Positions 1-64,000 of a DNA stretch of 64,000 nucleotides are shown here, piece by piece. The notes below the pieces were generated by a model that was not told where the DNA came from, searched no databases, and worked only from the letters and a program-made list of their open reading frames with translations. Both the position numbers and the translations under genes were made by a program. Source of the stretch: Eledone cirrhosa (lineage: Eukaryota); the NCBI GenBank assembly GCA_964016885.1, contig OZ024740.1, positions 255,068,001 through 255,132,000 on the forward strand, written 5' to 3'. Position 1 is the stretch's first letter. Every line of letters starts with the position of its first letter.

Positions 1-800
1 CTCTTCAAGAGAACTTTCAGCCCGGGGCCTATGGACAACTTCCAGAAATCCCTGGCCTGGCAGTGCTACCGGGGAGCGTTGCCGGTTCGAGATAAGCTCT
101 ACAGGCACGGAAGTGCCGTCAGCCCGGCCTGTCCGAGATGCGCACAGAGCGACGAAACCGTTGTGCACGTACTCTTTCAGTGTCCTAGCATTGCTGACTT
201 GTGGAACTATGTCGAACATTTGCTGTCACGTGTAGGACAGATCCGTTTATCGACTGAGTCCATTGTGCAGATAGCCCCACCGTCCTCCTTTAAGGAGGGG
301 GAAGGGCAGGCAGTTTTCATCTGCCTGGTGGCCATGGTGAAAGAGATTGTATGGTTGACAAGGTTGAAAGTATTGAAGCCGGACACTTTCCTCCTTCGGT
401 GAATCCCTGATTAACTTTTTCAAATTTCACTTGAAGAGGAAAATCAGAGTGGAGAGACAAGTGCTGTCTTCAAATAAGCTTGTTGAAAGGTGGGTGAAAG
501 TGACGAGTCTGGTCCGAGTGAACGGGCCCGCTCTGAGTATGCGCCTGTAGACTAAGGAGTGGAAAACTGAGAGAGAGCGCTTGTCCTGGTGGTCAGGGTG
601 GTCAGGGTGGCCGTGGTCTTTTGTGTGGTTTTCGCCACGAGTGTCCCTCGGAAGTTTCCCCCCATTGGGGAATTTTTTGTTGTTTGAATTTTTTGATATT
701 TCTATCTTCTTGTTATAACCTTTTTTACACGGCCAAAACCCACTTTGTATCGTCCTGTACCGTTCTGTGCCGTCTGTAATGTTTTGTGGCCAATAAAGAA
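1..800 (+). mobile_element. Tx1-clade LINE copy A, 3' end (ORF2 C-terminus and 3' UTR)
   Basis: ORF 31-402 'RDKLYRHG..CPRCAQSDETVVHVLFQC' matches the ORF2 C-terminal Cys/His motif of the other copies; ends GTGGCCAATAAAGAA (AATAAA 792-797). Confidence 0.9.
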
Positions 801-801
801 A

Positions 802-979
802 CCGGACGCCATGCTTTGACGCATAGAGTTACGTCCCTTGCCATTCTGAGTTCAAATCCTGCCGAGGTTAACTTTGCCTTTCATCCTCACGGGATCGATG
901 AAATAAAGTACCAGTAATGCACTGGGTAATTGCTGGCCTTGTGCCAAAAGTAGAAACAATTATTATTATTATTATTATT
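802..979 (+). mobile_element. tRNA-derived SINE (Meta/MESC-like central domain), 5'-truncated, (ATT)n tail
   Basis: B-box GAGTTCAAATCC, body GGTTAACTTTGCCTTTCATCCT..GATGAAATAAAGTACCAG, end GGCCTTGTGCCAAAAGTAGAAACA(ATT)n; six copies in the window. Confidence 0.85.
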
Positions 980-1194
980 GAATGCCATGGTTGACGGAGG
1001 CTCGGCTCTGTAAGGTATTGTAATTTTTAACCTTTATAACAATTGTAAATTTTTAAAACTTGAACCAAATTGTAGATAAAGACACCCTCCTCCTCACGAG
1101 AGGGGTCTTTCTGCCCGTTGTTTGGCCCTTCGGGGTTAAATAACCAGTTATTGGTGATTTGTGCCCAATATTTATTTTAAACCGTAAAAAAAAC

Positions 1195-3297
1195 ATGGCT
1201 ACAAAAAAGAATTTTCACAAGTCACTCCCACTCCTTCCGTCTTCTTTTTCCCCAATCGTCATTACGTCAGAGAAAAGATTGTCTCTCTCCCTCCCTTCTC
1301 TAAATGTAGTGTCGCCTCTTTCGCAAGCGACGCCATTAAAGAAAAAGAAAAATGTAGTTTCTCGTAGCGTTCTTCGTCAAGAGAACGGGCGTACCGTGGA
1401 ACATTTCTCCACGACGACGATAACGAAAGATGTGTGCGGTAAATACGGAAAGCCATTTCATTCGTCTGACGTCATGAAGAATAGCAGCAGCAGCTGTAAT
1501 AACAGCAGCAGCAAAAACAGTGGCGAGGAAAATACTAGTAGCAGCCGCAATAACCTATCAGCAGCATAAACAGCAACAGCAGCAGCAACAGCAGCAACGA
1601 CAGCAGCAGCAGCAGCAACAGCAACAACAACAACAGTAGCAACAGCGATGGCGGCGGTCGTAGTACCAGCAGCAACAACAAAAGTAACAGCAGCTCTGAC
1701 GACAACAACAACAAGAAAGCAAAACCGATCTCGTTTGCAGGTATCGCAAAGAACCGGGAAACCATCCTTATAACAAATGAGGAATTACAGGAAGCAAGGA
1801 AGATGGTGACGAAAACCGGACACCGAGCAATCTGCAAGGCAGCCGAAGAAATTTTCGTAACCTAACAGCACTGTACGGTCACGTACCGTACAGTAAGCAC
1901 AACATCACGTAGGGTTGAATGAGCCACAGAGGCTCAAATACAAAAGGTCTTAGGGTCTGTGTGGCAGCGGAAAACGCATATCACCCGAGGCAAAAAATAT
2001 GCCACCGTGGACGTGCATTTTTTGCCACACCCCAGGAGGCAAAGGCTCAATCCTTGGTGACCCTAAGGAGCGAGGAAATGGTGTTGGTGCCCTCCTACTG
2101 CGGGAAAAAAATTGAGAGGGTCCAACTGACCCAACTCCCGCACCCCGGGATGGCCCCTTCTTGGCTGGCGGCGTCTGTCCTCGTCGGAATCGAGGAAAAA
2201 CAACCGTACTGCAACTACAGAAAAAAGTACGAGAAGATTGGGTCGGCGCCTCCATTGAGATGTTAATTCAAACCAACCAGGAGTGCATCGAAGTTATCCC
2301 GGATGTGATAGACTTCGATTACGGCACTCAACTTCCCATAAGTTTTGAGGGCAAATGCCCGAAATGCTTTCGCTGTGGGTCGAAGACTCACCTCAGGGCC
2401 TTCTGCAATGAGAAGACCATGAGAAAGGAGAAAACCCCCTCCTTCCGAAACCGGCTCCACTGCTACCATCAACAGGACAGCAGGAAGGATAGGTCCGTGG
2501 CAACCATACCCACCCACGGAAATCAAGAACAGCAGCAGCAGTGGAAGTATTAACAGCAACAACAGTAATACCAACTGCAGCTGCAACAGAGACTCCACTG
2601 CAACCATCACCAACAAGAATAAGTGAAAGAGTGGAGCTGGTACCCCTCCCCGACCTCACAGAATCAGACATGGAGTGTGAGGTGGGAGAGGGATGGCAAA
2701 AGGTCGCAAGAAGGGACAAACGCAGAAGCAGCGCATCGTCGCCTTCGAAAAGGGAGGGAAGAAATGAAACGGGGGTAAAGGCTACTGCAAAGAGACTTAC
2801 AGCAGCAACACCACCAACACCATCACCACCCACACTAGCATTACCATCACCACCGGCAGCAACCCCACCGCCAACAACAACAACACCTTCAACAACACCA
2901 CCACAAGCACCAACATCGCAAACACAACAACAAAACACACACACACAGCAACAACGACAAGAAAATAGCAGAACCACACACCATCCCCAGAAAAAGAAAT
3001 GCACAGCAATAAATACACAAGAAACTAATGACTTACATAATTGAACACACAGACATTTCACAGCACGACTACATAATACCAGCACCAATCAAAACACCAA
3101 CGAACATAAGACTGGTAAGAATATCACAGAAACAATACACAAACAATAAAATGAAATTCCCCAACGCAGTTGGTGATTTCAGAGACCTAGGAGGGACACT
3201 CAACCGGAGAGTATACTCGGATATACTCACAGAAGAGCCGACGACCAGCCGAAGGGACGATTCAACGGTCCCTTCACCAGACGATCAAGGTAAGTGA
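1195..3297 (+). pseudogene. Tx1 ORF1 (nucleic-acid-binding, CCHC zinc knuckle), frameshifted
   Basis: ATG 1195; CX2CX4HX4C 'KCFRCGSKTHLRAFC' in ORF 2161-2553; T/P/Q low-complexity tracts; ends ...DQGK* at 3297. Confidence 0.8.
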
Positions 3298-3329
3298 TCC
3301 TTTCTCACTTGCCCCGTTCCTCACCAAAC

Positions 3330-6300
3330 ATGGCCGTATTCAGGATCGGAAGTGTAAACGTGCGTGGCTTGAGCTCGGTTTGGAAGCAGGGTCACTTGCT
3401 TAACGATCTCAGGTCACTAAACATAGATCTGGTGGTCATCAGCGAGACCAGAATCTCCGAAGCACGAGCCTTCGCACCGATCTTCGGCGGCTACGATGTA
3501 TACGCATCTCTCAGCCGTCCAGGATCAGGGGAGGGGTTGCCGTCCTTTTTCGGAGAGGCTTGGATCTCGCCATAAGGTCCATCTTCCTAGACCCAGAAGG
3601 TAAGTCGGTGGTGCTGGACGTGACCGGCACCGAAGGCAATGCTTTCAGGCTAGTAGCCGTCTACGCCCCAACTGGGGCAGGACGGCCAGATTACTTCAGA
3701 GACCTTTCTTGGAAAGTCCCGATTTTTAGTGTTAGTGGGCGACTGGATGCACGCTGGGATTGTGTGGGGCTAGTGGATAGGGGAGGAGGGTGAAAGAGCC
3801 TCACCAACCTGCTCAGACGTTTTGAACTGTCTGACAGGTATCGAGTGGATCACCCGAATGTGTCAATGTCGACATGGACAAACCGCATCGGGTCATCCAG
3901 ATCGTATCTCGATAGGGTATTCTGCAGAAAACTAGATAAGGCTAGTATAAGTTGTCCACAATTTAAAATCGACATAGACAGACTTCATGTGAGATCGACA
4001 TAGACAGATTTCATAGAACAAGGACCCGGTTACTGGAAGCTGAACGCGCCTTTCCCGGCGCGCAAAGCCGACAGAGACCGGATTAGCGTATTAGTTTAGC
4101 GCGCGTTGACGGGAGCGGTCGTCAACAACAGGTGGTGGTCCGCCCTGAAAAGAGCAATTAAAGTAGAGTCGATTAGGTTTAGTAAAGGAATAGGGATAGA
4201 GGAAAATAGAGTAGAGGGAGAGCTAGTCAGAAAGCTAGAAGAGGCGTTTAGGACAGGCATCGCAACCGACGTCCTTGCGGGGAGATTGGCACGCGACCAA
4301 TTCTTCAAATCAAAACACGAAGGCTGCGTTGTCAGAGCTAGAGCGCCTGCTCTAAAACACGAGAGGACAAAAGCCGTCCAATGGGCCCGGGTGGCAGAGG
4401 CGCGACGTGGCAACAAAGCCACAATTCGGTCTTTATCTGACCAAAACGGGCGCGTGTTGCTCGAACCCGAGCAGATGTGTGAAGTTTTTCAGCAGCACTT
4501 TGCTGAACTGTTCGGGAGCAGGGGCAGGCCGGATCGGGGTATGGACTTCAATGCATACCTAGACGGACTGCCTCGGCTCTCGACGACCGCAGCACAGTGT
4601 TGCGAAAAGCCAATAACAGCCAGTGAAATACGGGAAGCGATGGCTAACTGCACGAGGGGTAAATCGCCAGGTTTGGATGGTCTGCCCTACGAGCATTATG
4701 CATTTATGCCAGACTTGTTCGGTGACCTCTTGGCAGACATCTACTGAAACTGGCAGCAGAACGGGAGCATTCCCAGTTTTGTGAGCTGGGGAGCGGTGGC
4801 GCTGCTTAGAAAAGACCCGGGGATGTTATCAATAACTTCAGGCCAATAACCCTGCTAAACGCAGAGTTCAAGATTTTGGCCAAGGTGTTAGCAACGAGGT
4901 TGGCGCTTGTCGTCAAGGGTCTGGTGGGAGAGGCGCAGAAATGCGCCATTCCGGACAGATCCATACACGACAACCTCCACCTCATGCGATACATCATAGA
5001 GAGTGTGGTTAAGGAACCTGGCACGTGTGAGGCCCTGATCAACTTGGGTCAATCCAAGGCACTCGATAGGGTCGACCATCGGTACCTGGCGGCGGTCCTC
5101 AAGGCGGCCGGTTTCGGGCCCTTTTTTCATGGGTTGGATCGCTGCGATGTACAGCGACATCTGCTCAGTTGTGAGGGTGAACGGTCACTTGTCGCAGCCG
5201 TTCAGCATCATGTGCTCGGTCCGCCACGGTTGTCCCCTCTCGTACCTCTTGTACGTATTGGCTCTCGATCCGTTACTGCACAAACTGGAGGCGATGAGGG
5301 GCGTCCCACGCGAACTAGTATGAGGGAAATCCGAGACGGCTTACGCCGACGACGTCACCGTGGTGGTGTCGAGCCCCAAACACGTCCAGATATTTGGCAC
5401 CGCTCTCAAGGAATACGAAGCGGTGACAGGAGCAAATATAAACCAGGAAAAGTCGGTGGGCTTGCAGCTCTGGACCTGGAGAGGCAAGTCCATGCGGTCC
5501 TACAGCGTCGTGGGGCGTTGGACGGACGGGCCGGTTAAATTGCTTTGGGTCTGGTTCGGTCTGGACCTCCAGATGGAGAAAAACTGGAGCGAGGTGACGA
5601 GCTAGTTGAGCTCCCTCACCCAGAAATGGTCCGAGAGGAAGCTGTCTCTGAAAGGCCGGGCGGAGGTGGCGAATGCGTACATCGCATCTGTCATCTGCTA
5701 CCGCCTCCCCGTCGTCCCTTGCCCCGGCCCAACTCTCACCCAAATGGAGCGCCTCCTCTTCCGCTTTTTGTGGAAGGGACGCGCTCCCATGGTCAGACGA
5801 TCCATCTGCCGTCAACACCCATTGCGTGGAGGACTGGGCATGCCATGTCTGATGATGCGCAAACAAGCGCTGAGGCTGCGACATCTCTGGTGCTTCCTTG
5901 ATGGTGAACAGGTGTGGTCGCCGTTCGCCAGGCACGTTTTCCCATAGCTCGTCTCCTTGACGGAGCTGAAGTCCTGGGTCGGGAAAAGACCGAGGGTTAG
6001 CGCTTGGAAACTGGAATGTCTCCAGGCGCTAACTGCCCTCAGCCAGCTGGGCACCAGTATCGGTGGAACATCCCCCTCGGCGTTCTATAGAGGACTAGTG
6101 GAGGGGAAGAGCGACGACGTATTCGGAGAGATCCTGGGCGTGGAAGAAGATCAGCTGGTTGCTGAGAACTTTCAGCCCAGGGCCTATGGATAACTTCCCA
6201 AAATCCATGGCCTGGCAGTGCTACTGTGGAGCGTTGGTGGTTCGAGATAAGCTCTATAGGCACGGAAGTGCCATCAGCCCGACCTGTCCGAGATGCGCAC

Positions 6301-6700
6301 AGAGCGACGAAACCGTTGTGCACGCACTCGTTCAGTGTCCTAGCATTGCTGACTTGTGGAACTATGTCGAACATTTGCTGTCACGTGTAGGAAAGATCCG
6401 GTTATCGACTGAGTCCATTGTGCAGATGGTCTCGCCGTCTTCCTTCGAGGAGGAAGGGCAGGCGGTTTTCATCTGTCTGGTGGCCATGGCGAAAGAGATT
6501 GTGTGGTGGACAAGGTTGAATGGGTTAAAGACAGATACTTTCCTCTTCGGCGAATCCCTAATTAACTTTTTCAAGTTTCACTTGAAGCCGAAAATCAGGG
6601 TGGAGAGGCAAGTGCTGCCTTCTAGCAAGTGTGTTGAAAGGTGGGTGAATGTAGCGAGAATGGGCCGAGTGAACGGGTCCGCTCCAAATATTCTCTGTAG
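3330..6700 (+). pseudogene. Tx1 ORF2 (APE endonuclease, reverse transcriptase, Cys/His motif), multiple frameshifts and stops
   Basis: SVNVRGL, ISET, VYAP (APE); KSPGLDGLP, FRPITLLN, KALDRVDH, GCPLS, YADD (RT); GGLG; CPRC..ET..HAL..C. Confidence 0.92.
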
Positions 6701-7005
6701 TTTGAGAAATGGAAAAAAATTGAGAGAGGGCACTTGCCCTGTTGGTCAGGGTGGCTGTGGTCTTTTGTGTGGTTTTCGCCACGAGTAACCCTCGGAGGCT
6801 TCCCCCCTATTGGGGAATTTTTCTTTGTTTCAATTTTCATTTTTATTGTTTATATATATATATATATGTTTCTTTGTCTTTTTTTTCTTTTCTATATAAA
6901 TAATAAAAATCTTTATACGCACAAAACCCAAATCGTACCGTCCTGTACCGTCCTGTGCCGTCTGTAATGTTTTTCTTGATGTCAGCCCTTATGGCCAATA
7001 AAAAG

Positions 7006-10000
7006 TGCAGCCTCAGATATTCAGGACGTATCGGAGGGTTCTTGCTGTTCCCAGCAAGCATGCCTTTTGAAGTGTTCCAAAAAGCGGGAGGGGACCAATT
7101 TTCTTTAACCATCCTTGGAAACTCTTTGAGATAGTACCCAGTGCGCCTATGACAATCGGGACCACTTTGACTTCATGGCAGTTCCAAATCCTTTTTACCT
7201 CCCACTTTAAGTCCTTGTATCGGTTAATTTTCTCCATCTCCTTCTCTTGCACTCTCGTGTCGAATGGGCAGGCTGCATCCACAATCAGGCACGATCTTTT
7301 TCCTTGTCCAAAACCACCAGGTCAGGTCTATTGTGTCCAGTTTCTTGTCCGTCTGTATCCTAAAATCCCACAGCACCTTCACCTGATCGTTTTCTATCAC
7401 CGACTCTGGTTTATGCACATACCACTTCTCAGAATGTGGTAAATTGTTTACTTTGCATAGGTGCCAGTGGATCACCCTGCCCATCACATCATGTCTCCGG
7501 CCTTTATAGTGAGTCTGAGCTAGGTGTTTACACTCGGATACAATGTGAGCCACAGTCTCCTCTCTCTCTTCACAGATCCTGCACAGTGGGCTAGCCTCCT
7601 CCTTGTAAATATGGTGTTTCAACCACTTCATTTTGAGGGCCTGCTCTTGCGCAGCCATTAACATTCCTTCTGTAGCCTTTTTAAGGTCTCCTCTTTTTAA
7701 CCAGTTCCATGTCTGTGGATCTCTGAATTCAGTTTTCTCAAAGAAGGTACTATGAAGGGATTTTTCATGAAGGTTGCTCTTTCTCCTTGTTATTTCCTCC
7801 TTGGACATCCCCTGGTCTATTGTCCTCTCCTTCAGTACAATTCTGAGCATTGGCTCCCTACTATCAGTCACGTATTTGTGTAGGTTGTTTTTCTCTATCT
7901 GAACACAGTCTTCTATGTTGATAAGACCTCTTCGACCTTCAGATCTCCTTAAGTAGAGTCTATCGACATCACTCCTCTTGTGGAACATCTTGTAGATAGT
8001 TAATAGCTTCCTCGTCTTGCTATCCATTTCTTTTTGTTCAGCAACATTCCATCTCAGAATTCCCGCACTGTACCTAATAATAGACACAGCTCGGGAATTT
8101 ACTGCACTTATGGCATTCCTACTGTTCAGATGTGACTTTAATACGCTCCTTACTCTCCGGATGTATTCAGTTCTTATCAATTCCTTCATTCTTTTGTTCT
8201 TGATGTCATCAGCCTCCAGAACACCTAAATATTTGTATCCTTCTTCAGTGTCAATTTACTTTATCATCTCACCTGTTGGTACCTGGATTCCGTTGCTTCT
8301 GTTCAACTTACCACTCTTCATCACAAGGACTCCACACTTACTAATACCAAATTGCATACATATATCATTGCTGAAAATACGGACAGTGTCAACAAGCACA
8401 TCCAACTCCTTCTCACTCTACCCGAAGAGCTTAAGATCGTCCATGAAGAGGAGGTGATTGATGGTAAGCTCTCCCTTTCCCAACTTGTATCCTGCTCTCA
8501 CTTTTCGCAGGCATCAGGGCAAGGACAAACAACAGAGGGGACAGACTATCTCCCTGGAAGATACCTCTCTTGATCTTCACGCCTCCCAAGGATTCTCAAG
8601 CCGATGTTAGCTCTGTTTTCCAGGACTTCATACTTTTGCTCAACAACTGTCTGATGTTATCTGCCACCTTGAAGATCTCTTGGCTTTTGGTGATCTAGGA
8701 ATGATGGACCATGTCAAATTCCTTTTTGTAGTCTATCCATCCCATGGCAAGACCAGTCTCCTCTTGCAATTCCTCATTACCATCTTACCAATAAGTAACT
8801 GGTCCTTTGTACCACGGGCATCCTTTCTGTTCGTCCGGTAACAAGTTGTTTATGTGGAGGTGATGGTAGATTTCCTCAGACACAATGCTTGTTAACAGTT
8901 TCCACATTACGGACAGACATGTGATAGGTCTATAGTTGGTAACATCATTACCCTTGATTCGGTCTTTCATTACCAGAACTGTCGTACTTTTTGTCAACCA
9001 CTCTGGTACATCACCTGACATCAAGCAGTCATTGAACATGGTTGTCTGTTTCGGGTAGAGGGATGTTATATTTTTAATCCAATACCCCTGCACACCATCC
9101 GGGCCTGGTGATTTCCAGTTGGTTAGTTTTTTGGCCTGCCCCTTAAGAGTTTCAACTGTGATACTCAAATCAGTTTGTTGGTGTGCCTGTTCACTAATCT
9201 TCTTCTGTACTGTCTCAATCCACACTGCCTGATCATTATGTTTAACATCCTGCTCCCATATTCTCTCCAGAATGTCTTAGTTTGTTCCGCCTCAGGAATC
9301 AAGTCGTTGCCTCTTTCTTTCCCTTCAAGCTGTCCAAACAACATATTCTGGTTGTTGTCAAACATGCGGTTCTGTCTATACTGACTGACTCTGCTCTCGT
9401 ATCGCCTAATTTTTGCACTCTTTGCTACAATGCGTTGCTTCAGTTCCTCTATGATAATAATTAGCTTTTTCCTCCTAGTTTTGTACTTTATTTCCAGTCT
9501 ATTTTTAGTGTCTATGTTTTTTAGTGTCCCATTCAGTAGGGACTCAAGCTTTCCAATGTCAGTTCTCATTTCCCTGATTTGACCATTCAGTCATTTCTTC
9601 CACCAAGGTTCTGATCTTTCTTGTTTGTTGTTTCCTCTCGCTTTTATGCCAAGTAATTTCCTCACCGTATTTGCTGTTGCCTTGAGGATCTCCTCGCCTC
9701 AAGGTATGGGATGACTCTGTTTACCTTAGCTGTTGTTTCTTTTAACTTTTTCCTGTCTACAAATCTTAGGTTCATAGGTTTCCCACTATCATTGTTCATT
9801 TCATCTACCACTAAGTTTAGGATATCAACCAAATCTTATCCAAGCCCGTCAGTATTCATTTCGTCAATGGCCGTATCTTTGTTCCAGGTATTATTTATTT
9901 CAGCATTCAGATCATTGTCTGCTTCGGATGGTTCCTCCGTTCTCTCAACCTCTTCACCTTCATTTCCCACTAGCTCGTTTGCCTTTCATACTACACTCTC

Positions 10001-10440
10001 TATTTCCAACCTAATCTCTCTGCTCAGTTCCTCCTGTTCCAGCTCGCTTATCCACCCATTAGTTCTTATTACCCGAGCCTGCCCGGCCAATTTTTGTTCA
10101 TCTAATTTAAATAGACCAATCTCGTTCCAGATGTTATGCATCCGTTTCCTCTAGCCTTTTTCCTTGGGGTTACTCTTCAGGTAGCATGACAGTTCTATTC
10201 AATTCTTTCGTCCAGTTGGTTCTTGTCCCTTTCCTTCTTCTTCTTCCTCCAACACCAGCAGTATTTGGATGACAGCCAAGTACCTGCTGCTGGACCAGGG
10301 AGCACTTGCTGGGTGAGAGTCTTTCACATGACGTTCCAGTCTCCTTTTCACCGTTATTCGAACTGTTTAGGTTCGACATTTAAACACTCATATCGAGGAT
10401 TGGTTAATGTATGGTTACATCCCCACCGGTGTTTTTAGCG
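7006..10440 (-). mobile_element. R4/Dong-like non-LTR retrotransposon (single ORF: RT plus restriction-like endonuclease), degenerate, 3' UTR mostly lost
   Basis: NWKSPGPDGVQGYWIK, NYRPITCL, RLYL, CRICEEREETVAHIVSEC..RHD, LWDFRIQTD, D..CPFD..KE.EKI.RY.DL, VVPIVIGALG; ATG 10379, stop 7013; clade assigned from remembered motifs. Confidence 0.8.
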
Positions 10441-10562
10441 TGACGAAAATAAATAAATAAATAAATAAATAAACATAAGTTTCGGGGCAATTTTTGTGAC
10501 ATTTATCTATCACTATTTTTGTGCTGTTTTTAATGTTTTCCTAATCTGAATCATGTTTATAA

Positions 10563-10733
10563 GAGAGTGTCGGACGCCATGCTTTCCAGCATAGTTATGC
10601 CCCTTTACAATCTGAGTTCAAACCCCGCTGAGGTTAACTTTGCCTTTCATCCTTACCAGGTCGATAAAATAAAGTACCAGTAATACACTGGATAAGTGCT
10701 GGCCTTGTGCCAAAAGTAGAAACAATTATTATT
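10563..10733 (+). mobile_element. SINE copy (same family as 802-979)
   Basis: GTCGGACGCCATGC..GAGTTCAAA..GGCCTTGTGCCAAAAGTAGAAACAATTATTATT. Confidence 0.85.
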
Positions 10734-10950
10734 TGACATCGTTTAAACTAAACATTTTGAGAGACTTTAGAGATACAACGACAATAATTATTATTATGAT
10801 GGGATTGGTGGTGGTGTCAGCGGTGATGTTGCCGTTATATGGCTTATAAAGAAATTATTAATATAATATACTTGTCACCTTTGTTGAAGTTGCCTTTGTT
10901 ATTATTGTTGGCTATGCCGGTGGTGCTGGGGCTTTTATTATATTATTATT

Positions 10951-11105
10951 TGGACGCACATGTGTGAAGACGTACAAGTCTGAGGTGGAAAAGGTTCGTA
11001 ACTTTAAGCTGTTTTAAAGTATCATTTTTTGTATTTTCTTGTCGATAACGAAGTCAAAGGTACCCACCTTGGTTCCAAGGAGGGGAAACCTCTCAATATT
11101 CTGGC

Positions 11106-11196
<91 letters not shown>

Positions 11197-14100
11197 GACA
11201 AGCCTGTCGCCCATCCCACTGAATACAGAAACAAAACACAAAAGTTTCCATCACAACCTGTAGCAGTACCATCTCAAAATAAAATCACCACCACTGCCGC
11301 CACCACCACCGCCACCACTACCACCACCGCCAACACCACCACCATAACAACAACTCAGAACAACAATGACCATAACACCGACAGTCTCAATGTAAACATT
11401 GTAAACAATGTAAACACTGATGGTGGCGGCAACGGCAACACCAACAAACAAAACAACAACAACAACAACACCAACAACAAGAGCAAGGACGACAACACAA
11501 CAAGAGCAACGGAGGCGCCACCTTTGCAGCGGCAGCAGCGACAACAAAGCGCTTTTTCAATGTAGATATTAGCGATAAGGAACAACAGTTGGTCCAGGCG
11601 TGGAGGTTAATTAAACGAGAGAAGTCCTGGGCAAACCTGACCACCCCGGACGGGGCAATAGCGGTCATGCACAGGAGAACGGTGTACTTTCGATGCATTT
11701 CTGTGCAGACACGCAAAGTGGAACTTGCCAGCCAAGCAGAGGTCGAGGCTGCTTTGTGGTGTATCGGAAGTGACTTCGAGTACAAAGCAAGGGCCAAGCA
11801 GTTCGGTACCATCTCGGTACTGTTCAAAACCGATGCCCTTGCTATTAAGCACTCGGTGACCCCCGGCAAAACGGAACGCATTATCATGCACCCATCCCAC
11901 ATGGGCAAAAGGACAGTAAAGGCCCACATTTCCATGATCCCACCAGGAATGAACATATGGTGGCTCCTGGGATGCGTAATCGAGGAGAGGACAGACACTA
12001 CCCTCCTAGATATCAAAAGGACAGAGAGAGAAGACTGGTCCGGATGGATTTGGAGATTCTTCTCCAAATGAAACCAGATCACATCAACAACATTCTGGAT
12101 TTTGCCCGCCGGCAGGACAGAACAACAATCCAATTAATCACTGAGGAAGAAGGCCGCACTGCTTCGTCTGCGGGGAAGCAACGCATCTGCAAGCCTTCTG
12201 CCCTCAGCTCAAAAATGCAGGGGTTCGCAAACATCCTTTGTTGCCAACACCAGTCTCAGCACGGAAAGCTACACCACCAACACCACCAAAAAAACAACAC
12301 CAACAAAAGACACGGGTAACCCCACCAACATCAAAAACAGCCGGACCACCACCAACACCGAAACCAATCCAAGGGGAAAACGAGGAAAGCTCTCCCACTC
12401 CCCTACCCCTCCAATTATACACATAGACAAAACAATAAACGCACACACAGACACAGCTACACTCACAGCCACAGACCCTTTGTCCTCCAGCAGCGAAGAT
12501 GAAGGAAAACCCAAAAGTACAAAAAAAAACAAAAGAGAAAACTCACAAAACAAAATCCCCGACAAAACACAAAAACATACACAACAAAAATACAGACAGC
12601 ACTAACGCAAACACTTCCCCAATAACATCAACACCAACATCAACATCAACACCACAATCCCCGAAACGCAAACAACCTAAACAAATACAAGTACAAATAA
12701 ACACACAAATACCTGAAATTGCAGACACCACACCTACAACAAATACAGACATACCCGAAACAACACCACCAAAACCATCACCACCACAGTCACCAAAACG
12801 AAAACAAATAAAACGACACCAACAAAATATTAAAAATGTTCGTGCTTGTCAGAAGGGCCAACGATAAATTGATGGCCCTCTTAGCACGAATCGAGGACAT
12901 TCAAACAGAGGGGGAGATCTTTGAAATGAGCACATTTTGCGAGTCAGAAGATTTGTTTCTGGTGCGAATGTCGCTCTATTCCTACAAAGAAATTCAGGAG
13001 AGCTTTCCTCAAGACGTGGGAACCCCGAACGGGAAACCCACATCGAGACTTTTAAAGGGGTTCCCAAAAGAAACCCCACCAGGTATGGAGGTCGAACCAC
13101 CCGACCTTGACTAGACTCCGGGAGGTAAGTAAACCTTCTCTCCCTCATTTAGCTTGCCAACATGGCCATATTAAGAGTAGGAAGTTTAAATGTTCGTGGC
13201 CTGGGGTCACCCTGGAAGCAGGATCTCCTGCTCGACAACCTCAGGTCTCTGGAAATGGATGTGATTGCCGTCAGCGAGACCAGGATTTCCGACACGCGCG
13301 CAGTAGACCACATTTTCGACCACTATCAGATCTTCGCATCTGTTAGCAGGCTGGGAATGGGAGGTGTGATGGCAGTGATGTTTAGGAAAGGCCTGGATCT
13401 CGAGGTAAGGTTGATCTTCCGGGACCCGGACGGTAAGTTGGTGGTCTGGATGTGAGCAGTAGCGAAGGTGGTTCCTTTAGACTGCTGGCCGTCTACGCCC
13501 CTACTGGGGCCGGACGACCGGACTTCTTTAGGCGCCTGGAAACCTTTCTGGGTACGTCTCGCCCTTTACTGGTAGCGGCGGACTGGAACGGCAGCTTAGA
13601 CGCATGCTGGGATTGTGTGGGAGTAGCTGATAGGAGCGGGGGGTGCAAAAGCTGCAAGCACTTACTCAGCCAATTCCAACTGTCGGACAGGTATCGACTA
13701 GATTACCCAATGCGCCAGTGTAGACGTGGACCAACCGCATAGGGTCATCTAGATCGTATATAGACAGGATCTTCATTAGGAAAATAGATAGAAACGGTCG
13801 CCTATTCAGATCACAAATTTGTGATCTGTATGGTCGACCTAGATAAAACGCGTAGGTTAGAACCTGGTTACTGGAAGTTGAACATGTCATTTCCGGCACG
13901 TAAGGCTTACAGGGACCAGGTCAACAATTTAGTCAAACGTTGACTGGGGGGATCATCATCAATAGATGGTGGCGGGCTCTCAAAAGAGAGATTAGAGTAG
14001 CTTCGATAGAGTTGAGCAAACAACTAGCGTTAGAGGAAAATAAAAAGGAGGGGGAGCTGGTAGATAGGTTAGACGAGGTAATTTGTAGTGGCATTGCAAC

Positions 14101-16863
14101 TGACGTGCTAGCGGCGAGAATGGCATTAGACCATTTCTTCAATGCGAAACATGAAGGTTGCATTGTCAGAGCTAAGACGCGTGCGCTGAGAAACGAGGGA
14201 ACCAAAGCTGTTCGATGTGCCCGCGTGGCGGAGGCGCACCGTGGTAATAAAACCACTATTCGGTCTTTGGCGGACCGAGACAGACACGAGATAAGCGATT
14301 CTAAGCGGATGTGTGAGGCCTTTCGCCAGCATTGTGCTCGGTTGTTCGGGGAGACTGGTGGGTCAGAGACAGTAGCGGATTTCAGTCCCTACCTTGACGG
14401 CTTGCCGCGCATCTCGACGGTCGACGCTGAGCGCTGCAAAAGGCCGATTACTTCAGCCGAAATTCAGGACGCCCGTGTCAGCTGCATGAGGCGCAAGTCA
14501 TCCGGTTTGGATGGCCTGCCCTACGAACTTTACGTAAATATGCCAGACTTGTTCTCCGATCTCCTCGAAGCGCTCTACTGCAACTGGCAGCAGAATGGGA
14601 GTATTCTCAGTTCTGTGAGCAGGGGAGTGGTGAGGCTGATAAGGAAGGATGAGAACAAGAGGGATACATTAGACAACTTCAGGCCCATAACTCTGCTCAA
14701 CACAGAGTTTAAGATTTTGGCCAAGGTGTTAACAAAGAGATTGGCGCTTGTTTTCGAGGATTTGGTTGAGGAGGCGCAAACATGCGCAATCCCAGCCAGG
14801 TCCATACACGACAATCTCCACCTCATGCGATATATCATAGAGAGGGTAGGGTGTAAACCTGGCTTCGGTGGGGTACTGATCAATTTAGATCAATCGAAAG
14901 CATTCCATAGGGTCGACCATCGGTAGCTGGAGGCGGTCCTCAAAGCGGCTGGCTTCGGCCCTGTCTTCAGAAGCTGGATCGCTGCAATGCACAGCGGCAC
15001 ATGCACGGTGGTCAAGGTTAATGGCCACCTCTCGGAACCATTTCGGATCTCCCGATCGGTCGGTCAAGGGTTCCCTCTCTCTTCCCTTCTGTACGTATTG
15101 ACTCTTTGAGCCTTTACTGCGGAAGCTGGAGCTGTTGCAGTGCATCCCGCTCGAACCGGGACGTAGAAGGGATGTGTCAGCTTATGCGGACGACATCACC
15201 GTGATGGTGTCGGACACCTCAGAAATCGAGGTGGTTGGCAACTTATTGGAGGAATATGAAAGGTTGACGGGAGCAAAACTTAACCAGGAAAAGTTGGTTG
15301 GCTTGCAACTCGGCACCTGGAGAGGCAAGTCCATGCCGTCCAACAGCGTCATTGGGCGCTGGACGGACGAACCGGTAAAGTTGCTCGGGGTTTGGTTAAG
15401 GCCAGACCTCCAGGTGGATAAAATTAGGACCAGGTAACGAGCAGGGTAGCCAGTCTCACCCAAAAATGAGCTGCGAGGAAGCTATCACTGAAAGGTCGCG
15501 CGGAGGTGGCGAATGCGTACATCACGTCCGTCATCTATAACCGCCTGACTGTCGTGCCTTGCCCTCGTCCGCGCCTCGTCAAGTTGGAACGGCTCCTCTT
15601 CAAATTTTTGTGGAGAAGACAAGTTCCGTTGGTGAGGCGGTCCATCTGCTGCCAGAACCCTCTACGAGGAGAGCTGGGCAGGCCGTGGCTAATGATGCGC
15701 AAACATGCGCTGAGGCTGCGACATCTCCAGATATTCTTCCTAAACGGTGAATAGGTGTGGTCGCCGTTTATCAGACGGGCGTTTCCGCAGTTCGTTTCTT
15801 TGACTGAGCTGCAATCGTGGGTCAAGAAGAGACCGATATTAGGTGACTCGCACCTAGAATGTTGCCAGGCTCTCACTGCCCTCTACCAAGCGGGCAATGC
15901 GATCAGTGGAACTTTCACTCTCGAGTTCTATAGAGGAATAGTGGTGGGCAAGCGCGATGACGCACTCGGAGAGGCTCAGGGTCCTGACGAAGTCGAACTG
16001 ACCAGTCTGTTCCGGAGGACTTTCGAGCCGGGGACGATGGACAAGTTCCAGAAATCCCTCGCTTGGCAGTGCTACCGGGTTGGGGGGGGGGGGGCACTGC
16101 AAGTTCGGGATAAACTCTATACGGAAGTGATGTCAGATGGACCTGCCCAAGATGCGCACAGAGCGACGAAACCGTTCTACACGCACTTGTCCAATGTCGG
16201 TGTATTACTGACTTGTGGAGTTATGTCGAACAGCTACTGTCCCGTGTAGAACAGATCCGGCTATCGGCCGAGTCCATAGTGAAGATCGACCCGCCTCTTT
16301 CCTTTGGACAGGAAGAGCAGGCAATTTTCCTCTGTCTGGTGGCAGTTGCGAAAGAGGTTATATGGTGGACCAGATTGAAATGACTGAAGACAGACACTTT
16401 TCTCTTCGGCCAATCCCTTATCAACTTCTTCAAGTTTCACCTGGAAAGGAAGGTGAGGGTGGAGAGAGAAGTGCTCCCCCCAGTATATTTGCTAAAAGGT
16501 GGATGAATGTGGCGCGAATAGCCAGTGTGAATGGGCCTACTCTGACCATGCGCCTATAGGCTAGCCAACTTGAGGTGAGGGGTGCTCTTCCTGGGTGCCC
16601 TAGAAGCGGAGGGTGGTTCAGAATTGGTGGGGTACCTGAGTCACTCCTGGAACATCCACCCCCTATAGGGGAATTTATTTATTTTGTTATATTTATACAT
16701 AGTTTATTTTATATTTGTATATCTTCATTGTTAAATTAGTCTTGCCATGGTGCACTTTTACTAGACCTTATCGTAAACCCCCACTGTCCCTCTCTTTGTA
16801 TTGTCCCCTACATGCCGGCCCTTGTGGCCAATAAATGAAATCATTATTATTATTATTATTATT
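10951..16863 (+). mobile_element. Tx1-clade LINE copy C (second subfamily), near full-length, degenerate, (ATT)n tail
   Basis: Starts after TATTATTATT; ORF1 with broken knuckle CFVCGEATHLQAFC (~12160); ORF2 ATG 13162 (MAILRVGSLNVRGL), RT motifs 13940-15437; ends GGCCCTTGTGGCCAATAAATGAAATC(ATT)n. Confidence 0.9.
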
Positions 16864-19800
16864 GGCTTTGTTGCCACGACGCGCCTCCGCCATTCGGGCC
16901 CATCAAACGGCTTTCGGCCCCTCGTGTCTGAGAGCACGCACCCTAGCTCTGACAACGCAGCCTTCTTGCTTTGCGTTGAAACAATGGTCGAGAGCCAATT
17001 TTGCCGCAAACACGTCGGTCACGATGCATTTACAAAGCGCCTCGTCTAATTTGCTAACTAGATCTCCCTCTGCTCTATTTTTCTCTATTACTAACGCCTT
17101 ACTAAACCTAATGGACTCTATTCTAATCGTTCTTTTTAGAGCAAACCACCATTTGTTGTTGACGATGGTCCCCGTCAACGCTCGCTTAGCTAATTCGCTA
17201 ATCCGGTCTCTGTAAGCTTTGCGCGCTGTTAACGACGCGCTTAGCTTCCAGTAGCCAGGTCCCTGTCTATGAAGCATATCTAAGTCAACCACACAGATCA
17301 CGAATTTGTGATCCGTGTAGTCGATTATCTAGAATTGTGGACAGCCTATGCTATACCTATCTATTTCCCTAAAAATACCCTATCTAGATATGATCTGGAT
17401 GACTCGATGCGGTTTGTCCATGTCCACATTGGCACATTCGGGAAATCCAGACGGTACCTGTCAGACAGTTGAAAACGTCTAAGCAGGTTTGCGAGGATTT
17501 TACAGCTTCTTCCCCTATGCGCTAATCCCACACAGTCCCAGCATGCATCTAAGATACCGTTCCAGTCGCCCACTAACATTAAAGAGCGGGACGTTCCAAG
17601 AAAGGTCTCTAGACGCCGGAAGAAGTCAGGCCGTTCTGCTCCTGTTGGGGCATAGACGACCACTAGCCTGAAAGCTTGCCCTTCTCCACTGGTCACGTCC
17701 AGCACCACCAACTTACCTTCTGGGTCCAAGAAGACGAGATCCAGACTTCTCCGGAACAACACAGTCACCCCACCCACCCCCAAATCTAAGATGGCTTGGA
17801 AATGTGTATACCTCGTAGCTGCCGAAAATGGGTGCGAATGCCCGTGCCTCGGAGATTTTGGTCTCGCTGAAGGTCACCACATCTATGTTTAGCGACATTA
17901 GATCGTTGAGCAGGTGGCCTTGCTTCCAAGACGACCCCAGGTCACGTGCATTTATGCTACCTATCCTCTGAGAAGCCATGTTGGCTAGAAGAGGAGGAAA
18001 ACAAGTGAGAGGGGAAAAGTAAAAAAATTTACCTGTGGCTCATTTTTAGGAAGGGGGTGGGTGATCCATCCCTCCGACCAGTAGCGGGTTTCTCCACGAG
18101 AATGTCTGTGAATATTCTTTTAGTGATGTTCCCTCGGTAGTCTCCAATTGATGTGGGGAACATTTTTTTTAATGTCATGTAATTTTTGGGGGTGATTTCT
18201 ATTATTTTTATGTGTTGGGAGGGGGGGGGGGGTTAATTTTGGTGGCCTGTACGTTCTGTGATGTGGGTGTGGTGTTAAATGTAATTTAAAAGCTTTGTGT
18301 TGTCTGTGTCTATGGCTGTGTATTGTGTCTGCTGTTGGGGTGTTGATGCTGTCTGTGTTTGCTGTGGTGTTGTTGGAGGTGACGATGGGGTAGATGCTAA
18401 TCGTGGCGGTGGTGGTGATGATGGTGGTGGTGGTTATGGGGGTATGGCTGTTGATGGTGGTGGGGGAGGTGGTGTCGTTTTCATTTTTTCTTTGGGGTTT
18501 CTTTCTCTCCTTTTTTGGGGGGTGGGGGTGGGGGTGGAGGTAGGGAGTTCTTCCTTTTTTGCTGGGATGGTTTTCCATCCTTCGGCCTCATCGCACTCCT
18601 TGTCCGATTTAGCAATATCGGGAAAGGTAATACTCTCCATTGGTTCTGTTGGTGGTGGAGGAGATGGTGCTTTTGTTATTGGGGATACTGATTTTTCTTC
18701 TGCCACTGAGGTCTTGGTTGGTTTGTCCACTCCAGTCGCAAGGTACGGCGTAGGGAGAAGGGGGAGCGCGTGCTCGTTTTGGTGAGTTTGGGGCAGAAAG
18801 CATTAAGGTGCGTTTTGTCACCGCATCCATGACATCTTGGGCGCCTACCTTCGACAGTCACGGGTGGATGGCTGCCGTCGTCCAGGTCTATTACATCGGG
18901 GATGGCCTCGATGCTCTCATGGTCTGCTTGGATGATTAGCTCCACCCCCGACCCTGTCTAATTCTCCTGTCTTATTCGCATGACGTCGAGTATAGTTGTT
19001 GTATCCTCAACGTCAGCGAGGACGGCCGCCATCAAACACGCCATCTCCACTGAGGGTGGAACCTGGATTACTCGAACCCTTACGACTCTCTGGCCACAGT
19101 ATGTGGGCATCATTATTATTTCGTCACTGCGGAGTGGCGCAATGGAGTGTGCTCTGGCTTCTTCCGGCGTAGCGAAGAGCATACTCACAGTGCCATACCC
19201 CAATTGTATGTTTTCTGTGCCCAGATGGCCCCCATAGCCCTTTGGACCTCTGACTTCGCTGCCCGTTCGACTCGGCGCGATTTTATTCCGATTGTGCGAT
19301 AACTGACCGAATACAAAAGCTTGTTTTTTTTATTATATTAGCTAGGCGGGTGAGACTTACCCTGTGTTCGGTCTTTAATCCACATTGCTTGCTTTAATCT
19401 ACATTGGGGCTGTATACCCGTTCAACGATGTGGTTGTGGTCTGCTGTGCTGACTCATCGCTAGTCTTGCCTTTGTTGCTGCTGTTGTTGTTGTTGTTGTT
19501 GCGTTCTTGTTGGGTTTTTTCCTTCTGTGTAGCTGCTGTTACAGTTGTTGCTCCCTGGGTTCTTTATAGCTGTTGCTGCTGTTATTGTTGGTATTGAGGT
19601 GGCAGTGGTGTCTGATGCTTCTAATGATGGAACATTTTCGTCGTAGTTTGCGCTGATGCTGCTACTGTTTCAGTAGTTGTTGCTGCTGTTGTTGTCACTG
19701 CCACTGCCACTGTGGCTGCTGCTGTTTCTGTTGTTCTTGCCTGTGTCTTGTGATTGGACGGAATCGGCTGTTCTACCCTTCGAACAACCCGCTGTTCCTC

Positions 19801-20030
19801 CCTGTGGACAATTTTTTTGTCCGCCATCTTTTTTTTTAACAAAAAATTGAGGGGTACGATTGTAAATAAATACAAATTCAGCCCTTAAGGTTAAAAAACC
19901 ACCTCCTTTGAAAGAGGGGTTCTTTAACTGCACAACAATGTAAAAATTACTATTTAAAAGTTTCGATAAGTTCAAAAAATTCAACTGACTTACTCCGTCG
20001 TAGTTGCACACGTCTCGAGAGATTCAGCAC
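16864..20030 (-). mobile_element. Tx1-clade LINE copy D: 5' UTR, ORF1 and ORF2 N-terminus on the minus strand (inverted 5' half of D/E)
   Basis: Knuckle RCHGCGDKTHLNAFC (18676-18945); APE MASQRIGSINAR, VYAP, GDWN, SYLDR (17361-17979); breaks at ..RRGNKA. Confidence 0.9.
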
Positions 20031-20040
20031 ATAATAATAA

Positions 20041-22305
20041 CGGCGGGCGCATGCTACTCAATCTCGGGCATATGTGTGCGGCTTTTCAGCAGCACTTTGC
20101 TCAACTGTTCGGGAGCAGTGGCGGGCCGGATCGTGGGATGGACGTTAGTGCCTACCTCGACGGACTGCCGCGGCTCTCGGCCATTGAGGCGGAGTGTTGC
20201 GAAAAGCCGATAACATCCGCTGAAGTACGGGAGGCAATGACTGGCTGCACAAGGGTAAATCGCCTGGATTGGATGGTCTGCCCTACGAACTTTACGTTCA
20301 GATGCCAGACTTGTTCGGAGACCTCTTGGCAGGCGTCTACTGCAACTGGCATCAGAACGGGAGAATTCCCAGCTCTGTGAGCCGAGGAGGGGTGGCGCTG
20401 CTGAGAAAGGACCCGAACAAGGGGGATAACATAGATAATTTCAGGCCCATAACTCTGCTAAATTCAGATTTCAAGATTTTGGACAAGATGTTATCAACGG
20501 GACTGTCGCTTGTCGTCGGTGATCTGGTAGGAGAGGCGCAGACATGCGCCATACCAGACAGATCCATCCATGACAACCTCCACCTCATGCGATACATCGT
20601 GGAGAGGGTAGCTAGAGAACCTCGCACGGGTGGGTCCTTTTAGATCAGTCGAGGGCGGCTGGCTTTGGGCCCGTCTTCAGAGGCTGGATCGCTGCCATAT
20701 GCAGCATATGCAGAGGATGTCACCGTAGTGGTGTCGAACGCCAAACATATCGAGGCGATCGGCACTACACTAACAGATTACGAGGCGGTAACAGGAGCAA
20801 TGATCAACCAGGAAAAGTCGGTGGGCCTGCAGCTCGGCACCTGGAAAGGCAGGCCCATGCCATCCGACAGCGTCATCGGGCGCTGGACAGACGGACCGGT
20901 TAAATTGCTAGGGGTCTGGTTCGGTCCGGACCTCCAGATGGACAAAAACTAGGACGAGGTGACGAGCAGGGTGGCTTCTCTCACCCAGAAATGGGCAGAG
21001 AGGAAGTTATCCCTGAAAGGTCGAACAGAGGTGGCGAACGCGTACATCACGTCCGTAATCTACTATCGCCTGACCGTCGTGCCTTACCTAAGTATCGCCT
21101 GACAGCGCTGGATCGTTTGCTCTTTCGCTTTGTGTGGAAGGGACGTGCTCTGATGGTCAGGCGGTCCATCTGCTGTCACCACCCACTACGGGGAGGGCTG
21201 GGCATGCTGTGGCTGATGATGCGCAGACATGCACTCAGGCTACGGCATCTCCACCTCTTCCTCGACGGTGATCAGGTGTGGTCGCCCTTTGCTAGACGCG
21301 TGTTTTCTCAACTTGTCTCTTTGACGGAGCTGCAGTCCAGGGTCAAGCGAAGACCGAGTGGAAGCGCTTGGAGACTGGAATGTCTTCATGCACTTACAGC
21401 CCTCGATCAGTCGGGCAATGCGATCTATAGAGGATTAGTGGAGGGGAAGAGCGACGACGTACTTGGGGAGACTCTGGGCGTCGACGAAAATCAACTAGCC
21501 AATCTCTTTGGGAGAACTTTCGGGTCGGGGCCTATGGACAACTTCCAGAAATCCCTGGCCTGGCAGTGCTACCAAGGAGCTTTGCCAGTTCGGGATAAAC
21601 TCTACAGGCATGGAAGTGCCGTCAGCCGGGCATGTCCGAGATGCGCACATGGCTACGAAACCGTCCTGCACGCACTCGTCCAGTGTCCGAGCATTGCTGA
21701 CTTGTGGGTTTATCTTGAACACCTGCTGTCGCGTGTAGGACGGATCCGGCTATCAGCTGAGTCCATCGTGAGGATTACCCCGCCCTCTTCCTTTAGCCGG
21801 GAAGGGCAGGCAGTTTTTATCTGTCTGGTGGCCATGGCGAAAGAGATAGTATGGTGGACACGTTTGAAAGGGCTGAAGACGAGCACTTACCTCTTCGATG
21901 ATGCCCTGATTAACTTTTTCAAATTTCATTTGAAAAGGAAAATCAGGGTAGAGAGGGAAGTGCTCTCTTCCCAGCATTTTGTCGAAAGATGGGTGAGAGA
22001 GGCAAGAATGGCCCGAGTGAATGGACCTACTCTGAGTATGTGTCTGTAAATTAAAGGTGGAAAACTGGGAGAGGGCACTTGCCCTGGTGGTCAGGGTCAC
22101 TGTGGCTTTTTAATGGGCTTTCTCCACGAATGTCCCTAGGAAGTCCCCCCCCCCCCCCTATTGGGGAATTTTTCATTGTTATTTTTTTGTTATATCCTCT
22201 GCTTTTGTTTTTTACACGCAGAAATGCCCATTTGTACCGTCCTGTATTGTCCTGTACTGTCCTTAATGTCTACTTTATGTAAACCCTTGTGGTTAATAAA
22301 GAAAG

Positions 22306-22348
<43 letters not shown>
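20041..22348 (+). mobile_element. Tx1-clade LINE copy E: 3' half of ORF2, 3' UTR and (ATT)14 tail (direct half of D/E)
   Basis: Begins GRMLL..MCAAFQQHFA; RT motifs with internal deletions near 20650-20700; Cys motif; AATAAA 22295-22300; tail 22307-22348. Confidence 0.9.
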
Positions 22349-25300
22349 GGTCTAATCGGACGTCTTTTGCTTGCTCCCAGTAAGTCGCTTTATTTGTCTT
22401 CTAAAATTATTTGTTGTTAATATTTTTTGTTGTTAAATATTTTTTGTTGTGTAAGGGACTTTGTTCTGTGAATGGAAAGTATAATATTTGGGTCTTTTGG
22501 CCCGAATATTTGAACATTTTACTTTAAAAAAAAGAATTATAAAAAAAAAAAACAAGGCTGAGCCACGCCGCCCAGCAATATGTCAGCTGTCGTGTGGCAA
22601 CGGCGTAAAAGTTGAGAGGAGAGTTAGTGAAATTCATACAACAGACAACAACACAAACAACGTGAACAAAGACAACACTAAGAACACTAATTTTGAAAAA
22701 ATTACCACACCAACTGCAACAATAACAGCGTCACCCAAAATACAGACAACAGAAAATAATGACAACAAAAGCAACAAAGATATTAACACCACTAACAAGA
22801 AAATAAACAACGACACCACCAACAACAACAAGACAAATTGCACCGAAAACAACAACAATGGTGGCACCAAAAAGACAACCAACTACAACAGTGATAACAG
22901 CAACAACACCAACAACACCGTTTGTAGCAGTAGCAACAGCAACAGCACCAACAACAATACCAGTAGCAGCAGTAGCGGCAGCAATAATGGTGCCGCTGAA
23001 AAAGGGGCCACTTCTTTCGCAGGTGTGGCCCGAAATATAGACACGGTGCTAGTTACGGAGGAGGAGATGGCAGTCGCAAGAACATCTCTCGGGTGGAGTT
23101 TTCAGGGAAACTCTATTGTCGAGAAACGACAATAGAGTTTCCCTGAAACCTCCACCCGATTTCTTCAAAGACCAGCAGCTGCGCACGGTGACTTAACGCA
23201 CCATAAGAAAAATGTCACATCGGGTGGAGAGAGCCACGGGGGCTCAAATCCAAAAGGCCTTGAGGTGCGTCTGGGCGCGCAAAACCCACATCACCTGAGG
23301 CAAAAAGTTCGCCACAGTAGACGTACTTTTCGCCCCCCCCCCCCTCAGAGGCGAAGTCTCACTCTTTGGAAACCCTAAAGAATGAGGAGATAGTCTTGGT
23401 GCTCTCCTACTGCGGGCAGAAACTTGTGAGGGTCAAAGTAACCTAGGTCCCGCCCGACGTGCCCATACCTTGGTTGGGCGCGTCTGTACTGGCTGGATTC
23501 GAGGAGAAGACCACCATACTGCAAATAGAGAGAACTGGTCAGGTATAGGCATGCAAATGCTAATACAAACTGACCAGGATTGCATCGAGGCCATCCCAGA
23601 CATCATAGACCTCGAAGAAGGGCTCCAGCTCCCTATAAACGTGGAAGGAACGCGCCCAAAGTGCTATCTCTGTGGGCAGAAGGGTCACCTCAAGGCATTC
23701 TGCCCGCAGAAGACAGCCAAGATGAGCCCCCTCCCTTCCTTCCAATACCTGGTCCGCTGCTACCAACAGCAGGTCAGGCAACAGAGACAGAAGACCCTTC
23801 CATGGTGAGTAGGAGGGCAACGTCCGTGGCACCCATACCAAGGCCACGGACAACTAAAGCAGCGGCAGCAGTAGCGGCAACACCAACAGTCGCAGTAGCT
23901 ACACCGGCGGCAAAATCGCCGGAGCGCGCCCCACTACCACCACCAACAGCAGTGGAGCTCATGCCCCTCCCGGACGCCACGGGGTCCGACATGGAGTGTG
24001 AGGCGGGAGGGAAGTGACAAACGGTCTCCCACAAAAAACAAAAAAGGGAAAACCCCTTAGCTTCACCCTCTAAAAGTGAAGGCAGACAAAGAGGGGTAAA
24101 GGCTGCAAGGATACTTGCAGCAACACCATCACCAAAAACACCAACATCGCATATACAACAAAACACACACACCCAACAGCAACAAAAAAACAGCAACAAA
24201 ATCACCCCTCCTCCCAAAAGGTTCACAGTCATAAACATGGCAAATAAAGAACTCTTACAACATATAAAGCAGCACTCAGACATCACAGAAAAAAACTACT
24301 ACACCCGACCAACACCAAGAACTCTCCCAACAAACATAAGCATCATTGAAATCAAAATGGAACATTATAAACTTTTAAAACAAAATTTCCCCAACAAAGT
24401 TGGAGACTTCAGAGGGTCGGTTACCAAGAGGGTATATACCGACATCCTCTTGGAAACAACCATGACCAGCCAAAGAGACGGTTCTACTGTCCCTTCACCA
24501 CACGATCAAGGTAAGTGATCCTTTCTCACTTACCCCGTTTCTCATCCAGCATGGCCGTACTTAGAATAGTCAGTATAAATGTACGTGGCCTGGGGTCATC
24601 TTGGAAGCAGGGTCACCTGCTCAACGATCTCAAGTCACTAAATATAGATGTGGTGGCCATCAGCGAGACCAGAATCTCCGAAGCACGAGCCTTCGCACCG
24701 ATCTTCGGCGGCTACGATGTATACGCATCTCCCACCGTCCAGGATCGGGAGAGGGTTGCCATTCTTTTTCGGAGAGGCTTGGATCTCGCCATACTTGGAT
24801 CTTACCAGATGGTAAGTCGGTGGTGCAGCGAAGGCAATGTTTTCAGGCTAGTAGCCGTCTACGCCCCACCAGGGGCATGACGGCCAGATTTCTTCAGATG
24901 TCTAGAGACCTTTCGTGGTACGTTCCGCTCTTTAGTGTTAGTGGGCGACTGGAATGGTATCTTAGATGCGCGCTGGGATTATGTGGGGCTAGTAGACAGG
25001 GCAGGAGGGTGTAAAAGCCTCAGCAACCTGCTCAGACGTTTTGAACTGTCTGATAGGTATAGACTGGATTATCCGAATGTGCCAATGTGGACATGCGCAA
25101 ACCGCATCGGAACATCCAGTTCGTATTTAGATAGGGTATTCTGTAGGGAAATAGATAAGGCTAGTGTAGGTTGGCCACAATTTAAAGTAGTCGACTACAC
25201 AGACTACAAATTTGTGATCTGTGAAGTTCACTTAGACAGACTTCATAGACAAGGACCCGGTTACTGGAAGCTGAATGCGTCGTTCTCGGCGCGCGAAGCT

Positions 25301-28300
25301 TACAGAGACCCTTTAGCGAATTAGTTAAGCGTGCATTGATGGGTGCGATCGTCAACAACAGGTGGTGGTTTACCCTGAAAAGGGCTATTAGTGTAGAATC
25401 TATAAGGTTTAGCAAAGGTGTAGTGATGGAGGAAAATAGAGTAGAGGGAGAGTTAGTTAGGAAGCTAGAAGAGGCGTTTAGGACAGGCATCGCAACCGAC
25501 GTGCTTGCGGCGAGATTGACACACGACCAATTCTTCAACGCAAAGCATGATGGCTGCGGTGTCAGAGCTAGAGCGCGTGCTCTAGAACACTAGGGGGAGA
25601 AAGCCGTTCAATGGGTCCAGGTGGCAGAGGCGCGACGTGGCAACAACGCCACAATTCGGTCTTTGCCTGATCAAAACGGGCGCATGTTGCTCGAACCCGA
25701 GCACATTGCTCGATTGTTCGGGGGCGTCGGGCCGAATCGGAGTATGGACTTCAGTGCCTACCTCGACGGCATACCACGACCGCAGCGCAGTGCCGCGAAA
25801 GGCGGATAACAGCCAATGAAATACGGGAAGCGATGTCTGACTGCACAAGGGGTAAATCGCCAGGTTTGGATGGTCTGCCCTACGAGATTTATGCGTATAT
25901 GCGTATATGCCATTGTTCGGCGACATCTTGGCAGATGTTTACTGCAACTGGCAGCAGAACGGGAGCATTCTCAGTTTTGTGAGCTGGGGAGCGGTGGCGC
26001 TGCTGAGAAAAGACCCGAGCAAGGGGGACGTTATAGACAACTTCAGGCCCATAACTCTGCTAAACGCAAAGTTTATGATTTGGGCCACGGTGTTAGCAAA
26101 GAGATTGGCACCTGTCGTCGGTGATGGGAGAGGCGCAGGCATGCGCCATTCCGGACAGATCCATCCACGACAAACTCCATCTCATGCGATACATCATAGA
26201 GAGGGTGGTTAAGGAACCTGGCACGGGTGGAGCCCCGATCAACTTGGATCAATCTAAAGCATTTGATAGGGTCGACCATCGATACCTGGCTGCGGTCCTC
26301 GAGATGGCCGGCTTTGGGCCCGTTTTTAGGGGCTGGATCGCTGCGATTCACAGCGACATCTGCTCGATTGTGAGGGTGAATGGTCACCTACCTTTCAGCG
26401 TCATGCGCTCGGTTCGCCAGGGTTTTTCCCTTCGTCCCTCTTGTACGTACTAGCCCTAGAGCCGTTACTACACAAATTGGAGACGATGAAGGGGATCCCA
26501 CTCGAACTGGGATGTGGGAGATCCATGACAGCTTACGCCGACGACGTAACCATGGTGGTGTCGAGCACCAAACACGTCCAGATGCTCGGCACCGCTCTCA
26601 AGGAATACTAAGCGGTGACAGAAGCAAAGATCAACCAGGAAAAGTCGGTGGGCTTGCAACTCGGCAACTGGAGAGTTAAGTCCATTCCGTCCGACAGCGT
26701 CGTGGGGCGCTGGAGGGAAGGACCGGTTAAATTGCTCGGGGTCTGGTTCGGTCCGGACCTCCAGATAAAGAAAAACTGGAGCGAGGTGACGACAGGGTGG
26801 CCTCTCTCATCAGAAATGGGCCGAGAGGAGGCTGTCTCTGAAAGGTCGGGCGGAGGTGGCGAATGCGTACATAGCGTCCGTCATCTGCTACCGCCTGACC
26901 GTCGTACCTTGCCCCCGCCCAACTCTCACCAAAATGGAGCGCCTTCTCTTCCGGTTTTTGTGGAAGGGACGTGCTTCCATAGTCAGACGATCCAATTGCT
27001 GTCAACACCCGTTGCGTGGATGACTAGGCATGCCGTGGCTGAGATGCGCAAGGATGCGCTAGAAGCTGCGACGTTCTGGTGTTTCCTTGACGGTGAACAG
27101 GTGTGGTCGCCGTTTGCCAGACGCGCTTTTTCTCAGCTCGTCTCCTTGACGGAGTTGCAGTGCTGGATCAGAAAAAGACCGAGGGATAGCGCTTGGAAAC
27201 TGGAATGTCTCCAAGCGCTCACCGCGCTCTACCAGCTGGGCACTAGTATCGGTGGAACATCCACCTCGGCGTTCTATAGAGGGCTAGTGGAGGGAAAGAG
27301 CGACCCTGGGCGTCGAAGACGATCAACTGTTCGCTCACTTCAAGAGAACTTTCAGACAGGGGCCTATGGATAACTTCCAGAAATCCCTGGCCTGGCAGTG
27401 CTACCGGGGAGCGTTGCCGGTTCGAGATAAGCTCTACAGGCACGGAAGTGCCGTCAGCCGAGCCTGTCTGAGATGCGCGCAGAGCGACGAAACCGTCGTG
27501 CACGCACTCGTTCAGTGTCCGAGCATTGCTGACTTGTGGAGTTATGTCGAACAGTTGCTGTCGCGTGTAGGATCGATCCGGTTATCGACTGACTCCACTG
27601 TGCAGATGGCCTCGCCGTCTTCCTTCGAGGAGGAAGGGCAGGCGGTTTTTATCTGCCTGGTCGCCATGGCGAAAGAGATTGTGTGGTGGACAAGGTTGAA
27701 AGGGTTAAAGACAGACATGTTTCTATGTCTTTTTTCTTTTTCGTTTCTTATATAAATAACTAGCAGTGGTACCCGGCGTTGCACGGGATAAAATATTGTG
27801 AAATATATAACCGCCTTAGCTAAGCTTAGTATTGTCACAACCACGGCTGGCAAAGAAGTAAGGGTCTGGTGGTACGTAAGTAAGCAACACTGTGACTTAA
27901 AACGTGAGGAAGAAGTTGTGTGCACTTACCAACTGTTTGGGGAATGAGTGTGAGATTTGTCTTGAGCAAGGGTGGCGGAATAACAGGAGGTAGCAGCCAG
28001 TCAGACATACAGACAGATATTATAAGGGCGCGTTCTGGATGCAAAGCGAATTGTAGGAAGTGACGTAATGCAGACAGTTAGACATGCAGACAGATATTAT
28101 AAGGGCGCGACGTTATATGTATGTATCTGTCTAAAAAGAGAAAGACTCAGAATTATAGAGAGAGATCGCTAAATCGCCTAATGCGGTCCCTAGGGCATCG
28201 AAAATTTGAAATTGTTTTTGCTCAGAACACTCCCTGAAACATAAGTATTACATGTGTAAAGTTTTAAAACAGTCGGTTGGGTATTTCTCTCGTTTTAGGG

Positions 28301-28482
28301 ATTCAAACTCACACACACGCAGGCAGACATCCTCAGTTTTATATATATAGATAAAAATATTTACACGCACAAAACCCACATCGTACCGTCCTGTACCGTC
28401 CTGTGCCGTCTGTAATGTTTTTGATGTCAGCCCTTGTGGTCAATAAAGAAATCATTTTATTATTATTATTATTATTATTATT
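22349..28482 (+). mobile_element. Tx1-clade LINE copy F (B-like subfamily), near full-length, degenerate, Helitron in 3' UTR
   Basis: Knuckle KCYLCGQKGHLKAFC; ORF1 ends DQGK* 24518; ORF2 ATG 24551; RT YADD ~26534; AATAAA 28442-28447 then (ATT)n. Confidence 0.9.
27760..28351 (-). mobile_element. Non-autonomous Helitron
   Basis: Minus strand A|TCTATATATATAAAA...CCCGTGCAACGCCGGG hairpin..CTAG|T; removing it restores the Tx1 3' UTR seen in copy B, with no TSD. Confidence 0.88.
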
Positions 28483-31400
28483 AACCGAAACCAATCCAAG
28501 GGGAAAACGAGGAAAGCTCTCCACTCCCCCTACCCCTCCAATTATACACATAAACAAAACAATAAACGCACACACAGACACAGCTACACTCACAACCACA
28601 GACCCTTTGTCCTCCAGCAGCGAAGATGAAGGAAAACCCAAAAGTACAAAAAAAAAACAAAAGAGAAAACTCACAAAACAAAATCCCCGACAAAATACAA
28701 AAACATACACAACAAAAATACAGACAGCACTAACGCAAACACTTCCCCAATAACATCAACACCAACATCAACATCAACATCAACACCACAATCCCCGAAA
28801 CGCAAACAACCTAAACAAATACAAGTACAAATAAACACACAAATACCTGAAATTGCAGACACCACACCTACAACAAATACAGACATACCCGAAACAACAC
28901 CACCAAAACCATCACCACCACAGTCACCAAAACGAAAACAAATAAAACGACACCAACAAAATATTAAAAATGTTCGTGCTTGTCAGAAGGGCCAACGATA
29001 AATTGATGGCCCTCTTAGCACGAATCGAGGACATTCAAACAGAGGGGGAGATCTTTGAAATGAGCACATTTTGCGAGTCAGAAGATTTGTTTCTGGTGCG
29101 AATGTCGCTCGATTCCTACAAAGAAATTCGAGAGAGCTCCCCTCAAGACGTGGGAACCCCGAACGGGAAACCCACATCGAGACTTTTAAAGGGGTTCCCA
29201 AAAGAAACCCCACCAACTATGGAGGTCGAACCGCCCGACCTTGACAAGACTCCGGGAGGTAAGTAAACCTTCCCCCCCTCTTTTAGCTTGCCAACATGGC
29301 CATATTAAGAGTAGGAAGTTTAAATGTTCGTGGCCTGGGGTCACTCTGGAAGCAGGATCGGATCGCCTGCTCGACGACCTCAGGTCTCTGGAAATGGATG
29401 TGATTGCCGTCAGCGAGACCAGGATTTCCGACACGCGTGCAGTAGGCCACATTTTCGACCACTATCAGATCTTCGCATCTGTTAGCAGGCCGGGAATGGG
29501 AGGTGGGGTGGCAGTGCTGTTTAGGAAAGGCCTGGATCTCGAGGTATTGTCGATCTTCCAGGACTCAGGCGGTAAGTTTGCAATCCTGAATGTGAGCAGT
29601 AGCGAAGGTGGTGCCTTTAGACTGCTGACCGTCTACGCCCCTACTGGGGCCGCACGACCGGACTTCTTTAGGCGCCTAGAAACCTTCCTGGGAACGTCTC
29701 GCCCTTTACTGTTAGCGAGGGACTGGAACGGCATCTTAGACGCACGCTGGGGTTGTATGCGAGTAGCTGATAGGAGCGGTGGGTGCAAAAGCCTCAAGCA
29801 CCTACTCAGCCAGTTCCAATAGTCTGACAGTTACCGACTAGATTTCCACAATGCGCCAGTGTGGACATGGACCAACCGAATGGGGTCATCTAGATCGTAT
29901 ATAAACAGGATCTTCATTAGGAAAATAGATAGAAATAGTGTAGGCTGCCCACTTATAAAACGGTCGCCTATTCAGATCACTAATTTGTGCTGTATAATCG
30001 ACCTAGAAAAAACGCGTAGGTTGGGACCGGGTTACTGGAAGCTGAACATGTCTTTTCCGGCACGTAAGGCTTACAGGGACCGAGTCAACAATTTAGTTAA
30101 GCAAACGTTGACAGGGGATATCGTCAACAACAGATGGATGGTGGCGGGCTCTCAAAAGAGAGATTAGAGTAACTTCGAAAGAGTTCAACAAAGAAGTAGC
30201 GTTAGAGAAAAAATAGAAAGGAGGGGGAGTTGGTAGATAAGTTAGACGAGGCTATTTGTAGTGGCATTGCAACTGACGTACTAGCGGCGAGAATGGCATT
30301 AGACCATTTCTTCAATGCGGAACACAAAGGTTGCATTGTCAGAGCTAAGGCGCGTGTGCTGAGAAACGAGGGTACCAAAGCTGTTCGATGGGCCCGCGTG
30401 GCGTAGGCGCACCGTGGTAATAAAAGCACAATTCGGACCGAGACAGACACGAGATAAGCAATTCCAAGCGGATGTGTGAAGCCTTTGCTCGGTATTTCGT
30501 GTGAGTGGCAGGTCAGAGACAGTAGCGGATTTCAGTCCCTACCTTGATGGCTTGCCGTGCATCTCGACGGTCGATGCTGAGCGCTGCGAAAGGCCGAATA
30601 CTTCAGCTGAAATTCAGGACGCCCTTGTCGGCTGCATGAGGCGCAAGTCACTCAGTTTGGCTGGCCTGCTTTACAAGCTTTACGTAAATATGCCAGACTT
30701 CTTCGATCTCCTCGAAGCGCTCTACTGCAACTTGCAGCAGAATGGGAGTATTCCCAGTTCTGTGAGCAGGAGACTGGTGACGCTGATAAGGAAAGACGAG
30801 AACAAGAGGGATACGTTAGACAATTTCAGGCCCATAAGTTTAAGATTTTGACCAAGGTGTTAGCAAAGAGATTGGCGCTTGTCGTCAAGGATTTGGCTGG
30901 GGAGGCGCAAACCTGCGCAATCCCAGCCAGGTCCATACACGACAACCTCCACCTCATGGCATACATCATAGAAACCTGGCCCTGGTGGGGCACTGATCAA
31001 TTTAGATCAATCAAAAGCATTCGATAGGGTCGATCATCGGTATCTGGAGGCTGTCCTCAAAGCAACAGGCTGTGGGCCGGTTTTCAGAAGCTGGATCGCA
31101 GCAATGCACAGCGGTACCTGCTCGGTGGTCAAGGTTAATGGTCATCTCTCGGAACCGTTTCGGATCTCCCGATCGGTCCGTCAAAGGTGCCCTCTCTCTT
31201 CCCTTCTGTATGTATTGACTCTCGAGCCTTTGCTGTGGAAGCTGGAGCTGTTGCAGGGCATCCTGCTCGAACCGGGACCTGGAAATGCTGTGTCGGCTTA
31301 TGCGGACATCACCGTGATGGTATCCAACACCTCAGAAATCGAGGTTGTCGGCACCTTATTGAAGGAATATGAAAGGTTGACAGGAGCCAAACTTAACCCG

Positions 31401-32825
31401 GAAAAGTTGGTGGGCTTGCAGCTCGGCACCTGGGGAGGCAAGTCCATGCCGTCCAACAGCGTTGTGAGGCGCTGGACGGATGGACCGGTAAAGTTGCTCG
31501 GGGTTTAGTTCGGACCAGACCTCCAGGTGGAAAAGAATTGGGACGAGGTAACGAGCAGGGTAGCCAGTCTCACCCAAAAATGGGCTGCGAGGAAGCTATC
31601 ACTGAAAGGTCGAGTGGAGGTGGCGAATGAGTATATCACGTCCGTCATCTACTACCGCCTGACCGTCGTGCCTTGTCCACGTCAGCGTCTCACCAAGCTG
31701 GAAATTCTTGTGGAGAGGACAAGTCCCGTTGGTGTGGTTGTTCATCTGCTGCCAGCACCCTCTACGCGGAGGGCTGGGTATACCGTGGCTAATGATGTGC
31801 AGACATACGCTGAGACTGTGACATCTCCAGATGAACAGGTGAACAGGTGTGGTCGCCGTTTACCAGACGGGCGTTTCCGCATTTCTTTTCTTTGACTGAG
31901 CTGCAGTCCCGGGTCAAGAAGAGACCAAGACTGGGTGACTGGCACCTGGAATGTTGCCAGGCCCTCACTGCCAAGCGGGCAATGCGATCAGTGGAACTTC
32001 GACTCTCGAGGTCTATAGAGGATTAGTGGTGGGCAAGTGCGATGACGCACTCGGAGAATCTTTGGGCCTCGACGAAGTCGAACTGACCAGCCTGTTCCGG
32101 AGGACTTTCGAGCCGAGGACGATGGACAATTTCCAGAAATCCCTCACTTGGCAGTGCTACCGGAGGGCACTGCCGGTTCGGGATAAACTCTACAGGCACA
32201 GAAGTGCTGTCAGACGGACCTGCCCGAGATGCGCACAGAGTGACGAAACCGTTCTGCACGCACTTGTCCAATGTCCGTGCATTACTGTGGAGTTATGTCG
32301 AATAGCTGTTGTCGCGTGTAGAACGGATGCGGCTATCTGCCGAGTCCATAGTCAAGAGTGACCCGCCACTTTTCTTTGGCCAGGAATGGCAGGCAATTTT
32401 CCTCTGTGTGGTGGCAGTTGCGAAAGAGGTTATATGGTGGACCAGATTGAAAGGACTGAAGACAGACACTTTTCTTCGGCCAATCCCTCATCTACTTTTC
32501 CAAGTTTCACCTGGAAAGGAAGGTGAGGGTGGGGAGAGAAGTGCCCCCCCCCCCAGTACATTTGCTAAAAGGTGGATGAATGTGGCGAGAATGGCCCGTG
32601 TGAACGGGCCTACTCTAATCATGCGCCTATAGGCTAGCTAATTTGAGGATGAGAGGGGTGTTTTCCCGGGTTCCCTAGAAGCGCAGGGTGGTTCAGGATT
32701 TTTATATTTTTATTGTTAAATTAGTCTTGCAATTGTGCACGTTTACTCGAGCTTATTGTAAACCCCCACTGTCTGCGTCTTCGTATTGTACCCTACATGT
32801 CGGCCCTTGTGGCCAATAAATGAAA

Positions 32826-32872
<47 letters not shown>
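28483..32872 (+). mobile_element. Tx1-clade LINE copy G (C-like subfamily), 5'-truncated within ORF1, long (ATT)n tail
   Basis: Starts in the tail of F; homologous to C from 12357 onward; ends GGCCCTTGTGGCCAATAAATGAAATC(ATT)n. Confidence 0.9.
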
Positions 32873-33074
32873 GGGCGTTGAATTGGCAGTATCGGCAGAG
32901 GGTCGGACGCCATGCTTTCCAGCATAGTTACGTCCCTTTACGATCTGAGTTCAAATCCCGCCGAGGTTAACTTTGCCTCCCATCCTTACGGGGTCGATAA
33001 AATAAAGCACCTGTAATGTACTGGGTAATTGCTGGCCTTGTGCTAAAAGTAGTAACAATTATTATTATTATTAT
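32873..33074 (+). mobile_element. SINE copy, near full-length, directly after the tail of G
   Basis: A-box-like TGGCAGTATCGG, B-box GAGTTCAAATCC, (ATT)n tail. Confidence 0.88.
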
Positions 33075-33132
33075 CTTGAACCGTTAAGGTATCTTTTCTT
33101 GGTTATGTCAAAATTTATATATCAAACTTTGT

Positions 33133-33191
33133 ATTTTATCTGATGAAAGCGTACCGAACTTTTGGTACCCTTGAAATATATATAATAGAAT
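33133..33191 (+). ncRNA. Minimal type I hammerhead ribozyme motif (Penelope-type)
   Basis: AUUUUAU-CUGAUGA-stem II (GUACC/GGUAC)-GAAA-UAUAUAUA-AUAGAAU; stem I pairs 7 bp. Confidence 0.75.
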
Positions 33192-33394
33192 AAATATGGT
33201 TTTATAAATATAGTTTCCATTTATTTAATAACATTGGATATATATCTATATATATACGTACAGCTACACATTCTTTTCAAATATACTATTTACACATGTA
33301 TGGTCACATATTGTCTGTCATCACTCCATCCGTTAGTCCATCCATGTATAAAATATTTTCCTTCAAATGAAACAGTTCTAGTCCTGTACTAGCC

Positions 33395-34011
<617 letters not shown>

Positions 34012-34202
34012 ATCTAGTTATTTATCTATCTATCTGCCCGCCCGTCCGTCCGTCCGACTGTCTGTCTGCCTATCTACCTGCACATTCTTTTATCTATCCA
34101 CACGCATAACCAGTATAACTCTGAGCAACTACCACCACCACTTGTCTTAATATATCATATTCTCGTATACATTAACAGAGAGATTATTTCAATTATAAAG
34201 CA

Positions 34203-34946
34203 CTAGCAGAAAAACCATCCTCGGGTGGTTTTCTGCTCGCATGTGTAGTGTGTATATTGATATTATACGCAAGTATATATACATGTAGATATGAGACATT
34301 AAATAAAATCGTAATTGACAATATAAACAGAAATTGAACGAAGACGTTGTTACAGTGTCTTATGTAATCAGTAACGTAATCCATGATATATTTAAAAAAC
34401 TGCATTAGGAGAAAATTAGTATGTTTATTCAAGTGATCGCCACCGGGAGTGTTGACATCACACACTCTCTCTTTCTATATATATATATGGTAGTCGAAGT
34501 GGTGGTGGTGGCAACGATATACCGGAAGTGCAACTTTGAAAAGAAGTCAAAATTTTAAATTATTTATTTTTACGGAGTTATTTTTGTTTACGAAATTTAG
34601 TAGATAAATTATGTAATATTCATTCATTATTTATTCCCCGTAGCGACTTGTGAATATTCCGTTTTCAAGACGGGTACGTGCCGGCTTACCCTAGAGAGTC
34701 GGACGCCATGCTTTCCAGCATAGTTACGTCCCTTTACGGTCTGAGTTCAAATCCCGCCGAGGTTAACTTTGCTTTTCATCCTTACGGAGTTGATAAAATA
34801 AAGTACCAGTAATGTACTGGGTAATTGCTGGCCTTGTGCCAAAAAGTAGAAACAATTATTTGTTCAAAGTAATGCAACTTATTTTACTAACGGAATAGAA
34901 AAAAACCGTACGCTGTCCCGCAGACCTTCCTTTATTATAGTTTAGA
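34203..34946 (-). mobile_element. Non-autonomous Helitron containing a SINE
   Basis: Minus strand A|TCTAAACTATAATAAAG...; subterminal hairpin GCAGAAAAACCATCCTCGGGTGGTTTTCTGC; CTAG|T end. Confidence 0.65.
34692..34861 (+). mobile_element. SINE copy (same family as 802-979)
   Basis: High similarity to 32873-33074. Confidence 0.88.
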
Positions 34947-34957
34947 TGTGTATGTTG

Positions 34958-35235
34958 GACCTCTGTCGGTTCCGACGACGTATGCTTCAGCTGTTTCATA
35001 AACGGATGAGCTTGCTCGTGAAATGAACCTGCAAATGGTTAAATATTCCACAGACACACTTAAGTTTAACATAACTCTCAGGGCGATTTAGTATGGCACA
35101 AGTGCGACAAGTTTGGCCCTTTGAATTATTACAGGTACAATTCATTTTTTCCATCTGTGGAAATAAAGTGTCTTTCTCAAGGACACAACGCCGCAATCCT
35201 GGGAATCGAACCCACGCACTTATAAACGTTAGACA
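34958..35235 (-). mobile_element. Second tRNA-derived SINE family, diverged
   Basis: Minus strand GGGTTCGATTCCC B-box then GTGTCCTTGAGAAAGACACTTTA; related copy at ~57275-57520. Confidence 0.65.
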
Positions 35236-35547
35236 AAACCCACTCTAAATCACACTCAGTCACAAATTGGAAAATAAATATTGAAATTCGGCAGTGGTAA
35301 AAGAATTAAAACAAATTGTTGAATTTTTAATCGAGTATCTGTTCTCTAACTTCAGAAAACACATTTCTGTTCCACAGCTCCCCAACCAACCCCACCCATA
35401 TTTATATTTGCTCCCCACTATATCACTCTCATACACCAAAAAAAAAAACTACTAAGAAGAATACCATACTCGTATCTAACAAATGTATTTCTCTATTGGT
35501 ATGAAAATAATGTAATATGAAGATTATTTATATCTAATCATTTCACA

Positions 35548-35614
<67 letters not shown>

Positions 35615-36146
35615 GGTGGTGGTGGTGATAGTAAGTAGTAGTGATAGCAACAACAATAATAATAATGGTAATAATAATTACAACAATAACAACAAGAATA
35701 TGATGAAGATGATGGAAGTATTCAAAAATTATAAATATATATTGTAATAGTGATTCAGGTATATAGAATGATGTAATTACTGTAAAATAATGGCGTGTTC
35801 CAAGAACATTATGAAGCAATTTAATATGTAGAGAGTTAGAATTAAGAAAGAAAGATTATTATCAATTTTTGCAGACAATAAAGAGAAATCCAATAAGTAA
35901 ATGAAAATTCTTAAGTATTTGATAAAAGAAAAAAAATAACTGCATACTAATAAATGTCATTTCGAATTTAGTTATAGGCACAAGACTTTATTCATTTTTT
36001 AGGTAGCACTGTCAAATAAATATATCCCAGTATATTACGGGTATCTGGCATACATATTAACGGCATTTAGAATTTTTCTTTACTGAGAGACTTATACATG
36101 GTTGTGTGGTTCGGATTCAGTTGGAAACAGTATAGAAGACTGTCGG

Positions 36147-36245
<99 letters not shown>

Positions 36246-36259
36246 CATACATGTATACA

Positions 36260-36481
36260 TCTATATATTACTAAAACTCTGCGCTTGCTTGCGTGTCTGT
36301 AATGTAATACAGCCAAAAGGGCGCATGGTGGAAAAATACTTTAAAGGAATTTGACCCTGAAATGAGAATACAAATGGAATGAAACAAATTTCGCATAAAT
36401 TGGAGCACGAGTTACCGAGATATGGGGTTTTTCCGCGTACCTTGATAAACAGAGAGAGAGAGATTATGGTGTTGTTGTGTG

Positions 36482-36559
<78 letters not shown>

Positions 36560-36634
36560 TATGTGTGTGTGTATTTATGTGTGTGTATATGTATGTGTGT
36601 GTCTATGACAAGTGTATATAGATCACAGACACCC

Positions 36635-36702
<68 letters not shown>

Positions 36703-36885
36703 ATACAAACACACACATTTATAAATATACATACACACACGTATATATATGGGCCTTCCAGTTTCATTTCATATTATATACATGTCTGTGTATATTTTAA
36801 TTATTTAAAAATTATTTTTAAGTAAACATGATATTTAAAAAATATTTTGAAGTGATCATGACCCAACGGGTCACGGGTGGTCTAG
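36260..36885 (+). mobile_element. Non-autonomous Helitron with internal microsatellites
   Basis: A|TCTATATATTACTAAAA...TGACCCAACGGGTCA hairpin..CTAG|T. Confidence 0.75.
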
Positions 36886-37833
36886 TATATTTATAATATA
36901 ATATTATTTATTTATGTTTACACACGGAACAAAGGCGCTACCCAAGGTTTCAGGGTTCAAATAGATTTCACCATAACTCCAGAAAACAAGAGGTATCAAA
37001 ATAGTAACCCTTCTTCGGGAGCTAATACGAGTTTATAAGTTACCATTATAAGTAAATTTAGCTAATAATGCTTGTTTACGAAAAATAACCTCATAAAACA
37101 AAGGGAAATAACTCCAAGATATAAATATGAATTATGAGATCAACCACGTGTTTGTGTTCGTATACTATAGCATAAGTATTGTATCATGTGGTGGAATAAA
37201 TATGGAGACGGTAATATTTATTAATGTATCGACTATAGTAGTATATAAAGTGCATTGTAATATGTGAGGAAAGAGAAAAAGAAAGAGAAAGAAAAGATAT
37301 AACGAAATTATATAAATCAAATTAAGGTGGTTAAAAATCAGCCGAATTTATTTGTTGAATATTTCCATTTAACAAACAGCTGGGTTTGGAGATGGAGGCA
37401 TCCTCTAAAAATCTCACTATTTGAGTTCAAGTAAATATTGTTCGGACATGACAAACCTTGTAATATCCTAAATTTCTCATTCATACAGAATTAGGCTTAT
37501 GGCATGGTTTACACGAAGCTGTTGTTAGATCTAAGTTCACATCTAGAAAATTTGCATTAGAAAGATTTGTATCAACCGTAATTTTAAGTCCTAGAGCACT
37601 AAATGTGTCAATTACATTTTTACGGAATCTGTCAAGAGTCTGTCAGTTACAGTCTTCTCCAGTGTTTGTGTTTATATTTATTGTTTCGAAAAATAGAGAT
37701 TGGATGAAACCAAAATCACGCAATTGCAAAGCGAACTCCTTAACGAAACAGATATAGCTGCGCCTGGTGTATGTATGTATGTATGTATGTATGTATGTAT
37801 GTATGTATGTATGTATGTATGTATGTATGTATG

Positions 37834-37894
<61 letters not shown>

Positions 37895-37909
37895 ACCTGG
37901 CGCGACCAT

Positions 37910-38345
37910 GGAATCATATAGCACGATCCAGTAATCCAGGCAGCAACACCTCCCCTGTTTGTAATTGTAGAAGCCCCAATAACTGCCCCTTGGAAGGCAA
38001 ATGCTTTAGCAGTAACTTGGTTTATGAATGTAGAGTAATTACCAATAGGGAAATCTTCACCTATATCGGAGCTACGGTTAATAAATTTAAGAAACGCTGG
38101 TACAACCACTGCCACATTTTTAAGAAAATGGATAAGTAAAACAGCATCACTCTCTCCGAAAAGGTGTGACAACTCAAGCATGACAACCCCTATAGGGGAG
38201 GAGGGCATGACTCATGCAATCTTTGTGTCACCTAAATTATGGAGATAATCAAGAAGGGAACACAAGTTATCAATAAAAGAAGTAACCTGTTTAGCACCTG
38301 CCACCACAGATCAACTGGAACCTTCCTCAGACTATACAAATTAGC
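37910..38345 (+). pseudogene. Penelope-like element (Naiad-type) GIY-YIG endonuclease fragment
   Basis: [36 protein letters not shown], then CNLC and INKRSNLFSTCHHR. Confidence 0.8.
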
Positions 38346-38849
38346 AACAGAGTTGTACTGGCTATGGTCTAGTACAAAGCTTGACCATGAGAGCCGGGTG
38401 TGGCCGCACACCGACCCCAACCTCGGGCGAATCGTGGATAGCCTCTATATGTCCGCCCCAAATCACTCTATCACCATTCTGTTAGGTACATATAAGATTG
38501 TATACTCGCGACATGAGGGTCCGTGTTTTATATTCTTTTGTTCCTTGTTCTCCGTATGTATACCTGCATTTGTATCTATATACCAATGTGTATGTTTTTG
38601 TTCATTTGTTCGCTATCTACAACTCGCATCCATATTTATTCTTTACAGTCTAGTAGTCCGTCCACTCAATCTCTACTCCTTATTTGTCTGGGCGTTGTTC
38701 TTGTTGTCGTTGTTATTATTAATACCACTAACAAAGTAGAAACAATTATATTGCTTGCCTTGTGCCAAAAGTAGAAACAATTATTAATACCACTGTAGTT
38801 ACGATTGACTACTATTGTTGTTACTAATTATTATTATTATGCACACAAC

Positions 38850-39132
38850 GGCGGTGGATTGGCAGTATCGGTAGAGGGTCGGACGCCATGCTTTGACGCA
38901 TAGAGTTACGGCCCTTGCCATTCTGAGTTCAAATCCCGCTGAGGTTAACTTTGCCTTTCATCCTTACGGGGTCGATAAAATAAAGTACCAGTAATACACT
39001 GGGTAATTGCTGGCCTTGTGCCAAAAGTAGAAACAATTATTATTATTATGCACTGGGATGTCGATAAAATAAAGTACCAGTAATACAATGAGATAATTGC
39101 TGGCTTTGTGCCAAAAGTAGAAAAAATTATTA
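38850..39132 (+). mobile_element. Full SINE copy followed by a tandem 3'-end fragment
   Basis: GGCGGTGGATTGGCAGTATCGG..(ATT)n to 39049; partial copy 39050-39132; further 3'-end fragments 38733-38785. Confidence 0.88.
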
Positions 39133-40419
39133 CTATGGGAATCTATTTACAACGACCAATACCACCAAAGTGGTTTTTTTCCGTAGTTGTCGTGACAGAA
39201 TTTATTACTTGTATTCTTGTTGTTGTCGCTGCTGCTTGGCTTTGGAATTGGCTATCTAGTGGGGATGTAATTGTTGCCATTACTAGGGTATTGTTATCAC
39301 ATGTACTACAGCGGCCAATGTAGGCGATGTGGTCGGTGGTGTTGTTGGTGGTGGTGGTGTTGTGGTTGTCTTGAATGTAGCTGTCATCAAACTGTCTATA
39401 ATACCCTCTCTCAAAATTTCTTCCAACTATCTGTTGAAATCTAGCTACGCATAGATTATTGTCTGGTGCAGGTCCCCACCACGCAGTTGAAGGGTTATCC
39501 TTTTCGTAATTTACGACCCCAGTTCTGTGGGAGGTACATGTGTCCACATTCACTAATTGACACATAGATAGCGCTTCGCTCCGTAAATTGTAAAGACAAC
39601 GGCTAGGAAAGCCCCTTTAGGAACTTATATGTCGAAGGGGCGCACGAACAGAGGGAAGTGTTTTTTTTTTGTTTTTTTTGTTTTTTTCATGTGGCATATC
39701 ACAAAATCGGATTTTGATCTGAGGATACCGTTTTCATAACAACAACAAATGCATGAATTACATCTTGGATTGCATGAGAGAACCGTTGAAATAATTATTA
39801 TGAATAAACGATTTATGTAACATCATTATATTTATTAATGTTATTCTTATATATATATAAATTGAGAGAGAATAACCAAGTTAGATTTACAACATTCTAT
39901 ATACGTTTCAATGTTTAACAGCGGGCCATACCTCAATATACATTGGGAATTTAAATATTGCTATAAGGATCAACATTAAAACATGCAAAAGGTAATGTCA
40001 TACCAGAGATTAGACTCAGATATATGCGTTCAAATCACAAGGGACAGAAACCGCCAGGGTGAAGCGAACACTGTATTTCTTAAGAATGAAATCATTTCTA
40101 TAAGTGTACCTATTCTCTACTAACATAATATATATATATATAATTAGTTACAACAGTGACACATACAGGTAGTTAAGTTTCGTTTGGTTATACACCCAAC
40201 TCATTCAGCCTGTTATATAAAATAAAAATGGCTACTTCCACAGATTAATTAGAACATACAGTAGATGTATTGAAGGACAGGTAATTTCGAATTTAGCTAT
40301 AAATAAACAAATCTTTTAGGTAATGTAAAGGGAGGTAACTATCAAAGAACTGCAAAGAGGAGCATCTTGTGCAAAGTTAGTAAATCAAAGATATTAAATT
40401 CCTTGAAAATAAAAATCAG

Positions 40420-40870
40420 TTAATCTAGTCTATACATATTTCTCAGATTGAATTTCCCTTCGTGTGGAGAGTGACTAAAACAGTCGAGGCCGATATTTAA
40501 GTAGTGTTTCTCTGAAGCTAATTGCAAGAGTATATTCCACTTTTTCGAGTTATATAGCGGACAAAATTTTGTCCCATTTACATAGGGGTGGATACTCCAA
40601 TATACTCTATTTAATGGAAAATTCGGTGCTGTTATTTTTGAAGTTCCATACATGGTTCGCGAGCTGGGTGGCCTGTTTTTTGTCAGAATGTCTAAAGGTT
40701 GTTTCGTGGTTCAGGTACTGGCTTTTGAACTGGTTCTCAGACATTTCGACATAAAATCAGGGTTCAGTTTGGTGATTCTGTTTGGTGGAGGTCACTTCTG
40801 CATGATATATCACCGCTGGATTGTTGCACTGTTGATCTAGTGTGTATGTCTCTGGGCTTCTGCATGAGCA
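40420..40870 (-). pseudogene. Second Naiad-type Penelope GIY-YIG fragment
   Basis: Manual translation: QC..PAVIYHAEV..FYVEMSENQFKSQYLNH..TF..ATQLANHVW, then WSI.PYVNGTKFC.L..YLN...PH.GKF.L. Confidence 0.7.
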
Positions 40871-41897
40871 TCCGCAAGATGAAAGGCTTTTGCGTTTGCC
40901 AATGACGTGGGCTTTTATGTTACTGGTACAAGCCTATTTTCATTGAATGGTGATTGAATATCTGTCGGTACTTATTGCCTACAGGTAAGTGGAAATCAAG
41001 GAGGGCTAGGAATTTTCTACCTACATTGGTTGTCACATTAACTATAAGTGGTGACGCGAACTACACCTCGTTTTTACGTCTAGTCTGTTTCATCCTCTTT
41101 CTATATATATCTCGTCAATACCAACGGATGTCCGTTCCAAGCCACCCCCCCCTGGTCGTTTGGGTGGGTGTCTGGTGTGTTTGTTTATCATATGCTCCCT
41201 ATTAGGGACCCCATTCTTGTTAGGTCGACGTTGACAAGTTGTTTAATCCTTAACCTTTCCAATGATGCGGGTTACACACGAGGCGGCGAGGAGGGAGATG
41301 GGAGTGGGGGCGTATCAGCGTGTTTCATGCATATTGACTATAATAAGACACTGACACCACAGCCACCACGACTACCACCACCACAACAACCACCACCACC
41401 ACCACCACCACCAACACCACCACCGCCACCAACAACAACAATAACAACACCAACACCACTACCACAACAGCAACTATCGACACCACCTCCCTAACTACAA
41501 TACCCTCTCCTCAACTTCTACCACAACCCTACTCCAACACATCAACCACAACAGCCCTAATCACCGCACCATAACCGCAACTACTTCCAATACAGCCACA
41601 AATATGACACCACCATCTCTAACGTAACCATATTTTCATCATCATTAAGTTAATTACCACCGCTAACAGTACCACCATAACAACAACCAGCCCCATTAAT
41701 CCCCATCTCCACCACCACTATAACTCCAACCAATACCGCAACTGCAAACACCACCATCACCGCCAATTGAGATGAAATAGGTGCGTCGTAATGTTATGGC
41801 ACGGGGACTAACCCTTGCTTGATCTTGAAGCTGGAGGTTCTTTTGTCAACCCCAGTAACCAAGACCTGTCACGCCGTTTATGTGTATATATATATAT

Positions 41898-41936
<39 letters not shown>

Positions 41937-42033
41937 ATATATAATAAATTGAAGTGAAAGCAACTGGTGCGTGTGTTTCTTATTGGCAACATGACCCTCC
42001 CAAAGTATAACAATATATATATATATATATATA

Positions 42034-42225
42034 ATAGGAACCAGTAAGACCCCGACAGCTGAGCTCAAGCCGTTTCGACGGCTAATTCTGGACTGAATTA
42101 GCCGTCGAAACGGCTTGAGCTCAGCTGTCGGGGTCTTACTGGTTCCTATTACCCACTCTACTACCTCAAGTATTGAGTACTTTGGTGCGTTATGGTCCAC
42201 CTGGTTCCTTACCACATTTCCTTCG

Positions 42226-42228
<3 letters not shown>
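42034..42228. repeat. ~200-bp fold-back repeat family, copy 1, in (TA)n
   Basis: ~55-bp inverted arms around TGGACT plus a shared ~80-bp flank; other copies 47022, 59622, 61692. Confidence 0.85.
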
Positions 42229-42305
<77 letters not shown>

Positions 42306-42350
42306 CGTAAGATAAGAAAATTATAAAATTAACTTACTTACTAAAATATC

Positions 42351-42432
42351 ACTTCCAACTAATTAGTTTCTGGAATGGAGTAGATACATCTTCCGAAGAA
42401 GGTGTAGAGAAACATCCCGTCATCAGGAAAGT
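42351..42432 (-). ncRNA. Hammerhead ribozyme motif with extended stem II
   Basis: ACUUUC-CUGAUGA-C-GGGAUG..CUUC-UUCG-GAAG..CAUUCC-A-GAAA-CUAAUUAG-UU-GGAAGU. Confidence 0.65.
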
Positions 42433-42787
42433 CTATTCTCATATAAGTTTCCAGGCAAAGCGAGAACTCTGGAAGCTTATTAAAAAATAAATCAGTGAAT
42501 AGGAAATAGCAAAGCGTGGACTTACTTCCTAGCCATTGAGAAAATCACTGCCTCTGTGTCTGTGGCAAATTCAAAAAGAATCAAACACGTGACATCGAGG
42601 TCAATCGGTGGAAAGTGGGTTGTTAATAAGACAGCGGCCAGCCTACTACCGTAGCAGCAGTCATGGCCAGTATTGCTCGACAAATATTTTGGAGATAATA
42701 ATAAAGAATTTATATCTAGTAACATATATATACATACAAATGCATATCGATGCTAGCAAATATATGCATTTGTATGTATATATATGT

Positions 42788-42825
<38 letters not shown>

Positions 42826-43183
42826 TGAGAAAAACCACAGACCCTCCATCTCAACTCTACTTTTGAAAAGCAGAAGAACTGCGAAACCGGTAAAGGAACT
42901 AAATAAATATATATATATTTTTTTAAATAAGACTCCAGTTGCATTTTCGATTTCATCTCTTTTTCTCTTTATACTTTCACTCGTGTAGGACACCTCGGTT
43001 ATTTTTCATTTTGTAAAAAAACCTCACTTTCTAATATATATGTATATATATCGCACCAACGTGAGGTATATGATTTTTAATGCGATGAAATACCAATGAT
43101 CGTTGGCAAATCACTGATGAGGGACTCATTTTATAACATGTAATCCATGTGCAACCCTGCAGTATTCTTCTCCCCATATTTTT

Positions 43184-43244
<61 letters not shown>

Positions 43245-43419
43245 GATAACAAGTTATCGTTATAGATAAACCAGTTAGAGGTTGAAATGAAACAATTGTT
43301 AATACCTGAAATAAAGCCCCTGAAATAAAGCCCCTTGTTGTACAGCCAAGCATGTTACTCTTCATTCTTAACCATCTACTTAACCATCTACTATGTCAGG
43401 GTATGTCATGCATCATCTT

Positions 43420-43484
43420 ATTTTATCTGATGAGGACGTACTGTTGAAGTTAGCTCAGTACCTCTGAAATATGTATAATAAAAT
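43420..43484 (+). ncRNA. Minimal type I hammerhead ribozyme motif
   Basis: AUUUUAU-CUGAUGA-GGACGUACUG..CAGUACCUCU-GAAA-UAUGUAUA-AUAAAAU; perfect 7-bp stem I. Confidence 0.8.
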
Positions 43485-43527
43485 ATACTTGATCACAATG
43501 AAGTTCTATTTTTGTTAATATTTTGAA

Positions 43528-43594
<67 letters not shown>

Positions 43595-43599
43595 AGCGA

Positions 43600-43789
43600 A
43601 GCAAAGCAGGCTCTCAGGAGGAAGCGCCCCGACAACATGGGAAATTTTAGTCCTATCTGCCGAAATATGGTGTGTTTCAAATTGGGCCTCGATGAATCTG
43701 AACCAAATGGTAGGATCATGAAGCCAGAATGTCGGTATCCGCAGGGATATTGCTGCTTGTACGGACCATGATGCTGGTGATTGTTCCAT
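43600..43789 (-). pseudogene. Gypsy LTR-retrotransposon gag N-terminal fragment
   Basis: LRIPTFWLHDPTIWFRFIEAQF..ISADRTKISHVVGALPPE matches the LPxFW..P..WF..EAQF..TKF..V..LP motif of Gypsy gag. Confidence 0.7.
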
Positions 43790-45156
43790 ATTGCTGGGTG
43801 ATTATCATTGGTAATTATAGATGGCTCAGAAAGCTGCGTGTTCAAAAGGCTATGAGGGGAAAGAAAAGAAAAAAATAGTGAGGAGAGAGGAAGAAAGAGG
43901 AAAAAGAAAAGAGGAAAAAACGAAGTAAACTATCCATCTATCCATCTGCTCGTTTTCGATCGTTTACGACACGTTTCACATATATCGCAAAACTCTTTTG
44001 GTTTCGATCGTTTACGACATGTGGGAAACATGTAAAACTCTTTGGGATTATCTCCCTTTCCCTTCACCCTCTCACTTCCGTTGCTCCGTCTCTTTCTTTC
44101 TCTCTCTCACTCTGCTGAGATCGCACGGAACTACATTGATCCTAGTTATTGCACCACAAGACTTAAGTCTAATTGGTTCGTTGTAACTTATTCTATTTTC
44201 TCCTCGGTTACTCACTTGCATGTTCCATTGTCCTGTGTCACCTCTCCATTCGGTTTGTTTACTTCGTTTTTCCTCTTTCTTTTTTCCTCTTTCTTCCTCT
44301 CTCCTCACTATTTTTTCTTTTCTTTCCCTCATGGCCTTTTGATCGATAAAAGCCTTGGGCGCGCTGCTGATCGCTTACGAAGTCCTCTTTTAAGCGCCGA
44401 AACATCTATGATCTGCAGTTAACAGCTGATGAAGGGGTTCTTCTCTTGTTTCGTCCATTTTACCATCTTAAACTTTGTTTACAGTAGCCACACAGCCCGC
44501 TTCGTTTCTTGTAATTATATATATATATTAACGTGGTATCTTTTAAGGCAATCCAAGTAGAGGTTATGAATACTCTGTATCGTGGATGGTTCTATCGTTC
44601 GGCGTTATTTAACTCGACAAGATGTTTACTTAGTTGTGGTGTTCGGGTGACCGATTTCACACAGTTCCTAGGTAAGCGGTTCCTGGAGTATTAATAATGA
44701 AGGAGTGAAGAATAACACGGATCGGCTATACAGTAGGGTATGTACCAATCATCCATTATAGCCACTTTCATTTTCATTAAAAAAAATAAAATAAAAATGG
44801 CGTAGACACTACAATACATACGATACAGCAGAGGAAACATGATAATAGTACCACTGATGATGTTGCAGATGTGCAACGAAAGAACTTTGATAGACTATAT
44901 ATATATATGTATTTATATCTGTATTTTTTACCGTTGGTCAGTCAATGATAGACATTGATGGACAAATGAATTAACTATGGAGATATAAAAGTTACAGAAG
45001 CGAAAATCAACCAAACAGTGAGTGTGTTCTGTTATTATTTCTGGCAATATTATTACAACAATATAACCCTCCCCAAGTATAACAATATTTGTTTCGACAC
45101 ACGATTTCATATAAAAAAAACCTTGCAAAACAAATTCATTGCCGCCATTATATATA

Positions 45157-46893
<1,737 letters not shown>

Positions 46894-47021
46894 TTATATA
46901 TATATATATATGTAAGAGGTAAACAGAAATGACAACACAATCGGTACAGTATATGGAAGGGATATATTAGGTTAACGCTTGATATAACAGGAAGAGGGTT
47001 TAACGTTTCAGACGCTATATA

Positions 47022-47219
47022 TATAACGAAGGAGATGTGGTAAGGAACCAGATGGACCATAACGCACCAGAGTACTCAATACTTAGGGTAGTAGAGTGGG
47101 TAATAGGAAAATGTTTAACCCCGATGGCAGAGCTCAAGCCGTTTCGACGGCTATTTCTGGACTGATCCAGAAATAGCCGTCGAAACGGCTTGAGCTCTGC
47201 CGTCGGGGTTAAACATTTT

Positions 47220-47224
<5 letters not shown>
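47022..47224. repeat. Fold-back repeat family, copy 2
   Basis: Arms 47103-47161 and 47166-47224; (TA)n flanks. Confidence 0.85.
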
Positions 47225-47257
<33 letters not shown>

Positions 47258-47309
47258 ATATAGAAAGGCTTCTGCAGGACTAGAACTGTTTCATTCCGGA
47301 GAAATCAAT

Positions 47310-48754
47310 TGCAGTGAACTACCGTCCGATCTCACTCACCTCTCATATCATCAAGGTATTTGAGAAGGTGGTGAGATCACGAATAACTCACTTTCTCGAA
47401 AGCAACGGACTGCTGAACTCCAGCCAGCATGAGTTCCGTAATGCAAGGGACTGCCTAACGCAGCTCCTGCATCACTTCGATGATATTTTGAGAGCCTTGG
47501 GAGAGGGCTCCAACACTGATATCATCTACCTTGATTTCAGCAAGGCCTTTGACAGGGTTGATCATAAGATTCTATCGAAAAAAACTATCCAATGTTGGTG
47601 TCTCTGGAAAGTTACTACAGTGGATCAAATGTTTCCTGACAGACAGAGCCCAACATGTTGTAGTCGGAGTAAAATCAAGCCCAGCCAAAGTCAGCAGTGG
47701 CGTCCCATAAGGCACTGTGTTGGACGCACTTCTTTTCATTATCTACATTAATGACATTACTGACATCATCAAGCACAGCAACATAAGAATCTTTGCAGAT
47801 GATTCCAATATCCGGAAGGTCATCAATGAAGTGGGTGACCGGACTTGCCTTCAGTCAGACCTACTGGTTGTTATCCAATTGGCAGAAAAGTACAATATGT
47901 TGCTGAATATGGATAAATTTAAGTTAATCAACTTTGGAAAAGAGGATGCCCTGAAACTCTCATACTCTCTTCCTTCAGGTGAAACTCTCGTGGCATCCAA
48001 CAACATCAGAGTTACTTGGGAGTAATTGTTGATAACAACATAAGCTGGGCCACTCATATAAACAGCAAAGTTGACATGGCCCGAAGAATGTGTTCCTGGA
48101 TTCTCAGAACCTTCCAGTCGAAAAATATCCACACAGTTATCCTTCTCTTCTCCACTTTTGCCCGACCCCACCTTGAATGCAGTTGTCCACTGTGGTCTCC
48201 CCACACGAAACAAAGTATCATGAAAGTTGAAGCACCTCAAAGGTCAATTACAAAAAATATAAATGGCATGACAAGCTTTGACTATTGGAGTCGATTAGGA
48301 AAGCTGAACATTTATTCTCTCCAACGTCGCCGTGAGCACTACATTATGTGGAAAATACTCCATCAGCATTGCCCAAATTATGTTGGAATCACCTTTAAGG
48401 TACACCCAAGGCTTGGGCCCCGTGCTATCCGCCCACGACAAATATCTCACTCGCAACTCATAACAACAATACGGCACAATTATTTCACCTCAACTGGCCC
48501 AGCTCTCTGTAACATTACACCAAAACACATAAAACGGAAACAGACCACATAAAGTTCAAGAAGTCTTTGGACAAATTCTTTCATGAAATTCCCGATAAAC
48601 CTCCTACACCCGTATATGTCTCCGTAAACAATAACTCTCTACTTGAGTGGGCCATGGTGTCCAAATCCTGATTTGAAAGACTTCGCCAGGTGGTGCTATT
48701 AAGTTAGACATGGCCTGGGCCAATACTGGCCGAAACCTATCAAAGCTATCAAAG

Positions 48755-48755
<1 letters not shown>
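47310..48755 (+). mobile_element. CR1-group LINE, 5'-truncated, degenerate RT
   Basis: NYRPISLTS, YLDFSKAFDRVDH, LFIIYIND, IFADD, RPHLE..WSP, YSLQRRRE; short-repeat tail (CTATCAAAG)2. Confidence 0.85.
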
Positions 48756-48800
<45 letters not shown>

Positions 48801-48808
<8 letters not shown>

Positions 48809-48914
48809 AAGGCTTCTACAGGACTAGAACTGTTTCATTCAGGAGAAATCATCAGCTTTCTGATAATTTCTCCCGAATGACTCAATTCTAGTCCTGTAGA
48901 AGACTCTTCTATAT
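48801..48914. repeat. Fold-back repeat with hammerhead-like core (family also at 33361, 47258, 51838, 56879)
   Basis: Inverted arms; one strand reads CUGAUGA-UUUCUCCUGAAU-GAAACAGUU. Confidence 0.7.
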
Positions 48915-49041
48915 TAAATATTTATACTCTGCTTTGTATTGAGTACCTTACTTACTGTGGTTACCCCCCCCCCCCCATTGAATCCGGGATAAACTTATAT
49001 ATATATATATATATATAATATTGTTTATTATACATTAAAAG

Positions 49042-49084
<43 letters not shown>

Positions 49085-49098
49085 GTATAATAAACGAT

Positions 49099-49301
49099 AC
49101 AATATAATTACCTCATTACCAAAGGTTTCCCGAATAAGACGAATACAAGAAACGTCCGCATTATTCGTCAGACAAGGCAATTTAAAACATAGTGAAATAT
49201 TTGAAAAATCTCCTCAAGAAAGGCTAAAAGTTTAACGAATGCGGACGTTTCTTGTATTCGTCTTATTCGGGAAACCTTTGGTAATGAGGCAATTATATTG
49301 T
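49099..49301. repeat. Inverted repeat, ~64-bp arms with ~75-bp spacer
   Basis: ATTACCTCATTACCAAAGGTTTCCCGAATAAGACG..CGCATT versus its reverse complement at 49238-49301. Confidence 0.8.
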
Positions 49302-49703
49302 ATTGTTTATTATACATTAAATATTTAGCTATGTAACTTACATAGAGCACTCTTCATTCCTCTGACTTTTTCAATTTTCAACGGAAACTTCAATACTTAT
49401 ATATATATATATACTACAGAGTAAAGCATGTCCAGAGAATTATTTGATAATATATATACATCATCTCTACTCCCAATCAGCATAATTAACCACACAAAAA
49501 ATCAATTAGACCAGGATATAAGAATAAAAGGCACCTATGAAGAAACAGTAAATAAATACGCCACAGCAGCGTCTTCACGCCCAACCGCTATAGAATATTT
49601 ACCCAACATTTCAACAGCACGTGGACATTAATTAAATATACGGTCAACCATACATAATTAGGTAAAATTAAAGTTAGAAATGCTTATATACATATATATA
49701 TTA

Positions 49704-50901
49704 CAGGGAAAAATGCGGGCGCATGTAAAGAAATATTCTTAAATTAATAAACCTAGAAAAGTAAAGGACAAGTTATTACACCTGGAAAAGTAAAGGACAA
49801 GAAAACTTCTTCTTAAAACTTCTTAAAATATTGCAGCTATAGTATAAATTTGAATAATAGAAAATATTTGATTTAAATATACATAGAAAGTGATAAATTC
49901 TAATAATACAGTTGACTCTCTAATTGATAATAATACTAATTTATGATCATTTATTTAATTTTGTGATCCTAATTTACACCATAGTGGTTGGGTCATTAAA
50001 TAAATATACTTTATTTTACTTTACTAAATGGGACTGAAAAAATGAGTGACAATTATAAACATCAAATAAAACAAAATTTTGGCGTGTAAATGACACTAAC
50101 AATTAATTAATAATTAATTAGGGAGCCAACTGTAATGATGAATAATAACAAATTATAATTGTTTAATAATGAAATTTAAGACCTGTCAGAGATCAAAATA
50201 ACCAATCTACATTTTTAGGTAGAGTAAAATTAGACTACAATTAAAAATTAAACATTGTCTAATTCAACAATTCATCTAATGAATTGATGAATTCACTATA
50301 ATTGATTGATTCACTATAAATGAATAATTGATGAATTGACTTTTACCTAATTTTGCCCCTTGAGATGTTGAATTTTACTATATTATAAAAAAAATCTGTA
50401 ATACTCATAAAAAGTGCAATTATATGATGCACTGTTTTTGATTTATTTTACTGCATTATTTTATAACTAAATTTTTTAAAATATAATTTGATTACGAGTG
50501 AAAATTTTTAAATATCTTATAACATAAATTAATAAATTGTACATATTAATTATTATTATTATTATTAATTAATTATTGTACAAATTATTGTACAAATTTT
50601 ATTTTAAAAAGATTAATTTGTATACACCAAGAAAAAAATTAAGTATACAGTAGTCAACTCTCTCTATAAGACAGTCATTTTTCCAGTCCTTTAAAGTGAT
50701 ATTTTTTTAACAATTAACTTATAATTATTTATTTTTAGTTTTATAATCTAAATATTTTTTTTCAAATTTAGACTTTAGCTGCAATATTTTAAGAAGAAGT
50801 TTTCTTGTCCTTTACTTTTCCAGGTGTAATAACTTGTCCTTTACTTTTCTAGGTTTATTAATTTAAGAATATTTCTTTACATGCGCCCGCATTTTTCCCT
50901 G
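49704..50901. mobile_element. Non-autonomous Tc1/mariner-type DNA transposon (MITE-like)
   Basis: TA|CAGGGAAAAATGCGGGCGC...GCGCCCGCATTTTTCCCTG|TA; TIR over 110 bp with an internal direct repeat GAAAAGTAAAGGACAAG; very AT-rich core. Confidence 0.85.
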
Positions 50902-51014
50902 TAATTCACTTTTTTTCCGGGCAATGCAAGGATATTATATTAATATTAATAATATTTATCAACAAATAAGTTAAATAAATAATAATGAATAGGAAGAAGT
51001 GCAGATAGGAAAAG

Positions 51015-51087
51015 TAATCAGGGTGGGAATCGAACCCACGACCTTCGGATTGCCGGTCCGCTGCTCTACCGACTGAGCTACCTGACC
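51015..51087 (-). tRNA. tRNA-like sequence, nominal anticodon GGC; probably a pseudogene or SINE head
   Basis: Cloverleaf GGUCAGG/CCUGAUU, D arm GCUC/GAGC, T arm GUGGG-UUCGAUU-CCCAC; C at position 33 and a G-A mismatch in the anticodon stem; TTTT immediately downstream. Confidence 0.55.
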
Positions 51088-51391
51088 ACAATTAGCTATT
51101 GCACAATCTATCACTATTTTAATGTATTAGAAATTAGAAACAAACTAAGCGTTACTTATGTATGTAGTTCCTTACACTCTTTTGGTCCTCACTTATTTTT
51201 ATGTAACTTTTTTTCTACTGAACCAAATTTCAATATTTTTATGTCAAAAAGTAGCTTATCTGTGGTCCTATAAAGTGCAACAAATCGCATCCAATTCTAT
51301 CAAAAATTGAATTAGTGACAAAGCTTTGAAGGTGTCGCGAGTGACCGAAATGGGACCTTAAGAATATTATACACCTACTACCGTAGGTGTA

Positions 51392-51444
<53 letters not shown>

Positions 51445-51447
<3 letters not shown>

Positions 51448-51765
51448 GATATTAATAAATGGAAATTATATTTATAAAACCATATTTATTTTATTATATA
51501 TATTTCAAGGGTACCAAAATTTTGGTACGCTCTCATGAGATAAAATAAAAAAATAGTTTTATAACCCTAACCCTAACCCTAACCCTAACGGAAGAAACTA
51601 GACCTTATCGGTTCAGGTCTGGTTTCTTGGAAATGTCACCATTTATAAAACAAATTTTGTATTTTATCTGATGAGAGCGTACCAAAATTTTGGTACCCTT
51701 GAAATATATATAATAAATTAAATATGATTTTATAAATATAATTTCAATTTATTAATATCATTGAT
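51445..51765. repeat. Fold-back Penelope-type repeat with a hammerhead motif (51661-51718) and (CCCTAA)4 in the spacer
   Basis: Arms ~51448-51547 and ~51661-51761; same family as 33075-33230. Confidence 0.8.
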
Positions 51766-52469
51766 ATTATACTCCAGAAAACTTGTAGAGTGCTTCGAAT
51801 CTATTATAAATAAATTTGCTTATATATATATATAAACGGCTTCTACAGGACTAGAACTTTCATTCAAAGCAAATCATCAGGAAAGTCCCTTTGAATTAAA
51901 CAGTTCTAATCCTGTAGAAGCCATTTCTATATTAAATATTTATACTCTGCTATGTAGGAGACCACAAACAGAGACACAAAAAGTCTTATTAGTTTCATGC
52001 TTTATATTGGAAAGAGGAGAGTTGGACGTGTCGGGATTAAGCCCTTCTTCAGGAGTTCAAATAGAGACAAGATCAAAATGGAGAAACAGAGAGAGGGTCC
52101 TGTAATGACACACACACACACAAAAAAAAAACGAAATTAAAGAGGGTAAACAAGAAAGCGGTTAGGTGTTCTTGGTAACGAGTAGGAACGCGAAGTGGAG
52201 TGTGTGTGCATGAGTATCGTTATATGTGTGAATGTAAGTGTAAGTTTAAACGTGTGTGATTTTTTAAGGTAAAATTTGTAAAGTTACGCAAGTTAGTGAT
52301 TGTAGGCGTATATCCATGTGTTAGTGTTAGTGGACATTTATGTATGAGTGAATGTAAGTGTGTACTGTATATGTGAGTTGAAGTAATTTTGTGCGTGTGT
52401 ATAAAATCTCGGTAGTGTAACGTATGTCCGTGAGACATGTATTATAATATATATATATATATATATATA

Positions 52470-53400
52470 AGATCAAAAGATGGTTAAAAGAGTTCCATGT
52501 ATTTTATTATGCGCATTTCAAAAACAAATATCATCATGCAATAATATTTGTGTTTTCATCAGATAAAATAGGAAGACATGCTATGAAGGTTAAAAAACAC
52601 TTGTGAATAGTGCAGTTTTGAATCAACATATGAGAAGTAGTTTTAGATTGATGTGTGATATTGGGAAAACATTTTTTTTGGAGGGGGGTGGGGTAGAAAG
52701 GATGAAAAAGAGGAGGAGATGAGAGTAAAAAGTGGAGGGGGAGGAGTATAATGAGGAAGGATGAGATAGGAGGAGAGATGGGTGATAGAGAGAGAGAGAT
52801 AGCTTTTATAACTGAGAAAAATATATTGTTTTACATAGAGAGGTTGAAAAACCGTTGGAAGATAATGTATAAATTAAAACAATTTGAAAATTAACGAAGA
52901 GAAAAATAATGTAAAGTTAAGGTTTGTATATTGAAGGGTTTAATAATATGTGCGATGAAAAGAAAATGTTAATATGTATTAAGAATAATATTTAAGGGTT
53001 TAATAATATGTGCGATGGAAAGAAAATATTAATATGTATTAAGAATAATTGTTTCTACTTTAGGCACAAGGCCAGCAATTACCCAGTGCATTATTGGTAC
53101 TTTATTTTATTGACCCCGTAAGGATGAAAGGCAAAGTCAACCTCGGCGGGATTTGAACTCAGATCGTAAAGGGACGTAACTATGCTGGAAAGCATGGCGT
53201 CCGACCCTCTACCGATACTGCCAATCCACCGCCCTTTCATGTATTAAGAATAATATTTAAGGGTTTAATAATATGTGCGATGGAAAGAAAATGTTAATAT
53301 GTATTAAGAATAATATTTAAGGGTTTAATAATATGATGATATTTGTTTTTGAAATGCGCATAATAAAATACATGGAACTCTTTTAACCATCTTTTGATCT
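52470..53400. mobile_element. TIR element (MITE-like) in (TA)n with an internal ~60-bp tandem repeat and a SINE insertion
   Basis: ~68-bp inverted termini AGATCAAAAGATGGTTAAAAGAG...; TA on both sides. Confidence 0.8.
53044..53238 (-). mobile_element. Full-length SINE copy with a 16-bp TSD
   Basis: ATGTATTAAGAATAAT at 53034-53049 and 53239-53254. Confidence 0.9.
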
Positions 53401-53493
53401 TATATATTATGTATACTCCAGTCCTACAAACTGTAGAGTGCTTCTTATCCGATATCTGCATTGCTTTATTGTACTACAATAAAACTCACCTCC

Positions 53494-53661
<168 letters not shown>

Positions 53662-53819
53662 CGGCGATGAATTAGTGTTGCGAGGTTTTTTAAAAAGACA
53701 CAGAAGCGAAAAGCGAAAACCAACCAGACAGTGAGTGTGTTCTGTTATTAATTCTGGCAATATTACACAAATATGACCCTCCCCAAGTATAACAATATAT
53801 ATATATAAATATTTGTCCA

Positions 53820-54105
53820 CGTGCCTGAATGAAGGGCCAGTTTCAAAGTGCCTCTTTCATTATACACTAGTGGCCATGACTGAACTATATAGAAAACCCT
53901 ACTATACAATGCTGGTACATAAGTTTGATGCTTGTTATATACATACACAACGGGCTTCTGAAATTTCTCTCAACCAAATTTCTCTCACAGGACATTGGTC
54001 AACTCGAGGTTATAGTAGAAGACATTTGACCCAGGTGTCGTGTAACGGGATTGAACCTGGAACCATGTGGTTGTGTACCGAACTCCTTAACCACACAACC
54101 TTGCT
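53820..54105 (-). mobile_element. Third tRNA-derived SINE family, diverged
   Basis: Minus strand GGTTGTGTGGTTAAG..GGTTCAATCCC.. then TCTTCTACTATAACCTCG. Confidence 0.6.
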
Positions 54106-54343
54106 TGAGAGATAGAGAGAGAGGGGGAAAGGGAGAGTGAAGAGGGAGAGAGGAGAGAGAGAGATGAGACCTGATAGAGCAAATTTAAGCTAAAGTCGTC
54201 CAAGCTGTAATACGTTTGTTGTTGTTATTGTAGTTATTACAATTGTTATTACTTTTGTTGTTATTGTTAATGTTTTTGTTATAGTAGTCATCGTTACTAC
54301 TGTTGTTGTTCTTGTAGTTGTTATTACTTTTGTCGTTGTAACT

Positions 54344-54414
<71 letters not shown>

Positions 54415-54783
54415 TGTTACTGTTGTTTTTGTTCTTAGTAGAATTGTTGTTATTACTTTTGTCATTATTGTTGTCCAACACCTAGGACCTCTAACTTCTC
54501 CCCACCACCCTCTACAACAGCATCCCTCCGTCTGACGTTCAATTGTTGCCGTCACCGGTCGGCCGGAACAACGAGCACACGTGTAGGGTTAATAGCAAGA
54601 ATCACTTCCGGCGTCTTGTTACTGTAGATGTAAAGGAGGGGTTAGAAAGAGATGGATTGATGGGGAGGGTGAGTGCTATTTTGAATCGTTGATTGGGTAG
54701 ATGGGTACACGTGACGAACTTATGTTTTGGGTCTTACGTTTTAAGCAGCCTGAACATTTTCCACCGAAATGTATTTTGTGAGG

Positions 54784-54817
<34 letters not shown>

Positions 54818-54962
54818 GGTGGTGTGTATATGCATATGTTATCTTGGGTCTGTGTTGTGTGTGTGAGTGTGTGTGTGTGTGAGTGAATGTGTATGTGTTA
54901 TGTGTTTGTGATGTATGTATCATACACACACATGTATATATATAAATGAATATATATATATT

Positions 54963-55031
<69 letters not shown>

Positions 55032-55164
55032 ATATGTATATATATATATATGTATGTATATATATATATATATATAGTAATAATAATAAATTTGAAGACT
55101 AAAATCCAAAGAGGGCTCGATAAGGATAAATATATATCAAATATATAAGAACCGTAGAGCAAAT

Positions 55165-55297
55165 ATTTATTAAAATAACAGATTAAAGTTTAAGCAAAGA
55201 ATCGCTGCTTTCACCCTTAGCGGGATCTTCAGAAGATCCCGCTAAGGGTGAAAGCAGCGATTCTTTGCTTAAACTTTAATCTGTTATTTTAATAAAT
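55165..55297. repeat. Perfect palindrome (66-bp arms, 1-nt centre) containing a hammerhead core
   Basis: Centre 55231; minus strand CUGAAGA-UCCC-GCUAA-GGGU-GAAA. Confidence 0.85.
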
Positions 55298-55299
55298 AA

Positions 55300-55334
<35 letters not shown>

Positions 55335-55390
55335 TGTATATATATGTATATATATGTATATATGTATATATGTATATATAAGGGGAACAA

Positions 55391-55432
55391 CCGTCTATGC
55401 ATTTCAGGCTTAACTGGCCTTCGTCATGACGG
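55391..55432 (-). ncRNA. Minimal hammerhead motif with one core mutation (C3 to A)
   Basis: CCGUC-AUGACGA-AGGC-CAGUUAA-GCCU-GAAA-UGCA-UA-GACGG. Confidence 0.7.
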
Positions 55433-55999
55433 TCCCTCCCACCGCTTGCTACTGCTGGACTAGAAAACAGTCGAGAATATATATTTTTCTCGTCTGTGTA
55501 AATGAGGTGATTAATCTCATTTGCATATGAAGCTGCATAAGTTGGCTCAACTTATATTAGAAAAAAAAAAGATTTCTTTTTATTTTCTTAAACCTTACAG
55601 AATAAATCCCCTGAAGAGAAATCCATTCCGTTAACGATGGCCATATCAATCTATTGAACAGCTTTGGATATAAGGAAATAAGGAACTCTCAGAGAAAAAT
55701 GTTCCGGTCTCTTTGGAAATAAATTTAGATTTAAATTTAATTCGAAATTTAATTCAAAAAGAAGAAAACGGAACATTTTTCTGTGAGAGTTCCTATTACT
55801 TTGAAGAAGGGAATTTTAAGTCCCGAAATATTAGGACGAAAGAAACAACAGCAACAAAAAAAAACAAAAAAACATAACAAAGATTACCAGGTAACTAACC
55901 GGTTTGTTTACTTCGTTTTGTCCTCTTTCCTTTTTTCTCTTTCTTCCTCTCTCTTCACTATTTTTTCTTTTCTTTCCTTCATGGCCTTCAACTCGAGAA

Positions 56000-56228
56000 C
56001 CACCCAACTGACTGTTTTCAAACTTTACACATGTAATACTTATGTTTCAGGGAGTGTTCTGAACAAAAACAAATTTCAAATTTTCAATGCCCTAGAGACC
56101 GCATTAGGCGATTTAGCGATCTCACTCTATAATTCTTAATCTTTCTCTTTTTAGATAGATACATACATACAACGTCGCGCCCTTATAATATCTGTCTGTA
56201 TGTCTGCATTACGTCACTTCCCTGAGGA

Positions 56229-56312
<84 letters not shown>

Positions 56313-56873
56313 TGTGAGTTTGAATCCCTAAAACTCGAGAAGTACCCAACCGATTCTTTTCAAAATTTAGATGTGTATTACTTATTTTTCAGGAAGTGTT
56401 ATGCATATAAACAAATTCAACTTTTTGATCTCCTAGGGCCCGCATTAGGTGAAAAACTGTGTTTTTTTAAGCTTTTTAGTGTTTTTTTGAGGCGTTACGT
56501 CAGACCGATTTCCTTGAAATTGTAACTATGAATTAGTCAGTGTTTTCTTCATACCGTGAGCAAAGAAAATCCAACTTTCAGCTTTTTAGGGCTTTTTGGA
56601 GACGTTACGTCTAGCCGATTTTCCCGAAATTTGAAGGCATATTATGCACATATAAAAAAATTCATTTTCTTGATGCCCTAGGGCCCGGATTAGGTGAAAA
56701 CCTGCATTTCTCCTGCTTCATCGAGGAAAATCTTAAAGATTATCCAGCCATCAGAGTATTCGGTTTATTTTCTTTACATATTGTCCAGGCATGCAGTTTT
56801 TCCACGATTAGGTCTGTTGTTGGCCCACGTTCCAAAATACCTTATCCCGTGCAACGCCGGGTACCACTGCTAG
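56000..56873 (+). mobile_element. Rearranged Helitron copy (family of 27760-28351)
   Basis: Same 3' end TTATCCCGTGCAACGCCGGGTACCACTGCTAG|T; 56010-56222 matches the internal part of the first copy. Confidence 0.75.
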
Positions 56874-57044
56874 TATATTATAAAAAGAAATGACATCTAC
56901 AGAAGTAGAACTGTTTCATTTGTATGAAACCATCATGAATGTCCTGATGATTTCATACAAATAAACAGTTCTAGTCATGTAGAAGTCATTTTTATATTTG
57001 TCCTTGTTCCGGTTATGATCGATTCAAACACACACACACACACA

Positions 57045-57095
<51 letters not shown>

Positions 57096-57509
57096 ACACA
57101 CACACACACACGCACACACACACACACGTTCATACACACTCACACACACACACAAACGCATAAACATTCAAACACATTCACACACACGCATAAACATTCA
57201 AACACATTCACACACACGCATAAACATTCAAACACACACACACACACACTCACATATATACATACGCATCATTGTTGTTGGAATCTCCGTTGCTTACACG
57301 TGAAATTTATGTGCTGAGTATTCCATAGACACGTGTACTCTTAACACAGTTGGCTGAGAAGTTAAACCAGACAGCATGTGGCACGGCTGGACTTTTGAAT
57401 TACACGTACAACACATCTTTATTTCCCAACTGAGTGGAAATAAAATGTCTTGCACAACATTTGAACCTACCACCTTACGATCATGAGCCAAACAACCTAA
57501 TCACTAAGC

Positions 57510-58445
57510 TACACCTCTTCAAACACATACACGTCTACACATACATATACATACCCGTCTACACACATACACGCACATACATATACATACCCGTCTACAC
57601 ACACACGCACATACATATACATACCCGTCTACACACACACGCACATACATATACATACCCGTCTACACACACACGCACATACATATACATACCCGTCTAC
57701 ACATACACGTCTACACATACATATACATACCCGTCTACACACACACGCACATACATATACATACCCGTCTACACACACACGCACATACATATACATACCC
57801 GTCTACACACACGCACATACATATACATACCCGTCTACACACACACGCACATACATATACATACCCGTCTACACACACACGCACATACATATACATACCC
57901 GTCTACACACACACGCACATACATATACATACACCTCTTCAAACACATACACGCACATACATATACATACACCTCTTCAAACACATACACGCACATACAT
58001 ATACATACACGTCTACACACACACGCACATACATATACATACCCGTCTACACACACACGCACATACATATACATACCCGTCTACACACACACGCACATAC
58101 ATATACATACCCGTCTACACACACACGCACATACATATACATACCCGTCTACACACACACGCACATACATATACATACCCGTCTACACACACACGCGAAC
58201 ATACATATACATACCCGTCTACACACACACGCACATACATATACATACCCGTCTACACACACACGCACATACATATACATACCCGTCTACACACACACGC
58301 ACATACATATACATACCCGTCTACACACACACGCACATACATATACATACACCTCTTCAAACACACACACGCACATACATATACATACACGTCTACACAC
58401 ACACGCACATACATATACATACCCGTCTACACACACATGCACATA
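57510..58445. repeat. 34-bp minisatellite (ACACACACACGCACATACATATACATACCCGTCT)n
   Basis: GTCT recurs at 34-bp spacing (57596, 57630, 57664...). Confidence 0.9.
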
Positions 58446-59466
58446 CACAGACTCACATACATATACATACATATCTATACACACACACAGTAACACATAC
58501 ATACGGATAGACGTACACCCAGATACATACAGATCTACACACGCATACATATATACATTCGCATAAGCATACACACATATACATATTGTTGAACAAACAC
58601 ACAGATACACTCACAGAACACACACATTCGAGATACATCGGCACATCCTGTTCTCTTTAACCGAGCTGTTTGGAAACTTCCGAAAGTATCCGACTTTGCC
58701 CGACTCTGTCCGACAAGAGTTCGTCGCTGTTAATAGCTCAGTTCATTTCACAGCAACGTTACACGGCACGTGCCATACCACGTGGCAACTTTACACCAAT
58801 AATTGCCTGTGCGGACGTTGAAATTTATTCATAGGTTTGCTTACAAGGACACAAACAGTGTGTCGCTGGCGGAGGCTGAGGCACGTGTGTTTTGATAAGT
58901 CTTCAAGAGCAGCCTTTTGACTTCTCCTAAGTTTATCTCGTCAGAAGCAAAATAACATTAAAAATAGGATAAATAGAAAATTTCACACAACTATAGCTGC
59001 GCCGCCAACCGACAAAAACAAAACACGGTAACATCAAAACGAAGAAGAAGAACTATTCTATCGGAGAGATGAAAATGAGATGTAAATAAAACAAATGAAT
59101 GAAATGAAAGAAAAGAGAGAAGACAAAAGATATAAGAAGCAAAAGAAGAAAATGGTGGGAAAAGAAGTGGAAGATAGAAGAGAGAAAAGAAGGAAAAAAC
59201 AAAACAAGAATGAGAACGGCAAGATCAGAAGAATAAGAATAAGAAAGAATAAAGTGAAAGAAGAGGTGGAGATTGAGAAGGAAGATAAAGAGTGGATGAA
59301 GTGGAGGGAAGAGGAGTGCCAGCAATAAAAATTGCAAAAGAACATACGTATATTTACATATGTATACGTCTCTCTCTCTCTTTCTCTTTCTATCTATCTA
59401 TAAACACACACATATATATGGATATATGTGTATATAAGTATATAATGTATACACATAAAATGTTAA

Positions 59467-59577
<111 letters not shown>

Positions 59578-59621
59578 GTGTGTGTGTGTGTGTGTGTGTG
59601 TATCTATCTATCTATATATAT

Positions 59622-59819
59622 ATATAACGAAGGAGTTGTGGTAAGGAACCAGATGGACCATAACGTACCAGAGTACTCAATACTTAGGGTAGTAGAGTGG
59701 GTAATAGGAAAAAGTATAAACCCGACGGCAGCGCCCAAGCCGTTTCGACGGCTATTTCTGGACATAAATAGCCGTCGAAACGGCTTGAGCTCTGCCGTCG
59801 GGGTCATACTTTTTCCTAT
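59622..59819. repeat. Fold-back repeat family, copy 3
   Basis: Homologous to 47022-47224. Confidence 0.85.
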
Positions 59820-59999
59820 ATATATTAAATATATATATATACGTATATTAAAAATATACGGTCCTTGAGCAAGACACTTTATTTCACGTTGCTCCTTCTA
59901 CCTGGAGTTGCGATCGATAATAGATAGTACTATCAATTGGAAAGACGAATGGAAATATTGTTTCCTTTGTCCGATTTGACGACATTCGATCGTTGTTTC

Positions 60000-60064
<65 letters not shown>

Positions 60065-60132
60065 AAACTTTGACGGGAACAAAAACAGAGAGGCAGTACA
60101 AATAAAAATTTATTAGGTTCACGCTCCTGAGA

Positions 60133-60235
<103 letters not shown>

Positions 60236-60239
60236 GTAT

Positions 60240-60343
<104 letters not shown>

Positions 60344-60435
60344 TGCTACTGTACGTCTGTATACATATATGTATGTACGTATACATACATACTTACATAT
60401 ATATATATATACGTATATTAAATATATATATATAT

Positions 60436-60483
<48 letters not shown>

Positions 60484-60513
60484 CGAAGGAAATGTGGTAA
60501 GGAACCAGATTGA

Positions 60514-60548
<35 letters not shown>

Positions 60549-61456
60549 AATATAAATTAGCGAGAATCGTATTTCAGCTCAGGAATTAACGAAAATCAAC
60601 ATCCGAGATGTGTGGCAAGCGCTCGATGATTCAGTGAATCAGAGCTACAACATACGTTAAGGGCCAAACACACTGAGATGATGGTTAAACATATCATCCG
60701 CACAGCCAAAACAAACGACCAAGTAATTCGGGTCAAACAATAAAAATATATGTGTTGATACTTTCCCGGACCCTGGACTGATGGTAAAATCCAGTATTGG
60801 TTTCTGCGACTCCAAAATCAGGTACTGTCCGCCTACATAAAGAATGTTGGGCTTCTGGTAAGATGATGAACAAGGAAGTCGTGTTATCAACGAGTTTTGC
60901 TCCAAGATGCTATAGATAGTGTGGCTATTACCGACCCCACGTGGAGTTCAGCAAGGGAGGCAACACCTCTATTAAGCGAATGATTCAGTTGTGTATAATA
61001 TTGCGAGAAAGCAAAATATCACAAATCGAATAAAGCTCTCGACAGAATGGTTAAATATAACAGAGCTATTCAACAGTCAATAGAAGCAACTAAAAAACTC
61101 AATAAAATTAACTGCTCAATAGCTAGACTCTGGAGATTAATATAAATATAAAATTAGCGAGAATCGTATTTCATATATATATATATATATATATATCATA
61201 AAACATGTCTATAGAATCACCAGATAAAATATATACCATTTCCTCTCCCAATTAGCATAATTAACTATATAAAAAATCGAATAGACCAGGCTATAAGAAT
61301 AAAGCTTCTATGAAGAAATCTCCAACAAATAACCGAAACTAGCCCTTCTCGTCGGCCGCGACGGAATATTTATCGAATATTTCGACAGTGTAATCGCCCA
61401 GATACAGTCAATTAAACAGAATTAGGTGTAAAATAAACTAGGAGAAAATAGAATAC

Positions 61457-61496
<40 letters not shown>

Positions 61497-61555
61497 CAAG
61501 GCTCTGATACCATCAACACCATAAACACAGAGCTGGCATATCTAAGAACTGACTA

Positions 61556-61611
61556 ACTGCCTGATGAGGTCATAGCCATTCAATGGCTATCATCGAAATA
61601 TATAGAGCAGT
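61556..61611 (+). ncRNA. Minimal hammerhead ribozyme motif
   Basis: ACUGC-CUGAUGA-GGUCAUAGCC..GGCUAUCAUC-GAAA-UAUA-UA-GAGCAGU; stem I register off by 2 nt. Confidence 0.65.
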
Positions 61612-61652
61612 AAATAAAGGATTATGAGTTCATGCAATTGACTTATGTTTCG

Positions 61653-61691
<39 letters not shown>

Positions 61692-61697
<6 letters not shown>

Positions 61698-61885
61698 ATG
61701 TATGACGCCGACGGCAGTGCTCAAGCCGTTTCGACGGCTATTTATGGACTCCAGAAATAGTCGCCGAAACGGCTTGAGCTCTGCCGTCGGGGTCATACAT
61801 TTTCCTATTACCCACTCTACTACCCTAAGTATTGAGTACTCTGGAACGTTATGATCCATCTGGTTCCTTACAACTCCTTCGTTAT
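61692..61885. repeat. Fold-back repeat family, copy 4
   Basis: Homologous to 42034-42228. Confidence 0.85.
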
Positions 61886-62100
61886 GTATATATATATACG
61901 TATATTAAATATATATATATATATATATGTAGATAAATCTACCAAGAGTTTACGGTAGTGTCTTACGGTAGTGAATATGCATGCCAATTCTAACACATAT
62001 ATATCCTAGAAACGATCGTTAAATAATGAACTTTTTTTGTTTAATATAAGGAATTGTTTATTCATTATTTGTTTAATATTTTATATATATATATATATAT

Positions 62101-63079
62101 TATGAAGAGAGAAGAAACATTTAGATATAATTAGTAATAAAATGTATCATACCTAAACTGCTTCTAAATTCCTCGACTACGTAGTTTCGTGGCATAAACA
62201 AAAACAATATATCATAAAGATATAGAGTACTTGCGAGGTCTGCCGACTTATCAAGAGGATACCTCATTTTACTAGTCTCAAGAACGCGTCTACACGACGT
62301 GAGAAAGAATCCCAAAAGGCGGAGGGGGAGATAGTCACGCGATATAACGGTCGAGAAACAGAGCTAAGCCTCTTATAACCCCGAAGAAAATACCACGGAG
62401 GCGGAGGGGGCATTTATATCGAGGCCGTAGAAGAGGTGGTATAGGAGGCGAGAAGTATGAGTAATGGAAGCTTTCCAGCTGTCCTCACACTTCAAAGATT
62501 GCTCGACCAGAGGGAGTTATTAACAATATATTTAGAAACACACAGATACATGCGGACACACACATATATACATGAATGCATCCGCACCCAACTGTGAGTT
62601 AAGGGTGCCAACTTCACCGATGTTGCTCAATGAATGACTGGGACAGACCTATCCAATTGAACTAGACTGAACCAGTATCAGAGTTAAAAATACATTATGA
62701 AGAGAGAAGAAACATTTAGATATAATTAGTAATAAAATGTATCATACCTAAACTGCTTCTAAATTCCTCGACTACGTAGTTTCGTGGCATAAACAAAAAC
62801 AATATATCATAAAGATATAGAGTACTTGCGAGGTCTGCCGACTTATCAAGAGGATACCTCATTTTACTAGTCTCAAGAACGCGTCTACACGACGTGAGAA
62901 AGAATCCCAAAAGGCGGAGGGGGAGATAGTCACGCGATATAACGGTCGAGAAACAGAGCTAAGCCACCGATGTTGCTCATTCATTGAGCAACATCGGTGA
63001 AGTTGGCACCCTTAACTCACAGTTGGGTGCGGATGCATTCATGTATATATGTGTGTGTCCGCATGTATCTGTGTGTTTC

Positions 63080-63087
<8 letters not shown>
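62101..63087. repeat. Composite direct and inverted repeat (pLTR-like)
   Basis: ~270-bp direct repeats 62101-62370 and 62696-62965; inverted 62529-62630 versus 62982-63087. Confidence 0.8.
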
Positions 63088-63143
<56 letters not shown>

Positions 63144-63147
63144 TGTA

Positions 63148-63978
63148 TACATGCACATGTATATATATATGTACGCATGGATTTGCCGAACATTTATTAT
63201 AATGTTCGGTTTGTTTGTAAACAAACATCCCGAATTAAGCCGTACAGTGTTTAGCAACCATCGTTTCCCTTTTGTTCAACACTGACAAAGGAACGATGTA
63301 CTAGTTTCAAGCTTATTAGCTATCGTCAGCAACGTATACTTTCCTGCCAGATGATTGAACGTCTGAAAGTATATACTTTCCTTATGCATATTAACGGCTG
63401 AGCAGCCTAATTTGCATTTCGAGTGAGTTAATCGGCCGGGCGAAAACACTGTACGGCTTAATTCGGGATGTTTGTTTACAAAGAAATCGAAGATTATAAT
63501 AAATGTTCGGTAAATCCATACGTACATATATATACGTGTGCATGTATGTATATATATACATACTACTGTACTTCTGTATACATATATGTATGTACGTATA
63601 CATTCTTATATTTAAGTAACAGCCGTACTAAGAGTGAGAAATGAAATTTCGTTTCATTTTTTCCATTTATCGTTTTCGGTGCGCCCGGCCGATTAACTCA
63701 CTCAATATACAAATTAGGCTGCTCAGCCGTTAATATGCATAAGGAAAGTATATACTTTCAGACGTTCAATCATCTGGCAGGAACGTATACGGTGCTGACG
63801 ATAGCTAATAAGCTTGAAACTAGTACAGCGTTCCTTTGTCAGTGTTGAACAAAAGGGCAACGATGGTTGCTAAACATTATACGGCTTAATTCGGGATGTT
63901 TGTTTACAAACAAACCGAATATTATAATAAATGTTCGGCAAATCCATGCGTACATATATATATATACATGTGCATGTA
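63148..63978. mobile_element. Inverted Penelope-type pLTR pair, each arm with a hammerhead motif (63294-63334 minus; 63790-63830 plus)
   Basis: ~295-bp arms; core CUGACGA-UAGCU-AAUA-AGCUU-GAAA-CUAG-UA; partial third copy 63448-63600. Confidence 0.78.
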
Positions 63979-64000
63979 TGTATATATATACATCCTACTG

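Follow-up and report, generated by a model that had tools for sequence, protein, structure and literature searches.

A candidate SINE/LINE pair in Eledone cirrhosa: an abundant SINE sharing a predicted 3' hairpin with Tx1-like LINEs

In the genome of Eledone cirrhosa, an abundant SINE and a group of Tx1-like LINEs constitute a well-supported candidate SINE/LINE pair. The SINE shares the 3' end of these LINEs, and comparison of the sequences makes it fairly likely that it is copied by their ORF2 enzyme, which would recognize a small predicted hairpin in that end. The components of this reading differ in strength: it is very probable that the Tx1-like lineage is the partner of the SINE and, granted such a partner, the hairpin is likely to be needed. 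The common 3' end together with the same kind of landing site indicates that the SINE likely uses the enzyme of the Tx1-like LINE, which is the likely engine for an element occupying about 2% of the sampled DNA.

Layout of the window

The window, i.e., the whole stretch of 64,000 nucleotides analyzed here (assembly GCA_964016885.1, contig OZ024740.1, positions 255,068,001 to 255,132,000), contains in its first 33 kb clustered LINE copies in a decayed state, and SINEs mark where these copies meet. The relevant features are listed below.

1 to 802, plus strand: 3' part of a Tx1-like LINE with a B-type end variant without the 5' stem arm; it adjoins the SINE without an ATT tail
803 to 958, plus strand: 5'-truncated short-form tRNA-like SINE, 89.5% identical to the copy at 53050-53238
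934 to 946, plus strand: 3' hairpin of this SINE (stem 935-937/943-945, loop 938-942, optional outer pair 934/946), with 16 nt between loop and tail
959 to 979, plus strand: (ATT)7, tail of the SINE and also landing site of the Tx1-like LINE starting at 980
980 to 7003, plus strand: full-length, decayed Tx1-like LINE with APE, RT and zf-RVT fragments
10564 to 10733, plus strand: 5'-truncated SINE
10951 to 16842, plus strand: Tx1-like LINE copy C (5' boundary approximate)
16817 to 16863, plus strand: 3' end of copy C (hairpin 16817-16829, loop 16821-16825, AATAAA 16830-16835, tail 16843-16863)
22282 to 22348, plus strand: 3' end of an E-family copy (loop 22286-22290 as in copy C, outer pairs A-U and not G-C, tail 22307-22348)
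28429 to 28483, plus strand: 3' end and ATT tail of a B-family copy (hairpin 28429-28441)
32802 to 32872, plus strand: 3' end of copy G (hairpin 32802-32814, tail (ATT)15)
32873 to 33072, plus strand: full-length SINE inserted in the tail of copy G
34692 to 34860, plus strand: 5'-truncated SINE
38847 to 39131, plus strand: full-length SINE followed by the 3' half of a second SINE
53050 to 53238, minus strand: full-length SINE with a 16-bp target duplication at 53239-53254 and 53034-53049 that starts with ATTATT

The B-type end variant of the LINE at 1-802 was also found at another locus (L342), where it carries a tail. The tail of the LINE at 980-7003 has been replaced by a Dong-like insertion in reverse. 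Dong-like elements with a (TAA)n end were observed reversed inside Tx1-like (ATT)n tails both in the window (7006-10431) and at loci L198, L199, L202, and L203, and thus three element types compete for one repeat.

Several unrelated 5' ends were noted among the Tx1-like copies (window positions 980 and 22349; L152-L160). E-type ORF2 and 3' ends were found with at least two different 5' ends, and the copy at 980 combines an E-type 5' end with a B-type 3' end. In the E-family copy at 16864-22306 the 5' half is inverted, resembling the twin priming of L1: reference position 3471 adjoins the ATT tract on the left, the forward part restarts at 3493, and the inverted part seems to reach the 5' end of the element and a short ATT run. 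Separately, a tandem repeat of ~420 bp at 57434-58586 has open frames on three readings, and the single frame tested gave no Pfam match.

The SINE

The SINE has a length of ~185-215 nt and is found in two forms, a short one, as in the window, and a long one with ~30 additional bases before the hairpin. Being short, non-coding and dispersed in many copies with target duplications and a repeat tail, it has the properties that define a SINE. A sample of 60 stretches of 10 kb, evenly spaced over 17 large contigs of the 3.0-Gb genome, contained 110 hits that covered 13,973 bp of 600,000 bp (~2%), and 66 of these hits extended to the 3' end; extrapolation from this 600-kb sample gives ~300,000 copies. 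A first-look search of the genome returned 1579 candidates, the best of the others at 97-99%. The tail usually consists of 1-2 ATT units (46/56 copies), compared to (ATT)7 at 959-979.

Motifs resembling A and B boxes were recognized in the SINE head by eye only; the head had no Rfam match at E<=1, and ARAGORN made no call on any window copy. Elsewhere in the window, ARAGORN reported a tRNA-Ala(GGC) at 51014-51087 on the minus strand, which ends near a short ATT run and is probably another tRNA-derived repeat. The preliminary description had called the SINE "Meta/MESC-like", a label that found no support: by eye its body is unlike the bivalve Meta/MESC rows of published supplements, and a text search showed its body words to be absent there. 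The element may well be one of the octopus tRNA-derived SINEs OK, OR1, and OR2. OR2 is named in PMC4758252. By eye, the body resembles more closely the GTACC-ending stretch of several published SINE rows (PMC5804259). Octopus SINEs carry the labels tRNA-Core and tRNA-Deu (PMC8967140) and are among the largest repeat classes in octopus genomes (PMC13282606; PMC8967140); the accessible portions of these two papers name no partner LINE for them.

The shared 3' end

At 930-958 the SINE end reads as previously quoted, with (ATT)7 after it, and so do the LINE ends before 16843 and 32828. The predicted hairpin proposed to be common to both is indeed found in both, with an alignment ungapped in the hairpin, an identical loop and one stem pair flipped. 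The shared stretch comprises 25-35 nt with ~55-60% identity, with SINE-LINE identities of 0.45-0.63 in the 16 nt that follow the loop and 0.26-0.46 in the 20 nt that precede it. For scoring, alignments were anchored at the 3' end and the tail was left out. Against the two LINE ends named above, the SINE at 930 obtained 22 and 18, values matched by 0/500 genomic 40-mers preceding ATTATT and 0/200 shuffles. The controls were 500 drawn from what remained of 1134 after removal of 70 SINE- or Tx1-like ends, and their mean was ~1.5, with the 99th percentile at 10-12. Against Tx1-like ends, two short SINE copies scored 12-22 and two long copies 14-32. The long form is the better LINE match, and the short form is without ~30 internal bases of it; the score of 30-32 between long SINEs and family C was reached by 0/500 genomic controls (maximum 20) and 0/200 shuffles.

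The comparison panel consisted of 19 single natural copies, cut by eye and labelled from domains and tree only. Six were Tx1-like, and the other 13 LINE 3' ends from the genome were five CR1-like, five RTE-like, one Nimb-like, and two Dong-like. The genome holds ~119,000 RT candidates, and the similarity searches scored only the best 40-150 hits. With the tail included, a Tx1-like end was the best match for 280/283 SINE copies (215/217 short and 65/66 long); without it, 205/217 short and 62/66 long copies had a Tx1-like end as their only best match. These copies were gathered via a body motif, and the counts are not independent trials, since the copies share ancestry and the panel contains six Tx1-like rows. 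A single CR1-like end reached 20 (SINE at 930) and 16 against two short SINEs, level with the Tx1-like ends, and 12 and 4 against long ones; with the tail excluded it averaged 19.0, against 17.4-23.7 for the Tx1-like ends.

The earlier preference for a Tx1-like partner over other LINE families held against all sampled RTE-, Nimb-, Dong-, and CR1-like ends; no L2 family was identified in the genome sample. Dong-like elements, which end in (TAA)n on the opposite strand and scored 0, were rejected as partners, as were RTE-like elements, with (TGA)n, (ATGT)n or (AT)n ends, the Nimb-like element, with a (CAA)n end, and other CR1-like elements, ending in (TTGAA)n, (ATCAAAGTT)n-type or (AAATG)n repeats. 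Just one of the 13 non-Tx1 panel ends, that of the CR1-like family CR1a, carries (ATT)n. In the two next-best-scoring CR1-like families, (TA)n follows in 6/7 copies shown. Two CR1-like families (L180, L181, L183, L185, and L189; window 47309-48745) were mostly followed by (TA)n, which suggests (TA)n targeting. An exact genome-wide pattern search for a hidden LINE with the SINE stem and AATAAA returned 13 hits, all of them SINE copies. In 600 kb, loose matching to the SINE-type end gave 66 hits, every one of them a SINE body (48 short, 12 long, and 6 judged by eye to be variants or truncated), and the 30 zf-RVT loci were without exception members of family B, C or E.

Hairpin structure and covariation

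The hairpin is formed by a CTTGT loop closed by three base pairs and is located 16-17 nt before the tail. The distance from loop to tail is 16 nt in 190/217 short and 52/66 long SINEs, 16 nt in LINE families B and E, and 17 nt in family C. Pairing at each of the three inner positions is retained by 204-206 of 209 short and 50-53 of 54 long SINEs; the fourth pair is poorly kept (138/209 and 3/54, respectively). In 113 LINE ends the stem arms were AACC/GGTT (41), GGCC/GGCC (19), GGCC/GGCT (12), and AGCC/GGCC (9), with pairing maintained. At pair 2, SINEs have G-C and LINEs have C-G, and family E has A-U where family C has G-C. Overall, both-sided changes affect 3/4 pairs, and scores of slid controls were lower. 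This covariation amounts to few family-level changes, the shuffle test being inflated by related sequences and two of the five measures not exceeding shuffles. It is only from the covariation that we infer a putatively strict recognition of the hairpin by the Tx1-like enzyme.

Between LINE families, identity is at background (0.26-0.37) in the region 21-40 nt upstream of the loop and peaks at 0.82-0.94 in the loop, indicating that the terminal 35 nt are constrained. In the LINEs the hairpin lies directly before AATAAA, a polyadenylation-type signal. Folding energy was not significant and was discarded as evidence for the hairpin: none of six SINE/LINE ends was clearly more stable than shuffles (z -1.8 to +0.3), and the SINE copy at 53050 folds into a different hairpin. 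In one sequencing run, no variant at a frequency of at least 10% was listed over the hairpin. The two elements share with stringent pairs a common 3' end and tail repeat as well as a stem-loop with compensatory changes, the latter of three pairs and weak by energy.

The Tx1-like LINEs

The ORF2 of the Tx1-like LINEs carries APE (PF03372), RT (PF00078), and zf-RVT (PF13966) domains. A close relative (72%, P0001) gave 174 bits with human L1 ORF2 vs 88 bits with R2, and in the tree the Tx1-like rows stand apart from CR1-, RTE-, and Dong-like rows with support of 100/99. APE, RT, a C-terminal zinc motif and an RT nearer to L1, i.e., the hallmarks of the L1 group, were thus all found in these LINEs. 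Six octopod LINE rows and an Argonauta protein form one clade (100/99), the next being unnamed 50-56% relatives. Named homologues of the window LINE proteins come from Argonauta and Octopus, and a named Tx1 element is absent among the homologues listed. Pfam gave no ORF1 hit; families B, C, D, and E have in ORF1 a CCHC knuckle of the form C-x2-C-x4-H-x4-C. Such a knuckle is a marker that tells Tx1 from vertebrate L1. A search for papers linking ZCCHC3 with Tx1 found none. A preference for a target sequence, as in the Tx1 clade, is also present: 30/30 full-length copies follow an ATT-based tract, 26 of them with at least four perfect units. In Octopus vulgaris, L1-Tx1 is given as the sole L1-group class among recently active LINEs (PMC13282606). 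We use the label Tx1 because of the L1-group membership, the CCHC knuckle, the repeat targeting and the activity of L1-Tx1 in Octopus vulgaris, and the LINE families, placed in a tree with no named Tx1 reference, would belong to the Tx1 clade.

The intact LINE has an unbroken ORF2 frame of 1204 codons from stop to stop, and copies are 99.9% identical. The terminal repeat is (ATT)n in families B, C, and E and (ATCT)n in sister families, with a related hairpin before AATAAA in all. The (ATCT)n sister families with the hairpin (L097, L130, L135, L146, and L155) point to a tail or target switch within one clade. The hairpin was unseen in 7 3' regions from 31 metagenome loci of relatives outside octopods, which are mostly 24-35% identical and too distant to inform. 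In one metagenome relative (L306, 29%), a stretch at 80-112 near the 5' end is, by eye, what we take to be a U1 snRNA-like motif, and the element ends in poly(A). With these two features it resembles the U1-headed Tx1 families described in PMC4494074.

Insertion sites and ages

The 16-bp duplication starting with ATTATT that had been reported beside the minus-strand SINE at 53050-53238 was confirmed, and its site is inside a ~59-bp tandem repeat. A duplication was accepted when its right copy started in the tail and its left copy had identical letters. Duplications of at least 11 bp were present in 19/55 random SINE copies vs 6/400 mismatched pairs, and in two searched sets in 18/45 and 18/40 copies, with controls of 5/400 and 15/400. 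They measure 11-19 bp, and 43/55 from the three sets start with ATTAT, mostly after C or T. ATTAT was found within ~30 nt to the left of the 5' junction in 36/56 SINEs, 15/27 truncated Tx1-like copies and 0/16 CR1a copies, against a background of 6%. The truncated Tx1-like set is non-random and consists of the 27 junctions left after 14/41 were dropped as nested. In this set duplications of at least 11 bp (6/27 vs 68/400 in the control) are not above control because ATT repeats match by chance. Duplications with non-repeat letters were seen in L245 (14 bp) and L249 (11 bp), and the LINE duplication length rests on few informative copies. The expected agreement in targets between the SINE and the LINEs is seen in ATTAT to the left of both the SINE and the truncated Tx1-like copies. 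For CR1a, duplications of at least 11 bp were found in 0/16 truncated copies, with 14/30 loci running beyond the flank; compared with the SINE, Fisher p was 0.004 for duplications and 4e-6 for ATTAT on the left.

At least four ATT units precede 26/30 full-length LINE copies, compared to 2/27 truncated LINE copies and 5/56 SINEs. One possible explanation of this difference is that upstream ATT is carried in the RNA. The interleaving of the two elements at ATT tracts had also been put forward as evidence of partnership, and this argument did not survive: full-length LINEs lie in SINE tails in 11/30 cases (by eye), and SINE tails already make up 7/26 of the (ATT)4+ tracts, so that interleaving provides no additional evidence beyond plain shared targeting.

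Regarding age, random SINE copies are 0-23% from the column majority (median 6.1%). In best-hit sets, which lean young, medians were 1.2-1.8% for the SINE and 2.3-2.7% for the Tx1-like ends, and the nearest neighbours of young SINE copies are 0.6-1.2% apart. Tx1-like copies extend from 99.9% pairwise identity down to 84-95% from the intact copy. The SINE and Tx1-like ranges overlap, as a partnership would predict, and the two elements show the matching insertion signature and concurrent activity of a stringent pair. A very young CR1-like family was also encountered, namely CR1a (L211-L240), with 40/40 best hits identical over 211 bp, an ATT tail and no target duplications.

Proposed mechanism and alternative explanations

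An ancestral SINE may initially have acquired a Tx1-like 3' UTR end via template switch or recombination. RNA polymerase III would transcribe the SINE, which would have lost the AATAAA of the LINE and retained loop, stem, and spacing. Subsequently, ORF2p would bind the hairpin and its endonuclease would nick the complementary strand at (C/T)|ATTAT, the ...ATAAT-3' end released there would pair with the AUU tail and prime reverse transcription, and a second nick 11-19 bases off would give rise to the target duplication. Target-primed reverse transcription with 3' recognition is an established scheme for L2 (PMC4176376).

It is also conceivable, albeit unlikely in our view, that the same Tx1-like partner works in a relaxed manner, ORF2p needing only the pairing of AUU tail and target, and that the hairpin is a relic of capture or serves 3'-end processing of the LINE. 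The weakness of the hairpin and its position right before AATAAA in the LINEs would fit such a situation, as would the low SINE-LINE identity and the fact that SINEU has been ascribed to Tx1-Mar without a shared 3' end (PMC4494074). The B-type variant without the 5' stem arm, present at two loci (window 770-802 and L342), may likewise have moved hairpin-less, or it may have been duplicated later. However, the SINE has no AATAAA and has nonetheless kept the loop, the three pairs and the spacing, with a both-sided change at pair 2, and the LINE families ending in (ATCT)n also retain the hairpin. These observations argue for recognition of the hairpin by the Tx1-like enzyme, the reading that we prefer.

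Partners outside the Tx1-like lineage appear still less plausible. It is improbable that an unsampled, rare or extinct LINE (L2, Hero/R2-like or another L1-group element) is the true partner and that the likeness to Tx1-like ends reflects shared tail ancestry. The panel of 19 single copies is small next to ~119,000 RT candidates, the searches scored only their best 40-150 hits, Hero and R2, listed as active in Octopus vulgaris (PMC13282606), are outside it, and no present family closely matches the SINE; against this, the 66/66 loose end matches in 600 kb and the 13/13 hits with SINE stem and AATAAA were SINEs, and 30/30 zf-RVT loci belonged to families B, C, and E. In addition, the SINE has young copies and its partner must therefore have been recently active, which counts against an extinct one. 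Mobilization by the young CR1a family via the tail alone is very improbable: CR1a does have the same (ATT)n tail and is very young, but its 3' similarity to the SINE is nil (scores 0-4), and neither duplications (0/16) nor ATTAT (0/16) accompany its copies, as opposed to 19/55 and 36/56 for the SINE. Finally, a chance likeness of short AT-rich ends is hardly credible and has been largely refuted. The match is short and the comparison was picked after seeing it, yet the score of 30-32 for the long SINE against family C was reached by 0/500 controls and 0/200 shuffles, and spacing, loop and landing site agree independently.

Relation to known systems

A stringent ancestor is assumed for mammalian L1, whose recognition would have been relaxed later, and the structure of human L1 ORF2 has been solved. 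On balance, we lean slightly towards the view that an animal L1-group lineage reads a structured RNA 3' end and that an abundant octopus SINE rides on it, which would be the first Tx1 pair in an animal to have a hairpin in common, and a present-day instance of the stringent condition from which poly(A)-reading mammalian L1 is assumed to derive. Since young intact LINE copies exist in an animal, the stringent-ancestor idea becomes testable beside human L1. If true, a signal of three pairs and a five-base loop would be a very small recognition element.

The preliminary description knew of no account of such a pairing. This is accurate to the extent that our full-text literature search turned up no SINE that has its 3' end in common with a Tx1 LINE, although such a pair could be noted in Repbase, Dfam or SINEBase. 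Dependence of a SINE on Tx1 has nevertheless been proposed before, namely for SINEU and Tx1-Mar of crocodilians, where the SINE was ascribed to Tx1 machinery by target preference and age (PMC4494074). SINEU is comparable to the SINE described here in that the Tx1-clade assignment draws on target and age, some SINEU families being less choosy than the LINE (PMC4494074). On the other hand, SINEU has U1/U2 heads and poly(A) tails, while the present SINE has a tRNA-like head, an (ATT)n tail and a shared structured 3' end; for SINEU-1, that study detected no LINE with a matching 3' end (PMC4494074). The name "TX1" in PMC4176376 refers to a mutant protein, not to a clade, and that paper was set aside in this respect.

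Among L1-group elements, LINEs and SINEs with a shared 3' end are exemplified by ZmSINE2/3 with LINE1-1_ZM in maize and SINEX-3_CR with L1-1_CR in Chlamydomonas (PMC3747384), which are the only shared L1-group tails that we found in print, as far as the accessible text goes. The maize pair also has a hairpin with compensatory changes, interpreted as stringent recognition (PMC3747384). These pairs belong to plants and a green alga and share ~50-80 nt (PMC3747384), whereas the present one is animal, microsatellite-targeting and shares 25-35 nt. A small 3' stem-loop with a short repeat tail, as observed here, is typical of the stringent L2, CR1, RTE, and Nimb pairs (PMC4176376; PMC4824008; PMC11481361). 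For L2 pairs, binding and mobilization have been shown experimentally (PMC4176376), while here they are predicted from sequence. In bivalves, the SINE partners reported are CR1, CR1-Zenon, L2, and Nimb, with Tx1 unmentioned in the portion of the paper available, and the pairs are 72-95% identical over 35-61 bp, above the identity of the pair described here (PMC11481361). Insertion in simple repeats is also known for the fish Tx1 elements Kibi and Koshi, which use (TC)n and (TTC)n (PMC4494074), compared to (ATT)n for the LINEs of Eledone cirrhosa and (ATCT)n for their sister families.
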